DNA of 52,480 nucleotides from an uncultured Nitrososphaeria archaeon (GCA_964440295.1 CAYTRT010000002.1:1-52480), one strand, 5' to 3'. Shown: positions 1-52,480, counted from the first letter of the stretch. Translations and numbers: made by a program. Notes: generated from the sequence alone by a model not told the origin.

Positions 1-45
1 TAAGCATTAATAGCAAGTTATGCGAACCATATATGTGAGTCAATT

Positions 46-480
46 TTGACGCGCGGATACCTCATGCTTGAACATACTAGTGACGCGTACATCGAGGCAT
101 ATGGTAAAGACTTAAGGGAAGCTTTTGAAGAGGCGGGAAAAGCACTCTTCGCCGTTATGATAAGAAATATAGGAGACGTAAAAAAGGAGATCAAAAAAAT
201 TGTCGAGGCCGATGGTATTGATAATTTCTCGCTTTTATACAACTGGCTTGAAAAACTAGTTATTCTATTCGATGTAGAGAAGATTGTTGTTTCTGATATT
301 GATATCAAAGAGATATCTGCAGTTTCTGAGCCATATTATGTAAAAGCCGAGGTGTTCGGCGAAAAATACGACCCTGATAGGCATAAGGCAGGAGTAGACG
401 TTAAGTCGCCTACATATTGGCTAATGGAGTTTGGAGAGAAAAATGGCATTACATTCGTCAGGTTTGTCCTCGACATATAG
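46..480 (+). CDS. archease
   Basis: 144-aa ORF. The N-terminal LEHTSDAYIEAYG motif and the size are typical of archease. The TTG start at 46 keeps the conserved N-terminus. Confidence 0.75.
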   Translation: MTRGYLMLEHTSDAYIEAYGKDLREAFEEAGKALFAVMIRNIGDVKKEIKKIVEADGIDNFSLLYNWLEKLVILFDVEKIVVSDIDIKEISAVSEPYYVKAEVFGEKYDPDRHKAGVDVKSPTYWLMEFGEKNGITFVRFVLDI

Positions 481-1348
481 AATTGTCTGGGCCCCGAAAA
501 GACAATCGCCGCCTATACATGTATTGCTGCCGAGCAATTTTGCGTCAGATGCGGCCCATCTCAGAGAGAAGACTCTAAGAATAGGCCAGCTCTGCAGAGC
601 ATTAGCAATATTTCGAGTCGAAAAGGCAATAATTTATCATGAAGATCCAAAAAATCCTGATCCTTCGGCTAAACTGATTAAAACCATATTTGACTATATG
701 AACACGGCGCCCTACCTCAGAAAGAGGCTTTATCCAGTCACGCCTGAGCTTAGATTTGCTGGACTCCTGCCTCCACTAAACATCCCTAGCCATCCATCTT
801 CAGACGGCCCACCCATTGAAAATTTTGAATTAAGGCAAGGGTTAGTTGTTAAAAAGGGATCGGCCTACTTTGTTGATGCGGGGATTCAAAAACCAATTAA
901 ACTGAAAAACCCAAGACGTCCAGGCAGTAAGGTATTACTGCTAAGCGGGAAGATCAAGGGTAGACTCAAATTCAAGCTGTTATCAAAATCAAAGCTTGAA
1001 TTTTTTACAGGTATAACTACGCAGATACATCAGGGAGATTTAAAAGAAGTGCTGAAATCGTATAGTTATAAAATTGCTACTAGTAGAAAAGGAATTTCCA
1101 TAGTAGATGTTGTGGAAAGATTAAAAACAGGCATCGCTGCGGTTAAGTCACCGATCTGTATTGCTTTTGGCTCATACAAAAAAGGCTTATACGAGATAGC
1201 CGAGGGTCAAGGATACAATCTTGATGATCTTTTCAGCGTCGTCGTAAACTTTATACCAGATCAGGGCGTCAGGACTGTGAGGACGGAAGAGGCGGTTTAT
1301 GCATCACTCTCCATTATAAATTATCTATTATCATCGCTCAGAAACTAA
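431..1348 (+). CDS. SPOUT-type RNA methyltransferase (DUF171/Methyltrn_RNA_3-like)
   Basis: The C-terminal knot-like motif (CIAFGSYKKGL...VVNFIPDQGVRTVRTEEAVYASL) is typical of this SPOUT family. The start is uncertain because the ORF overlaps archease by 50 nt. Confidence 0.55.
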   Translation: MERKMALHSSGLSSTYRIVWAPKRQSPPIHVLLPSNFASDAAHLREKTLRIGQLCRALAIFRVEKAIIYHEDPKNPDPSAKLIKTIFDYMNTAPYLRKRLYPVTPELRFAGLLPPLNIPSHPSSDGPPIENFELRQGLVVKKGSAYFVDAGIQKPIKLKNPRRPGSKVLLLSGKIKGRLKFKLLSKSKLEFFTGITTQIHQGDLKEVLKSYSYKIATSRKGISIVDVVERLKTGIAAVKSPICIAFGSYKKGLYEIAEGQGYNLDDLFSVVVNFIPDQGVRTVRTEEAVYASLSIINYLLSSLRN

Positions 1349-1432
1349 ATGCCGTATCGTCGAACTAAAGCCAATTACTCGTGCGAGGTAGGAAAACATC
1401 TATATCGACGATTGTACTAATTATTCTTAGAC

Positions 1433-1801
1433 GTGGAGGCTCCTACAGTTAGTCCCATCGGTGGAATTACACTCATAACTATATTCATCAGTTCTTTTTT
1501 GATTTTCCTCACGATGACTAGGAGATTAAAAATAAAAACTGCAAAAGCACTTACTTCTCCTAGGTATTATCTTTCCGATATTGCCTCCTATATTACGGGG
1601 GATGAGAAAAACTTCCCTATTAGGGCTTTATTCTTCATGATAGACAGTCTAGCAGAATTAGGAATAATTAAGAGGGAGGCCGTAATTAGGGCTAAACTAT
1701 ACGCATATTTAATTTCGATGCTTCCAATTCCAAAAAATTACAAGCGCGCGGCTCTCAGCAGAATTGTTATGCTGCCTAGCGGTGAGCTCACCAATGGGTA
1801 A
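1433..1801 (+). CDS. small membrane protein, hypothetical
   Basis: GTG-start ORF with one N-terminal hydrophobic helix. Its stop overlaps the moxR ATG at 1794 by 8 nt. I recognise no family. Confidence 0.4.
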   Translation: MEAPTVSPIGGITLITIFISSFLIFLTMTRRLKIKTAKALTSPRYYLSDIASYITGDEKNFPIRALFFMIDSLAELGIIKREAVIRAKLYAYLISMLPIPKNYKRAALSRIVMLPSGELTNG

Positions 1802-2744
1802 ACTAGAATGGGTAAAAGAACTTGCGAGAGACGTAGCCACCGAGCTGAGAAAGGCTATCATAGGTCTTGAGGAAGCGATAAATGCATTAATGATAGCGAC
1901 GCTCGCTGAGGGGCATGTTCTTATCGAGGGAGTACCGGGACTAGCAAAGACTTACTTAGCTAAATACTTCGCCAAAACTCTAAACATGGAATTTAAGAGA
2001 ATACAATTCACAAGCGATCTCCTACCTTCCGATATTCTAGGTACTATGGTGTATGATAGAAAGACAGGCGAGTTTATCTTTAGAAAAGGCCCGATATTCT
2101 CGAATGTTGTTCTAGCTGATGAGATAAACAGAGGTGCACCTAGGACGCAGTCAGCACTACTAGAAGCTATGCAGGAGCGACAAGTAACAATTGAAGGAGT
2201 CACCTACAATCTGCCGAGACCATTTGTTGTGATTGCGACCCAAAATCCAATCGAGCTAGAGGGTACTTACCCACTACCGGAGGCAGAACTTGACAGATTC
2301 CTCCTGAGAGTCTTAGTAAGTCATCCTTCAAGAATTGAGGAAGTAGAAATACTAAAATTAAAAAATGTCTCCGGCGAGGACGTAGACATAAACCCAGTAA
2401 CTACCCGGGACAAAATTGCAGAAGCAATTAAAGAGGTGCGAGGTGTACATGTTGATGAGGATGTTATGCAGTACATTGTTGACATAGTAAGAAGGACTAG
2501 AGAAGATCCCCGTGTATTTTTTGGCGCCAGCACTAGGGGAGAAGTAGCATTGCTATATGCGTCTAAGGCCACTGCCGCGATATTTGGATACGACTTCGTC
2601 ACACCAGATCATGTTAAATATGTAGCGCCATTAGTCCTTAATCATAGAATTATCGCTAAAACAACATCAAATACCAATTTTAGGGCAAACCCACAAATCG
2701 ACATAGTTAAAGAAATAATAAAAACGGTGACTCCGCCACGTTAA
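1794..2744 (+). CDS. MoxR-family AAA+ ATPase
   Basis: Walker A is GVPGLAKT. Walker B/sensor is VVLADEINRGAPRTQSALLEAMQERQVTI, a MoxR hallmark. The ATG at 1794 is in frame with the track ORF 1764-2744. Confidence 0.9.
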   Translation: MGKLEWVKELARDVATELRKAIIGLEEAINALMIATLAEGHVLIEGVPGLAKTYLAKYFAKTLNMEFKRIQFTSDLLPSDILGTMVYDRKTGEFIFRKGPIFSNVVLADEINRGAPRTQSALLEAMQERQVTIEGVTYNLPRPFVVIATQNPIELEGTYPLPEAELDRFLLRVLVSHPSRIEEVEILKLKNVSGEDVDINPVTTRDKIAEAIKEVRGVHVDEDVMQYIVDIVRRTREDPRVFFGASTRGEVALLYASKATAAIFGYDFVTPDHVKYVAPLVLNHRIIAKTTSNTNFRANPQIDIVKEIIKTVTPPR

Positions 2745-2842
2745 TACTTACTTCTAGAGGATTCCTGATAATAATTGAAAGTTCAATCGCAATTCTATTA
2801 ACATCTACATTTCTATACACTCCACAGATATTTTTATTAACA

Positions 2843-4048
2843 GTGTTTATTCATTTCTTCATAGTATCATATATATTCATCAATTTTTACGAGCTAAAAT
2901 CATATTCACCACAAGCATTCACGGCTAAAAGAGTCATCTCATTCAATGTTGTTCCTCCTGAGTCTTTATTCGAGATCTCAGTAATTACTTCTTCGAAGAT
3001 TAAAAATAGCGTGGTGGCAGAGCTGAGGGAAGACATCCCTGAAGGAGTTGTTTTTGTCGAGGGAACAGTGATTAAACAAGGCTTATTAGATTCTAACTAC
3101 GAGATTAAAATTGATTATAGGGCAAAATTATTAAGTAATTCTAGGATCAGCATCTTCAAAAACGTAGATCTAATTCTTTATGACGCATTGATGCTTGTTG
3201 GTCGAAAGATAAAGCTTGAGGCGCCCGGAGAGGTATATTCTTCGGAGATACTTTTAGAGTCATCAAGAACGCAGACGATTATGAGGGATCGCATAGCTAA
3301 TCCGCCCATAGGAATAGGCACCAACCCATTCATTGGACACGACGAGGAATTCATTAATATTAAGACATATGAAGAGGGAGACAGTATTCGCTATATACAT
3401 TGGAAAAAGACTGCTACGCTGCAAACAGACGACTTACTAGTAAAAAAGTTTGAAAAACTTGGGGAGAAAAAGATATCAATAGTCGTGGACTGTTCGCCCT
3501 CACTTAATGCGGGAATGATTAATTCATATTTTGACGAGGTTGTTTCAGCGGTACAGACGATTACTAGGGCTGCGCTAGATTCAGGCAATGTTGTAAAGAT
3601 TTATTTGCTTAACCCAGACATCCCCATTCAACATCTTAGAAGGACGACAATACGTAATTTGCAAGACGCTAGGCTCAAAACAGCGATGATATTTCCGGTA
3701 AGTCAGGGAGCACCATCATTTATTAACGAATTATTCTCTGAAGAGCTCCAAAAAGGTTCACATGTCGTGATATTTACAAATCCTCCTACTATAAATGACA
3801 AAAACTTGAAATATATGATTAGTAAAGCGATTGCTAAGAATTGTAAAGTCATGACATTCATGCCACTGATACAAGAATATTATCAAGTGAAGTCAAATAA
3901 TTTTGATTTGACTCAGCTTTTAAAAATCGATAATTTATTAAAACAGAGGTGGGCATCTTCGTTTGGAGAAAAAATACACGTGTTTTACATCTCACCCACT
4001 TCCTACATGCTTGATATTAAGAGGATATTTATGAGGAGGTATGTATGA
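2843..4048 (+). CDS. DUF58 family protein with VWA-like MIDAS motif
   Basis: Carries the DUF58 signature IHWKKTATLQTDDLLVKKFE and a DxSxS motif (VVDCSPS). It follows MoxR, which is the usual pairing. The true start may lie upstream near 2744 (see findings). Confidence 0.8.
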   Translation: MFIHFFIVSYIFINFYELKSYSPQAFTAKRVISFNVVPPESLFEISVITSSKIKNSVVAELREDIPEGVVFVEGTVIKQGLLDSNYEIKIDYRAKLLSNSRISIFKNVDLILYDALMLVGRKIKLEAPGEVYSSEILLESSRTQTIMRDRIANPPIGIGTNPFIGHDEEFINIKTYEEGDSIRYIHWKKTATLQTDDLLVKKFEKLGEKKISIVVDCSPSLNAGMINSYFDEVVSAVQTITRAALDSGNVVKIYLLNPDIPIQHLRRTTIRNLQDARLKTAMIFPVSQGAPSFINELFSEELQKGSHVVIFTNPPTINDKNLKYMISKAIAKNCKVMTFMPLIQEYYQVKSNNFDLTQLLKIDNLLKQRWASSFGEKIHVFYISPTSYMLDIKRIFMRRYV

Positions 4049-4773
4049 GATTGCTTAACAAGGCTAGATATGCCATAAGCTTTCTGTCGTCAATATTGAT
4101 AATAATTTATTTGTTGTCTGTAGTATTTAGAAATATTCAGTTAACGCCTTTTATTGTCCTTGGTCTTATCTCAATTCTCGCGATAATGCTACCTGATAAG
4201 TATCAACACATAACCCTTTTTTTAATTTATGCACCCGCAACGTACTCTCTATATGAGTTGGTAGTCAATGACGAGTTCTATATCTTGATTGAGCTAACTA
4301 CAGGATACTTGCTTAGCCTTCCGATATTATTCGTTTATGGATATTACAAATCAAATACTCCAACCTCTGTCTATTCAAACTACATTGGTTCCTGCTTTGC
4401 AAGCTTGTTAACATTGAATGCGGTGCTTAACTCGGATGGAACAGCCATCACGATATTTTATAATTACTTGTTCGGAGTCATTAAAAGAGCAGCGTTAAGC
4501 TCAGAAGTAATAAATCAATTATCTCTTCCATTTCTTGCACCACTGTCAGCAATATCTGGCATGGCATTTTGTTATTATTTATTTTTTAGAGGTATGACAT
4601 ATCCTATTAAATTCAACGAAAAGGTATTAGTGACTTCATTAGTGATAAGTATTTCTTTGGTAGGAATCATTGTTTTTTACTCCATGTTTTTTGTAGACTC
4701 GATTGCCTTAGGATTGATTTTGTCTTCTATTAGCCTTGTAGCCATTTCGGCATATACACGTGCAACGAAATGA
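4045..4773 (+). CDS. polytopic membrane protein, hypothetical
   Basis: 242 aa, about 7 hydrophobic helices. ATGA overlaps join it to both neighbours. Confidence 0.6.
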   Translation: MRLLNKARYAISFLSSILIIIYLLSVVFRNIQLTPFIVLGLISILAIMLPDKYQHITLFLIYAPATYSLYELVVNDEFYILIELTTGYLLSLPILFVYGYYKSNTPTSVYSNYIGSCFASLLTLNAVLNSDGTAITIFYNYLFGVIKRAALSSEVINQLSLPFLAPLSAISGMAFCYYLFFRGMTYPIKFNEKVLVTSLVISISLVGIIVFYSMFFVDSIALGLILSSISLVAISAYTRATK

Positions 4774-6293
4774 GCGGAAAAATCCTTGGTTCAGCCCTGC
4801 TAATTCTAGTTTTTTTGACCAACATCATTCATCCAGCAATTTCTCTGGAAGTGGAGGCGCTTCTTGTTGGATATGGCGGGGAAAGGATGCTTCCATTTGT
4901 AGATGGAGCCACTTTAACCTACTTCGTTGGCGAAGATTTAGAGCTAAAGTCAATTGGCTCATCTACAGATATAAAACTCATAGACCCGACAAATGCTGAG
5001 CATAATTATTTCTTAGATGAGGGGAAAAAATTGAAGATATTAACGTTTAAAAGAGAGGATGTTGGAATTTGGCTGCTAAAGCACCACAGTCTAGGGACAA
5101 TGATCGTGAGGGTAGTTGATAATTATTCCTACAAAGAAGGATATATAATAGTTCAGAAACTCAGTGATGAGAATTTTAGGCTGTCGATTAAAGGACCAAT
5201 ATTTATGGGATTCATAACCAGCAGTGCGACAAATGCCAAAATAATAAATGCTGCGAGCATTCTGTCTGTTACTATTCCGCAGGGGACAACTTATGCAAGA
5301 ATAACGTTAGAATATAATGAGACCGTTGAACTGGATGGATGGATAGGCAGCGTCCAGTACCGTTATAGGACCGACTCTATAGTGACGGAACACGTTTACA
5401 GGTTTAATAGACCTACAGCAAGCTCACTAATTGTTGATATAGAAATCCCGGATATAGGAAAAGTAGGAAAAGGCGGAATAATCCCGCTTAGAGTAGGATC
5501 AATCCGGCTAAAGGTTGTATGCAGTGGACCAGGAACTACATCGTACAACAATATCGAGGAATTACTAATCGTGCCCAAGATGGTTAATCTACCCTCGATG
5601 ACCAGAACAATCGAGGTAACTTTAGATGATTTGCTGAGCCAAAGCGTGAAAATCGCCTATTTTAACTCCTCGTCCAACAAGGTCGATATTAAGGAAGTCA
5701 AAATTCCCATTTATGAGTTTGTAGTTTTCGATAAGGCGTTATCTAAATTTATTGATGATTACGTCGTGAGTGTAGATGGCATGGTTTCAAGCAGAGTCGG
5801 ATATAAAACCTACCTTATCCCATCAGTGCTGCCAGTATTTGATAACGCAGATAAAGAACATGTGACAATAAATCCTAGGCTGTTGGTCTATTCTATTGAT
5901 TTTTCACCCGTCGTAAAAAATACATTCCTAAGAAGTCATGATGTCAGCATTATAACCATTGAAAGTAAGGAGGTTCTCATAACCGTGAAACATGCGAGTG
6001 GAACATTAATAAGCAATGCCGTACTCTTGATAAACTCCTCAATGTACTCAGTTATTAATGGCAGTAAGACGATTAGAATGCCAGTCTCAACTTATAATTT
6101 TAGTGCAATAACCGAGGTCGGCCAGTCATCGTTAATTGTAGATATATCAAAAACGTCCAATGTTCAATTAATAATTAGGAGCCTGCTGCCAATTACTTTA
6201 GCAATGATTATTATATCGAGCTTCCAGGGAGCATTGCTCATACATCTAGTTCTTAGGCTCGTAAAGCTGAAAAGAAGGTTAAAAATAAATTAA
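4770..6293 (+). CDS. secreted, C-terminally membrane-anchored protein, hypothetical
   Basis: N-terminal signal-like helix (ALLILVFLTNIIHPAIS), a beta-rich body, and a C-terminal TM plus basic tail (LVLRLVKLKRRLKIN). Confidence 0.6.
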   Translation: MSGKILGSALLILVFLTNIIHPAISLEVEALLVGYGGERMLPFVDGATLTYFVGEDLELKSIGSSTDIKLIDPTNAEHNYFLDEGKKLKILTFKREDVGIWLLKHHSLGTMIVRVVDNYSYKEGYIIVQKLSDENFRLSIKGPIFMGFITSSATNAKIINAASILSVTIPQGTTYARITLEYNETVELDGWIGSVQYRYRTDSIVTEHVYRFNRPTASSLIVDIEIPDIGKVGKGGIIPLRVGSIRLKVVCSGPGTTSYNNIEELLIVPKMVNLPSMTRTIEVTLDDLLSQSVKIAYFNSSSNKVDIKEVKIPIYEFVVFDKALSKFIDDYVVSVDGMVSSRVGYKTYLIPSVLPVFDNADKEHVTINPRLLVYSIDFSPVVKNTFLRSHDVSIITIESKEVLITVKHASGTLISNAVLLINSSMYSVINGSKTIRMPVSTYNFSAITEVGQSSLIVDISKTSNVQLIIRSLLPITLAMIIISSFQGALLIHLVLRLVKLKRRLKIN

Positions 6294-6302
6294 TCCATCA
6301 CC

Positions 6303-6312
6303 TATTAAATAA
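6303..6312 (+). promoter_or_regulatory. TATA-like box upstream of tRNA-Ser
   Basis: TATTAAATAA sits about 17-26 nt upstream of tRNA position 1. This matches archaeal TATA spacing. Confidence 0.35.
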
Positions 6313-6328
6313 TTGGAGTGAATTCTAT

Positions 6329-6442
6329 GCCGGGGTCCCATAACCAGGTAGTGGGGCGGCCTCGAGATCAAAACTAGTCCTGGCCAGACGCGTAAGCCGC
6401 TGCCCCAAAAGGGGCGTGTGGGTTCAAATCCCACCCCCGGCG
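6329..6442 (+). tRNA. tRNA-Ser (anticodon CGA) with a canonical-position intron of about 28 nt
   Basis: Acceptor GCCGGGG/CCCCGGC. T-arm GTGGG-TTCAAAT-CCCAC. Anticodon stem GCGGC (6356-6360)/GCCGC (6396-6400) with loop CU-CGA-G. Long variable arm GCCCC-AAAA-GGGGC (class II). The intron is about 6367/8-6394/5. Confidence 0.85.
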
Positions 6443-6510
6443 CTCACGACAATGCGTTAGGGAAATAACGACTCATCAAGGCTTCCTTTATTCATGTCAG
6501 ATGACTATCG

Positions 6511-7626
6511 TCAAGCCGATTCAACGTATTTGCTTAGCCTGGCAATTGCTAAGAGTTTTTGCTTATCGCCTATTTTTGAGCTTTCGATCGCGTCTCTTAA
6601 CAGCTCTGCCTCGCGCCTCATCCTCTTCCGGTCAACCATATATGGCCAGCCTGACTTTGTCCCGTGCGCGTATGTATATTTAACCGGATCCCGCCAGGAA
6701 GCATGTGCACCGTATATGAGGCACGAAATATATGCAAGTCCCCTAATAGTTGCTGGGCCGACGCGATCAGCTAGCAAGAGTTCTTCAAAATTATTAACCT
6801 CATTTTTCAGCCTCATTAAAACATTTTGATCGAACTTTCTAGGAGGCATTAAGTATCGGGGAACGCTCCGGCAAAGATCGATTCTCTCGACCTCTAGTTT
6901 TTCTAGACATGTTTGTCCCTTGATTTCTCTCCAAATTCTATCCAAATCGCTCTGTAATTGAGACGGCGACTGGTCGCGAATGATGTCTAGAGATGTTTTT
7001 CTACACTCCTCTGAAGCCCGATTTACCAAGTCTAATACCATCTCAGCCGTGTTATCAGACTTTATACTTGTATGTGGCTCCTCCACTGATAAGTTGTCTG
7101 AGATCCAGTGATATCTTCGAGCAGTCTTGTCCGTTAGATTCATACCTTGATTAATTATGACATACCTATTGCTATCTGAGATTACTATTGAGTGAAAGTA
7201 AATGTCGTAGGAGTCTTGTAAGGCGTTGTTATCTACTCTACAAGTTAGTTTTGAAGATCTCATGAGGGCATATTTTTGATCGGTCCCTATGCGGACCTTC
7301 CTTTCAAGTTGATTAACTTCTTCACTTACTTTCCTCATATCGTTTCCTTTTCCCCCAAGAATCATTATTCCGAGGCTGCTGTCGTTCAGGGCCCTCTTAA
7401 GTGCGAGCAGTGTTATTGTCGTTTGTCCGCTAGTGTTCCATTCAAATCCTAAGACGCATGCAAGACAGCTAAACCAGTGCGTATCTGCCAACCTGTTTAT
7501 GAGCGCGTCAGCACCATATTCATGAACTATGCATCTAGCGATTTCTCTACCAAGCATCACCATCTCCTCAAAATGGGGCACGTGGCCATCCACTAGTCTC
7601 AGCCTAGCCTCGCCTACTCTCCTCAC
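6511..7626 (-). CDS. conserved hypothetical protein (DUF763-like)
   Basis: 371-aa ORF. It resembles the DUF763 family from memory (QGMN...ARRYHW, C-terminal VGPATIRGLA HhH-like motif). Function unknown. Confidence 0.5.
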   Translation of the reverse strand: MRRVGEARLRLVDGHVPHFEEMVMLGREIARCIVHEYGADALINRLADTHWFSCLACVLGFEWNTSGQTTITLLALKRALNDSSLGIMILGGKGNDMRKVSEEVNQLERKVRIGTDQKYALMRSSKLTCRVDNNALQDSYDIYFHSIVISDSNRYVIINQGMNLTDKTARRYHWISDNLSVEEPHTSIKSDNTAEMVLDLVNRASEECRKTSLDIIRDQSPSQLQSDLDRIWREIKGQTCLEKLEVERIDLCRSVPRYLMPPRKFDQNVLMRLKNEVNNFEELLLADRVGPATIRGLAYISCLIYGAHASWRDPVKYTYAHGTKSGWPYMVDRKRMRREAELLRDAIESSKIGDKQKLLAIARLSKYVESA

Positions 7627-7747
7627 AGTCCCAATAATATATGGCGGAGCCTACTTTAATTCATTACACTACATAAATGAGCACCTCTAAAACGAAGAGA
7701 TATTTACCGCAATCCATAAATAAGAAATAAAGTTATAGTTCTGCGAA

Positions 7748-9016
7748 ATGAAGATAAACTTTAGCGTTAGGTGCGTATCTTGCGGCTTAGAGATAGATCA
7801 ACGAGACCCGAGCCTGAAGTGCCCAAGATGCAAATCACAGCTTGTGGTTAATTACGATTACGAGGCCATCAAGGAGAAAGCAAAAGAGATATTTAACGGA
7901 CATGTATCAACGATATGGAAATACAGACCACTACTACCACTCATAGACGATAGAAACATCGTTAGTATAGGTGAGGGAGGAACCAAGATATTAAGAGCGA
8001 GCAAGCTGGAGTCTCATTTCGGCGTCAAAAAACTTTTACTAAAAGTAGAAGCATGGAATCCGACAGGTTCCCAGAAAGACAGACAGCTGTCGCTGTCGAT
8101 ATCTAGAGGACTTGAACTGGGTTATAAAGTCTCAATTACGTCTTCTTCAGGAAACGTCGGAGCATCTGTCGCGGCATATTCTTCAAAAGCATCAATTATA
8201 CCTCTCATCATGGTGCCGAACATAGCTCCTGAAGAGAAGCTGGTACAGATAAGAATGTATGGCGGAATAATAATCATGATAGATACTCCGAGCAATATTG
8301 AGGTAGCAGCTTTGGTCGACAAAGTCGTCGAGAAGTTAAAGATATATGACGTGGTGACGGCCGGTACCCATAATCCCTACACTGTAGAGGGGGGCAGAAC
8401 TATTTCTTATGAGATCTTTGAACAATTAGGACAGTTACCAGACGTGGTCATAGCGCCTGTGGGTGGCGGAGGACTCATAGGATCGATGTGGAAAGGATTC
8501 AGAGAATTAGAGACGCTAGGACTCGTAAGTCGTGATCAATTACCAAGAATGATAGGCGTGCAGGCTTCTGGCTGCTCACCCTTCGTCAGGGCAATAAAAG
8601 AGAACTGGAGCCTTGAGGCCGTATTCTCGAATCCGTGGGGCGAGATCAAGACTATTTGTAACGCAATTGCCGATACAATTCCTCTAGACGCGCTTTTTGC
8701 ATTGCCGGCAGTTAGGGAAAGCGGAGGAACTGCAATAGCAGTAAGCGACGATGAAACATTGATGGCGGGGTACCAGTTATCATCAATGGAGGGAGTATTC
8801 GCTGAGCCCTCAAGCTCAACCACGATAGCAGCACTAAAAAAGCTGAAAGATGAAAAAATCATTGATAGAGATGAAACAGTTTTGTGCATGATAACGGGTA
8901 CTGGCTTTAAGGATCTACGCAGCATATCGGGAATTAAAGGTAGGTTCGTTAAGCTTTCTCCAGACCTCGACATTGTGTTGAGTTATATTAGTCGTGAAAT
9001 ACTGCATGTGCAGTAG
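7748..9016 (+). CDS. thrC: threonine synthase-like PLP enzyme
   Basis: N-terminal Zn-ribbon (CVSCG...CPRCKS), PLP-lysine region NPTGSQKDR, and a GGGGLIG glycine loop. Confidence 0.75.
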   Translation: MKINFSVRCVSCGLEIDQRDPSLKCPRCKSQLVVNYDYEAIKEKAKEIFNGHVSTIWKYRPLLPLIDDRNIVSIGEGGTKILRASKLESHFGVKKLLLKVEAWNPTGSQKDRQLSLSISRGLELGYKVSITSSSGNVGASVAAYSSKASIIPLIMVPNIAPEEKLVQIRMYGGIIIMIDTPSNIEVAALVDKVVEKLKIYDVVTAGTHNPYTVEGGRTISYEIFEQLGQLPDVVIAPVGGGGLIGSMWKGFRELETLGLVSRDQLPRMIGVQASGCSPFVRAIKENWSLEAVFSNPWGEIKTICNAIADTIPLDALFALPAVRESGGTAIAVSDDETLMAGYQLSSMEGVFAEPSSSTTIAALKKLKDEKIIDRDETVLCMITGTGFKDLRSISGIKGRFVKLSPDLDIVLSYISREILHVQ

Positions 9017-9097
9017 TACTTATTTTTGCTAAACTTTCCTGGAAGAATTGCTTGCTATTATAAACTTTATATCTTTGCACTTATTTAATTTCATGGT

Positions 9098-10057
9098 ATG
9101 GAGCTACTAGTTCTGTCCAAGAAGGATCTTGAAAAAGTATTGACGATGCGAGACACCATTGACGCTGTTCAAGAGGCATTTAAGGGCCTTGCATTAGGCG
9201 AAGTCGAGATGCCAATGCCATACATCATAGATGTACGTAAGCACAATGGCGTGTGGGGGGTAAAGTCAGCACTCATAAATAATTTGGACGTCGTGGGAGT
9301 AAAGCTTAGCAGTGGCTATTTCGAGAACCCAATGAAGTATAACCTACCAAGCATTACAGGCGTAGTGGTTTTAGCCGACGCTAAGTTAGGTATTCCATTA
9401 GCAGTCATGGATGCTTTAACAATCACTGCATACAGAACTGGAGCTATAGCAGGAGTGGCCGCTAGATTCTTGGCAAGGAAAGATTCAGAAGTTGCTGCAA
9501 TATTCGGTGCAGGTGTCCAAGGCAGAACACAACTACTCGCACTATCCGAGGTATTAAAATTAAATGAAGTACGTGTATATGATGTTATTCCTGAAGCAAG
9601 TACTAGATACGCGGAAGAGATGAGTAAGAAGCTAGGAATCGAGGTGAGGGCTGTCAAATCAGTTGAGGAGGCATTGAAAAAGGTCGATGTCGTGTCAACT
9701 GCAACTCCGTCAAAGACTCCCTACATTAAGGCAGAGTGGATACCTGCTGGGACTCACATAACGACAGTAGGATCTGACCATAAGGGCAAACAAGAATTGG
9801 ACTCGCAGATATACTACAAAGCCAAAGTAGTAGTCGACAAGAAGGAAGTCGCCCTAGAGAAGGATTATCTCAAGCCTGAGCTAATCTATGCCGAGCTCGG
9901 CGAAATTATTGCAGGCATGAAGGCTGGCAGAGTATCGACAGACGAAATAACAATTATGGATTCATCAGGACTAGGCATTCAAGACGTTGCAGCAGCTCTA
10001 GTTGCTTACAGACTCGCAAAGGAAAAGAACTTAGGCACTTGGATAGAATTCGCATAA
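9098..10057 (+). CDS. ornithine cyclodeaminase / mu-crystallin family NAD(P) enzyme
   Basis: Family-typical N-terminus (LSKKDLEKVLTMRDTIDAVQEAF), Rossmann motif IFGAGVQG, and typical length. Confidence 0.8.
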   Translation: MELLVLSKKDLEKVLTMRDTIDAVQEAFKGLALGEVEMPMPYIIDVRKHNGVWGVKSALINNLDVVGVKLSSGYFENPMKYNLPSITGVVVLADAKLGIPLAVMDALTITAYRTGAIAGVAARFLARKDSEVAAIFGAGVQGRTQLLALSEVLKLNEVRVYDVIPEASTRYAEEMSKKLGIEVRAVKSVEEALKKVDVVSTATPSKTPYIKAEWIPAGTHITTVGSDHKGKQELDSQIYYKAKVVVDKKEVALEKDYLKPELIYAELGEIIAGMKAGRVSTDEITIMDSSGLGIQDVAAALVAYRLAKEKNLGTWIEFA

Positions 10058-10088
10058 CAAAGAGACATAGAAATTAATTTAATTTAAA

Positions 10089-10862
10089 TTAGTCAAGTAT
10101 TTTTGCTTTCCTTAACGCTTTTTTCAAGGCTTCTGCAAATTCTGTCTTGACCAATTCTGTCGGGTCTATTTTTTCAGATATATATGCGACTCGATTATCG
10201 TATGGTATGTATCCTAGGAACGGAACTCCCAGTTCTTCAGCTAATCTGCAAGTCTCTCCGAGCCTTTCATTAACTACCATATTCTCGATTAGACCGATTA
10301 TTTTTACTTTCATGTCCTTGAAGAATATAGATGCTCGTCTAACGACTTGGAGCGACAGTAGTGATGGAGTAGAAACTAAAATCACTCCTCTATTATTTGT
10401 GATGAGGTTTATTGCGGCTAAAGACTCATCACCAGTCCCCGGAGGAAGATCTACTATTAGATAGTCGAGGCATCCAAAGTCTGTTATTGCCAATAGTTCT
10501 TTGAGAGCCTCCCGTTTTGCATCGCCACTTAAAGGCAGCGGGCCCTCCTTTACGAATAAGCCGATAGATATTACTTTCAAATTGTTAACTTCTGGAGGTG
10601 ATAGTCCCTCCTTTTCTTCAAGCGGCAATTCGTTAATATTCAAAATCATCGATGAGGATGGGCCGTGCATGTCTAGGTCTAAAAGCGCGGCTTTGAATCC
10701 AAAAGTGCTTAGTAGTAGTCCTGTCGTAGCCGCTATTAGGCTTTTACCGACGCCTCCCTTTCCGCTCCCGATGAATACTGTGAAGGAGATCTTGCTTAGC
10801 CTCTTTCTAATGAGGTAGTCTCTGTAATCGGCTATTTCTTCCTCATTCTCTCTGAACTGCAA
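10089..10862 (-). CDS. Mrp/MinD-family P-loop ATPase (archaeal-type HypB candidate)
   Basis: Deviant Walker A GSGKGGVGKS. It overlaps hypA by 20 nt on the same strand. Confidence 0.75.
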   Translation of the reverse strand: MQFRENEEEIADYRDYLIRKRLSKISFTVFIGSGKGGVGKSLIAATTGLLLSTFGFKAALLDLDMHGPSSSMILNINELPLEEKEGLSPPEVNNLKVISIGLFVKEGPLPLSGDAKREALKELLAITDFGCLDYLIVDLPPGTGDESLAAINLITNNRGVILVSTPSLLSLQVVRRASIFFKDMKVKIIGLIENMVVNERLGETCRLAEELGVPFLGYIPYDNRVAYISEKIDPTELVKTEFAEALKKALRKAKILD

Positions 10863-11250
10863 TGTCAGTCACCATTACTCCCCGGCCAGTAAGTATTTTT
10901 AGGTCTCTACTTCTACATGAGGGGCATCTTGCATAAGATGAAATTAATTCAGGAATGAAGTGAATCATTTCCTTTTCTTCATTGCTTAACGATTTTGTCA
11001 ATTCTTTAAACGTATGTATCTGATTGCATGTCCCGCACTTGATAGCAGCTTCCTCAATTGAAACCGTGAATTTAGCATCTTCCAGTTCCGTACCCTTAAT
11101 TAACTCTCTTACTAGATCAATTATGATGTTCCTGTCGAACATTGACAATTCACCGATAGCTATTTTGAAACTGGTTATTCTGTACCCTTTGGTTGAATAA
11201 GTTTCTCTCAAAAAATCCACGATTCCTTGAGCTATGGTGAATTCATGCAT
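10843..11250 (-). CDS. hypA: hydrogenase nickel-insertion protein HypA
   Basis: MHEFTIAQ N-terminus and a CxxC...CxxC zinc site (CGTCNQ, CPSCRS). Confidence 0.85.
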   Translation of the reverse strand: MHEFTIAQGIVDFLRETYSTKGYRITSFKIAIGELSMFDRNIIIDLVRELIKGTELEDAKFTVSIEEAAIKCGTCNQIHTFKELTKSLSNEEKEMIHFIPELISSYARCPSCRSRDLKILTGRGVMVTDIAVQRE

Positions 11251-11403
11251 CTCAAGCAGATGATGTGATGGTCATTTAAAAATATATGCGCTAATTACAG
11301 TTGCGTTCAATTTCATACAATTTCAGTTGATTTAATGCGCCGAGATATACCTAAATTAACTATATATTATAATTTTTCTCATGATGTTTATTAGGACAGC
11401 AAC
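11251..11403. promoter_or_regulatory. divergent promoter region between hypA and the hydrogenase operon
   Basis: AT-rich, with TATA-like TTTAAAAATATAT and CTATATATTATAATTTTT. Contains a tandem CAATTTCA repeat at 11308-11315 and 11318-11325. Confidence 0.4.
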
Positions 11404-12558
11404 TTGATGACGGATCAAATTGCAACAACAATGCTATTATCGAAAGAAAAAGAAACAGACGCCATAGATTTAATTTTGAAGTTGGGAGGCGAGGGAATCA
11501 GAAAATGTTATCAGTGTGGCTCGTGTACTGCCATATGTCCAATATCGGAAGATTACATGACTAGTTTTAGAAGATCTATAAAGTATGCCCAACTCGGATT
11601 GGAGAAAAAATTGTCAAGCGACTTAACTCCATGGTTGTGTTATGCATGTGGTGAGTGCAGTAATTCTTGTCCAAGAGATGCAAACCCAAGCGAAATCATG
11701 ATGAGTATTAGAAGGTATCTAACTATAAAGTATGATTGGACAGGAATATCTCGAGCACTTTATCTCAACTCTAAGATATTGCTGTCTGCTATTTTATCAC
11801 TATCGATACTGACAGGGATTATAATTTACTTCCTTCATGGGCCAGTAATGACGGATAAAGTAGCTCTAGCACTCTTCGCTCCCATTGAAATTGTAGAGAC
11901 TGGCGGACGATTAATTTTTGCGAGTTTGGCTGCTATACTCTTAGTAAATATATATAGGATGTATCGCATGACCACCAGTCTCAAGATAAAGCTTCCATTA
12001 AAGACGTACCTCAAAGAATTTCTAAAGACATTGACACCTAACTTTTTGACACAAAAACTGTTCGGTTACTGCAATGACAGAAAATACTGGCTAATTCACT
12101 TATTGATATTCTATGGATACTTAGCTTCACTAATATTGTTCGAAGTATTGCTAATTTTCACGCATACAAATGATCCCTTCTTATTCGTGTCGCCACTTAG
12201 TCTTCTCGGATTATTTTCTGTCTTCGCTATCACTTATGGCGGATTAGAGGCTATCCGTGGACGTGTTAAGAAAAGTAAACCGATTTGGAAGTACTCACAT
12301 CCAACAGACTGGATGTTTATAGTATTACTGGTACTAATATGCATTACAGGAATATTTACAGGCATTTTTAGAAGTATTGGATGGGCCTTGCCAACATATG
12401 TTATTTTTTCTATTCATTTATCAATCGTTGTACCGTTTCTCGTCTTGGGAGTGCCATTCACAAAATGGTCACATATAGCATACCGGCCTCTTGCCTTATA
12501 CTTTGCTAAGCTTAACGAGATTCGTCGATCCAAAATTGAGGAGGTGCTAAGAACATGA
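11404..12558 (+). CDS. QmoC-like membrane iron-sulfur protein (HdrC-type 2x[4Fe-4S] + HdrE/NarI-like membrane domain), copy 1
   Basis: CYQCGSCTAICP and CYACGECSNSCP motifs, then multiple TM helices with conserved His (IHLL, SHPTDW, IHLSIV, PFTKWSH). Confidence 0.7.
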   Translation: MMTDQIATTMLLSKEKETDAIDLILKLGGEGIRKCYQCGSCTAICPISEDYMTSFRRSIKYAQLGLEKKLSSDLTPWLCYACGECSNSCPRDANPSEIMMSIRRYLTIKYDWTGISRALYLNSKILLSAILSLSILTGIIIYFLHGPVMTDKVALALFAPIEIVETGGRLIFASLAAILLVNIYRMYRMTTSLKIKLPLKTYLKEFLKTLTPNFLTQKLFGYCNDRKYWLIHLLIFYGYLASLILFEVLLIFTHTNDPFLFVSPLSLLGLFSVFAITYGGLEAIRGRVKKSKPIWKYSHPTDWMFIVLLVLICITGIFTGIFRSIGWALPTYVIFSIHLSIVVPFLVLGVPFTKWSHIAYRPLALYFAKLNEIRRSKIEEVLRT

Positions 12559-13685
12559 AAGCGACTCCGTACATTTCATTTAAGGACATTTCTCGCGAAA
12601 TAATAGAGCTGGGCGGAAAGGGCATCTATAAGTGCTATCAGTGTGGATCATGTACGGCTACCTGCGCGATAGCTGAGGGGATGTTCATTAGTTTTAGGAG
12701 AGTCATCAAGTATGCCCAATTAGGGCTTTTGGATAAGCTCCAAAAAGATTTGGTTCCATGGCTGTGTAATGTTCATGGAGACTGCATCGAGGCATGCCCG
12801 AGAGATGCAAACCCATGCGAGATTTTGGCCGCTTTGAGGAGATATCAAAGCACACTTTACGACTGGACCGGCTTATCTAGGTGGTGGTATTACTCATCGC
12901 TAAAGAAAAAACTTTTAACAATAATTATTCTATCAGCCATTTCTATAGTTGGTCTACTGTCATTATTCTACTCAACCATTATGAATTATCTATCAATGAA
13001 CATCTTTGTAAACATTCCCGGATTATTACCGATAGGAATTCCGGTAGTGGTCTTTTCAATAGGGTTGTTAATAAGCAATGGTTACAGAATGTACAAGTTT
13101 ATAGGAGGTGGCAAGGATTACGTTGTGGGCTTCTTTGATGCCTTCAAAAGAGTCTTAACCTTCTGGATTAAGAGCGAGAATGAAGCACTGAGGATTCCTG
13201 ACAAAAGAATTAGAATTCTGGAACACATGTTTATTCTTGCCGGAATCATTCTATACATATTTTTAGCATTGCTGTATCTTGTCTATCCACCAGCCTACTC
13301 GTTATATCCATTCAATTATATCTTAATGATAGGCAGATACGTAGCTGCACTATTCCTAGTAGTTGGTGCAGGACTACCATTCGTAAAGCGTCTCAGCAAA
13401 TCACCTAAGATTCATTGGTATTATAAACTATTCAGACATTCTACTGACTGGGTTGGTTTAGGATTCGTCTTTGCGATCGGATTGACCGGCCTCTTGATGA
13501 ATATCTTTAATGACCTACACATCTATCCTATTTCTTACGTCTTCTATATCATACACATTGGCATCGTCTTTCCCTTCCTAATTCTTGAGGTACCATTTGG
13601 CAAGCATAATCACTGGCTGTATAAGTCGATTGCAAACTATGTGAGCGCGAGAAGAGGACTTATTCGGGGTGAAGTCCTTGAGTAA
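12555..13685 (+). CDS. QmoC-like membrane iron-sulfur protein, copy 2 (paralogue)
   Basis: Collinear with copy 1 (CYQCGSCTATCA; CNVHGDCIEACP; RHSTDW; IHIGIV; PFGKHNH). ATGA overlap with copy 1. Confidence 0.7.
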   Translation: MKATPYISFKDISREIIELGGKGIYKCYQCGSCTATCAIAEGMFISFRRVIKYAQLGLLDKLQKDLVPWLCNVHGDCIEACPRDANPCEILAALRRYQSTLYDWTGLSRWWYYSSLKKKLLTIIILSAISIVGLLSLFYSTIMNYLSMNIFVNIPGLLPIGIPVVVFSIGLLISNGYRMYKFIGGGKDYVVGFFDAFKRVLTFWIKSENEALRIPDKRIRILEHMFILAGIILYIFLALLYLVYPPAYSLYPFNYILMIGRYVAALFLVVGAGLPFVKRLSKSPKIHWYYKLFRHSTDWVGLGFVFAIGLTGLLMNIFNDLHIYPISYVFYIIHIGIVFPFLILEVPFGKHNHWLYKSIANYVSARRGLIRGEVLE

Positions 13686-15030
13686 GCCGGTACTAGTGGT
13701 GGGCGGCGGGATAGCCGGAATTCAAGCCACTATAGACCTCGCAGAGCAGGGAATAGAAGTATACCTGGTTGAGAAAAATCCTAGCATTGGTGGAAAGATG
13801 GCCCAGCTCGACAAGACATTCCCAACGCTTGACTGCGCATCATGCATACTTACGCCGAAGATGGCGGCTCTATTAAGATACAGTAATGTAAAACTTTTGA
13901 CATACTCAGAGGTTCAAGAAGTTAAAGGCAGGGCTGGAGATTTTACCGTTAAAGTCTTGAAAAAGCCAAGATATGTTGATTGGAATAAATGCACTGGCTG
14001 CGGCACTTGTGTTGAAAGATGCCCGGTTAAGGTTCCTGACACGTACAATGTTAATCTTAGCCAAAGAAAGGCGATATACATTGAGTATCCACAGGCAGTT
14101 CCTCGGAAGGCAGTTATAGATTATGCCAATTGTTTACGGCTGAATCCTCCTCCTGATCTTAGAGAAAAAGCGAAGGGACGACCCCTATGCGGCGCGTGTG
14201 AAAAGGTATGTCCAGCCAAGGCAATAGACTATGGTCAGCAACCAGAGATTATTGAATTAAATGTTGCCGCGATAATACTGGCTACAGGAGTAGACCTTTA
14301 CGACGCTCGCAACATTCCTGAGTACGGATACGGCAAGTTCCAAAACGTTTATACACACCTTGAGTTTGAGAGGCTAATATCGTCAACAGGACCCACAAAT
14401 GGACACTTAGTTAGGAGATCGGACGGAAAAACACCTAGAAAAATAGCTTGGATACAGTGTGTGGGATCAAGAGATATTAGGTTTAACCATTACTGCTCCG
14501 CGTTCTGCTGTATGGCGGCTACGAAGCAGGCCATTATTGCTAAGGAACACGTGCCAGAAGTGGAAACCGTTATTTACTACATGGACATGAGGGCCTTTGG
14601 AAAAGGATTTTTCGAATTTTATAGAAGAGCAGTAACTGAGTATGGGGTCAAGTATATTAGGGGGAAGGTCGTCAAGATAACCGAGAGACCTGATAGCAAG
14701 AATTTAGTACTGTTTTATGAAGATACGCTCCATAGTTATATGATGAAAGATGAGTTTGATATGGTTGTCCTATCAGTAGCGATTAGGCCAAATAAAGTTG
14801 CTTCATTCCCCGTTAAGACTGATAAAGGAGGCTTCGTCCAGCTTATGGATCCCTATTTAGATACTGTTTCAACGACTATGGAAGGTATATTTGTAATTGG
14901 AGGAGCAGCAGAGGCTAGGGACATTCCTGACTCAGTTGTAATGGCCAGCGCAGCCGCAATAAAAGCCGCAACAATTGCGAGGAAAGCTGTGATGAGTCAA
15001 CCAATCACTATCAGGGGTGAAGCGATATGA
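13669..15030 (+). CDS. short HdrA-like / QmoA-like FAD iron-sulfur flavoprotein
   Basis: FAD fold VLVVGGGIAGIQATIDLAE, motif GGKMAQLDKTFPTLDCASCILTPKM, and an inserted ferredoxin (CTGCGTCVERCP, CGACEKVCP). It lacks the HdrA N-terminal and C-terminal ferredoxin domains. Confidence 0.8.
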   Translation: MKSLSKPVLVVGGGIAGIQATIDLAEQGIEVYLVEKNPSIGGKMAQLDKTFPTLDCASCILTPKMAALLRYSNVKLLTYSEVQEVKGRAGDFTVKVLKKPRYVDWNKCTGCGTCVERCPVKVPDTYNVNLSQRKAIYIEYPQAVPRKAVIDYANCLRLNPPPDLREKAKGRPLCGACEKVCPAKAIDYGQQPEIIELNVAAIILATGVDLYDARNIPEYGYGKFQNVYTHLEFERLISSTGPTNGHLVRRSDGKTPRKIAWIQCVGSRDIRFNHYCSAFCCMAATKQAIIAKEHVPEVETVIYYMDMRAFGKGFFEFYRRAVTEYGVKYIRGKVVKITERPDSKNLVLFYEDTLHSYMMKDEFDMVVLSVAIRPNKVASFPVKTDKGGFVQLMDPYLDTVSTTMEGIFVIGGAAEARDIPDSVVMASAAAIKAATIARKAVMSQPITIRGEAI

Positions 15031-16964
15031 GTGAGGAGCCTAGGGTTGGAGTCTTCATATGCCATTGCGGACTGAACATTGCCGCAAGAGTAGACGTTAA
15101 AGCAGTCAGCGAATACGCGAAAACCCTTCCAAACGTGATAGTAAGTCATGACTATGTTTTTATGTGTTCAACTGTTGGGCAAGAATTGATAAAGGAGGAG
15201 ATAAAGAAACATAATCTAAATAGGGTAGTGGTGGCGGCATGTTCACCGTCAATGCACGAACCAACATTCAGGGCAGCAATTGAAAGCGCAGGACTAAACA
15301 AGTACTTATTAGAGATGGCTAACATTAGGGAGCATTGCTCTTGGGCTCATTCCGACAAGGAGGCAGCGACAGAGAAGGCCAAAGACCTAGTTAGGATGGC
15401 GGTTGCTAAGGCTCGTCTCCTAGAACCTTTAGAAGAAATAGAATTTCAGGCCAGCCCAACGGCATTAGTTTTGGGAGGAGGGGTTGCAGGGATGAGAGCT
15501 GCAATCGACCTAGCAGAGTATGGGTTCGATGTGTACTTGGTTGATAAGAGCCCGACCCTCGGAGGCAGGGCTGCATTAACTGGATGGCTTGAAAGTGATA
15601 AGAGGGGAGCTGATGTCGTAAATAATTTGATCAATAAAATCGCCGAAAATGAAAATATTCATGTATTCACAAACGCTGAGCTGGTTGAGTTTAGTGGTTT
15701 TCCTGGCAACTTTACTGCAAAGATTAGAGTAAATCCGCGGTACGTAAATGAAAGATGTGTTCTATGTGGAGAGTGTGAAGCTGAGTGTCCGATTGAAGTT
15801 GCAAACGAGTATCAATATGGATTATCTAGGAGAAAAGCTATCTTTTTCCCATTCAAAGCTGCGTATCCGCCAATGTATGTTATAGATCAGAGAGTGTGTA
15901 TTAGGTGTGGTGAGTGTGTTAAGGCCTGTAGATATGACGCCATCAATCTGAATGAACAGCCAGCTATATTGGAGCTTAAGGTTGGAGCATTGATAATTGC
16001 GACGGGCTACGATCCCTATCAACCTCCCAAAGGAGAATACGCGTACGGCCTGCACAGCAATATAATTACTCTGTTTCAGTTGGAAAGATTGTTAGATAAG
16101 GATGGCCCGACGCAGGGAAAGCTAATAATTGGGGGATCCATACCGAGGAGGATAGCATTTATCCTCTGCGTTGGATCCCGCAACACAACCCCAAACTCTA
16201 GGGACTATTGTTCGAGGATGTGCTGCACATCCACGCTGATAAATGCAATTAAGATAAAGGAGAGATACCCGTCTACGGATGTTTATGTATTATACCAAGA
16301 TATCAATACTTACGGAAACGACGAAAGCCTTTATGAGCAGGCTGGAGAGAAACTTGTCAAGTTCGTCAAGTTCGAAGACCCACCGGTAGTTGATATAGGT
16401 CCTGAGGGATTAGTCGTAGAGGTTAGGGAAGTCACCATTCAGGAGGATATAAGCATTCCAGTAGACGCGATTGTTTTGTCCGTGGGAATGGTTCCTAGAC
16501 GAGACGTAACGGACCTAATCTCAATCACTAGAGTAAGTTGTGGTACAGATGGATTCCTCAGAGAGGCGCATCTTAAGCTTAACCCAGTCGAGGCACCTAC
16601 CTCCGGCATATTTCTAGCAGGCGCCGTAACCGGCCCCAAAAACATAATCGAAAGCATTAGAGCAGGCAGTGCTAGTGCTTCTAAAGTCGCCGCACTATTA
16701 TCGAAAGGAAAAGTAAGGACTGAGCCATATACTGCTAGTGTCAACGAAGAAAGATGCAGTGGCTGCAGAATTTGCATTGGTGTATGCCCCTACAAAGCAA
16801 TCACTCTCAGAGAGATTGATGGAAGAAAAGTTGCATATGTTGAGAAGGCCTTATGTATGGGTTGTGGAACTTGCTCAGCTGCCTGCCCATCAGGCGCGAT
16901 GCAGCAATACAGTTTCAAGGACAGACAGATTATAGAACAGACAATAGCCGCGATAAGGAGGTAG
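15027..16964 (+). CDS. hdrA: HdrA-like heterodisulfide reductase subunit A homologue (full-length architecture, QmoB-like)
   Basis: N-terminal VGVFICHCGLNIA domain, FAD fold LVLGGGVAGMRAAIDLAE, inserted ferredoxin, and C-terminal 2x[4Fe-4S] (CSGCRICIGVCP, CMGCGTCSAACP). Confidence 0.8.
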   Translation: MSEEPRVGVFICHCGLNIAARVDVKAVSEYAKTLPNVIVSHDYVFMCSTVGQELIKEEIKKHNLNRVVVAACSPSMHEPTFRAAIESAGLNKYLLEMANIREHCSWAHSDKEAATEKAKDLVRMAVAKARLLEPLEEIEFQASPTALVLGGGVAGMRAAIDLAEYGFDVYLVDKSPTLGGRAALTGWLESDKRGADVVNNLINKIAENENIHVFTNAELVEFSGFPGNFTAKIRVNPRYVNERCVLCGECEAECPIEVANEYQYGLSRRKAIFFPFKAAYPPMYVIDQRVCIRCGECVKACRYDAINLNEQPAILELKVGALIIATGYDPYQPPKGEYAYGLHSNIITLFQLERLLDKDGPTQGKLIIGGSIPRRIAFILCVGSRNTTPNSRDYCSRMCCTSTLINAIKIKERYPSTDVYVLYQDINTYGNDESLYEQAGEKLVKFVKFEDPPVVDIGPEGLVVEVREVTIQEDISIPVDAIVLSVGMVPRRDVTDLISITRVSCGTDGFLREAHLKLNPVEAPTSGIFLAGAVTGPKNIIESIRAGSASASKVAALLSKGKVRTEPYTASVNEERCSGCRICIGVCPYKAITLREIDGRKVAYVEKALCMGCGTCSAACPSGAMQQYSFKDRQIIEQTIAAIRR

Positions 16965-16970
16965 TAGAAA

Positions 16971-17399
16971 ATGGGCGTCAACAATTATGAGCCTAGAATT
17001 GTCGTGTTTGCATGTAACTGGTGTACCTATGCTGCCGTAGATTTGGCAGGGACGAGCAGGATGCAATATCCACCCAACGTCAGAGTGATTAGAGTCATGT
17101 GTTCTGGGAGAATTGATCCCCAGTTCGTCCTCACGGCGTTTAAGCAGGGCGCCGATGGAGTAATCGTCGCAGGATGCCACCCGCCCTCAGATTGCCACTA
17201 CATCAGTGGAAACATAAAGGCCCTGAGAAGATACACCTTATTCAGAAGACTACTAGACGAGCTAGGAATAGAGAAGGAGAGATTTAGGCTTGAGTGGATA
17301 TCAGCATCAGAAGCAAATAAATGGGTTAAGGTAGTCAATGAAATGGTTGAAGATCTGAAAAGATTAGGACCCATTAAAATGGAGGTGGGAGCAGTATGA
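16971..17399 (+). CDS. mvhD: MvhD-type hydrogenase delta subunit
   Basis: The sequence [18 protein letters not shown]...[10 protein letters not shown]...[10 protein letters not shown] is typical of MvhD/FlpD. Confidence 0.85.
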
Positions 17400-18382
17400 G
17401 CTCACGTCCAAAAGTTGCATTTTACTGGTGTGCAAGCTGCGGCGGATGCGAAGAAGCGGTAGTAGACCTTGCAGAGAAAATACTAGATGTGGTCAATCTG
17501 GTAGACATTGTTTTTTGGCCCGTGGCGATGGACTTTAAAGTATCGGACGTCGAAGCATTGCCCGACGGGGCAATAATTGCAAGCTTCATTAACGGCGGGG
17601 TTAGGTTAGCCGAGCACGAGAAAGTAGTAAAGCTGCTGAGGCAAAAGTCTAAGCTCGTAGTGGCGTATGGCGCGTGTGCTTGCTGGGGCGGAATTCCAGG
17701 ACTCGCCAACATTTATAGACTAGAGGAGGTGCTTGAGAGAGCTTACGTCACCACGCCCACTACAATTAACCCTGAAAGGGTAATGCCTTCTCAGTCAGGT
17801 TGGGTTGAAGTAAACGGTGCGAGAATAGAGGTGCCGAAGCTCTTACCCAGCTTAAGACCACTCGACGAAGTCATAGATGTTGATTACTATGTGCCGGGAT
17901 GCCCACCAACACCAGAGGTGACGTGGAACGCAATTGAAGCATTACTGTCAGGAAAACTACCAGCCAAGGGATCCGTGATAGGCGCTGGTAGTAGGTCACT
18001 TTGTGATGAGTGTCCACTCAACAAGACAAAGCCGGAAAATGTGCTCATCAAGGAGTTTAAGAGGGTTATAGATTTCGTTCCGAAGCCTGACGAGTGTCTC
18101 TTGGTTCAGGGCATGCCCTGCCTGGGACCAGTAACGAGAGGGGGATGTGGCGCCCTATGCGTCAAGGCAAACATGCCATGCACAGGATGCTTCGGCCCAC
18201 TAGACGACATTCATGACTATGGAGGAAAGGCAATATCGTTTCTAGGAAGCATACTAGACCTAGAAGACGAAGAGCAGATTCGGAGAGAGATTTCTAAGCT
18301 ACCAGATGTGGTTGGATTAGTTTACAAATACTCGCTTGCTAAATCATCATTAAAGAATCTTCTTAGGAGTGAGAGAAAATGA
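17396..18382 (+). CDS. mvhG: [NiFe] hydrogenase small subunit (MvhG-type)
   Basis: [13 protein letters not shown] proximal-cluster motif, further Cys clusters ([16 protein letters not shown]), and no Tat signal. Confidence 0.85.
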
Positions 18383-19839
18383 AGGAAGTGGTAATAGACC
18401 CAATTACTAGGCTTGAAGGACACGGAAAGATAGTCATAATAATGAATGAAGAGGGCAATGTTGATCATGCATACATTCAGATACCGGAGCTTAGAGGATT
18501 TGAAAAGTTCGCGGAAGGAAGGGCAGCAGAAGACATGCCACAGATTACAGAAAGGATTTGCGGTGTGTGCCCAATGGCGCATCACATGGCCTCGACAAAG
18601 ACTCTTGATGACCTGTACAAATGTACACCCACGCCGACTGCAAGGAAGATCAGAGAATTGATGTATAACATCTTCATGCTTGAGGACCATGCCCTCCATG
18701 TGTACATACTCGGCGGCCCCGACTTCATAGTCGGCCCAACTTCGCCAAAAGAAGAAAGAAACATATTAGGAGTAATTAACAAGGTCGGTAAGGAAAATGT
18801 ATTAAAAGTAATATCGATGCGTAAAAAACTACGAGAAGTCAACCTTATGCTTGGGGGTAAGACTATACACCCGGTTGCAGGAGTGCCGGGAGGAGTTTCT
18901 AGACCGATCAAAGATGGTGAGATTGAAAAGATTAAGCAGGTAGCAAGTGAGTCCGTCGAGTTTGCAAGATTCACTCTAAAGTTGTTTAAGGACTTGGTGC
19001 TGAAGAATGATCAGTATTTCAAGCTGATTACGAGTGATGCTTATACGCATCGAACCTACTATATGGGCCTGGTTGACGAGAAGAACCGCCTCAATTTCTA
19101 CGATGGAAAAATAAGAGTAGTAGACCCCAAGGGTAGTGAATACGCAAAATTTGACGTACATCAATATTACGATTACATTGCTGAACATGTAGAGCCTTGG
19201 ACATACATCAAGTTTACATATCTTAAGAATATAGGATGGAGGGGATTCATTGATGGAGAGAACAGCGGTATATACAGTGTAGCACCACTCGCCAGGCTAA
19301 ACGTCTCTGACTCGCTGGCTACGCCTGAGGCGCAGGCTGCATTTGAAGAAATGGTGTCAATGCTAGGTAAGCCCATTCACCACACCTTGGCTAACCACTG
19401 GGCCAGAGTCATCGAGATGATCTATGCCGCGGAAAGGATTCAGGAACTAGCAAACGATCCAGAAATAACTGATACAAATATCCGTAACATTCCTAAACAT
19501 ACTCCGAGCGAGGGAATGGGGGTCACAGAAGCGCCAAGAGGCACACTCATACATCACTATAAGACAGATGAAAAAGGAGTAGTGAAGCAAGCAAACCTCA
19601 TAGTTGCCACGCAGAATAATGCCGCAAGGATTGCCTTGTCTATTGATAAGGCAGCTAAACACCTGATCCGTCAGGGCCAGATAAATGATGGATTACTGAA
19701 CATGGTAGAGATGGCCTTCAGGGCCTATGATCCATGCCACGCATGCGGGACGCACACGCTGCCAGGCAACATGCCAATTATCGTATACATATATGATACG
19801 AGTGGCAAACTACTTAACGTGGTTAGACATAATTTATAA
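18379..19839 (+). CDS. mvhA: [NiFe] hydrogenase large subunit (MvhA-type)
   Basis: RLEGHG, the L1 motif RICGVCPMAHH, the L2 motif DPCHACGTH, and a C-terminal extension for endopeptidase cleavage. Confidence 0.9.
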   Translation: MKEVVIDPITRLEGHGKIVIIMNEEGNVDHAYIQIPELRGFEKFAEGRAAEDMPQITERICGVCPMAHHMASTKTLDDLYKCTPTPTARKIRELMYNIFMLEDHALHVYILGGPDFIVGPTSPKEERNILGVINKVGKENVLKVISMRKKLREVNLMLGGKTIHPVAGVPGGVSRPIKDGEIEKIKQVASESVEFARFTLKLFKDLVLKNDQYFKLITSDAYTHRTYYMGLVDEKNRLNFYDGKIRVVDPKGSEYAKFDVHQYYDYIAEHVEPWTYIKFTYLKNIGWRGFIDGENSGIYSVAPLARLNVSDSLATPEAQAAFEEMVSMLGKPIHHTLANHWARVIEMIYAAERIQELANDPEITDTNIRNIPKHTPSEGMGVTEAPRGTLIHHYKTDEKGVVKQANLIVATQNNAARIALSIDKAAKHLIRQGQINDGLLNMVEMAFRAYDPCHACGTHTLPGNMPIIVYIYDTSGKLLNVVRHNL

Positions 19840-19845
19840 TCAGTC

Positions 19846-20337
19846 GTGAAGATGGCAGTTCTTTTCCTCGGTAACCCGATTTTTAAGGACGATGCGATCG
19901 GTATAGAGGTTGGGAAAAGATTATTGGATAAACTTGAAAATTTGGGTATAGAGGTTTTCATCTTAGAGAGGACTGGGCTCTCGCTCCTAGACTATATTTT
20001 AGGATATGATAGCGTCGTAATTGTTGATAGCTTTAAAAGTAATCAACACCCTATAGGAGATGTTTATGAGCTGCCCCAAGATTCACTAATGCCGCAGAAA
20101 ATATTCTCACTACATTATGCTGGACTGCCAGAGGCACTGATGGCTATTCACGCGTTAAAACCCGCTCAACCTACTACAATTCACATAGTCGCCATAGAAA
20201 CAAATGATCCCTATACGATTTCTGAAGAAATGTCCGTAGAAATTTCTAATAAGCTGGAAACCATAACAAATAACGTCTTTAACATGATCATTAAAATAAT
20301 GAATCGAGGTGTTTTTAATAATTGCAGTCAAGTATAA
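19846..20337 (+). CDS. hydrogenase maturation endopeptidase
   Basis: N-terminal LFLGNPIFKDDAIGIEVG (GNxxxxDDxxG) motif, about 160 aa, directly after the large subunit. Confidence 0.8.
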   Translation: MKMAVLFLGNPIFKDDAIGIEVGKRLLDKLENLGIEVFILERTGLSLLDYILGYDSVVIVDSFKSNQHPIGDVYELPQDSLMPQKIFSLHYAGLPEALMAIHALKPAQPTTIHIVAIETNDPYTISEEMSVEISNKLETITNNVFNMIIKIMNRGVFNNCSQV

Positions 20338-21545
20338 GAGTGATTGAGGATGCATTCCGAAATAATCGGGAACTTGCATCATCATTGGTTAAGATAATTG
20401 AGAAATATGCTGAGAAAATTGATAAAGAACAGCTGAGTGGCAGCGCGCCCATCAAGATTATGCATTTCTGCGGTACGCATGAATGGACAATAACGCACTA
20501 CGGCCTGAGAAGCTTACTGCCGCAAAACGTTGAACTCGTAGCCGGCCCGGGATGTCCCGTGTGTGTTGTACCGTCAAATTACATAGACTTGTCTATTAAA
20601 CTCTCGCTTGAAGGATGCGTAGTTTACACTTATGGTGATGCCTTACGGCTTCCTTCCAACAAGCCTAAATCACAGGCTAGGTCGTTGCTCGAGGCGAAGG
20701 CAGTTGGAGGAGAAGTCAAAGTAGTGTATTCCTTCTTGGATGCAGTTAGAGATGCAAAGACTCATAGTAGGGACAGTGTGTTTCTAGGGATAGGCTTTGA
20801 GACAGTGCTACCCATGTATGGATTTTTATTCCACAAAAAAGAAGTACCAACAAATCTTAAGTTTTTAAGTCTTGTCCGCCTCACACCGCCGGCAATGAAG
20901 TATACTATCAAGCTGTATAAAGAGAGGGGACTGCTTCCAATAATGGGAATCATAGCGCCCGGACACGTTTCAACCGTCATCGGTGGCGAGGAATGGCGCT
21001 TCTTACCTAGGAACTTTAATCTTCCAACCGTAGTTGCAGGCTTCGAGCCGATAGACGTCTTGATGTCTATTGCCTCAATCCTCAAGATGATTAATGATAA
21101 GAAACCAGACCTAGAAATCGAGTATAAAAGACTAGTTAAGACAGACGGAAACCCGCAAATGAGAAGAGTGATAGAAGAGGTCTTTGAGCCGGTATATGCT
21201 GCATGGAGAGGGATAGGCATGATAGCGAGGAGTGGATTAAAACTTCGCCCGGAGTTTGGACAAGTCTATGACGCCTTCGAGTACTTCGGCATCAAGGATG
21301 TATCGCCATCTGAGTACGTGATGACGCATGCACATTTCGGCGATGCGGGAAGCTATGACGTCCCGCCAAACTGTAGATGCGGCGAGGTCGTGCTTGGGAT
21401 ATCTAAACCGACAGACTGCCCGTTATTCATGAAGTCATGCACCCCTGAGTCGCCTTGGGGGCCCTGTATGGTTTCTTCAGAGGGGACCTGTAACGTCTGG
21501 GCAAAATACGGTCAGATGGAGAAGATCAAGATGAAGATAAGGTGA
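20322..21545 (+). CDS. hypD: hydrogenase maturation protein HypD
   Basis: Conserved motifs MHFCGTHEW, GPGCPVCV, GFETV and PCMVSSEGTC. The start is TTG 20322 or GTG 20340. Confidence 0.9.
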   Translation: MQSSIRVIEDAFRNNRELASSLVKIIEKYAEKIDKEQLSGSAPIKIMHFCGTHEWTITHYGLRSLLPQNVELVAGPGCPVCVVPSNYIDLSIKLSLEGCVVYTYGDALRLPSNKPKSQARSLLEAKAVGGEVKVVYSFLDAVRDAKTHSRDSVFLGIGFETVLPMYGFLFHKKEVPTNLKFLSLVRLTPPAMKYTIKLYKERGLLPIMGIIAPGHVSTVIGGEEWRFLPRNFNLPTVVAGFEPIDVLMSIASILKMINDKKPDLEIEYKRLVKTDGNPQMRRVIEEVFEPVYAAWRGIGMIARSGLKLRPEFGQVYDAFEYFGIKDVSPSEYVMTHAHFGDAGSYDVPPNCRCGEVVLGISKPTDCPLFMKSCTPESPWGPCMVSSEGTCNVWAKYGQMEKIKMKIR

Positions 21546-21550
21546 GAAGT

Positions 21551-22375
21551 ATGTGTTGGGGAACGCCGGGCAAGGTTTTGGAGATAGACAATGAAAATAA
21601 AATAGCCAAGATAGACTTTGGTGGAGTAGTCAGAGAGGCATTAATAGCTATTGATGACCTAAAAGTGGGAGAATTTGTAATGGTTCATGCAGGAGTCATA
21701 ATTGGGAAAATGGATTCAAGAGACGTGGCGGTAAATTTGGCTCTATATTCTGAGCTAGCGGAGATGGCATATAGAGACATGGGACTCGATGAGGATGAGG
21801 CAAGAACCAAGGCAAGGACAGAACTCAATAAATTATTCTCAAATTTAGGAATTGATCCCAAAGGCATCGATGAAGTAAAAAGTCAGATAGACGAAAAAGA
21901 GGATGATGACGAAAAGTATAGTAAAGTAGAAATTCCAAAAAATGCGTTTAGAAAAGTCTACAGGGTATCCCTCTCCGACACAGATTACTTACAAGTCATG
22001 CACTACACTAATTACTTCAGATTCTGTGAGAGGTGTCAACAGGAATTATTAGCAAGCGTGGGATTTAGCTATTCAGTCTTGATTCATAAATTTGGCCGCT
22101 TCATACCTACTGTTGAGACGGGTGGAAAAATTCTTTCACCAGTCAGAATAGACAATGAGATTGAAGTGATTGTCTGGGTCGAGGAGATTGGTAGAAAGCA
22201 CGTGAAGTTCCATAACTTAATATGGAATAGAACTTCTGACAGGCTTGCCGCAGATATTTACACGGTTGGTGTGTGTACGGACACTTCCATAACAGAGTCG
22301 ATGGAGCTTCCAGAAGGGTTTGCCAAGGCTCTTGAGCCGTTCATCTATAAGCCCAAAACCGGTGAGGGTTGGTGA
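21551..22375 (+). CDS. hypC: HypC fused to a YbgC/4HBT-type hotdog thioesterase domain
   Basis: The ATG at 21551 gives the obligatory MC N-terminus (MCWGTPGKV). An acidic linker follows. The C-terminal domain from about 21944 has the 4HBT motif SDTDYLQVMHYTNYFRFCE. Confidence 0.8.
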   Translation: MCWGTPGKVLEIDNENKIAKIDFGGVVREALIAIDDLKVGEFVMVHAGVIIGKMDSRDVAVNLALYSELAEMAYRDMGLDEDEARTKARTELNKLFSNLGIDPKGIDEVKSQIDEKEDDDEKYSKVEIPKNAFRKVYRVSLSDTDYLQVMHYTNYFRFCERCQQELLASVGFSYSVLIHKFGRFIPTVETGGKILSPVRIDNEIEVIVWVEEIGRKHVKFHNLIWNRTSDRLAADIYTVGVCTDTSITESMELPEGFAKALEPFIYKPKTGEGW

Positions 22376-23427
22376 ATAACGTCACGATGCTCCATGGCGC
22401 TGGTGGAAAATACATGCTGCAGTTCATTCATAAGTACATTCTGAAATATTTCGGCGACCTAGGAAGGGATATTGATGTTCCCCTACTTCTATTGGAGGAC
22501 TCAGCGATCGTTAATGGCATCGCGTTTACGACAGACTCCTACACAGTTCATCCATTGTTCTTCCCTGGCGGAGACATAGGAAGAATGGCCGTATGTGGAA
22601 CGGTAAACGACCTAGCAGTTAAGGGGGCTACGAAAATTCTCGGTATATCGTGCGGACTGATAATAGAGGAGGGCCTCGAACTGTCTGATGTGGAGCGAGT
22701 GTTAAGCAGCATGAGGGCAGCTGCAATCGAGGCAGAGACATCCATAGTTACTGGAGATACAAAAGTAGTTGAGAAGGGACGAGCTGACAAACTCTTAATC
22801 AACTGTTCCGGGATAGGAGTTCCGGAGGAGGAATTAACGAGCAATTACGAGACAATCAAGAGAAGCAGGAGCGAAGACACTTCGATGTGGCTGATAACTA
22901 AGAATATTAGGCCTGGAGACAGATTGATAATAAATGGCCCAATCGGCGATCACGCAGTAGCCATATTAACAGCGCGCGGCGAACTAGGCTTTGAGTCCGA
23001 TGTAAAGTCAGACAACGCGCCCCTAAACAAACTCATGAGAAAGGCCTTAGAGGTGGGAGGAGTTACTTGCGCAAAAGATCCTACTCGTGGAGGATTGGCG
23101 GGGCTATTGAACGAGTGGGCAGAAAATACGGGACTTGGATTCGTAATTCGTGAAGACTCGATACCGATGAGCCCCGCTGCCAGGGCTGCCTCCGAACTGC
23201 TGGGGATCGACATGCTAGAAGTGGGGAATGAGGGGAAAGTCGTGATGTGTGTCTTGAACGACAAGGCAGAAGAAGTTTTAGAATCCATTAAGAGATCGGG
23301 CTGGGAGCAGGCAAGCATTATTGGATACGTGACGGACTCGTTCAAAGGTGTGATTCTAGAGACAACTATCGGAGGCAAGAGAATAATTCCTCCGCCCATA
23401 GGGGACCCGGTACCTAGAATATGCTAA
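22369..23427 (+). CDS. hypE: hydrogenase maturation protein HypE
   Basis: AIR-synthase-like fold, MLHGAGGK N-terminus, and the C-terminal PRIC motif. Confidence 0.9.
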   Translation: MVNNVTMLHGAGGKYMLQFIHKYILKYFGDLGRDIDVPLLLLEDSAIVNGIAFTTDSYTVHPLFFPGGDIGRMAVCGTVNDLAVKGATKILGISCGLIIEEGLELSDVERVLSSMRAAAIEAETSIVTGDTKVVEKGRADKLLINCSGIGVPEEELTSNYETIKRSRSEDTSMWLITKNIRPGDRLIINGPIGDHAVAILTARGELGFESDVKSDNAPLNKLMRKALEVGGVTCAKDPTRGGLAGLLNEWAENTGLGFVIREDSIPMSPAARAASELLGIDMLEVGNEGKVVMCVLNDKAEEVLESIKRSGWEQASIIGYVTDSFKGVILETTIGGKRIIPPPIGDPVPRIC

Positions 23428-25730
23428 GTGCCGCCAAGCTAACGATAACTGGAGTAGTCCAAGGCGTGGGCTTCAGGCCCGCAATTACTCGCCTCGCTTT
23501 AAGCCTCGGAGTTAAAGGCTATGTCAAGAATCTTGGTGGCGGAGAGGTAGAGATCTGGGTTGAGGGAGAGAGTGAAAAGGTTGATTCATTCATTAAGTCA
23601 GTCGAGGGAGGCGTAACCCCGACTGCGAGAATAGAGAGAGTAGTAGTCAGCGATGTAGAACCACAGGGCATGAGGAGTTTTACAATACTCAAAAGCACTC
23701 CAGAATCAATTCTCATTTCACAGATTCCGCCCGACATTGGAATATGTAAATGGTGTTTAGACGAAATTATTGATAAAGAGTCTCGGAGATACTACTATGC
23801 CTTTAACTCTTGTGCATGGTGTGGTCCGAGATACTCAATCATTGAAAGTCTGCCATATGATCGAGAGAACACTAGCTGGCGAGATTTCCCGCTCTGTAAT
23901 AACTGCGCTGAAGAATATAACGATCCCCAAAACGTTAGGCGGTTCCATGCCGAAGGAAATAGCTGTCCAGTATGTGGACCCAAAATAGATTTACTTGATA
24001 ATGAGCTAAAATCAATGAATGTCGAGGATCCTATTCTCGAGGCAGCTAAGCTTATCGATGAGGGATACATAGTTGCTGTCAAAGGAATAGGTGGATACCA
24101 CCTAGCATCTCTAGCTTCAGATGACGACGTAGTCTTAAAGCTACGTCTCAGGAAAAAGCGTCCGAGACAACCCTTCGCCGTGATGGTGCTAGATATTGAG
24201 ACTGCGAAAAGGCTCGTGATAATCAACGATAAAGCTGAGAGATTGCTGAATAGCTACGAGAGGCCAATAGTGATTTTACGCAGGGCCTCAAACTCTAATG
24301 TTTCTCCATTAATAGCGCCCGGATTAAATAGTTTGGGAATTTTCCTACCATATACGGGCCTCCACTACTTTATTTTAAAAAATTTAAGAGACAAGTTTGT
24401 GGTGATGACCAGCGGAAACCCGACAGGCCAACCAATGATTACTAGTGAAGATCAGCTGTGGAAATTAGGCAAAGTCGCTGATTTCTTTCTCGTCCACAAC
24501 AGACGCATTATTAATAGGGTGGACGATTCCGTTGTCAGATTCACTAATGGCGAAGTACAATTCTTAAGGAGGGCAAGGGGCTTTGCACCCACATGGATCG
24601 AGAGCGATCACAGGTTTAATAGGCCCGTCATTGCTTTTGGGTCTGATCTTCACAACGTAGGTGCTGTTGCTTTAGAGAATAAAATAATTCCCACACAATA
24701 CATAGGCGACGTAGATGAGTACGAATGCTTCAAAGACCTTGAAGAGTACTTGACCCGACTATGCAAATACTATAGGATTAACCCAAAAGACGCAGTCCTA
24801 GTCTCTGACATGCATCCTCTGTATAGATCATCGCTATTGGCGGAGAGATGGAGCGAAACATATGGATCAGAGCTAATCAAGGTACAACATCATAAGGCGC
24901 ATATGGCATCTGTCATGCTAGATAATTTTCACCCGGTTGATGAGCCTGCAGTTGTAATAGCGATTGATGGCGCTGGTTACGGCGATGACGGCGCCATATG
25001 GGGAGGAGAAATACTTGCTTGGGATGGAGAAAAAGCAGATAGAAAGTCTCATCTTGAGTATCAAGTCATGCCTGGAGGCGATCTAGCGACTAGATTTCCA
25101 GCGAGAATGCTCACGTCCATCCTCAGCAAAGTTATGAGTGAAGAAGAGATAATTAATCTCTACGAGAGAAAAGGATTGATAGATTATTTTCCGAGGGGCA
25201 TTGAAGAGCTTCACCAGTGCGTCATCTACGCGAAGTCAGGTAAGGGTCCACGAACTTCTAGTACTGGCCGACTCCTTGACAGCGTATCGGCTCTCTTGAA
25301 GCTATGCAAGGAGCGTACGTATGAGGGGGAGCCTGCAATTTTGCTAGAAGACCATGCATGGATGGGCAGCAAGATAGAACTAGCAATTCCAGATCCAAAG
25401 AATGAGGAAGAAATCATACCTACCACTGATTTGGTCTATCAGCTGGCATGCCTAGCAGACAGCTTGAAGAGCTGGGACATAGCCTATACTGCACAGTTAA
25501 CTATTGGCAAATTGTTGGGTATGGCCGCAGTAAACGTGGCAATCGACCTCGAAGTGGGTGTAGTCTATGTTAGCGGAGGCGCAGCAGTAAACGACTACAT
25601 TATTCAAGGAATCCAATCATCGATAAAGGATGCAGGGTTAACGCTCCGAATGCATAAAAGATTACCTCCCAACGATGGCTGCATATCGGCTGGACAGGCA
25701 TTCATGGCAAAAATGTTAGAATTTGTTTAA
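23421..25730 (+). CDS. hypF: carbamoyltransferase HypF
   Basis: Acylphosphatase domain (GVVQGVGFRP), two Zn-finger pairs (CKWC, CAWCGPRYS, CNNC, CPVCGP), and YrdC and Kae1-like domains. Confidence 0.92.
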   Translation: MLSAAKLTITGVVQGVGFRPAITRLALSLGVKGYVKNLGGGEVEIWVEGESEKVDSFIKSVEGGVTPTARIERVVVSDVEPQGMRSFTILKSTPESILISQIPPDIGICKWCLDEIIDKESRRYYYAFNSCAWCGPRYSIIESLPYDRENTSWRDFPLCNNCAEEYNDPQNVRRFHAEGNSCPVCGPKIDLLDNELKSMNVEDPILEAAKLIDEGYIVAVKGIGGYHLASLASDDDVVLKLRLRKKRPRQPFAVMVLDIETAKRLVIINDKAERLLNSYERPIVILRRASNSNVSPLIAPGLNSLGIFLPYTGLHYFILKNLRDKFVVMTSGNPTGQPMITSEDQLWKLGKVADFFLVHNRRIINRVDDSVVRFTNGEVQFLRRARGFAPTWIESDHRFNRPVIAFGSDLHNVGAVALENKIIPTQYIGDVDEYECFKDLEEYLTRLCKYYRINPKDAVLVSDMHPLYRSSLLAERWSETYGSELIKVQHHKAHMASVMLDNFHPVDEPAVVIAIDGAGYGDDGAIWGGEILAWDGEKADRKSHLEYQVMPGGDLATRFPARMLTSILSKVMSEEEIINLYERKGLIDYFPRGIEELHQCVIYAKSGKGPRTSSTGRLLDSVSALLKLCKERTYEGEPAILLEDHAWMGSKIELAIPDPKNEEEIIPTTDLVYQLACLADSLKSWDIAYTAQLTIGKLLGMAAVNVAIDLEVGVVYVSGGAAVNDYIIQGIQSSIKDAGLTLRMHKRLPPNDGCISAGQAFMAKMLEFV

Positions 25731-25855
25731 GGATAATTCGTCAACATGCTCAGCCGCGCCTTTAGGCATTATGGAGTAGTTTTAGGCCGCCTCTAGTGAA
25801 AATTTACACATACTTGAAAATACAAATTTTATAGCCGCGTCATTCAATCCCTAAC

Positions 25856-27139
25856 ATGGTAACCAGCAATCCTAGTAGGAGAAGGTTTCTGGCATCTGTC
25901 AAAAACGCCGCTGTAGGAGGCGTCCTTGCAGGTGCATTAGCCGGTGCGGCGGGTACATATCTTGCGACGGGAGGAGCAAAGACGACAACCGTAGAGAAAA
26001 CCGTCACTGTCGAGACCAAGAAATTCATTAAGGCAGGATATATCTACATTGGCCCAGCTAAGGATTATGGATGGTCCTACTCTCACGACCAAGGTAGACA
26101 GTGGGCTGATAGGAGAATGCCATCTGCAAAGAGCACCTACATTGAGGGCGTCAGTGATGCGGACGTTAAGAGTGCCATGAGGGGGTTAATTGAGGGAGAA
26201 AATGTAGACCTAGTAGTCGGAACGAGCTTCGGCTACATGGACTCTATGGCTGAGCTGGCTGCGCAGTATCCTGAGAAGTATTTCCTCCACATAAATGGCT
26301 TTAGGGCAGGAGTTCTTGGGAACGCGCCCATGAATATGTCGGTTGCCGACATCAATACATATCAAATATACTATCTCGAGGGACTTGCGGCGGGTAGTGT
26401 GACTAAGACTGGAGCAGTAGGAATAGTCGCTACATTTCCCGTCCCAGTTGTGGTTAGACTCGTGAATGCATTTGCCATCGGAGCACATTATGCCTACAAG
26501 AAGAGAACGGGAAAAGACATTAAGATGCAGCTTGTTTGGCTAATGACGTGGTTCGACCCTACAAAGGCTAGGGATGCCGCAATTTCTCTAATAGAAACAA
26601 TCGATGCAGACGTGCTCAGCTCCTCTGAGGACTCGCCGACGGTATTGCAAGTAGCAGAGGAGTACACCACCAAGAAGGGAAGAAAGACGTGGGGCTTCAG
26701 TCACTATACCAATATGTACGAGTACGGCCCTAACTCGCATCTGACAGGACACATAGTAAACTGGGGAGTAATATATTTGGAGTTTTACAAAGCCATAGCG
26801 ACTGGTACGTGGGAGTCAGTCGATATATGGGCGAGACTTGGAGATTATCTGCCCTCAAGATGGGCGAAACCTCCTGAACAAAGCACAGTGGGCAAACCTG
26901 AAGGGCCTGTCTATATGGCCCAGCTTAACCCAGCCATACCCGAAGAGTGGCAACTCGAGATTAAGAGGAGATATGAACAGATGAAGGAAGGACTATTCGA
27001 GCCCTTCAGCAGCGAGGCGAACCTAGACGAGCCCATCAGAGACCAGAACGGCGAGATAAGAATCCCAGCAGGGGGAAGAGCCGATAGAAACATGCTGATG
27101 AACATGGACTGGATAGTAGAGTACATTGGACAAACATGA
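25856..27139 (+). CDS. BMP-family (PnrA-like) substrate-binding protein with Tat-type signal
   Basis: SRRRFLASV twin-arginine motif plus a hydrophobic helix. The BMP-like body begins GYIYIGPAKDYGWSYSHDQG. Confidence 0.7.
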   Translation: MVTSNPSRRRFLASVKNAAVGGVLAGALAGAAGTYLATGGAKTTTVEKTVTVETKKFIKAGYIYIGPAKDYGWSYSHDQGRQWADRRMPSAKSTYIEGVSDADVKSAMRGLIEGENVDLVVGTSFGYMDSMAELAAQYPEKYFLHINGFRAGVLGNAPMNMSVADINTYQIYYLEGLAAGSVTKTGAVGIVATFPVPVVVRLVNAFAIGAHYAYKKRTGKDIKMQLVWLMTWFDPTKARDAAISLIETIDADVLSSSEDSPTVLQVAEEYTTKKGRKTWGFSHYTNMYEYGPNSHLTGHIVNWGVIYLEFYKAIATGTWESVDIWARLGDYLPSRWAKPPEQSTVGKPEGPVYMAQLNPAIPEEWQLEIKRRYEQMKEGLFEPFSSEANLDEPIRDQNGEIRIPAGGRADRNMLMNMDWIVEYIGQT

Positions 27140-28461
27140 CAGACGAGGTTGATATATTAATTAAAAACATTACCGCACTGACACCAGACGAAGAACCCGG
27201 AATTCTTAGAGACATCGATATTGCAATCGTTGGTGGCACGATAGCTAAAATTGGAAAAGACCTACGTTTGGATTCTAAAGAAGAGCTTGATGGCAGAGGA
27301 AAAATTGCATTACCAGGACTCGTAGATGCTCACACTCATGTCTTCCAAATTTTCTTGAGGGGCGCACTAACGATGAGTGAGCTTCAGCGACACCCAATCT
27401 GGCTGAAGGTCCTGATACCCTTCGAGGCAGATATGGATAGGGAGGAGGCAGAGATCAGCGCGAGGCTAGCATGTCTCAACATGATTAAAAAGGGAATCAC
27501 GGCATTTTCAGACGCTGGGGGGCCCTACCCAGAAATTCTTGCAGAAGCAGCCAAGGATTCAGGGCTCAGAGCCACTGTTACTTACTCAACTATGGACGCT
27601 GGTGTGCCGACCTACACTAGGACTCCGGAGCACAATAGAGACCTAGTATCTAAGTATAGAAACGGAAGGATAAGAGGTTGGTACTCCATTAGGCAACTAA
27701 TGACCTCGACAGACGACCTGATCGAGAAAACATTCAAATACGCAGAGGAAGACTCAGTCGGAGTACATATGCATCTTTGTGAAGAAGCAATAGAGATTCA
27801 ACACTCATTAACTAGGTGGGGCAGGAGACCCATAGAATTTTTGTATGAAATGGGCTATCTGAGCAGCCGAGTCCTTGCAGCTCATTGCGCATTCCTGAGT
27901 AGAGGTGATTTAGACATCATTTCTAGAACTGACCTAAAAGTAGTGCACTGTCCAACAATTAACTTAATGTATATGAATTTTCCAAGAGTGCCTGAACTAC
28001 TTGCTAAGGGAGTAAAGGTTGCATTAGGAAGCGATGGAGGAAGCTACAGGGGTCTAGACTTATTCACGGAGATGAACGTTATGATGGCCGGAATGTCTGG
28101 ATATTATGGATCGCCCTTCATGGATCATAACGTAATATCTCCTAGAGACGCGTTAATCATGGCGACGCGGAACGGCGCATTAGCACTCATGCTTGAAAAG
28201 GGAGGCTCCATAAGGGAGGGGTTCTTGGCCGACTTAACAATAATCGACACACGAAAGCCACATCTGACACCTCTCCATGACCCATTTACTCTGCCATTTT
28301 TTGCTTCGGGCGAAGATGTTTCTGAATTAATTGTTGACGGAAAGGTAGTGATGAAGGATAGACAGGTGACAACTCTTGATGAAAATGCAATCATTAGTGA
28401 GGCAACGGAATTAGTCCCAATTGTTAGAGAAAGAATACAAAAAATATTGAAAAGAAGTTAA
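27136..28461 (+). CDS. amidohydrolase-superfamily deaminase (MtaD/guanine-deaminase-like)
   Basis: HTHVFQ metal motif and downstream His/Asp residues (VHMHLCE, AHC, GSDGGS). ATGA overlap with the BMP gene. Confidence 0.7.
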   Translation: MTDEVDILIKNITALTPDEEPGILRDIDIAIVGGTIAKIGKDLRLDSKEELDGRGKIALPGLVDAHTHVFQIFLRGALTMSELQRHPIWLKVLIPFEADMDREEAEISARLACLNMIKKGITAFSDAGGPYPEILAEAAKDSGLRATVTYSTMDAGVPTYTRTPEHNRDLVSKYRNGRIRGWYSIRQLMTSTDDLIEKTFKYAEEDSVGVHMHLCEEAIEIQHSLTRWGRRPIEFLYEMGYLSSRVLAAHCAFLSRGDLDIISRTDLKVVHCPTINLMYMNFPRVPELLAKGVKVALGSDGGSYRGLDLFTEMNVMMAGMSGYYGSPFMDHNVISPRDALIMATRNGALALMLEKGGSIREGFLADLTIIDTRKPHLTPLHDPFTLPFFASGEDVSELIVDGKVVMKDRQVTTLDENAIISEATELVPIVRERIQKILKRS

Positions 28462-28509
28462 CATAAGCCGCCGATGAATCTAGATGTAGTTATCTTTTCT
28501 TCCTTCTAG

Positions 28510-30117
28510 TTATTGTGAAGCTGCTGGGAGTTTTCTTCTGTAGAAATCGTCTGAGAGCTTTCTACCAGTCCTTTTCTCCCACTCGTCTATTGGTATTCCA
28601 TACTGGGCCTGGATTCGGTCTCTATACCACTCCGGAAGGACGTTGAAGGCACAGAACGGTATAATCCTCATATCAGGGGTTAGATAATGTATTTCGCACC
28701 TCCAGACTCTTTCAACATCGTAGTTATATTTGTCTTGGAAGTGCATCATACCGAGAAACAAGCTGCGTCTATGCCAGTCTCCCACGCTTTTATAGTCATG
28801 CTTCACTATTATGTCAAATATCATCCGTTTCAAGTTAAGTCCCTGAGGCTCCTTCTTACTGTTAATGAACTTACCGATATTTGCTAGCACCTTCATCGCT
28901 ACCCAGTATTTGTTTCTACCCATCTCTATCTCTTCTGCCTTGTCTTGAAGATACTTTAATAATCCCTCTACGTCAACAAACTCAGTTATTGGTTTGAGCT
29001 TGTCTCCGTCCTTGAAGACATAGGTCCCGGCGCCGCACGCGAAATGAGTACTCAGCATATAGGTTGGCTTGCCCGTAAGTACTTCAATAAAGTCTGTTAG
29101 TGGGATGCAGGAAGGAACAGGGAACCAAGCATCTCTAGGTATCATGCCGTCGGTCTGTTCCTCGATTTTTATGATGCAGTCAGGAATCGTGATTCTATAC
29201 TTCTCTCGTTCTTTCTTGGGCATCCTTCCAGTGAGTGAGACAGGCTGGAAGTTTACCGCACGAATTATATCAATATTTGAGAATCCGAACCTGATGATGT
29301 CGCCTAGCTCGTGGTCGTTGATGCCTTTAATTATGGTCGGGACGAGAACAACGCCTACACCTAGCTTACGGGCATTTTCGAGAACTGCGGGTACCTCCCA
29401 GTGATTCTTAGGATTGGTCCTAGGCGTGACTCCGTCAAAACTCAGGTATAGATTGCTAACGCCAGCCTCTTTTAATTTCTTGAAGTACTCGAAGTCTCTA
29501 GCTAGCCTAATCCCGTTGGTGTTTAGCTGTATGTGGTCAATCCCCACACTCTTAATTATCTTAATTATTTCGGGTAGATCATCCCTAAGCGTGGGCTCGC
29601 CTCCCGTTATCTGCACTGAGTTGCCTGGAACTGGACGCTCATCCCTCAGGTTTAAAACCATCTCTTTGATCTGCTCAAGTGTAGGCTCGTAAATGTATCC
29701 TGACTTTTCCGCATAGAAGAAACAATACCAGCAGTGAAGATCGCATCGATTAGTCACTACGATGTTGGCTAGAGCAGTATGGCTGAGATGCTCGTTACAT
29801 AGGCCACAATTCGCAGGACATGCCACTCTGGTAACTACTACATCTGGATTACCAGTGCCCTTGCCGTCTCGGAGCCACTTCGCAAACTTGTAATACATAG
29901 AGGCGTCCCCAAAATAAAGCTCCTCAAACTCGCCATGCCGTGGACAATTCTTCTTTATGTAAATCTTATTGTCCTCCTCAAAGATCTCGGCCGGGAGTAT
30001 AGCGTTACACTCTGGGCAGATACTCCTAGTTTTACCAATTAATTTCTTCTTCGCCCTTTTTTCAAGCAACTCTGCCGTAGTTGTCATTCTTACCGGCAGA
30101 CTCAATAAAATGCTCAC
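28510..30117 (-). CDS. radical SAM enzyme, tetraether lipid synthase (Tes/MJ0619)-like
   Basis: N-terminal Zn-ribbon (CPECN...CPRHG) and radical SAM CDLHCWYC (CxxxCxxC). The size and layout resemble Tes from memory. The alternative ATG start would put the 5' end at 30087. Confidence 0.55.
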   Translation of the reverse strand: MSILLSLPVRMTTTAELLEKRAKKKLIGKTRSICPECNAILPAEIFEEDNKIYIKKNCPRHGEFEELYFGDASMYYKFAKWLRDGKGTGNPDVVVTRVACPANCGLCNEHLSHTALANIVVTNRCDLHCWYCFFYAEKSGYIYEPTLEQIKEMVLNLRDERPVPGNSVQITGGEPTLRDDLPEIIKIIKSVGIDHIQLNTNGIRLARDFEYFKKLKEAGVSNLYLSFDGVTPRTNPKNHWEVPAVLENARKLGVGVVLVPTIIKGINDHELGDIIRFGFSNIDIIRAVNFQPVSLTGRMPKKEREKYRITIPDCIIKIEEQTDGMIPRDAWFPVPSCIPLTDFIEVLTGKPTYMLSTHFACGAGTYVFKDGDKLKPITEFVDVEGLLKYLQDKAEEIEMGRNKYWVAMKVLANIGKFINSKKEPQGLNLKRMIFDIIVKHDYKSVGDWHRRSLFLGMMHFQDKYNYDVERVWRCEIHYLTPDMRIIPFCAFNVLPEWYRDRIQAQYGIPIDEWEKRTGRKLSDDFYRRKLPAASQ

Positions 30118-30196
30118 TATATATTGTTTTTCACCCTCATTATAAGGTAATAAAATGGTGAGTGAATGCTAAGAATGAAGATCCGGGCGTATAGGC

Positions 30197-31030
30197 TTGG
30201 CTGTTAACGAATTGAGATCGGTCATACTTTTCTCAAAGCCGGACAGCGCATCAATGCTGATTAGACAGGTACTCATTGAGAATTTCAATTGGCGAGAATT
30301 ATACAGCGAAGGAGAGAATAGATCTATGATAAGCAACGGCGCTATCGTTGGAATTACTACAGATTCTCACCACGTCTTCATGACTGAAGAAGAAATAAAA
30401 AAATTAGGAGCGGACTTAATAGTTGTAGCGTCTAGTCATCGCTCCGAGAAAGGGGTTAAGAGCCTTCATGTCCACTCAACGGGCAACTGGGGAAAGGAAG
30501 CTAAGCTGGGCGGAGAACCAAACAAACTATCATACACTATGGCTGGTGCTGTGGGCGCTGGCTTTAGGAAACTATTCGAAGTTGCTAGCGCGGAGCTCAA
30601 ACTAAAGGACTGGCTGGTAAGCCTAGAAGTCACACACCACGGCCCGCTTTCGCCCACTCCTCTGATATTTATCGAGTATGGTGGGCCAGAGGACGCATTA
30701 TTCAGCCACGAAGCTGCAATAGCAGTTGCTCAGGCATGCATATCTGCAGCCGAGTCAGGACCCTCAAATAAATCATCAATTGGCATAGGTGGAAACCATT
30801 ATGCGCCACTCTTCACCAAGCTAACACTGAGTGATCAATTCGATTTCGGCCACATAATGCCAAAATACGCTCTGCCCACATCTAGGAAAATGCTTTTGGA
30901 GGCAGTCGAAAAAGTAGTAGAGAGGCCTAAGATTGCCGTAGTTGACTGGAAGGGAATCCCCGGCAATTATCGATCAGAGATAATCAATGAATTAAAAAAC
31001 CTCGAAATTGAAGTCGTCATAGAGAAGTAG
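30197..31030 (+). CDS. dtdA: archaeal D-aminoacyl-tRNA deacylase (DTD2)
   Basis: The SSHRSEKGVKSLHVHSTGNWG region and roughly 277-aa length are typical of archaeal DtdA. TTG start. Confidence 0.65.
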   Translation: MAVNELRSVILFSKPDSASMLIRQVLIENFNWRELYSEGENRSMISNGAIVGITTDSHHVFMTEEEIKKLGADLIVVASSHRSEKGVKSLHVHSTGNWGKEAKLGGEPNKLSYTMAGAVGAGFRKLFEVASAELKLKDWLVSLEVTHHGPLSPTPLIFIEYGGPEDALFSHEAAIAVAQACISAAESGPSNKSSIGIGGNHYAPLFTKLTLSDQFDFGHIMPKYALPTSRKMLLEAVEKVVERPKIAVVDWKGIPGNYRSEIINELKNLEIEVVIEK

Positions 31031-31081
31031 AGTATGAGTGTATAGCTTAAATATATCTTTAGCTATGGTAGGGACAGAAAC

Positions 31082-31453
31082 ATGCTGCTTCCCCCAGAGG
31101 TCGAGACTAAGCTAGTACTGCCGATACTAAGGTCGATGATTGTTAGGAAACTTGTGAAAGAGCATGGCTATACTCAGGAAGAGACAGCCAAGGCGCTAGG
31201 CATAACTCAAGCAGCAGTAAGCAACTATCTACGTAAAGCTAGGGCAAAGACGAAGATCTGGGAAGATAATGAATTTCTAGACTGCGCGACAGACGAAATC
31301 GTGGAGCTTATAATCAAAAATGAAAACCCGAGGGTGATCAGAAAGAAAATGTATGAAACACTATTAAAAATAAGGAAGGCAGGACTGCTATGCAATGCTC
31401 ATAGATGTTTAGAGCCAAACATGGATGAAGAATGCGACATTTGTAAGGAGTAA
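31082..31453 (+). CDS. HTH transcriptional regulator with C-terminal Cys motif
   Basis: HTH is YTQEETAKALGITQAAVSNYL. The C-terminus has CNAHRC...CDIC. Confidence 0.6.
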   Translation: MLLPPEVETKLVLPILRSMIVRKLVKEHGYTQEETAKALGITQAAVSNYLRKARAKTKIWEDNEFLDCATDEIVELIIKNENPRVIRKKMYETLLKIRKAGLLCNAHRCLEPNMDEECDICKE

Positions 31454-31486
31454 ATAGCTTTATATCAAAGCGAATATCGTAAAAAT

Positions 31487-31993
31487 GTGATTAAGGCATA
31501 CATCTTGGGCATTGTCGGCAGTAGGAGCGAATTAGTCAGCTGCCTTGAAGCAAGCAGGAGGACACAATTCGTTAAAGAGGCATATCTCATATACGGTGCA
31601 TACGATTTAATATGTAAAGTGGAAGTTGAAAAAATCGAGCAGATCAACGTAGTTCTTGACAACCTCTTCCAAAATGGAATAGTAGACTCAAACACACTAA
31701 TAGTTAACAATTCAGGACTAAACCTCGAGAAGCCCGAGACGCATAGTAAGAGGAAATCTGCGTATACATTCATCAAGATTAGAAGACCAGCTGCGCCTAA
31801 GCTCTGGGACAAATTCCTTAATAGCATTGACGCTGTACTAGAGGCGCATGAGGTCTATGGATTCTATGACGTGGTGGTAGCTGTTAGTGAAGATGCGAGG
31901 AGCGACTTCTTCAACAGCTATTTTAAGAAGCTCTGGCTATTGACAGATATAAATCTCAACTCTACCACAACTACGTTTACAGTAGATCTCTAA
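31487..31993 (+). CDS. tandem Lrp/AsnC ligand-binding (RAM) domain protein without HTH
   Basis: Two RAM-like repeats (KAYILG...AYLIYGAYDLICKVEV and AYTFIKI...AHEVYGFYDVVVAVS). No DNA-binding domain. Confidence 0.55.
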   Translation: MIKAYILGIVGSRSELVSCLEASRRTQFVKEAYLIYGAYDLICKVEVEKIEQINVVLDNLFQNGIVDSNTLIVNNSGLNLEKPETHSKRKSAYTFIKIRRPAAPKLWDKFLNSIDAVLEAHEVYGFYDVVVAVSEDARSDFFNSYFKKLWLLTDINLNSTTTTFTVDL

Positions 31994-32796
31994 ATCCTCA
32001 GGCCAGCTCTTCCAAGAGTCATAAAAATTGAGAATACGACTATTAATATAATAACGGTCAATCCTCCCGGAGCTACTCCTGCATAATATGACCCAAATAT
32101 TCCAGCTAATACGGAGAACTCTGCCAACATCACAGATACTATGAGAGTCTTTCTGAAGCTTCTGGATACCTGCATTGATGATAATACTGGGATTGAAATC
32201 ATCGCGGCCACCAGCAATACGCCCATTAAGCTTAGAGATGCAACGATCACTAAAGAAGCCGAGACGCTCAAAATAAGCTCATAAATCTCATTTTTCTGGC
32301 CCGTAAGGTGCGCCGCGTCCTCATCAAAGACAAAAAGGAGAAAACTCCTAAGCCTAGAGAGCAATATTAAAGAAACTACTACGGTTACAATTAATAATAA
32401 GTAGACGTCGTCCCAGCTGAGAAAGAGAATGCTTCCAAACAATACGGCCTCAAAGTTCAGTCTCCCTCCAAGCGATATTATGATTGAAGTTAATGCCGCG
32501 AAAAAGGATAGTACGACTACTAATGCCTGTTCACCACTTAGCTTAATCCTCCTACTTAGCGTGAAGATAATAATTGTTGCTGGCAGTGTTATTAGGTATG
32601 CTATGTAGATGCTTTTAACAATGCCTAACAATGAGGCTAATGCCAACCCTGTTAAAGCAATATGTGCCACGGTGTCTCCGATCATCGTCAAGCGTTTGAT
32701 GACGATAAATGTACCGATGAGGGGACAAATTAGGGCAATTAGTATCCCCGCAATTATTGCACGCTGCATGAATGGCTGAAGCAACGGTTCAATCAT
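31990..32796 (-). CDS. metal (Zn/Mn) ABC transporter permease, ABC-3 family
   Basis: 268 aa and highly hydrophobic, lying in an operon with the ATPase and the TroA-type binding protein. Confidence 0.8.
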   Translation of the reverse strand: MIEPLLQPFMQRAIIAGILIALICPLIGTFIVIKRLTMIGDTVAHIALTGLALASLLGIVKSIYIAYLITLPATIIIFTLSRRIKLSGEQALVVVLSFFAALTSIIISLGGRLNFEAVLFGSILFLSWDDVYLLLIVTVVVSLILLSRLRSFLLFVFDEDAAHLTGQKNEIYELILSVSASLVIVASLSLMGVLLVAAMISIPVLSSMQVSRSFRKTLIVSVMLAEFSVLAGIFGSYYAGVAPGGLTVIILIVVFSIFMTLGRAGLRI

Positions 32797-33530
32797 GGCT
32801 GTAAGTGGATGTGTCTAAGCCCGTGAACATGTCGTCCGTATAGTTCGCACAGTCCTCCGCCTTCCATCAATTCTTCGATACTATCGAAGTGAAAGATTCT
32901 TTTATTCACGCAGATAATCTTCTTGACATAAGTGCTTACGACTGCTATATCGTGTGTACTCATTATTATTGTTGTTCCGTATCTTTCATTAATTTCTCTC
33001 AAGATATCGTATAAATCTGTCTTAAAGGTAGGATCAATAAAGCTTGTAGGCTCGTCCAAAATAAGCAATTTCGGCGAGCCCAGAAGTTCACGGGCTATGT
33101 ACAGCCGCTGAAGCTGGCCTCCTGAGAGCTCAGAAATTCTTTTATCTTTCACCTCTTTAAGCCCAACAAATTCCAACATTTTCTCCATATCCTCACGGAG
33201 TATTTTCCGGTTGGGGAATTTCAAATGTATAAACTCCTCAACGCTTAGTGGAAACCATGCATATCTCTGCTCTACATATTGTGGTACATAGCCAACCCAT
33301 TTCCATTCCTTGAATGTCTCAACATCTTTGCTAAACAACTTGATAATTCCTCTCTCAGGCTTGACGAGTCCAATCATTGCTTTTAATATGGTAGTCTTTC
33401 CTCCACCGTTGGGGCCTATTAGAGTTACAAATTCGCCCTCCTGTACAGTAAAGGAAGCATCCTCTACTACATACACTCCGGGCTCGTAGCTAATCCATAC
33501 GCCGTCAAACACTACTACCTCGCTACTCAA
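32793..33530 (-). CDS. metal ABC transporter ATP-binding protein
   Basis: Walker A GPNGGGKTT, signature LSGGQLQR, Walker B LLILDEP. Confidence 0.88.
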   Translation of the reverse strand: MSSEVVVFDGVWISYEPGVYVVEDASFTVQEGEFVTLIGPNGGGKTTILKAMIGLVKPERGIIKLFSKDVETFKEWKWVGYVPQYVEQRYAWFPLSVEEFIHLKFPNRKILREDMEKMLEFVGLKEVKDKRISELSGGQLQRLYIARELLGSPKLLILDEPTSFIDPTFKTDLYDILREINERYGTTIIMSTHDIAVVSTYVKKIICVNKRIFHFDSIEELMEGGGLCELYGRHVHGLRHIHLQP

Positions 33531-34440
33531 TGCTCAACCCCTCCACTAAAGCCTCAAGGTTCTTACTCATCCTGTAGATATAGCCCTCACCTCTCATCAC
33601 GTCCTCCAAACTCAAGGTCCCTAATGTATACAGCTTCAATACCTTTAAACCATGCTCAGCAGCAAATTTATCCACAATGTCGTCAATGCTTTCATATTCA
33701 CCAAAAACTACCTTGACGTTTTCCTTTTTTATCAACTCTATCAGATATTGCATCTTTGAAGAAGATATTTCTTCCTCCTCGATACCTAGGATTGAGGCCG
33801 TGATTAGTCCGTAAGCATTCCCTAAGTATCTGTAAGCATCGTGCCTAGTAATTATTACTCTACCTCTAAATTTGCTAAGAGTATCTAGATAATCCTTATG
33901 AAGGTTGCCTAGTTTTTCCTTGTATATCTCCGCATTCTTATTGTAGTAGTCTGAGCCTTCTGGATCAATTTTTACTAACGCATCAACAATCTTGTCAGTT
34001 ACTTTTATCATATTACTAATGTCAAACCAGAAGTGAGGGTCAACATAGCTATCAACGGTTAAGAACTCAACATTCTCAGCCGCCTCTACAAACTCAACTC
34101 CTTCAGGAACTGCTGCTCTAAATTTGTCAATCCAAGTCTCGACATGTCTTGATGAATAGATAATCAGAGCCGCCTTGGACGCTTCCAAAACATCCCTAGT
34201 GCTGGGCTCCCAATGATGGATGTCTTGCCCACTAAGTAATTGCTTTATGATTACGCGATCTCCCGCTACGTTATAAACCACATCAGCCACTATTCCAGTA
34301 GTGACCACTATCAACTTCTTTTCTCCAATATTCTGCTGATTTGGAGCCTTGTTTAAGATCAGTGAGGAAAAAATGATTAAAATTGATGCAAACAAAACCA
34401 GAGCCAATACAACTGCAAGCAGAGATTTTCTTATACGCAA
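33523..34440 (-). CDS. metal ABC transporter substrate-binding protein (TroA/ZnuA family)
   Basis: N-terminal anchor helix, conserved His/Asp segments (DIHHWEPS, DPHFWFD), and operon context. Confidence 0.8.
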   Translation of the reverse strand: MRIRKSLLAVVLALVLFASILIIFSSLILNKAPNQQNIGEKKLIVVTTGIVADVVYNVAGDRVIIKQLLSGQDIHHWEPSTRDVLEASKAALIIYSSRHVETWIDKFRAAVPEGVEFVEAAENVEFLTVDSYVDPHFWFDISNMIKVTDKIVDALVKIDPEGSDYYNKNAEIYKEKLGNLHKDYLDTLSKFRGRVIITRHDAYRYLGNAYGLITASILGIEEEEISSSKMQYLIELIKKENVKVVFGEYESIDDIVDKFAAEHGLKVLKLYTLGTLSLEDVMRGEGYIYRMSKNLEALVEGLSIE

Positions 34441-34841
34441 CTTTCATGATACACCTCTTTTCCATGAGGACACTTGCACGGATGGTTAAGAGCCCTACAC
34501 ATAGAGTTTATTATCTCTTGACCCACGTAGAGATCTATCTTTGATGCTTCTCTACACGCTAAGTCTTTATCAATATTTAAAAATGTTACAAAGTAAATTT
34601 CCAAGATCCTATGATTATGGAGAAGACGCTTAGCGATCTTCGTACCCTTGCTTGTTAATTTTGTCTCCCTCCACTTGATCCTCCTTACCAATCCATGAGC
34701 TTCAAGCCTATCCATCATCTCCGCAACCGACGGAGGCTTCACGCCTATTTTCCGCGATATAAGTGAAGTCTTTATTGGTACACCGTCTTCGAGATTTCTC
34801 ATTAACATCATTAAGTATTTTGATTCGGTGAAATTAGGCAC
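34431..34841 (-). CDS. DtxR/MntR-family metal-dependent transcriptional regulator
   Basis: Winged HTH (ISRKIGVKPPSVAEMMDRLEAHGLV) and a C-terminal metal-site segment (HPCKCPHG). It lies upstream of the metal ABC genes. Confidence 0.75.
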   Translation of the reverse strand: MPNFTESKYLMMLMRNLEDGVPIKTSLISRKIGVKPPSVAEMMDRLEAHGLVRRIKWRETKLTSKGTKIAKRLLHNHRILEIYFVTFLNIDKDLACREASKIDLYVGQEIINSMCRALNHPCKCPHGKEVYHESCV

Positions 34842-34879
34842 ATCCTAAATTAGGAATTACCTAAATTTAAACCTTTATC

Positions 34880-36127
34880 TTATTCGGCTTTAAAGACCCT
34901 TAACGCGTCTTTAAGACCAGTAATAAAGACGTCAACTTCGTCCAGCGTGTTATATACGTAGAAGCTGCACCGGGCGGTGGCTGTAAGTCCTAACTTTGTA
35001 TGAATTGGCATTGCGCAGTGATGACCAGCACGAATAGCTATTCCATATTTCTTGTCTAGGAAATCGGCCAAATCGTGTGGATGAATGTCTGCAAGCGTAA
35101 ATGAAATTAATCCGGTCCTTGCCTCAGAGTCCTCAGGCCCAAGAAGCCTAATCTTAGGCACCTCCATCAATGACTGATATGCATACGAGGTGATTTTTAA
35201 TTCATGACCCCTGACGTCCATCATCCCTAGTTTATTCAGATATTTTACGGCCTCAGCGAGCCCTACAGCGTCTGCAACAGATGGGGTGCCCGCCTCGAAC
35301 TTCCACGGAACCTCATTCCAACTCGATTTCTCGAATGATACCTCTCTAATCATTTCGCCTCCTCCTAAAAATGGATTCATTTCCTCTAACAACCTGCGGT
35401 TTGCATAAAGCACTCCGATTCCCAATGGTCCTAGCATCTTATGTCCTGAGAAGGCATAGAAGTTTGCGCCGATACCGCTAACGTTTACCGGCATGTGTGG
35501 GACGCTCTGCGCACCGTCAACCACGGTTATGGCTCCATATTCCTTGGCTGTCTTCACCAGCTCATTTACTGGATTAATTGTCCCTAAAACATTTGATGCA
35601 TGAGTGAAGGAGAAGATGCTAGCGTCTTTAAGATATTTGTCCATGAGGTCGACCCTCAAATAGCCATCATTCGTTGTCGGTAAATATTGGATTTTTGCCT
35701 TCTTGATTCTTGCGATGTTCTGCCAAGGCACGATGTTGCTGTGATGCTCCATCTCGGTGAGCACTATACTTTCACCCTTCCTCAAGTTATGCAGGGCATA
35801 TGCATAAGCCACTAGGTTTATTCCTTCAGTCGTGTTTCTAGTGAAAATTATCTCTCTCCAGCTTCTGGCTCCTATAAAGTCAGCTATAAGTCTCCTAGCA
35901 TTTTCGTAAAGCTCCGTCGACTCTACAGATAACTTGTAGACACCACGATGAACATTTGCGTTAAAATTTTCATAGTAATTTTTTATTGCGTCGATCACTT
36001 GTCTTGGTTTTTGCGTTGTAGCGGCATTGTCGAGATAGATTAATCGCCGCCCATTTACCTCTCTTCGCAAGATGGGAAAATCATCCCTGATTATTAATGG
36101 ATCGAACATGGTTAAGGATTCCAACAA
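34880..36127 (-). CDS. sufS: cysteine desulfurase, SufS type
   Basis: PLP-Lys motif FSGHKMLGP, active-site RAGHHCA, and class V aminotransferase length. Confidence 0.88.
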   Translation of the reverse strand: MLESLTMFDPLIIRDDFPILRREVNGRRLIYLDNAATTQKPRQVIDAIKNYYENFNANVHRGVYKLSVESTELYENARRLIADFIGARSWREIIFTRNTTEGINLVAYAYALHNLRKGESIVLTEMEHHSNIVPWQNIARIKKAKIQYLPTTNDGYLRVDLMDKYLKDASIFSFTHASNVLGTINPVNELVKTAKEYGAITVVDGAQSVPHMPVNVSGIGANFYAFSGHKMLGPLGIGVLYANRRLLEEMNPFLGGGEMIREVSFEKSSWNEVPWKFEAGTPSVADAVGLAEAVKYLNKLGMMDVRGHELKITSYAYQSLMEVPKIRLLGPEDSEARTGLISFTLADIHPHDLADFLDKKYGIAIRAGHHCAMPIHTKLGLTATARCSFYVYNTLDEVDVFITGLKDALRVFKAE

Positions 36128-36142
36128 TGGCTAATCGCCAAG

Positions 36143-36553
36143 CTAGATAATAAGGCTGTACGAGCTACTAATTCCTGATGATCTTCTCCTCCCAGGGCTC
36201 ATATAAGAATGCAAGACTAATCCAGATATGCTTCCTAAACCATTAGCTAAAATGTCGGTTAGCGAAAATACCCTAGTATTAGTGAAGCTTTGAAGAACTT
36301 CAATTAACATTCCTATCAAAAAACATAACAAGAAACTTCTAACAGAGCTTAGCCCTGAGTATTTCCAAAGATAGCCCATCAAGCAATATGCCATCAAGTG
36401 AACAATGAATCCCTCTCCTATCATGTGGATCTCTATAAAAATTTCGCCCACGGGATTCGCACCTATTGGTTTGAGGTCTATCAATGAGAAGTGAATAACG
36501 ACTGAGGTATACCCAATCGCTGCCAGCACTCTCCAGCCATATCTATTCTTCAT
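36143..36553 (-). CDS. VanZ-like membrane protein
   Basis: Four TM helices and the motif IEVLQSFTNTRVFSLTDILANGLG. Confidence 0.55.
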   Translation of the reverse strand: MKNRYGWRVLAAIGYTSVVIHFSLIDLKPIGANPVGEIFIEIHMIGEGFIVHLMAYCLMGYLWKYSGLSSVRSFLLCFLIGMLIEVLQSFTNTRVFSLTDILANGLGSISGLVLHSYMSPGRRRSSGISSSYSLII

Positions 36554-36596
36554 GGTTGAAAGTTAAACTCTATAACGGAGCTGATAAATTTTATTT

Positions 36597-37007
36597 ATGG
36601 AGCGTATGGAGCTAGTAAAATTTTCTAAAGCTGAGAGTGAGTTTATTCTTAAAAACGAGGTCTGTAGACTCGCATCAATCACGCCTGACGGAAAGCCACA
36701 CGTAGTACCGATCTGCTACATCTATCATGACGGTTTTTTCTACATGGTTACAGACCTCGGAACAGCAAAGCTGAGAAACATCAAGAATAACCCAGAAGTA
36801 TCGGTATTGATCGACACCTATAAGCCAAACAAGGCAGTACTGATGTGGGGGAGAGCTGACGTGTTAACCGAGGGGGAAGAATTTAAAGAAATTTCGAATT
36901 TATTCTTTAAAAGGTTTTACTGGGCTAGGATGGACCGCTGGGATGAGGGGGAGGCAGCTCTAATTAAGTTTAAACCGGTGAAAAAAGTTTCTTGGGGTTT
37001 AAAATGA
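36597..37007 (+). CDS. pyridoxamine 5'-phosphate oxidase-family (FMN/F420-binding split-barrel) protein
   Basis: CRLASITPDGKPHVVPICY motif and 136-aa size. Confidence 0.65.
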   Translation: MERMELVKFSKAESEFILKNEVCRLASITPDGKPHVVPICYIYHDGFFYMVTDLGTAKLRNIKNNPEVSVLIDTYKPNKAVLMWGRADVLTEGEEFKEISNLFFKRFYWARMDRWDEGEAALIKFKPVKKVSWGLK

Positions 37008-37069
37008 GTTAATCTATAAGTGACTTATTAAACCATTTATTAACGACCCAGACCCTAAAAGCGTGAAAA

Positions 37070-37612
37070 ATGAATACAAGGATGCTAAGCATGATTATTG
37101 CGCTCTCAATACTGGGAATAGTCTTAGCACCATTTATATGGTTTAGCTTCCTCGGGACGAGGGCATTTCCCGGACAGCACTTCGTCAACACTTTAACAGG
37201 AGTATTAATCGGCCCTCTCTACGGCGTCTTGGTTCCAATTATCGTGGGAACGCTGAGAATAATGCTAGGCATCGGTACGGTATTTGCATACCCAGGAGGG
37301 ATACCCGGAGTGATAACTGTGGGACTAGCATATAAAATCACTAAGAGAAGTAAAAATCCCTTAATAAGATATGCATGTGCATTTGCAGAGCCTATTGGCA
37401 CGGTATTCATAGGCGGTACTTTATCCTTGCTAGTCGTAGCTCCATTAATGGGTGTAGAGTCACAACTAATACTCGTAAAACAGCATGGATTACTTGCTGG
37501 CTTACTTATATTTTGGGGAGGATGGGCCGCGAGCTCTGTGCCTGGAAGCATAATAGGATATTTCACCCTGATTATGCTGAGCAAAGCAATTCCACAATAC
37601 TTTGACAAGTGA
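37070..37612 (+). CDS. thiW: ThiW-like thiazole transporter S-component
   Basis: 180 aa, about 5-6 TM helices, a FPGQHFVNTLTGVLIGP motif, and thiamine gene context. Confidence 0.6.
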   Translation: MNTRMLSMIIALSILGIVLAPFIWFSFLGTRAFPGQHFVNTLTGVLIGPLYGVLVPIIVGTLRIMLGIGTVFAYPGGIPGVITVGLAYKITKRSKNPLIRYACAFAEPIGTVFIGGTLSLLVVAPLMGVESQLILVKQHGLLAGLLIFWGGWAASSVPGSIIGYFTLIMLSKAIPQYFDK

Positions 37613-38190
37613 TAAAAATGAGTGATGAGATAAACATATCTAGATTTTTAGGAAAAAAGACGTTGATAATAGGCGAGGTCGGCTCAGGTAAGACGAGACT
37701 TCTGATAAGTATTTTGAGAAATTTTATTTCAGAGGGATTATCGAGCAAGATAACGGTCATCGACATGGCTCCGCCCAGAATGCTAGATATTGGTGGAAGA
37801 ATAATAGACCATGACTCACAACTATGCTCGATGGTTCGCTACCTTTACTCAGATGAGATAAGACCTGCTAGGTTGTTGGGAAAGTCAGCCGAAGAGGTGA
37901 TGAAGATCGCGACCAATAATGCTAAAATCATTGATAAATTAATTGAAGAATACCTCTCAAACTCGACAGAAATTCTTATGATAAATGACTTAACCATATT
38001 CATCCACGCTGGAGATGGAAAGAAATTAAGCAGGGCCATAAAAGCTGCGACTACATTTGTTGGAACCGCATATGAGGGAATTAGGCTATCAGAAGATAAG
38101 GGCACAGGAATAACGATGAGGGAAAAGCAATACGTCTCAGAGCTCTTAAATACCGTTGACAACATTATCAAGCTTGATTTGACGAGGTGA
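37609..38190 (+). CDS. P-loop NTPase of unknown function
   Basis: Walker A GEVGSGKT and Walker-B-like ILMINDL. GTGA overlap with thiW. Its TGA is in frame with thiDN. Confidence 0.65.
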   Translation: MIKMSDEINISRFLGKKTLIIGEVGSGKTRLLISILRNFISEGLSSKITVIDMAPPRMLDIGGRIIDHDSQLCSMVRYLYSDEIRPARLLGKSAEEVMKIATNNAKIIDKLIEEYLSNSTEILMINDLTIFIHAGDGKKLSRAIKAATTFVGTAYEGIRLSEDKGTGITMREKQYVSELLNTVDNIIKLDLTR

Positions 38191-38196
38191 TGTGAT

Positions 38197-39564
38197 ATCA
38201 AACTTCCAAGAGCCCTGACAATCGCTGGGTCCGATTCAGGAGGAGGAGCGGGGATTCAGGCCGATCTCAAGACATTCGCAGCGCTGGGTGTGCATGGAAT
38301 GTCAGCCATCACCTCTATAACAGCACAAAACACCTACCAAGTGACTAAAATAATCGATTTGGACCCAGAAATGGTGGTAGAGCAGATTAGAGTATGCGTG
38401 GAGGATATTGGAGTAGATGCCATAAAAACAGGAATGCTTCACAAGAAAGAAACAATTATTGCAGTGAGCCAAGAGCTCTCTAGCCTGAAGGTACCCATAG
38501 TCGTTGACCCCGTGATGGTAGCTAAGAGCGGAGCTAAGCTTTTAGAAGACGAAGCAATAGAGGCGCTTAAGAAATACCTTATACCGATATCAACTGTCTT
38601 AACGCCTAACGCCAAGGAGGCAGAGGCGCTTACAGGAATACCAGTCACTGATCTCAAATCTCAGAGAAAAGCGGCGAAGATGCTTGCAGATCTGGGCGCG
38701 AGGGCAATTGTCGTGAAGGGTGGACATATATCCGGTTCAGAAGTAGTTGACCTACTTTACGTTGATGACGAATATTATGAGTACAAGTCAAATAGGCTAT
38801 CCGATAATACGACGCATGGGACAGGATGCGTCTTCGCTTCAGCGATTGCTGCAGAATTAGCTAAAGGAAGCAACATTAAAGACGCTGTATTGACCGCTAA
38901 AAACTTTGTAGCTGATGCAATAAGGTTTGGATTAGAGCTGGGAAAAGGGGTGGGACCAGTAAATCCAGTCTGGACTGTTTATCGTCAATCATCTCTCTAT
39001 AAAGCGATCGAGAGTGTGAGGAGAGCTGTCGAATTACTCGAACAACTTGACAATGCAGGAAGACTGTCGCCCGAGTCCATGATTAATATCGCCGAAGCGA
39101 TTCCTAATGCCCAAGACATTATGGACGTTGTAGGCATACCGGGTAGAATAGCCAAGGTTGGTAATAGGCTTAAGGCGAACTCCTGCCCATCTCCAGGCGG
39201 ATCAAGACACGTAGCGAACGCAGTCTTAACATTATCATCCATAAACCCTTCAATAAGAGCTGCTATGAACATTGCATACTCCGAGACGTTGATTGAGTTA
39301 GCTAAAAAAATCGGCCTATCTGTAAGTAGCTATGATAGGAGAGAAGAGCCCGAGGATGTTAAGAAAAAGGAGGGGATGACCATTATATGGGGAGTAAGAA
39401 GAGCCTACGAGTCAGCTGGAAGAATAACCGACCTAATTTACCACAAAGGTGATTGGGGAAAGGAGCCAATGATCTTGATAATAGGCAGAAATGCCGAAGA
39501 AGTAGTTGAAAAATTCAGTAAGCTATTAAAGGAATATATGCGTATTACTCAAAGCCAAGAATAA
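38197..39564 (+). CDS. thiDN: bifunctional ThiD (HMP/HMP-P kinase) + ThiN (thiamine-phosphate synthase) protein, ThiDN
   Basis: The conserved ThiD N-terminus ALTIAGSDSGGGAGIQADLKTF is encoded at 38212-38277. The first canonical start is only at GTG 38290, and ATC 38197 is a tentative start. The ThiN domain is in the C-terminal half (GIPGRI...GGSRHVANAV...AAMNIAY...GDWGKEPMILIIG). Confidence 0.8.
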   Translation: MKLPRALTIAGSDSGGGAGIQADLKTFAALGVHGMSAITSITAQNTYQVTKIIDLDPEMVVEQIRVCVEDIGVDAIKTGMLHKKETIIAVSQELSSLKVPIVVDPVMVAKSGAKLLEDEAIEALKKYLIPISTVLTPNAKEAEALTGIPVTDLKSQRKAAKMLADLGARAIVVKGGHISGSEVVDLLYVDDEYYEYKSNRLSDNTTHGTGCVFASAIAAELAKGSNIKDAVLTAKNFVADAIRFGLELGKGVGPVNPVWTVYRQSSLYKAIESVRRAVELLEQLDNAGRLSPESMINIAEAIPNAQDIMDVVGIPGRIAKVGNRLKANSCPSPGGSRHVANAVLTLSSINPSIRAAMNIAYSETLIELAKKIGLSVSSYDRREEPEDVKKKEGMTIIWGVRRAYESAGRITDLIYHKGDWGKEPMILIIGRNAEEVVEKFSKLLKEYMRITQSQE

Positions 39565-39815
39565 TATTAAGCTTGCTTGAGTAAATTTTATATTCAAACG
39601 AAAATATATTAATCACATTTTATAAAAAATGCCTGAACATTAACAAGCAGATATATGACTAATCTTTAGATATAAATGAAGCATTATTGACCACTACTAT
39701 AATATTTTTCCAATGTTTATGTAGACTGTTTACAACTATAACATAATTTTGAAAATCTACTTAATATATAAGCAGAGGTTTAAAGCTCAGATTGTTGTAA
39801 ATCTACTTCCAGCCC
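39565..39815. promoter_or_regulatory. long AT-rich non-coding region with repeated AAATCTACTT motif
   Basis: 251 bp without an ORF. AAATCTACTT occurs at 39753-39762 and 39799-39808. TATA-like TTAATATATAAG lies at 39761-39772, upstream of the ATG at 39816. Confidence 0.35.
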
Positions 39816-40961
39816 ATGACCAATTACGACGTAGTGATTATTGGTGGTGGCATAAGCGGTATCTGGACCGCTTATGTAGCAGCCAGCCGAGGGAAGAAAG
39901 TGGCGCTCATTGATCCATCACTCGGCTCCGGCGGCACCGGCAGATGCGCAGGAATACATACTACTCAGTTAGCATTAGAGATAGACGTGAAGCTTTCAAA
40001 AAGAAGCTTAGAGATGCTGGACGAGTTTACTGAAAAATATGAGTGCAGTGAAATTCGTGAGAAATGCGGTTTCTTGTCTGTGGAAGAGACTTGGATGGCA
40101 CGAGAGAGCAGCAAAACACTAGCTAGGCTGGGAGTTGCGCATATTTTGCTCAGTAAAGACGAGCTGAACAAACTTGTGCCAAACATAATCGTTAAAGATG
40201 AAGAATTGGGTGTCTATACTCCTGGCGATGTATTAATCAATATTTCATACCTGTATAGAGCCATGAGAAAGATACTAAGAGAACTCAATGTAGCAATTTA
40301 TGAGCAAGTCTTGATTAAAAAAGTCGAAGAAAAAGAAGGGTACGTAGTGGCTGTTAGGAGTAATAATCATGTAGAGTTAAAGGGAGATCATTATGTTTTT
40401 GCTGCCGGACCATGGAACAAGGATCTCCTCCGCTGTTCGGGAATATGGAGCCCACCAACGATCATATACATTTGTCAAGCCTTATCATTTTCAAGGCCCG
40501 CTGATATGAAGATTATTCCAACCTATTTTCAAGACTCGCATGTCTACCTTAGGCCAGAGGGCATTTCCCAGCTGATCGTGGGGAATGGCTACGCAAAGAT
40601 AGTAGAAGATCCCGATGATTACCCGGCAAGAGCGGAGCCTGAATACATCGAGGAAATATCAGAGAAGTTGTGCGAAAGATTGGTGGATCCTTCCCAGATA
40701 AGGTTTATAGGAGGTTGGTCAGGCCCGTGTAGCACAACACCAGATGGTTATCCGATGTTAGGAAAAATCCCCGGCCTCAAAAATGCATACATAATTGACG
40801 GCCTCGACGGCTATGGAATAATGAGAGCGCCCGCGATGGCTGAATTATTAATCCACGCAATATCTAAAGACGTAATGGATGATTTGCCTAGCGAGTTTGA
40901 CCCGGCGCGGTTTAACGGACTCAAAAACTTTGAACCTAAAGTCATAGAACTCCACTCATGA
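39816..40961 (+). CDS. FAD-dependent oxidoreductase (DAO / glycine-sarcosine oxidase-like)
   Basis: N-terminal YDVVIIGGGISGIWTAY dinucleotide fold and 381-aa DAO-family length. Confidence 0.75.
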   Translation: MTNYDVVIIGGGISGIWTAYVAASRGKKVALIDPSLGSGGTGRCAGIHTTQLALEIDVKLSKRSLEMLDEFTEKYECSEIREKCGFLSVEETWMARESSKTLARLGVAHILLSKDELNKLVPNIIVKDEELGVYTPGDVLINISYLYRAMRKILRELNVAIYEQVLIKKVEEKEGYVVAVRSNNHVELKGDHYVFAAGPWNKDLLRCSGIWSPPTIIYICQALSFSRPADMKIIPTYFQDSHVYLRPEGISQLIVGNGYAKIVEDPDDYPARAEPEYIEEISEKLCERLVDPSQIRFIGGWSGPCSTTPDGYPMLGKIPGLKNAYIIDGLDGYGIMRAPAMAELLIHAISKDVMDDLPSEFDPARFNGLKNFEPKVIELHS

Positions 40962-40962
40962 A

Positions 40963-41157
40963 TCATTTTTTTATCTTTTGCTGTTTTAATTTGATTAATA
41001 TTTCTCTTGCTTCCTCTGCAGATTTTACATGAGTAATTATATTTTCGTCGCTTATATTATTTAGTGACCCGCATTTATAACATCTAAAGGTTTTAGTCCC
41101 GGTTGTGACTCTGAGCTCGCCACATTTTGAGCATTTGACAATCAGGAATCTCTTCAT
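40963..41157 (-). CDS. small zinc-ribbon protein (DUF1922-like)
   Basis: 64 aa with CSKCG...CYKCG. Confidence 0.5.
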   Translation of the reverse strand: MKRFLIVKCSKCGELRVTTGTKTFRCYKCGSLNNISDENIITHVKSAEEAREILIKLKQQKIKK

Positions 41158-41229
41158 CGCTCCAATATGTTGTCCTCATGGTTTTGATATTTATGAGTAT
41201 TTTTTAGAAATGTAGAAATATGCCGGTCA

Positions 41230-43254
41230 GTGTTATGTGTGGTTGAAGCATTGGTGGATCTCCCAACTCCAATTAGGGACAATTATGGATTGATGCCGGC
41301 TGGGACCGAGCTAGTGATTTACTTAGTGTTGACACCATTCGTTTCAGTTTTTATCTATGGAGTCTATCTAAGAATAAAGTCATACGGAGGGATAGATGCA
41401 ATTAAATTTCTTACGAATTTTAGAATGATTGATTATTCATCTTTTTTGAGGAATGTACTGCTCCAGATAAAGATGGTAAAGGAGTTGTATAGTGGCTTCA
41501 TGCACGTCGCAATAATGTATGGAACAATAGTCTTGTTTATCGGGACGCTATTAATATTCATTGAGCATGACATTCTAAGATTCTTCGGGATTAAGATGCT
41601 GATGGGTAATTTTTACCTAATATACGAATTATTACTCGACCTGTTTGGATTACTATTCATCATTGGGCTTGTACTAGCAATTAATAGGAGAATAGGATTC
41701 TCGAGGCTGAAAAGGCTAAGAAAAAAGAATGAATATACCGCGATTCTTGCTGGACTATTATTCATCGGCTTGACAGGCTTCATACTCGAGGGACTCAGAC
41801 TACTCATAAGCGATGTGTATTGGTCAAAATTTTCCTTCGTCGGATGGCTTATCTCAGAATTTTTTAGAGATGTTGGATTTGAAAAGTCGCTCGCCCACTC
41901 GACGTATCAAATTATTTGGTGGATCCATGCCTTGACAGTGTTCTCATTAGTAGCGTCCATCCCCTACACTACGTTGATCCATTCTTTCTTGGCCGCAATT
42001 AATGCTTCACAGGCACGTGTCAAAGAGCCCGGTACTTACTTACCCACTACTCCGTTTAGGCTTACTGAGCTCTCAGATACAGACCTCGAAGTAAAGATTG
42101 GCTATAAACGAATTGCTGAGCTCAGTCCTCTTCAGAAATTAGCCATAGATTCTTGCACAGACTGTGGAAGATGTGAAGAAGCATGTCCAGCCACTGCTTC
42201 TGGGACGCCTCTATCTCCGAGAAATCTAATTCAGAAACTGCGTCTTGAGTTGAGACGCTCACCCCTAGAGAACTTATTTGAGGCAGGCATACTCGGCATG
42301 AATGAAGTCTACGCATGTACCACTTGTGGAGCGTGTGTTTATTCTTGTCCTGCCTCAATCAATCCACTCGAGTATCTAATAGAGGCGCGCAGATCATTGG
42401 TCTCCGAGGGGAAGTTAGAGAGACAAATCATAAGATTGCTTACGAACCTCTCACGTATGAGGAATCCCTTCGGCCTCTCACGCGTCACTAAAGAAAATGT
42501 AATCAAAGAATTAAGATCGCTAGGCGCGAAAACACTCGATGAGTATCCAGAGGCCGAGTATCTGTACTGGCTCGGATGCATGGCTCTGTTCGATGAGAGG
42601 ATACGCAAAGTAGCTAAAAGCCTAATAAAAATAATGATTAAGTGCGGAGTGAGTTTTGCAATACTGGGTACAGATGAAGTATGTACTGGAGATCCAGCCC
42701 GTAGAGTTGGTGAAGAGGGAAGATACCAAGAACTCGCGTACCACAACCTCGAGATTCTAAAAAGATTTCCTAATAAGACAATATTAACGCACTGCCCTCA
42801 CTGTTATAATATATTCAAAAACGAGTATAGAGACCTAGGAGTAGAGTTGAGGGTGATTCACCACACTGAGCTACTAGCCGTGCTTGTCACAAGTGGCAAG
42901 TTAAAACCACCAACAAACGGTGCTAAACTGACTCTCCACGATTCTTGCTACCTTGCACGATATAATAAGATAATAAATGAGCCGAGAACCGCGCTTTCTG
43001 GCACCAACCTATTAGAGATGAAACATCACGGCATGGATACTTTTTGCTGTGGTGGTGGCGGAGGCAACTATTGGTACAAGGTGAAGAGAATTGAGAGAGA
43101 AAGTGTTCTGAGGATTAAAGAAGCGATCCAGGCAGGCGCAGAGGTCCTAGTCGTTGAGTGCCCCTACTGCCTCGCAATGCTTGAAGATGCTGCTAAGTCT
43201 ACAGAAAATAAAATAAGGGTTTTAGATATTGCTGAAGTGTTCGAGAATGACTAA
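41230..43254 (+). CDS. membrane-bound Fe-S oxidoreductase: NarI/HdrE-like membrane domain + 2x[4Fe-4S] + two CCG domains (HdrD/DsrK/GlpC-like)
   Basis: N-terminal TM helices with His residues (MHVAIMYG, WWIHALTVF, LIHSF). Ferredoxin motifs CTDCGRCEEACP and CTTCGACVYSCP. CCG domains YWLGC...VCTGD and HDSCY...FCCGGGGG. Confidence 0.8.
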   Translation: MLCVVEALVDLPTPIRDNYGLMPAGTELVIYLVLTPFVSVFIYGVYLRIKSYGGIDAIKFLTNFRMIDYSSFLRNVLLQIKMVKELYSGFMHVAIMYGTIVLFIGTLLIFIEHDILRFFGIKMLMGNFYLIYELLLDLFGLLFIIGLVLAINRRIGFSRLKRLRKKNEYTAILAGLLFIGLTGFILEGLRLLISDVYWSKFSFVGWLISEFFRDVGFEKSLAHSTYQIIWWIHALTVFSLVASIPYTTLIHSFLAAINASQARVKEPGTYLPTTPFRLTELSDTDLEVKIGYKRIAELSPLQKLAIDSCTDCGRCEEACPATASGTPLSPRNLIQKLRLELRRSPLENLFEAGILGMNEVYACTTCGACVYSCPASINPLEYLIEARRSLVSEGKLERQIIRLLTNLSRMRNPFGLSRVTKENVIKELRSLGAKTLDEYPEAEYLYWLGCMALFDERIRKVAKSLIKIMIKCGVSFAILGTDEVCTGDPARRVGEEGRYQELAYHNLEILKRFPNKTILTHCPHCYNIFKNEYRDLGVELRVIHHTELLAVLVTSGKLKPPTNGAKLTLHDSCYLARYNKIINEPRTALSGTNLLEMKHHGMDTFCCGGGGGNYWYKVKRIERESVLRIKEAIQAGAEVLVVECPYCLAMLEDAAKSTENKIRVLDIAEVFEND

Positions 43255-43987
43255 CTCACTGATCGATGAAAAACAAATTATCAGAATGCTTGTTTGGAAA
43301 AGATTAGAGGATAGCGGAGTAGCGGAGTTTCCCAAGCCCATCATAGGTAGGATTCCTAACTTTATTGGAGCTGAAGCTGCCGCCGATTTACTTTGCGGTC
43401 ATAGTATCTATCGAGATGCAAGAGTCATTAAGGTGAGCCCAGATTCTCCTCAAAGACATGTTAGGAAAAGATGTTTAATGGATGGAAAATTGTTAATCGT
43501 TCCTACGCCTAGGATCAGGGATGGCTTTCTGATGATTGATCCTCAGAAAGTTCCTAGGAGCCAATTAGATTTTGCCTGCACAATTAAGGGCAGCTATCAC
43601 TTCGGCCAAAAGATACGGCCAGAGGATATCCCAGAGGTCGATCTAATCGTAATTGGTTCAGTAGCCGTTACGAAGGATGGATGGCGCCTAGGTAAGGGTG
43701 AAGGATACTCTGAGATCGAGTACGCAGTCTTAAGGATGCTTAACAAGGTCGACGAAGACACTCCGATAGCAACAACTATTCATCACCTACAATTAGTGGA
43801 GAGAGTTCCCCGCGAAGTATTTGACGTCCCAGTTGACTTCATCTTCACTGAGGACAGAGTTTTAGAGGTCTCTCCACGAAACCCACGCCCTCTTGGGATT
43901 ATTTGGAGCCTGCTTCCTCCCAAGAAACTAAGAGAAATTCCAATACTTGGCGAGCTTAGAGAAAAGATGCGAGATAAAGCCTTATAG
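43247..43987 (+). CDS. 5-formyltetrahydrofolate cyclo-ligase family protein
   Basis: GRIPNFIGAEAAA, LIVPTPR, VDLIVIGSVAVTKDGWRLGKGEGYSEIEY. The ATG at 43247 overlaps the upstream stop. Confidence 0.65.
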   Translation: MTNSLIDEKQIIRMLVWKRLEDSGVAEFPKPIIGRIPNFIGAEAAADLLCGHSIYRDARVIKVSPDSPQRHVRKRCLMDGKLLIVPTPRIRDGFLMIDPQKVPRSQLDFACTIKGSYHFGQKIRPEDIPEVDLIVIGSVAVTKDGWRLGKGEGYSEIEYAVLRMLNKVDEDTPIATTIHHLQLVERVPREVFDVPVDFIFTEDRVLEVSPRNPRPLGIIWSLLPPKKLREIPILGELREKMRDKAL

Positions 43988-44020
43988 TAAAATTACCGAT
44001 ATCTATGAATACCTAGGGAC

Positions 44021-44809
44021 GTGAGTATGCTTAACATACATGTATGCGTAAAGCAGTCAATAGACATTAATACGCTTGAATTTGATCCGGATACGCTTAG
44101 GCCATTGGTTGAGAATGCGGAATATAGGGTCGGCGATGCTGACTTGAATGCTGTTGAAGAGGCAGTTCGAATAAAAGAGAAAATGGGTGGAAAGGTTAGC
44201 CTTCTATGCGTGGGCTCTGATGTCAGGACAGCAGTCCTGAAGGAGGCAATGGCTATCGGCGCAGACGATGCCTACGTCGTAAGCGACCCATTGCTGAGAA
44301 ATGCAGATCAGTGGGTTTATGCAAACGTCTTAGCATCCCTCTCTAAGCGATTAGGAATTCCAGACATTATTCTTTGTGGTGAGTCATCCCTCGACGATGG
44401 GGCGTACCAAGTCGGTCCTAGACTCGCTGAGGAGCTCGATCTACCCAGCATAACACACGCAGTTAAGATAGAGTTTAGAGATGGAGTAATTATTGTCGAG
44501 CGCGCTGTCGAAGACGGCGTCGAAGTTTTAGAGACGGGGCTTCCCGCGGTGATCTCTGTGGGCCTTGAGATTAATACGCCTAGGCTTCCAAGCCTACTGA
44601 TGATTAGAGCGGCATCAAGAAAACCAATAAATTTTGTCAGCATACAGGAGCTCGGCTTGACTAGCGATAAACTGACAAGCCGGTCTAGAATGGTTGAAGT
44701 GAAGGCCGTTAAGACTCAACGTAAAAATATAGTCTTGACGGGCAACTTAGAGGAGATCGCATCTAAAGTTGTATCAATAATTAGATCTGAAGCGATGATG
44801 AATAAATGA
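44021..44809 (+). CDS. etfB: electron transfer flavoprotein beta subunit
   Basis: Typical N-terminus IHVCVKQSID, DLNAVEEAVRIKE, and the ILCGESSLDDGAYQVGPRLAEELDLP motif. Confidence 0.88.
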   Translation: MSMLNIHVCVKQSIDINTLEFDPDTLRPLVENAEYRVGDADLNAVEEAVRIKEKMGGKVSLLCVGSDVRTAVLKEAMAIGADDAYVVSDPLLRNADQWVYANVLASLSKRLGIPDIILCGESSLDDGAYQVGPRLAEELDLPSITHAVKIEFRDGVIIVERAVEDGVEVLETGLPAVISVGLEINTPRLPSLLMIRAASRKPINFVSIQELGLTSDKLTSRSRMVEVKAVKTQRKNIVLTGNLEEIASKVVSIIRSEAMMNK

Positions 44810-45753
44810 TCACCGCAATAATATTCATGGATGATTGGTCATTCGTCCATGAACTCTTATCCACCTGCAGAGCGCTTGGACTAGATAATCTATTGATATT
44901 TAGCCCTGAGGAATTGGTCGACGTTGAAAAGGCAAGCACATATGGAGCGAGCGAGATAATTTCCTATAGGTCGCCGCCGATTCCCACATGTATCTCTCGG
45001 TTATTGATTCAGGTGGTCTCTGAGAGACGTCCCAGAATCGTTGTCGGATTGGCGAGAAAGAATGTTAGAGAAATCTTTGGAAGGGCTGCTCAGAGATTAG
45101 CCGCGTCTTGCGCGAACAACTGCACCGATATCGAGCTTGTGGGAGACGCCGTTAGGATACGCAGGCCTGTCTTAGGAGGGGGATACGTAGCTGTCCAAGA
45201 GTTGGCCGGCTCGCCGGTCTTCGTCACCCTTCGACCAGATGCTTTCAAACTCTTGCCCAATAACTCGGCTAAAAAACCGGTGATAACGTCAATTGACATG
45301 ACGCTCAAGGGTTGGGAGATCAGGATAATTGATAGGAGATTATCGGAAAAAAGCCGTGTTGACTTATCAGTGGCTGAGAGGGTCGTCGGGGTTGGCAGAG
45401 GCTTCAGAAAGAAAGAAGATCTAGAATTGGCCGAGGAACTAGCTGAGCTAATATGCGCGGAGGTTGGATGCAGTAGGCCGATATCCAGCGACCTGAAGTG
45501 GCTGCCTGAAGATAGACATATTGGACTCTCTGGAAAATGGATACGACCAAAGCTATACATAGCAATCGGCATATCTGGACAAATACAGCACGTTGTGGGT
45601 GTAAAAAACGCAAAAACGATACTGGCCATAAATAATGACCCAAACTCGCCCATTCATAGGGAGGCGGACTACTCCGTAATTGCCGATCTCTACGAGTTCC
45701 TGCCAGTACTGATTAGAAGACTAAGAGAAGAAATGGGCAAAGAGCGGAGATAA
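44806..45753 (+). CDS. etfA: electron transfer flavoprotein alpha subunit
   Basis: C-terminal FAD motif PKLYIAIGISGQIQHVVGVKNAKTILAINNDPNSPI. ATGA overlap with etfB. Confidence 0.88.
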   Translation: MITAIIFMDDWSFVHELLSTCRALGLDNLLIFSPEELVDVEKASTYGASEIISYRSPPIPTCISRLLIQVVSERRPRIVVGLARKNVREIFGRAAQRLAASCANNCTDIELVGDAVRIRRPVLGGGYVAVQELAGSPVFVTLRPDAFKLLPNNSAKKPVITSIDMTLKGWEIRIIDRRLSEKSRVDLSVAERVVGVGRGFRKKEDLELAEELAELICAEVGCSRPISSDLKWLPEDRHIGLSGKWIRPKLYIAIGISGQIQHVVGVKNAKTILAINNDPNSPIHREADYSVIADLYEFLPVLIRRLREEMGKERR

Positions 45754-45790
45754 TAGCCAACGTCTTGATCACAACCATAAATTATAGAAG

Positions 45791-46633
45791 ATGCGTAAAT
45801 TACTGGAGATGAGGGTGGCGTTCCAGGGCGAGAAGGGCTCTTACAGCGAGGAGGCAGTAATCAAGCATTTTGGAGCAGACGTGGAGCCCGTCCCTAAGCG
45901 GACAATATCTGCCGTTTTCTCAGCAGTAGAGGTGGGAGAAGTGGATGCAGGAGTAGTCCCGATAGAGAATAGCATTGAGGGAAGCGTAACTGAGACGTAT
46001 GACTTGCTCTTAACAACCAGTCTAAAAGTCACAGGTGAGATATATCTGAAGATTGTGCATTGCCTCATCGGGCTACCAGGAGCAGATATCAGGTCAATCA
46101 AAAGAGTCTACTCTCATCCCCAGGCTATCTCGCAGTGTAGAGGCTACATCGCATCAATGGGCTTGGACTACGTGAGCATCTACGATACTGCCGGAGCGGT
46201 TAAACTCATTAAGGAGACAGGAGACAAGACGGCTGCAGCCATTGCTAGTGAGAGAGCGGCCGAGATTTATGGCATGCAGATACTTGCACGCGGCATTGAG
46301 GACTATGGAAGGAACTATACCCGTTTCCTTATTATTGGAAAAGACAGTCCTCCCCTCGGGGAGAGAAACAAGACCACCGTTATATTCACTCTTACGCACG
46401 TCCCCGGTGCTTTGTATCATGCATTAGGCGCTTTCGCCCTCCGTGGAATAAACCTCACAAAGATAGAGTCGAGACCAACGAGGAGCAGGCCGTGGCAATA
46501 CAACTTCTACATCGACTTTGAGGGAAGCATCGAGGAACCAAGAGTAAAGGAGGCCCTGACTGAGCTCTCAACAAAAACCCTATTCCTCAAGGTCCTGGGA
46601 TCGTACCCTATGGCGTTGGTGGAATACGAATAA
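45791..46633 (+). CDS. pheA: prephenate dehydratase with ACT domain
   Basis: VAFQGEKGSYSEEA, TRFLIIG, and the ESRP motif in the ACT domain. The start may instead be the second Met at 45809. Confidence 0.88.
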   Translation: MRKLLEMRVAFQGEKGSYSEEAVIKHFGADVEPVPKRTISAVFSAVEVGEVDAGVVPIENSIEGSVTETYDLLLTTSLKVTGEIYLKIVHCLIGLPGADIRSIKRVYSHPQAISQCRGYIASMGLDYVSIYDTAGAVKLIKETGDKTAAAIASERAAEIYGMQILARGIEDYGRNYTRFLIIGKDSPPLGERNKTTVIFTLTHVPGALYHALGAFALRGINLTKIESRPTRSRPWQYNFYIDFEGSIEEPRVKEALTELSTKTLFLKVLGSYPMALVEYE

Positions 46634-46661
46634 ATAAGAGAGAGTCTCTATTTTTACATCC

Positions 46662-47111
46662 ATGGAAATTCCTAGCGATGGATTATCAGATGAAGAGATA
46701 CGAAGGATTCTTTCTCTGAAGAACGTAGCAGTCGTTGGCATGTCGCGAGACCCCTCAAAACCGGCACACTTCGTCCCAAAATTTCTTTTGAAGCATGGCT
46801 ACAATGTTGTTCCAGTAAATCCGTTTACTGGTGAAATATTGGGCTTAAAGGCTTATCCCTCGCTTAGGGACGTCCCAGTAGAGATAGACATCGTCGACAT
46901 TTTTAGGCCGTCTGACCAAGTCTATCCAGTGGTTAAAGAGGCTTTGGTAAAGAGCCCCAAAGTTATCTGGATGCAGGAAGGGATCTACAATGAAGAGGCA
47001 GTGAGACTTGCACGTGAAAACAAGATAGTGGTTGTCTGGAATAGATGTATGATGAGGGAGCATAATAGACTATTCGGATCGAGACCATATATTTCTATGC
47101 GCAAACTCTAA
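46662..47111 (+). CDS. CoA-binding domain protein
   Basis: KNVAVVGMSRDPSKPAHFVPKFLLKHGYNVVPVNP is typical of the YccU/CoA_binding_2 family. Confidence 0.8.
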   Translation: MEIPSDGLSDEEIRRILSLKNVAVVGMSRDPSKPAHFVPKFLLKHGYNVVPVNPFTGEILGLKAYPSLRDVPVEIDIVDIFRPSDQVYPVVKEALVKSPKVIWMQEGIYNEEAVRLARENKIVVVWNRCMMREHNRLFGSRPYISMRKL

Positions 47112-47113
47112 TA

Positions 47114-48769
47114 CTATAAAATTCCAAGTAATGAAACGTCGAGCTCCAGCGCGGCGACCGGCATCTCTATCTTAAACTTCTCGAGCACTTCCGGATGCAG
47201 CTCGCCCATGAATCCTATCTCTACGTTGTCCTTCAACAGCGCCACAGATCTTCCAGGAATCATAAACGGATAATCCTTGGCATTTATTCCAATATCTATC
47301 TGTAGAGACCTAGCTATTTCTTCCTCTATTGATTTAATCTCTGAGTACGATGCAGAAGAATGCGATGTGACGAGGCATAGATGTAGTTTACGGACGAATT
47401 TCTCCGGCACGCTCTCATCTACTTGAAGCGTGTCGCCCAACTCAAAAAATCTCTGCGGCAAGGGGTTGTGCTTGTTTATTGCTAAGCACTCAAGAAGGCC
47501 TGGCAGCAATCTCACTCTCAACGTATTGTACTCAATTGATGCAGGGTTCAGGATGTCTGGAGGATTAGGATCAGTTATTCCTAAAAATTCATATTCTTTC
47601 TGCTTGTTTGATAGAGTTGTATTTACGGCCTCGGTGAAGCCCAGTCCAACCATGAGCATTCTCAGGATCCTCAATACTTCTGTCTCTCGAGTCAAGCGGC
47701 CAAAATTGGCGGTATATGGAACGATCGGTGTCAGCTGTGAATAGCCTATGCCTATCGCTATTTCTTCCGCGAAGTCTACTGGGTGCATAATGTCTACCCT
47801 ATATGCAGGCACTTCTATCTCGATATCATTACCATCTGGCCGCGCATCTAGCCTCATCCTTCTTAATGCTCTCAAAGCGTGTACAGGCCGAATGTCCAAA
47901 CCTATCAGAGATGCCTGCTCCTTCAAGTTGATTTTCCACCTAGTGGGCGTAAGATCTGGAGTAGTTACTCGCCGATTACCATACATGACGTCCACGCTGT
48001 ATATAGTACCACCCATATCGTGGAGAGAAGTTACAAGTATGTTGAGGGCATCAGAAACTGCCTTGAAATCGGTTCCAGTCACGTCGATGAATATGTCCCT
48101 CGTAGCCGGTGTTAACTCAGTTAATCGAGAATTAATGATTGGTGGAAATGAAAGAACCTCATCGTTAGAGGACATTATGAATGGAAAGTATTTCTTCCCT
48201 TCGAGTATTGCTCCATACTTAACTCCTGTGCTGGTCTCTTTAAGAATCTCGATTGGAGTCATCTTCCTAGTTTCTCCTAGCGGTACGAAGCTAATGGAGT
48301 CTGGAGGAATGGCCCTGTAGTAAACTGGTGGTTTGACCTTAGAATAATCGTGAAGACCAATGGCGACCTTTCTTCTATCCCTCCCAATAATCCAGTGGAG
48401 ATCCTCCTGCATAGCGATTATCTCCTCTATAACTTCTCCCTTCAGCTCGAGGTTTTTTATTATTGCGGAGACAACAAACGGCCTCACTTCACTCACCTTT
48501 GGATCGACTATCAGCTTTACGCCTGAGTCGTAGACTCTATAACGGGGCATGCCGGTCTTTAATCCAAGAATGCCCTGTAGTGCTCTAGCAACGCCCACGA
48601 CGCTTGAAAAGTCAGGCCTGTTTGGGTTGTATTCTGCCTTTACGTAGTCCTCACCTACTTCTTCAACGGCGAGTCCTAGCTCGCGAATCGCCTCAATAAG
48701 CTCGGCTATCTTGATCTCTCTTCCAAGGAGGGCTGATAATCTACTCATCTTAAGAGTAATCGCGGGCAT
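47114..48769 (-). CDS. pheT: phenylalanine--tRNA ligase beta subunit (archaeal type)
   Basis: 551 aa, B3/B4 and B5 region motifs, and immediately downstream of pheS. Confidence 0.9.
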   Translation of the reverse strand: MPAITLKMSRLSALLGREIKIAELIEAIRELGLAVEEVGEDYVKAEYNPNRPDFSSVVGVARALQGILGLKTGMPRYRVYDSGVKLIVDPKVSEVRPFVVSAIIKNLELKGEVIEEIIAMQEDLHWIIGRDRRKVAIGLHDYSKVKPPVYYRAIPPDSISFVPLGETRKMTPIEILKETSTGVKYGAILEGKKYFPFIMSSNDEVLSFPPIINSRLTELTPATRDIFIDVTGTDFKAVSDALNILVTSLHDMGGTIYSVDVMYGNRRVTTPDLTPTRWKINLKEQASLIGLDIRPVHALRALRRMRLDARPDGNDIEIEVPAYRVDIMHPVDFAEEIAIGIGYSQLTPIVPYTANFGRLTRETEVLRILRMLMVGLGFTEAVNTTLSNKQKEYEFLGITDPNPPDILNPASIEYNTLRVRLLPGLLECLAINKHNPLPQRFFELGDTLQVDESVPEKFVRKLHLCLVTSHSSASYSEIKSIEEEIARSLQIDIGINAKDYPFMIPGRSVALLKDNVEIGFMGELHPEVLEKFKIEMPVAALELDVSLLGIL

Positions 48770-48772
48770 GTC

Positions 48773-50332
48773 CTACTCACGCTCCCTCATGAGCCTGGAG
48801 GAGGTTACTGGCACGGATCTTATCCAAGATAGATCGTTGCGGTAAAGCTCTCTAATATCGCTGAGCTTGAGGACAGCCATTGCTAGTCTTTCAAGTCCCA
48901 ATCCCCAGGCTAATACTGGATACTTTACCCCGAGAGGCCTCGTCACTTCTGGTCTAAATATTCCCATACCGCCAAGCTCTGTCCACTGCCTAGATTCTCC
49001 GAGCAGCACCTCAACCTCGGCTGAGGGCTCCGTGTATGGAAAATAACTAGGCCTGAACCTGACATTTTTTATACCGAGCCTCATATAGAACTCCTTGATA
49101 ATCCCCATTAGATGCCGCAATGTTACAGACTTATCCATCAAAATGCCCTCGATCTGGTGAAGCTCGGCCAGATGCTTCCAGTCGACCTTCTCGTTCCTGT
49201 ACACCCTGTCTACGGTAAAGACTCTAACCGGCGGCTCGTTATGCTCGCTTAAGTATCTAATTGTTGTGGCAGTAGTGTGTGTCCTTAATACTAGTTTGGA
49301 GGCCTCGTCGAGGCTCCATTTATATCCCCATCCCCTCGAGCCAGTGTCGCCACCATCCTCATGCGTCCTCCTCACAGGATCGACAAACCTTACCGGCGGT
49401 TCACCCCTGCTAGGATTTGCTAAGTAAAAAGTGTCATGCATCTCTCTGGCCGGGTGGTCCTGAGGCTGAAACAAGGCATCAAAGTTCCAGAATGCTAGTT
49501 CGACCAATGGTCCACGTATCTCCTCAAAGCCCATCTCAATAAAGGCCTCCTTCACCATGTCAATCAGCATCGTCAATGGATGAAGACGCGCAGCAAAAGT
49601 CGCCTTAACAGGCGCGTAGAGATTGTATCTTGAAAAAACGACCTCTCTCCACTTTCCCGACGAGAGTAGTTCCGGCGTGAGCTGGCTGACCTCCTCAACT
49701 ACGGCTAGAAGCTTATCACCTAGTTTTAGCGCCGTCTCGGTTGGCGTTGCTATATGAATTATGTCCTGAGTAATTTTTACGATCCCAGGCCTCCTCGAGA
49801 GTCTTTCACAAGCTTCTGCATACGGCCCGAGACTTGAAAGCGATCTAGGGCCGGCCTTAAGTAGCTGTAAGACTATTTCCTCCTCCGTCCGCTCCTTCGG
49901 ATATTTCTTAAGTTCAAGGACCGCCTCGTTGCCCCTCCGCGTTATCTCGATCCATCCATTTTTCTTTGCCCATATAACTCCTATTCTAAGCTCTTCTTCG
50001 GAGAGGACGCTAGATGTCTGAATGTCAGCTAGTTCTGCCTCGCCGCCTATTCTTTCTAGGAAATCTACTAGCCGCCTCTCTGGAAGTCCCTTCTCGGCAT
50101 ATATCCTTCCTTCATTGTCGAGCTCTACTTTTTTATCAATAATGTTCTCCTCGACCTTTACGAGGTTTTTGGAAACTAGCCACTGAGCGGCCTTAGCCAC
50201 GGCTCCCTCTTCTAGGCCAGCCTTCTCAGCAATTACCGCGAAACTCGCGGGCCCTGTCTTTGTTAGGATTTGTAGTATCCGCTTCTCAATGGGGTGTAGG
50301 ATTAATTCCTCTCTCAGCGGGCCGTTGCTCAT
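48773..50332 (-). CDS. pheS: phenylalanine--tRNA ligase alpha subunit
   Basis: Class II motifs FQPQDHPAREMHDTFY, VFTVDRVYRNE and AWGLGLERL. Confidence 0.92.
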   Translation of the reverse strand: MSNGPLREELILHPIEKRILQILTKTGPASFAVIAEKAGLEEGAVAKAAQWLVSKNLVKVEENIIDKKVELDNEGRIYAEKGLPERRLVDFLERIGGEAELADIQTSSVLSEEELRIGVIWAKKNGWIEITRRGNEAVLELKKYPKERTEEEIVLQLLKAGPRSLSSLGPYAEACERLSRRPGIVKITQDIIHIATPTETALKLGDKLLAVVEEVSQLTPELLSSGKWREVVFSRYNLYAPVKATFAARLHPLTMLIDMVKEAFIEMGFEEIRGPLVELAFWNFDALFQPQDHPAREMHDTFYLANPSRGEPPVRFVDPVRRTHEDGGDTGSRGWGYKWSLDEASKLVLRTHTTATTIRYLSEHNEPPVRVFTVDRVYRNEKVDWKHLAELHQIEGILMDKSVTLRHLMGIIKEFYMRLGIKNVRFRPSYFPYTEPSAEVEVLLGESRQWTELGGMGIFRPEVTRPLGVKYPVLAWGLGLERLAMAVLKLSDIRELYRNDLSWIRSVPVTSSRLMRERE

Positions 50333-50433
50333 CCTTTTCGCCTTAACGAAGACTAGCCCTCTAACTAATATCTTTCATCTCCCATGTAAAATGATATTTA
50401 ATTAGATGGATACGCCTGGTTTAATCGGCAGGC

Positions 50434-50982
50434 ATGGAGAAAAAGCAGCAGGAGAGCTCATCTATAATATATGGACTACTCACCGACTCCGAGGTCGTTG
50501 TAGATGATAAGTCCGCCATTAGCGATCTTGTAAGCAGAGGGTACGGAGACCTCACCGATAAGGGTGTTATCAAACTCAACTCCTGCGAGGCTCTCTATCT
50601 AGTTGAAAACAACAGATTAATCGTCAAAACCAAAGATGGAAACGAGCTGAGTTTTAATGAATTGCTAAGAAAACTGCAATTACGGATTCCCCGGTTGTGG
50701 CTCCTATACCTCGTGTACAGAGACCTCAGACGTAGAGGATACGTCGTTAAGGAAGGATTCGGCGGTCCTCTCGCATTTAGAGTCTACGAAAAAGGAAGGC
50801 CAGACCAAGCATTATATCTGGTCTATCCATTCTTTGAAGGCACGCCTGAAAGCATAAACAGCCTCCTCGAGGCTGTACAATATTCTGTAAGTAAGGATAA
50901 ACAGCTCGTAATTGCAGTAGTTGAGAGAAGGGGCGAGGTGATTTATTACTCATGCTCAGAGGCGAATCTCAAAAACCTCTAA
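50434..50982 (+). CDS. endA: tRNA-splicing endonuclease family subunit (catalytic His not evident; possibly the structural subunit)
   Basis: EndA-like C-terminal domain (YRDLRRRGYVVKEGFGGPLAFRVYEKG...LVIAVVERRGEVIYY). The position that normally carries the catalytic His reads DQALYLV. Confidence 0.7.
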   Translation: MEKKQQESSSIIYGLLTDSEVVVDDKSAISDLVSRGYGDLTDKGVIKLNSCEALYLVENNRLIVKTKDGNELSFNELLRKLQLRIPRLWLLYLVYRDLRRRGYVVKEGFGGPLAFRVYEKGRPDQALYLVYPFFEGTPESINSLLEAVQYSVSKDKQLVIAVVERRGEVIYYSCSEANLKNL

Positions 50983-51827
50983 ACCCATTATCCTTAGCAT
51001 GGGCATACATATCTATGTCGAGGCCGCCAAACGGGCTGCTGATGTTTTTGGCCGTAGTCGTCGGCTCGTACGTCGCGTCCAAAAGCCTCCCTCAACCACT
51101 AGAGCTCTTCCTAGCGTTCCTCACAGCTTACTGTCTAAATGGATCATCGATGGTGATAAACGATATTATTGATAGAGAAGTTGATAAGATTAATGCTCCT
51201 TTCAGACCTATACCGTCAGGCAGAGTCAGCGTTGGAGCAGCAGTAATTTATGGAGGAGCATTAGGATTCATAGGACTCTTCTCATCATACATCATAGGAA
51301 TTAACACGCTGATCGTCGCTATAATATTTTACACGATAGCAACCATATACAATGTCTGGCTTAAACCCTTCGGGCTTATCGGAAACATAGCCGTAAGTTC
51401 TGCAGTCGTGGCGCCGTTCCTTTACGGCTCCGTATTGATGCTCAACACGGTATCTCCCGGTGTACTCATTCTTGGGTTCCTTGCCTTCCTAGCCAACATG
51501 GGCAGAGAGGTCATTAAGGGGATAGCAGATATTGAGGGAGATGCATTAAGAGAAGTGTTAACCGTCGCTAGAAGAAGAGGTAGTAGGAGGGCCTCGCAGA
51601 TCGGCGCAGGCTTCATCATAGCGGCCGTCGTGTTGAGTCCGCTGCCCATTGTCCTAGGCATACTCGGCTGGACCTATCTATTTTTAGTAACCATAGCGGA
51701 TGTTGGATTTATCTACTCAGTCGCTAAGATTCTGCTGGACCCCTCACAACAAACTGCGAGAAAAGTTAAACGCGAGTTACTAATTTGGATGGGTATAGCC
51801 TTAGTTGCATTCATAGTTGGTGTTTAG
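50952..51827 (+). CDS. UbiA-family prenyltransferase, DGGGP synthase-like
   Basis: NDIIDREVDKINAPFRPIPSG first Asp-rich motif, a second motif region GIADIEGD, and about 8 TM helices. An alternative start is ATG 51015. Confidence 0.8.
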   Translation: MLRGESQKPLNPLSLAWAYISMSRPPNGLLMFLAVVVGSYVASKSLPQPLELFLAFLTAYCLNGSSMVINDIIDREVDKINAPFRPIPSGRVSVGAAVIYGGALGFIGLFSSYIIGINTLIVAIIFYTIATIYNVWLKPFGLIGNIAVSSAVVAPFLYGSVLMLNTVSPGVLILGFLAFLANMGREVIKGIADIEGDALREVLTVARRRGSRRASQIGAGFIIAAVVLSPLPIVLGILGWTYLFLVTIADVGFIYSVAKILLDPSQQTARKVKRELLIWMGIALVAFIVGV

Positions 51828-51831
51828 ATGC

Positions 51832-52290
51832 TTACTCCGATATGTCTGCGGCCTCTCCGCTTGAGAGTCTTATCAAGTCAGCCGTCCTCAAGCTGATGAG
51901 AACGTTAGGTGACCCGCCCGACGTAATTATCTCTGACCTCTCTAAGACCTTAATGTCTATCAACACCCTAAGCTTGTCGGCATGATTGAATGGGGGGACG
52001 CCACCCACTTGGTATCCTGTGGCTTTGAAAACTTCTTCACGAGAAGCAAGCCTCACGTCCCGTCCTAAGAGACTCGATAGCTTCTTCAGGCTTACCTTTC
52101 CATCGCCCCTGCATATAACTACGATGTATTCTCCATCAACGCTGAAGACGATGTTCTTAGCTATGTCTGACGGGCTACAGCCCAATTTTTTAGCAGCTTC
52201 TTCAACTGTTCTCACGCCTCCCGTGAACTCATAATATTTGTATGTGACGCCATTCTCTTTGAGAAAATTGACTATGTCGGCCGGCCCCAT
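51832..52290 (-). CDS. YbaK/ProX-type aminoacyl-tRNA editing domain protein
   Basis: 152 aa with KNIVFSVDGEYIVVICRGDGKVSLKKL...GYQVGGVPPF, typical of YbaK/EbsC. Confidence 0.75.
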   Translation of the reverse strand: MGPADIVNFLKENGVTYKYYEFTGGVRTVEEAAKKLGCSPSDIAKNIVFSVDGEYIVVICRGDGKVSLKKLSSLLGRDVRLASREEVFKATGYQVGGVPPFNHADKLRVLIDIKVLERSEIITSGGSPNVLISLRTADLIRLSSGEAADISE

Positions 52291-52394
52291 GCCTTCTTCG
52301 CATTACTAAACTATCCTTAGCTTATAATTAAGACTTGTCGTATATGCGAGATGTCGATAAATGGATATATTTTCGTTAGATAACAATAATTTTA

Positions 52395-52480
52395 GACCCG
52401 CCGTGCCTTAAGCCTTGTCTGAGTGGGGCGCAACCGTCCCGGCTAGGAGGACAAGCGAGTCAGCGGCGGGTCACACTCAT
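52395..52480 (+). ncRNA. GC-rich structured RNA, truncated by the window end (SRP RNA 5' domain or another small RNA; identity unresolved)
   Basis: A perfect 9-bp stem, GACCCGCCG (52395-52403) with CGGCGGGTC (52464-52472), encloses a nested CTTGTC/GACAAG stem. GC content rises sharply after AT-rich spacer. TATA-like GATATATTTT lies about 27 nt upstream. No ORF is present. The strand is tentative. Confidence 0.35.

Follow-up and report, generated by a model that had tools for sequence, protein, structure and literature searches.

A candidate membrane-anchored bifurcating hydrogenase with two tandem QmoC-type anchors in a Nitrososphaeria archaeon

Introduction

Where does an Mvh-type [NiFe] hydrogenase coupled to HdrA deliver its electrons if its operon contains no gene for HdrB and encodes two membrane proteins instead? 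The question is raised by a 52,480-nucleotide stretch of DNA (hereafter the window) from an uncultured Nitrososphaeria archaeon, the host of which probably belongs to the Caldarchaeales, GTDB family HR02. A first-pass annotation had suggested that the HdrA flavin module is coupled here to a quinone-reactive membrane anchor. Here, we analyze the operon and its relatives and weigh this interpretation against its alternatives.

Results

Organization of the locus

The seven ORFs at positions 11404–19839 are arranged in the order qmoC1-qmoC2-short hdrA-long hdrA-mvhD-mvhG-mvhA, all on the + strand and separated by 4–17 nt overlaps or 6-nt gaps (Table 1), exactly as the first-pass annotation had described them. 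The tight packing of the gene string continues past mvhA with the genes for a maturation protease, HypD, a HypC-thioesterase protein, HypE and HypF, and ends at position 25730. The first codon of the operon, TTG, is directly followed by an ATG at 11407, and a 383-aa form of QmoC1 is found in some databases.

Table 1 Features of the operon and its flanks
Feature	Coordinates	Strand	Evidence
Mrp/NUBPL-type P-loop ATPase	10089..10862	-	PF10609 ParA/NUBPL 1.1e-52; MrpORP 1.7e-50
HypA nickel metallochaperone	10843..11250	-	PF01155 6.8e-20; NF003008 3.9e-33
AT-rich divergent intergenic region	11251..11403	.	TATA-like stretches TTTAAAAATATAT and CTATATATTATAA
QmoC1	11404..12558	+	NF038018 qmoC 1.9e-54, 185 bits, whole 360-position profile
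QmoC2	12555..13685	+	NF038018 qmoC 6.8e-42, 144 bits, whole 360-position profile
Short HdrA, QmoA-like architecture	13669..15030	+	HdrA2 positions 138-564; 5odc_A 6.3e-128, residues 144-576
Long HdrA	15027..16964	+	HdrA2 positions 1-640; 5odc_A 1.7e-194, residues 2-646
MvhD, [2Fe-2S] adaptor between hydrogenase and HdrA	16971..17399	+	PF02662 7.8e-56; VhuD 4.4e-44
MvhG small subunit	17396..18382	+	VhuG 2.9e-66
MvhA [NiFe] large subunit	18379..19839	+	VhuA 8.6e-114 (best NCBIfam match)
Hydrogenase maturation endopeptidase	19846..20337	+	TIGR00072 9.2e-23
hypD, hypC-thioesterase, hypE, hypF, mutually overlapping	20322..25730	+	HypD 1.7e-121; HupF_HypC + 4HBT; AIRS/AIRS_C; HypF domains

Upstream of the operon and in divergent orientation lie hypA and the gene for an Mrp/NUBPL-type ATPase, which probably acts with HypA as its ATPase-type partner in nickel insertion; an Mrp-type ATPase gene adjoins hypA in three other loci as well. 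The TATA-like stretches in the intervening AT-rich region are candidate archaeal promoters as judged by reading the sequence, with CTATATATTATAA located about 30–40 nt 5′ of the operon start codon.

A profile search found no CCG domain between positions 10089 and 25730, in agreement with the earlier reading that the operon carries no HdrB or HdrD gene. A CCG-domain gene is present farther along the window (41230–43254). Its product was rejected as an HdrB candidate because it is membrane-fused and Etf-linked. This Etf-linked membrane Fe-S/CCG protein is unrelated to the operon and suggests that the host has a quinone pool. No quinone-biosynthesis gene is visible within the window, the UbiA-family gene of which was rejected for this role because it resembles a lipid prenyltransferase. 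Nor were apr, dsr, tusA, dsrE or methanogenesis genes found within the window.

Hydrogenase and its maturation

Profile, motif and structure matches together with the adjacent MvhG and MvhD indicate a hydrogenase of the Mvh type (putatively group 3c), in line with the earlier identification of the three subunits. MvhA displays the N- and C-terminal CxxC pairs that act as Ni-Fe ligands (RICGVCPMAHH and DPCHACGTH) and is extended at its C terminus for proteolytic maturation, and its best structural matches are the large subunit of HydABCSL (7t2r_D, 2.9e-111) and, marginally behind it, methanogen MvhA (5odc_F, 1.2e-108). MvhG carries no twin-arginine (Tat) signal peptide, which points to a cytoplasmic location of the enzyme. 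MvhD is encoded by a separate gene and is not fused to an HdrA. The protease gene directly follows mvhA in eight archaeal Mvh-linked loci; in one further locus, which is among those with the hypA–mrp pairing, it is found ~1.8 kb downstream of mvhA, beyond MJ0207-family, hypA and mrp genes.

Two divergent membrane anchors

Both QmoC1 and QmoC2 match the NCBIfam qmoC profile over its full length but score below its 300-bit equivalog cut-off, which classifies them by homology as members of the QmoC family and not as equivalogs of the QmoC of sulfate reduction. QmoC1 is composed of an N-terminal HdrC-like domain, which contains two CxxCxxCxxxCP motifs and matches HdrC structures (6e-14), and a six-helix membrane domain. 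It is 46% identical to QmoC from the aprBA-qmoABC locus of Ammonifex degensii, which, together with the profile matches, bears out the description of both ORFs as QmoC-like. The predicted topology of QmoC1 (six TM helices, N-in/C-in) places the Fe-S domain on the cytoplasmic side.

Four His residues are conserved throughout all QmoC contexts compared, and the motifs that had been quoted as carrying conserved His (SHPTDW/RHSTDW, IHLSIV/IHIGIV, PFTKWSH/PFGKHNH) are all present. A Foldseek search gave no significant E-value; NarI was the sole membrane fold returned at high probability (0.97), yet with an E-value of 0.48. Of the four conserved His, three are predicted to lie near the cytoplasmic face and one in the middle of the membrane, unlike the two-plus-two pattern of NarI, which makes the number of hemes and the membrane side on which quinone would bind uncertain. 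The proposed b-cytochrome-like character of the anchor relies on the conserved His and the modest NarI match, and the predicted positions of these residues do not fit NarI in a simple way.

QmoC2 has the architecture of QmoC1 (35% identity in a pairwise comparison), but the first-pass annotation, in treating the anchors as equivalent, had overlooked a difference in their cluster motifs. The first Fe-S motif of QmoC2 is CxxCxxCxxxCP, whereas the second, CNVHGDCIEACP (pattern CNVHGDCxxxCP), is a CxxHxxCxxxCP variant in which His replaces the second Cys. The HdrC-type 2x[4Fe-4S] motif ascribed to both ORFs is consequently found in QmoC1, and QmoC2 carries its second element in a non-canonical form. 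QmoC2 also contains a 4-residue insertion preceding the HxTDW motif. The clade to which it belongs is rare and sharply separate (bootstrap 100/100), keeps the Cys-to-His motif in 7/7 loci, and is represented solely by genes beside hdrA-hdrA-mvhDGA. The dN/dS values of QmoC1 and QmoC2 are 0.086 and 0.068, respectively, and fall between 0.05 and 0.10 for all seven genes of the operon. QmoC2 is a divergent paralogue under strong purifying selection.

Complementarity of the two HdrA proteins

The division into a short and a full-length HdrA holds. The short HdrA consists of the FAD-binding thioredoxin-reductase domain and the inserted ferredoxin domain, without the N-terminal and C-terminal domains, and it retains the DCxxC motif (the Cys197 equivalent). 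The long HdrA contains the N-terminal Fe-S, FAD, inserted ferredoxin (two cluster motifs) and C-terminal ferredoxin domains but lacks the Cys197-type motif (alignment A1, regex survey). This loss is complementary in every locus examined, with DCxxC present in the short HdrA only and the N-terminal domain in the long HdrA only, which implies an obligate heterodimer. ANME HdrA pairs with the same pattern have been read as forming heterodimers, and the HdrA electron path has been described (PMC9012536). The first-pass annotation contained no mention of these complementary features.

The set of HdrA elements comprising the N-terminal cluster, Cys197, and the inserted and C-terminal ferredoxin domains is assembled only by the pair jointly. 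Both proteins carry the GxGxxG motif and invariant C264/C276/C280/C281 columns (alignment A1), and the invariance of these four thioredoxin-reductase-domain Cys in both chains suggests two possible exits to HdrC-like modules. The inserted ferredoxin domain, complete in the long HdrA, is missing or reduced in the QmoB-type proteins of Apr-linked, TusA-linked and Bacteroidota loci; the long HdrA retains a ferredoxin-branch domain that is absent from canonical QmoB.

Distribution of the module

The synteny survey proposed in the first-pass annotation revealed that the seven-gene block recurs in unrelated neighborhoods, in Caldarchaeales, Gearchaeales, other Thermoprotei and Archaeoglobaceae. No acceptor gene beside the module is conserved among the archaeal Mvh-linked loci, the flanks of which differ. 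A single anchor, of either type, suffices in some relatives, which means that an arrangement with one anchor per HdrA protomer is not required. Six Bacteroidota loci also carry the module, in the order hdrA-qmoC-hdrA-mvhD-G-A-protease; we found no published description of these clusters. Among the sampled genomes, the QmoC family of the window is most often encoded in the context tusA(-dsrE)-mvhD-hdrA-hdrA-qmoC.

Discussion

From what is observed directly for this operon, namely its gene content, motifs, conservation, synteny and purifying selection, we infer the assembly of a complex, heme binding, quinone reduction, bifurcation, the direction of electron flow and a one-anchor-per-protomer arrangement, and propose the following model. 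H2 would be oxidized by the cytoplasmic Mvh-type hydrogenase (MvhA/MvhG), and the electrons would pass via MvhD and the long HdrA's C-terminal ferredoxin domain to an HdrA flavin. The short and long HdrA would form an obligate asymmetric heterodimer in which the short HdrA contributes the Cys197-type ligand missing from the N-terminal cluster of the long one. The high-potential branch would then lead one electron from the flavin through the thioredoxin-reductase-domain cluster, the HdrC-like clusters of QmoC and heme b to membrane quinone, and the low-potential branch would lead the other from the flavin through the N-terminal cluster and the inserted ferredoxin domain to ferredoxin. Each QmoC paralogue would most likely dock on one HdrA protomer, like the two HdrC in (HdrABC)2. 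Quinone would therefore take the place of the methanogen CoM-S-S-CoB/HdrB site as the exergonic acceptor driving the reduction of ferredoxin. The textbook potentials are −414 mV for H2, about −75 mV for menaquinone and about −500 mV for ferredoxin, from which we calculate that bifurcation would release roughly 50 kJ per 2 H2. We put the chances that the operon encodes one such membrane-anchored complex, bifurcating electrons from H2 to membrane quinone and ferredoxin, at about even.

An identical parts list would serve a simple non-bifurcating H2:quinone oxidoreductase, in which the flavin converts two-electron to one-electron transfer and ferredoxin is left unreduced. Such an enzyme would be in keeping with the long HdrA of the Bacteroidota modules, which has no inserted ferredoxin domain, and with canonical QmoABC, which is not known to bifurcate electrons. 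However, in the archaeal long HdrA the low-potential branch is retained in full (N-terminal cluster, Cys197 partner and an inserted ferredoxin domain with two clusters) and evolves under strong purifying selection, and hydrogenases of far simpler build, equipped with a cytochrome b subunit, already perform the H2:quinone reaction without HdrA; we consider this alternative unlikely. Somewhat more doubtful still is confurcation, in which H2 and quinol (via QmoC) would jointly reduce a cytoplasmic partner encoded elsewhere, along the lines of the confurcation proposal for QmoABC–AprAB. Candidate partners are a sulfur-carrier, DsrC-like or CCG protein. The frequency of the tusA-linked context, the commonest of the QmoC family in the sampled genomes, speaks for confurcation, as do the naming of a hydrogenase or ferredoxin as the candidate low-potential partner of Qmo (Ramos et al. 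2012) and the speculation in the literature that an Aigarchaeota Mvh:Hdr complex reduces DsrC. Against it stand the lack of a conserved acceptor gene next to the module in archaeal Mvh-linked loci, the lack of apr, dsr, tusA and dsrE within the window, and the membrane-fused, Etf-linked nature of the window's sole CCG protein.

As flavin-based bifurcating enzymes can in principle work in both directions, and confurcation had been named as a possibility in the first-pass annotation, the complex might also run in reverse, either evolving H2 from reduced ferredoxin and quinol or reducing ferredoxin at the expense of quinol and proton-motive force. By our calculation, the evolution of H2 from quinol and ferredoxin is endergonic by ~50 kJ per 2 H2 unless H2 is extremely low, and the homologous Methanoglobus cluster is discussed as H2-oxidizing, which leaves reverse operation very improbable. 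We give similarly little credence to mere co-location, whereby QmoC would have another membrane function and Mvh-HdrA would be soluble with a partner encoded elsewhere. Dissulfuribacter, reported to have Mvh plus an ‘HdrAC2’ set without HdrB, speaks for this reading, but the 4 nt and 17 nt gene overlaps, the occurrence of QmoC2-type genes beside hdrA-hdrA-mvhDGA only, and the movement of the block between genomic contexts as a unit argue against it.

Comparison with known systems

The QmoABC complex of sulfate reducers such as A. degensii shares with the operon QmoC and a pair of HdrA-like flavoproteins that complement each other in Cys197 and the N-terminal domain in the same way. It differs in that MvhD is fused to QmoB, from which the inserted ferredoxin domain is missing, in that APS reductase serves as the partner, and in having no hydrogenase; with no apr genes in the window, no aprBA link to the operon was found. 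The tusA(-dsrE)-mvhD-hdrA-hdrA-(93 aa)-qmoC clusters, which correspond to the functionally unassigned ‘type II Qmo’ (Neukirchen et al. 2023), have the same QmoC family and HdrA pair architecture but, unlike the operon, a sulfur-carrier linkage and no hydrogenase subunits. The Bacteroidota clusters unite all seven functions in one block, albeit in another gene order and with a long HdrA devoid of the inserted ferredoxin domain.

The methanogen MvhAGD-HdrABC complex (PDB 5ODC) has in common with the operon the hydrogenase module, the MvhD adaptor and an HdrA with all four domains (matches of 1.7e-194 for the long HdrA, 1.2e-108 for MvhA and 6e-14 for the HdrC-like dicluster domain). In that soluble complex HdrA is a homodimer and HdrB is the site of heterodisulfide reduction, whereas the operon has no HdrB, its HdrC-like domain is membrane-fused and two complementary paralogues take the place of a single HdrA.

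A close parallel is the ‘Mvh-Qmo-Hdr’ cluster of Ca. Methanoglobus nevadensis and Ca. M. hypatiae (Buessecker et al. 2022/2023; Lynes et al. 2024), which comprises MvhA/G/D, a short and a long HdrA with the same complementarity and one QmoC-type HdrC/cytochrome-b fusion, without HdrB. It is proposed to bifurcate electrons from H2 to menaquinone and ferredoxin, is thought to feed HdrDE, and is strongly expressed (995–2431 RPKM) in cultured Ca. M. hypatiae. A one-anchor version of the operon is thus already known from other archaea, contrary to the novelty implied by the first-pass annotation, the bifurcation proposal of which appears reasonable and was reached independently in the Methanoglobus publications. 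An Archaeoglobaceae locus of our survey has the order qmoC-hdrA-hdrA-mvhD-G-A-protease, i.e. the composition of the operon minus QmoC2; its QmoC is 52% identical to QmoC1 by BLASTP (50% in alignment A2), and its short and long HdrA are 63% and 35% identical, respectively, to the short HdrA of the window (alignment A1). The Methanoglobus cluster, found in Archaeoglobi methanogens, has a single QmoC of the QmoC1 type, whereas the operon encodes two tandem anchors, the extra one a member of the rare QmoC2 clade with its His substitution, and has a full hyp maturation set attached. What the window adds is this second tandem anchor, the short/long HdrA complementarity, the ferredoxin-branch domain in the long HdrA, and a probable Caldarchaeales host.

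Seven co-directional genes encode a hydrogenase, two HdrA proteins and two membrane anchors

The ORF table bears out the seven co-directional ORFs that the first-pass annotation had placed at 11404–19839, with gene junctions formed by overlaps of 4, 17, 4, 4 and 4 nt and two gaps of 6 nt. Both ORFs described there as QmoC-type membrane proteins, QmoC1 and QmoC2, match the NCBIfam qmoC model end to end (E-values of 1.9e-54 and 6.8e-42), with scores below the 300-bit equivalog cut-off of that model. The short and the full-length HdrA were recovered in a profile search against HdrA2, and the last three genes were confirmed as mvhD, mvhG and mvhA by their matches (see the table). All motifs quoted in the annotation are present in the ORFs and, as it stated, no ORF of the operon carries a CCG domain, the hallmark of HdrB and HdrD; none is found anywhere from the divergent upstream hypA and Mrp-type ATPase genes through hypF at 25730. 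Past 19839 the gene string runs on, equally tightly spaced, through a maturation protease, hypD, a hypC-thioesterase fusion, hypE and hypF. The fusion of HypC to a C-terminal thioesterase domain is kept in two relatives (loci L004 and L094); thioesterases are not known to have an established part in [NiFe] maturation.

Features of the window and their coordinates (nt); the seven operon genes, QmoC1 to MvhA (11404–19839), lie on the forward strand
Feature	Coordinates	Content or match
Archease gene	46–480	
Set of four genes	1764–6293	MoxR-type AAA ATPase, DUF58 protein, then 242-aa and 507-aa proteins
tRNA	6329–6442	114 nt; Rfam match (40 bits)
Site without the L094 insertion	7627–7747	
QmoC1	11404–12558	HdrC-like Fe-S domain and membrane domain
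QmoC2	12555–13685	HdrC-like Fe-S domain and membrane domain
Short HdrA	13669–15030	453 aa; aligns to HdrA2 positions 138–564
Long HdrA	15027–16964	645 aa; aligns to HdrA2 positions 1–640
MvhD		PF02662, 7.8e-56
MvhG		VhuG-like small subunit
MvhA		VhuA-like large subunit
HypC-thioesterase fusion	21542–22375	C-terminal 4HBT/YbgC-type domain
Tetraether lipid synthase Tes	28510–30117	738 bits, above cut-off
Membrane Fe-S/CCG protein	41230–43254	674 aa; best match TfrB, 8.8e-47
etfB-etfA	44021–45753	
tRNA-splicing endonuclease gene	50434–50982	
UbiA-family gene	50952–51827	Best matches archaeal lipid prenyltransferases

The nearest named relative, the MAG JAVZLJ, has identical flanking genes and 77% identity in QmoC1. 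The supplement of Qi et al. (2024) assigns it to Thermoproteota; Nitrososphaeria_A; Caldarchaeales; family HR02; genus DTDI01, and family HR02 has been proposed as Calditenuaceae. Its genome is about 1.14 Mb with 42.5% GC; the GC content of the window is 38–48%.

Outside the operon, a 114-nt tRNA probably contains an intron, as it is detected by Rfam and missed by ARAGORN, which detected no tRNA in the window; genes for a tRNA-splicing endonuclease and archease are also present. The tRNA, the endonuclease gene and the tetraether lipid synthase gene together indicate an archaeal source, the tRNA by itself being no more than a hint. The MoxR–DUF58 set of four genes is kept in L004 and L094, and its 242-aa and 507-aa proteins have no Pfam or NCBIfam match. 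In L094, ~1.2 kb of additional sequence bearing a TnpB/Cas12f-like fragment (5217–6248 of that locus) is inserted between the DUF763 and PALP genes; this insertion is absent from the window.

The membrane anchors belong to the QmoC family

QmoC1 shares 46% identity with the QmoC encoded last in the aprBA-qmoA-qmoB-qmoC locus of Ammonifex degensii (L009). Neukirchen et al. (2023) name this lineage 'type II' Qmo and report it, with no role assigned, from organisms devoid of Dsr or Apr as well. The N-terminal domain of the anchor matches solved HdrC subunits (6e-14), and a structure search for a solved QmoC returned HdrC-domain matches only. Six transmembrane helices are predicted by hydropathy and an AlphaFold2 model (pLDDT 81.9, pTM 0.82), and the positive-inside pattern would place the Fe-S domain and the C-terminus on the cytoplasmic side. 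A Foldseek search with the model retrieved HdrC with a probability of 1.00 and NarI, the sole membrane protein of high probability, with 0.97 and a TM-score of 0.45, no E-value being significant; the NarI signal may be taken as weak support for such a fold of the membrane domain.

Across 22 QmoC sequences from every genomic context, three of the conserved histidines are invariant and the fourth nearly so. By homology, the anchors likely bind heme; canonical QmoC contains two quinol-reducible hemes b. The predictions put three of the four histidines close to the cytoplasmic face and the other mid-way along TM6, which does not reproduce the two-plus-two arrangement of NarI. The quinone site of NarI and HdrE lies near the outer face. 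A site so placed in the anchors would mean that H2-to-quinone flow carries electrons outward and consumes membrane potential, and a site near the inner face would render the reaction electroneutral.

QmoC2 represents a rare clade found only in the hydrogenase-linked module

QmoC2 is 35% identical to QmoC1. A word-indexed search of 5.8 billion proteins yielded about eleven 90%-identity clusters of QmoC2 relatives at 44% identity or more, below which scores drop from 363 to 225 bits, where QmoC1-type proteins score. Searched exhaustively with HMMER, 1.84 billion representatives at 50% identity gave one full-length cluster and one fragment, followed by a drop to 190 bits. Neighbour-joining supports the clade in 100 of 100 replicates and joins it to Thermoproteota QmoC1 sequences in 87 of 100. 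This is consistent with a duplication within the Mvh-linked archaeal lineage and subsequent fast divergence, a reading that is tentative because the tree is distance-based. The second four-Cys motif is replaced by C-N-[V/L]-H-G-D-C-x3-C-P in all QmoC2 genes examined (7/7).

Every QmoC2-type gene found sits immediately 5′ of hdrA-hdrA-mvhDGA, either in tandem behind QmoC1 (the window, L004, L006, L012, L021 and L094) or as the sole anchor (L011 and L013). Computed against the 96%-identical L094, dS being saturated against the 77%-identical L004, dN/dS is 0.086 for QmoC1 and 0.068 for QmoC2, in the range of the other five genes (0.05–0.10); neither copy is decaying. Most simply, the two anchors would match the two HdrA protomers in analogy to the two HdrC subunits of (HdrABC)2, with the single-anchor relatives indicating that one anchor per protomer is not obligatory. 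We regard as rather improbable a distinct asymmetric bifurcating machine in which each HdrA protomer is wired to a separate QmoC and one of the two exits is set to a different potential by the His-ligated cluster of QmoC2. Such a complex would serve two sites in the membrane or link the reduction of quinone to membrane potential; as a flavin-based H2:quinone/ferredoxin oxidoreductase tied to proton-motive force, it would have no characterised counterpart.

The two HdrA proteins are complementary

Aligned to the solved Methanothermococcus HdrA, the short HdrA lacks the N-terminal and C-terminal domains and keeps 'LDCASC', equivalent to C194/C197; Cys197 (5ODC numbering) completes the N-terminal cluster of the partner. 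Alignment to the same protein and to HdrA-like pairs of other contexts shows that the short and long HdrA are cleanly complementary, and a regex survey found identical complementarity in all QmoC-linked HdrA pairs retrieved. Chadwick et al. (2022) interpreted the identical signature in tandem ANME HdrA genes as obligate heterodimer formation. Judged from this complementarity, the pair would offer one hydrogenase entry, one low-potential exit and two thioredoxin-reductase-domain clusters, the four Cys of which are invariant in both proteins. The inserted ferredoxin domain of archaeal Mvh-linked long HdrA has kept two canonical cluster motifs; these are absent from Apr-linked QmoB, the long subunit of the TusA-linked locus L008 and the long subunits of Bacteroidota.

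QmoC genes occur in three main settings

The window's proteins served as probes to class the contexts of loci taken from exact-protein look-ups and from GTDB species representatives among the matches listed; the window's own species is not among these matches, and the counts describe a sample, not frequencies. Among these matches, about 35 of the 80 sampled loci are of the form tusA(-dsrE)-mvhD-hdrA-hdrA-qmoC and about nine are aprBA-qmoABC; the third setting is Mvh-linked. The tusA-linked form, the commonest in the sample (L008, L010, L017, L018 and about 30 more loci), has an ORF of ~93 aa ahead of qmoC and no hydrogenase, and among the matches listed spans many bacterial phyla, Thermoplasmata and Archaeoglobales. 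A Ca. Methanoperedens sp. (L073) displays another wiring of HdrA to a QmoC anchor, namely a QmoC-type gene followed by two HdrA-MvhD units, one of ~1090 aa, both of which keep the Cys197-type motif, and no hydrogenase.

The Mvh-linked form is found in Caldarchaeales, Gearchaeales (L006), other Thermoprotei (L014, L021) and Archaeoglobaceae (L007); at least six species representatives of Bacteroidota have it in another gene order (L034, L056, L057, L067, L077, L083). The latter have the seven functions reordered as hdrA-qmoC-hdrA-mvhD-mvhG-mvhA-protease, and their long HdrA is devoid of the inserted ferredoxin domain. The flanks vary between lineages, so the block travels as one piece. Genes for nickel or cobalt transporters often lie next to it: ECF-type genes (CbiM/CbiQ; NikR in L012) adjoin the block in L006, L011, L012 and L013, and hyp genes flank it instead in the window.

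Possible signs of a quinone pool in the window

No quinone-biosynthesis genes were found within the window. The UbiA-family gene was rejected as evidence of menaquinone synthesis on account of its best matches; like the Tes gene, it is a membrane-lipid gene, not a quinone gene. The 674-aa protein combines an N-terminal membrane region of weak QmoC membrane-domain likeness, an HdrC-like dicluster and two CCG domains, and its gene is followed 3′ by a 5-formyl-THF cyclo-ligase gene and etfB-etfA. It resembles an Etf:quinone-type membrane Fe-S oxidoreductase or an HdrD/E-like fusion. As a separate HdrB/HdrD partner it was rejected, since it has a membrane region and a dicluster of its own and adjoins etfBA. 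This Etf-linked protein hints independently at a quinone pool.

Proposed mechanism and alternatives

The best-supported reading of the operon is a membrane-anchored bifurcating complex that transfers electrons from H2 to quinone and ferredoxin. H2 would be oxidised in the cytoplasm, MvhD would feed the long HdrA and the electron pair would be split at a flavin, with the high-potential electron passing via QmoC to quinone and the low-potential electron reaching ferredoxin via the N-terminal cluster and then the inserted ferredoxin domain. By our own calculation from textbook potentials, this bifurcation is exergonic by ~50 kJ per 2 H2, a yield slightly above that for heterodisulfide.

A simple H2:quinone oxidoreductase would leave the conserved low-potential branch unexplained and seems unlikely to us. 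In a confurcation reading modelled on Qmo-Apr, H2 and quinol would jointly reduce an acceptor encoded elsewhere. This agrees with the sulfur-carrier context of the related clusters, but no acceptor gene travels with the module, and we rate the chances of this reading as low. Thermodynamics is unfavourable to reverse, H2-evolving operation, which makes it very improbable. It is equally hard to credit that the anchor genes are merely co-located with the Mvh-HdrA genes, given that the genes overlap, that QmoC2 is found in this module alone and that the module moves as a block.

If the bifurcating mechanism is true, (i) HdrA-based bifurcation would have quinone as an exergonic acceptor in addition to heterodisulfide, (ii) in thermophilic archaea that are not methanogens, and apparently also in Bacteroidota, H2 oxidation would be tied directly to both the respiratory chain and the pool of low-potential ferredoxin, and (iii) the long-standing question of the role of the HdrA-like QmoA and QmoB subunits would become experimentally accessible. 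For the missing third partner of Qmo (QmoB), Ramos et al. (2012) proposed either a hydrogenase or a ferredoxin; the operon described here encodes a hydrogenase.

Comparison with known systems

A cluster in Ca. Methanoglobus nevadensis that comprises MvhABG, two HdrA homologues and a QmoC-HdrC fusion was described by Buessecker et al. (bioRxiv 2022; ISME J 2023), who speculated about how electrons flow between H2, ferredoxin and menaquinone. The same 'Mvh-Qmo-Hdr' cluster proved to be highly expressed (995–2431 RPKM) in the cultured Ca. M. hypatiae of Lynes et al. (2024), who hypothesised that H2 electrons are bifurcated to menaquinone and ferredoxin. The observation in the first-pass annotation of an Mvh hydrogenase and HdrA wired to Qmo-like membrane anchors instead of HdrB is correct, and its interpretation is sound as a hypothesis but had already been published for the one-anchor homologue. 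Literature searches returned nothing on the tandem-anchor form, the QmoC2 clade or the module in Caldarchaeales or Bacteroidota, and nothing specific on the module in Bacteroidetes or Thermoproteota. The window contributes a second anchor paralogue and a lineage new for this module, not a new concept: whereas the Methanoglobus cluster has one anchor, the operon described here has two, one of them from a rare His-substituted clade.
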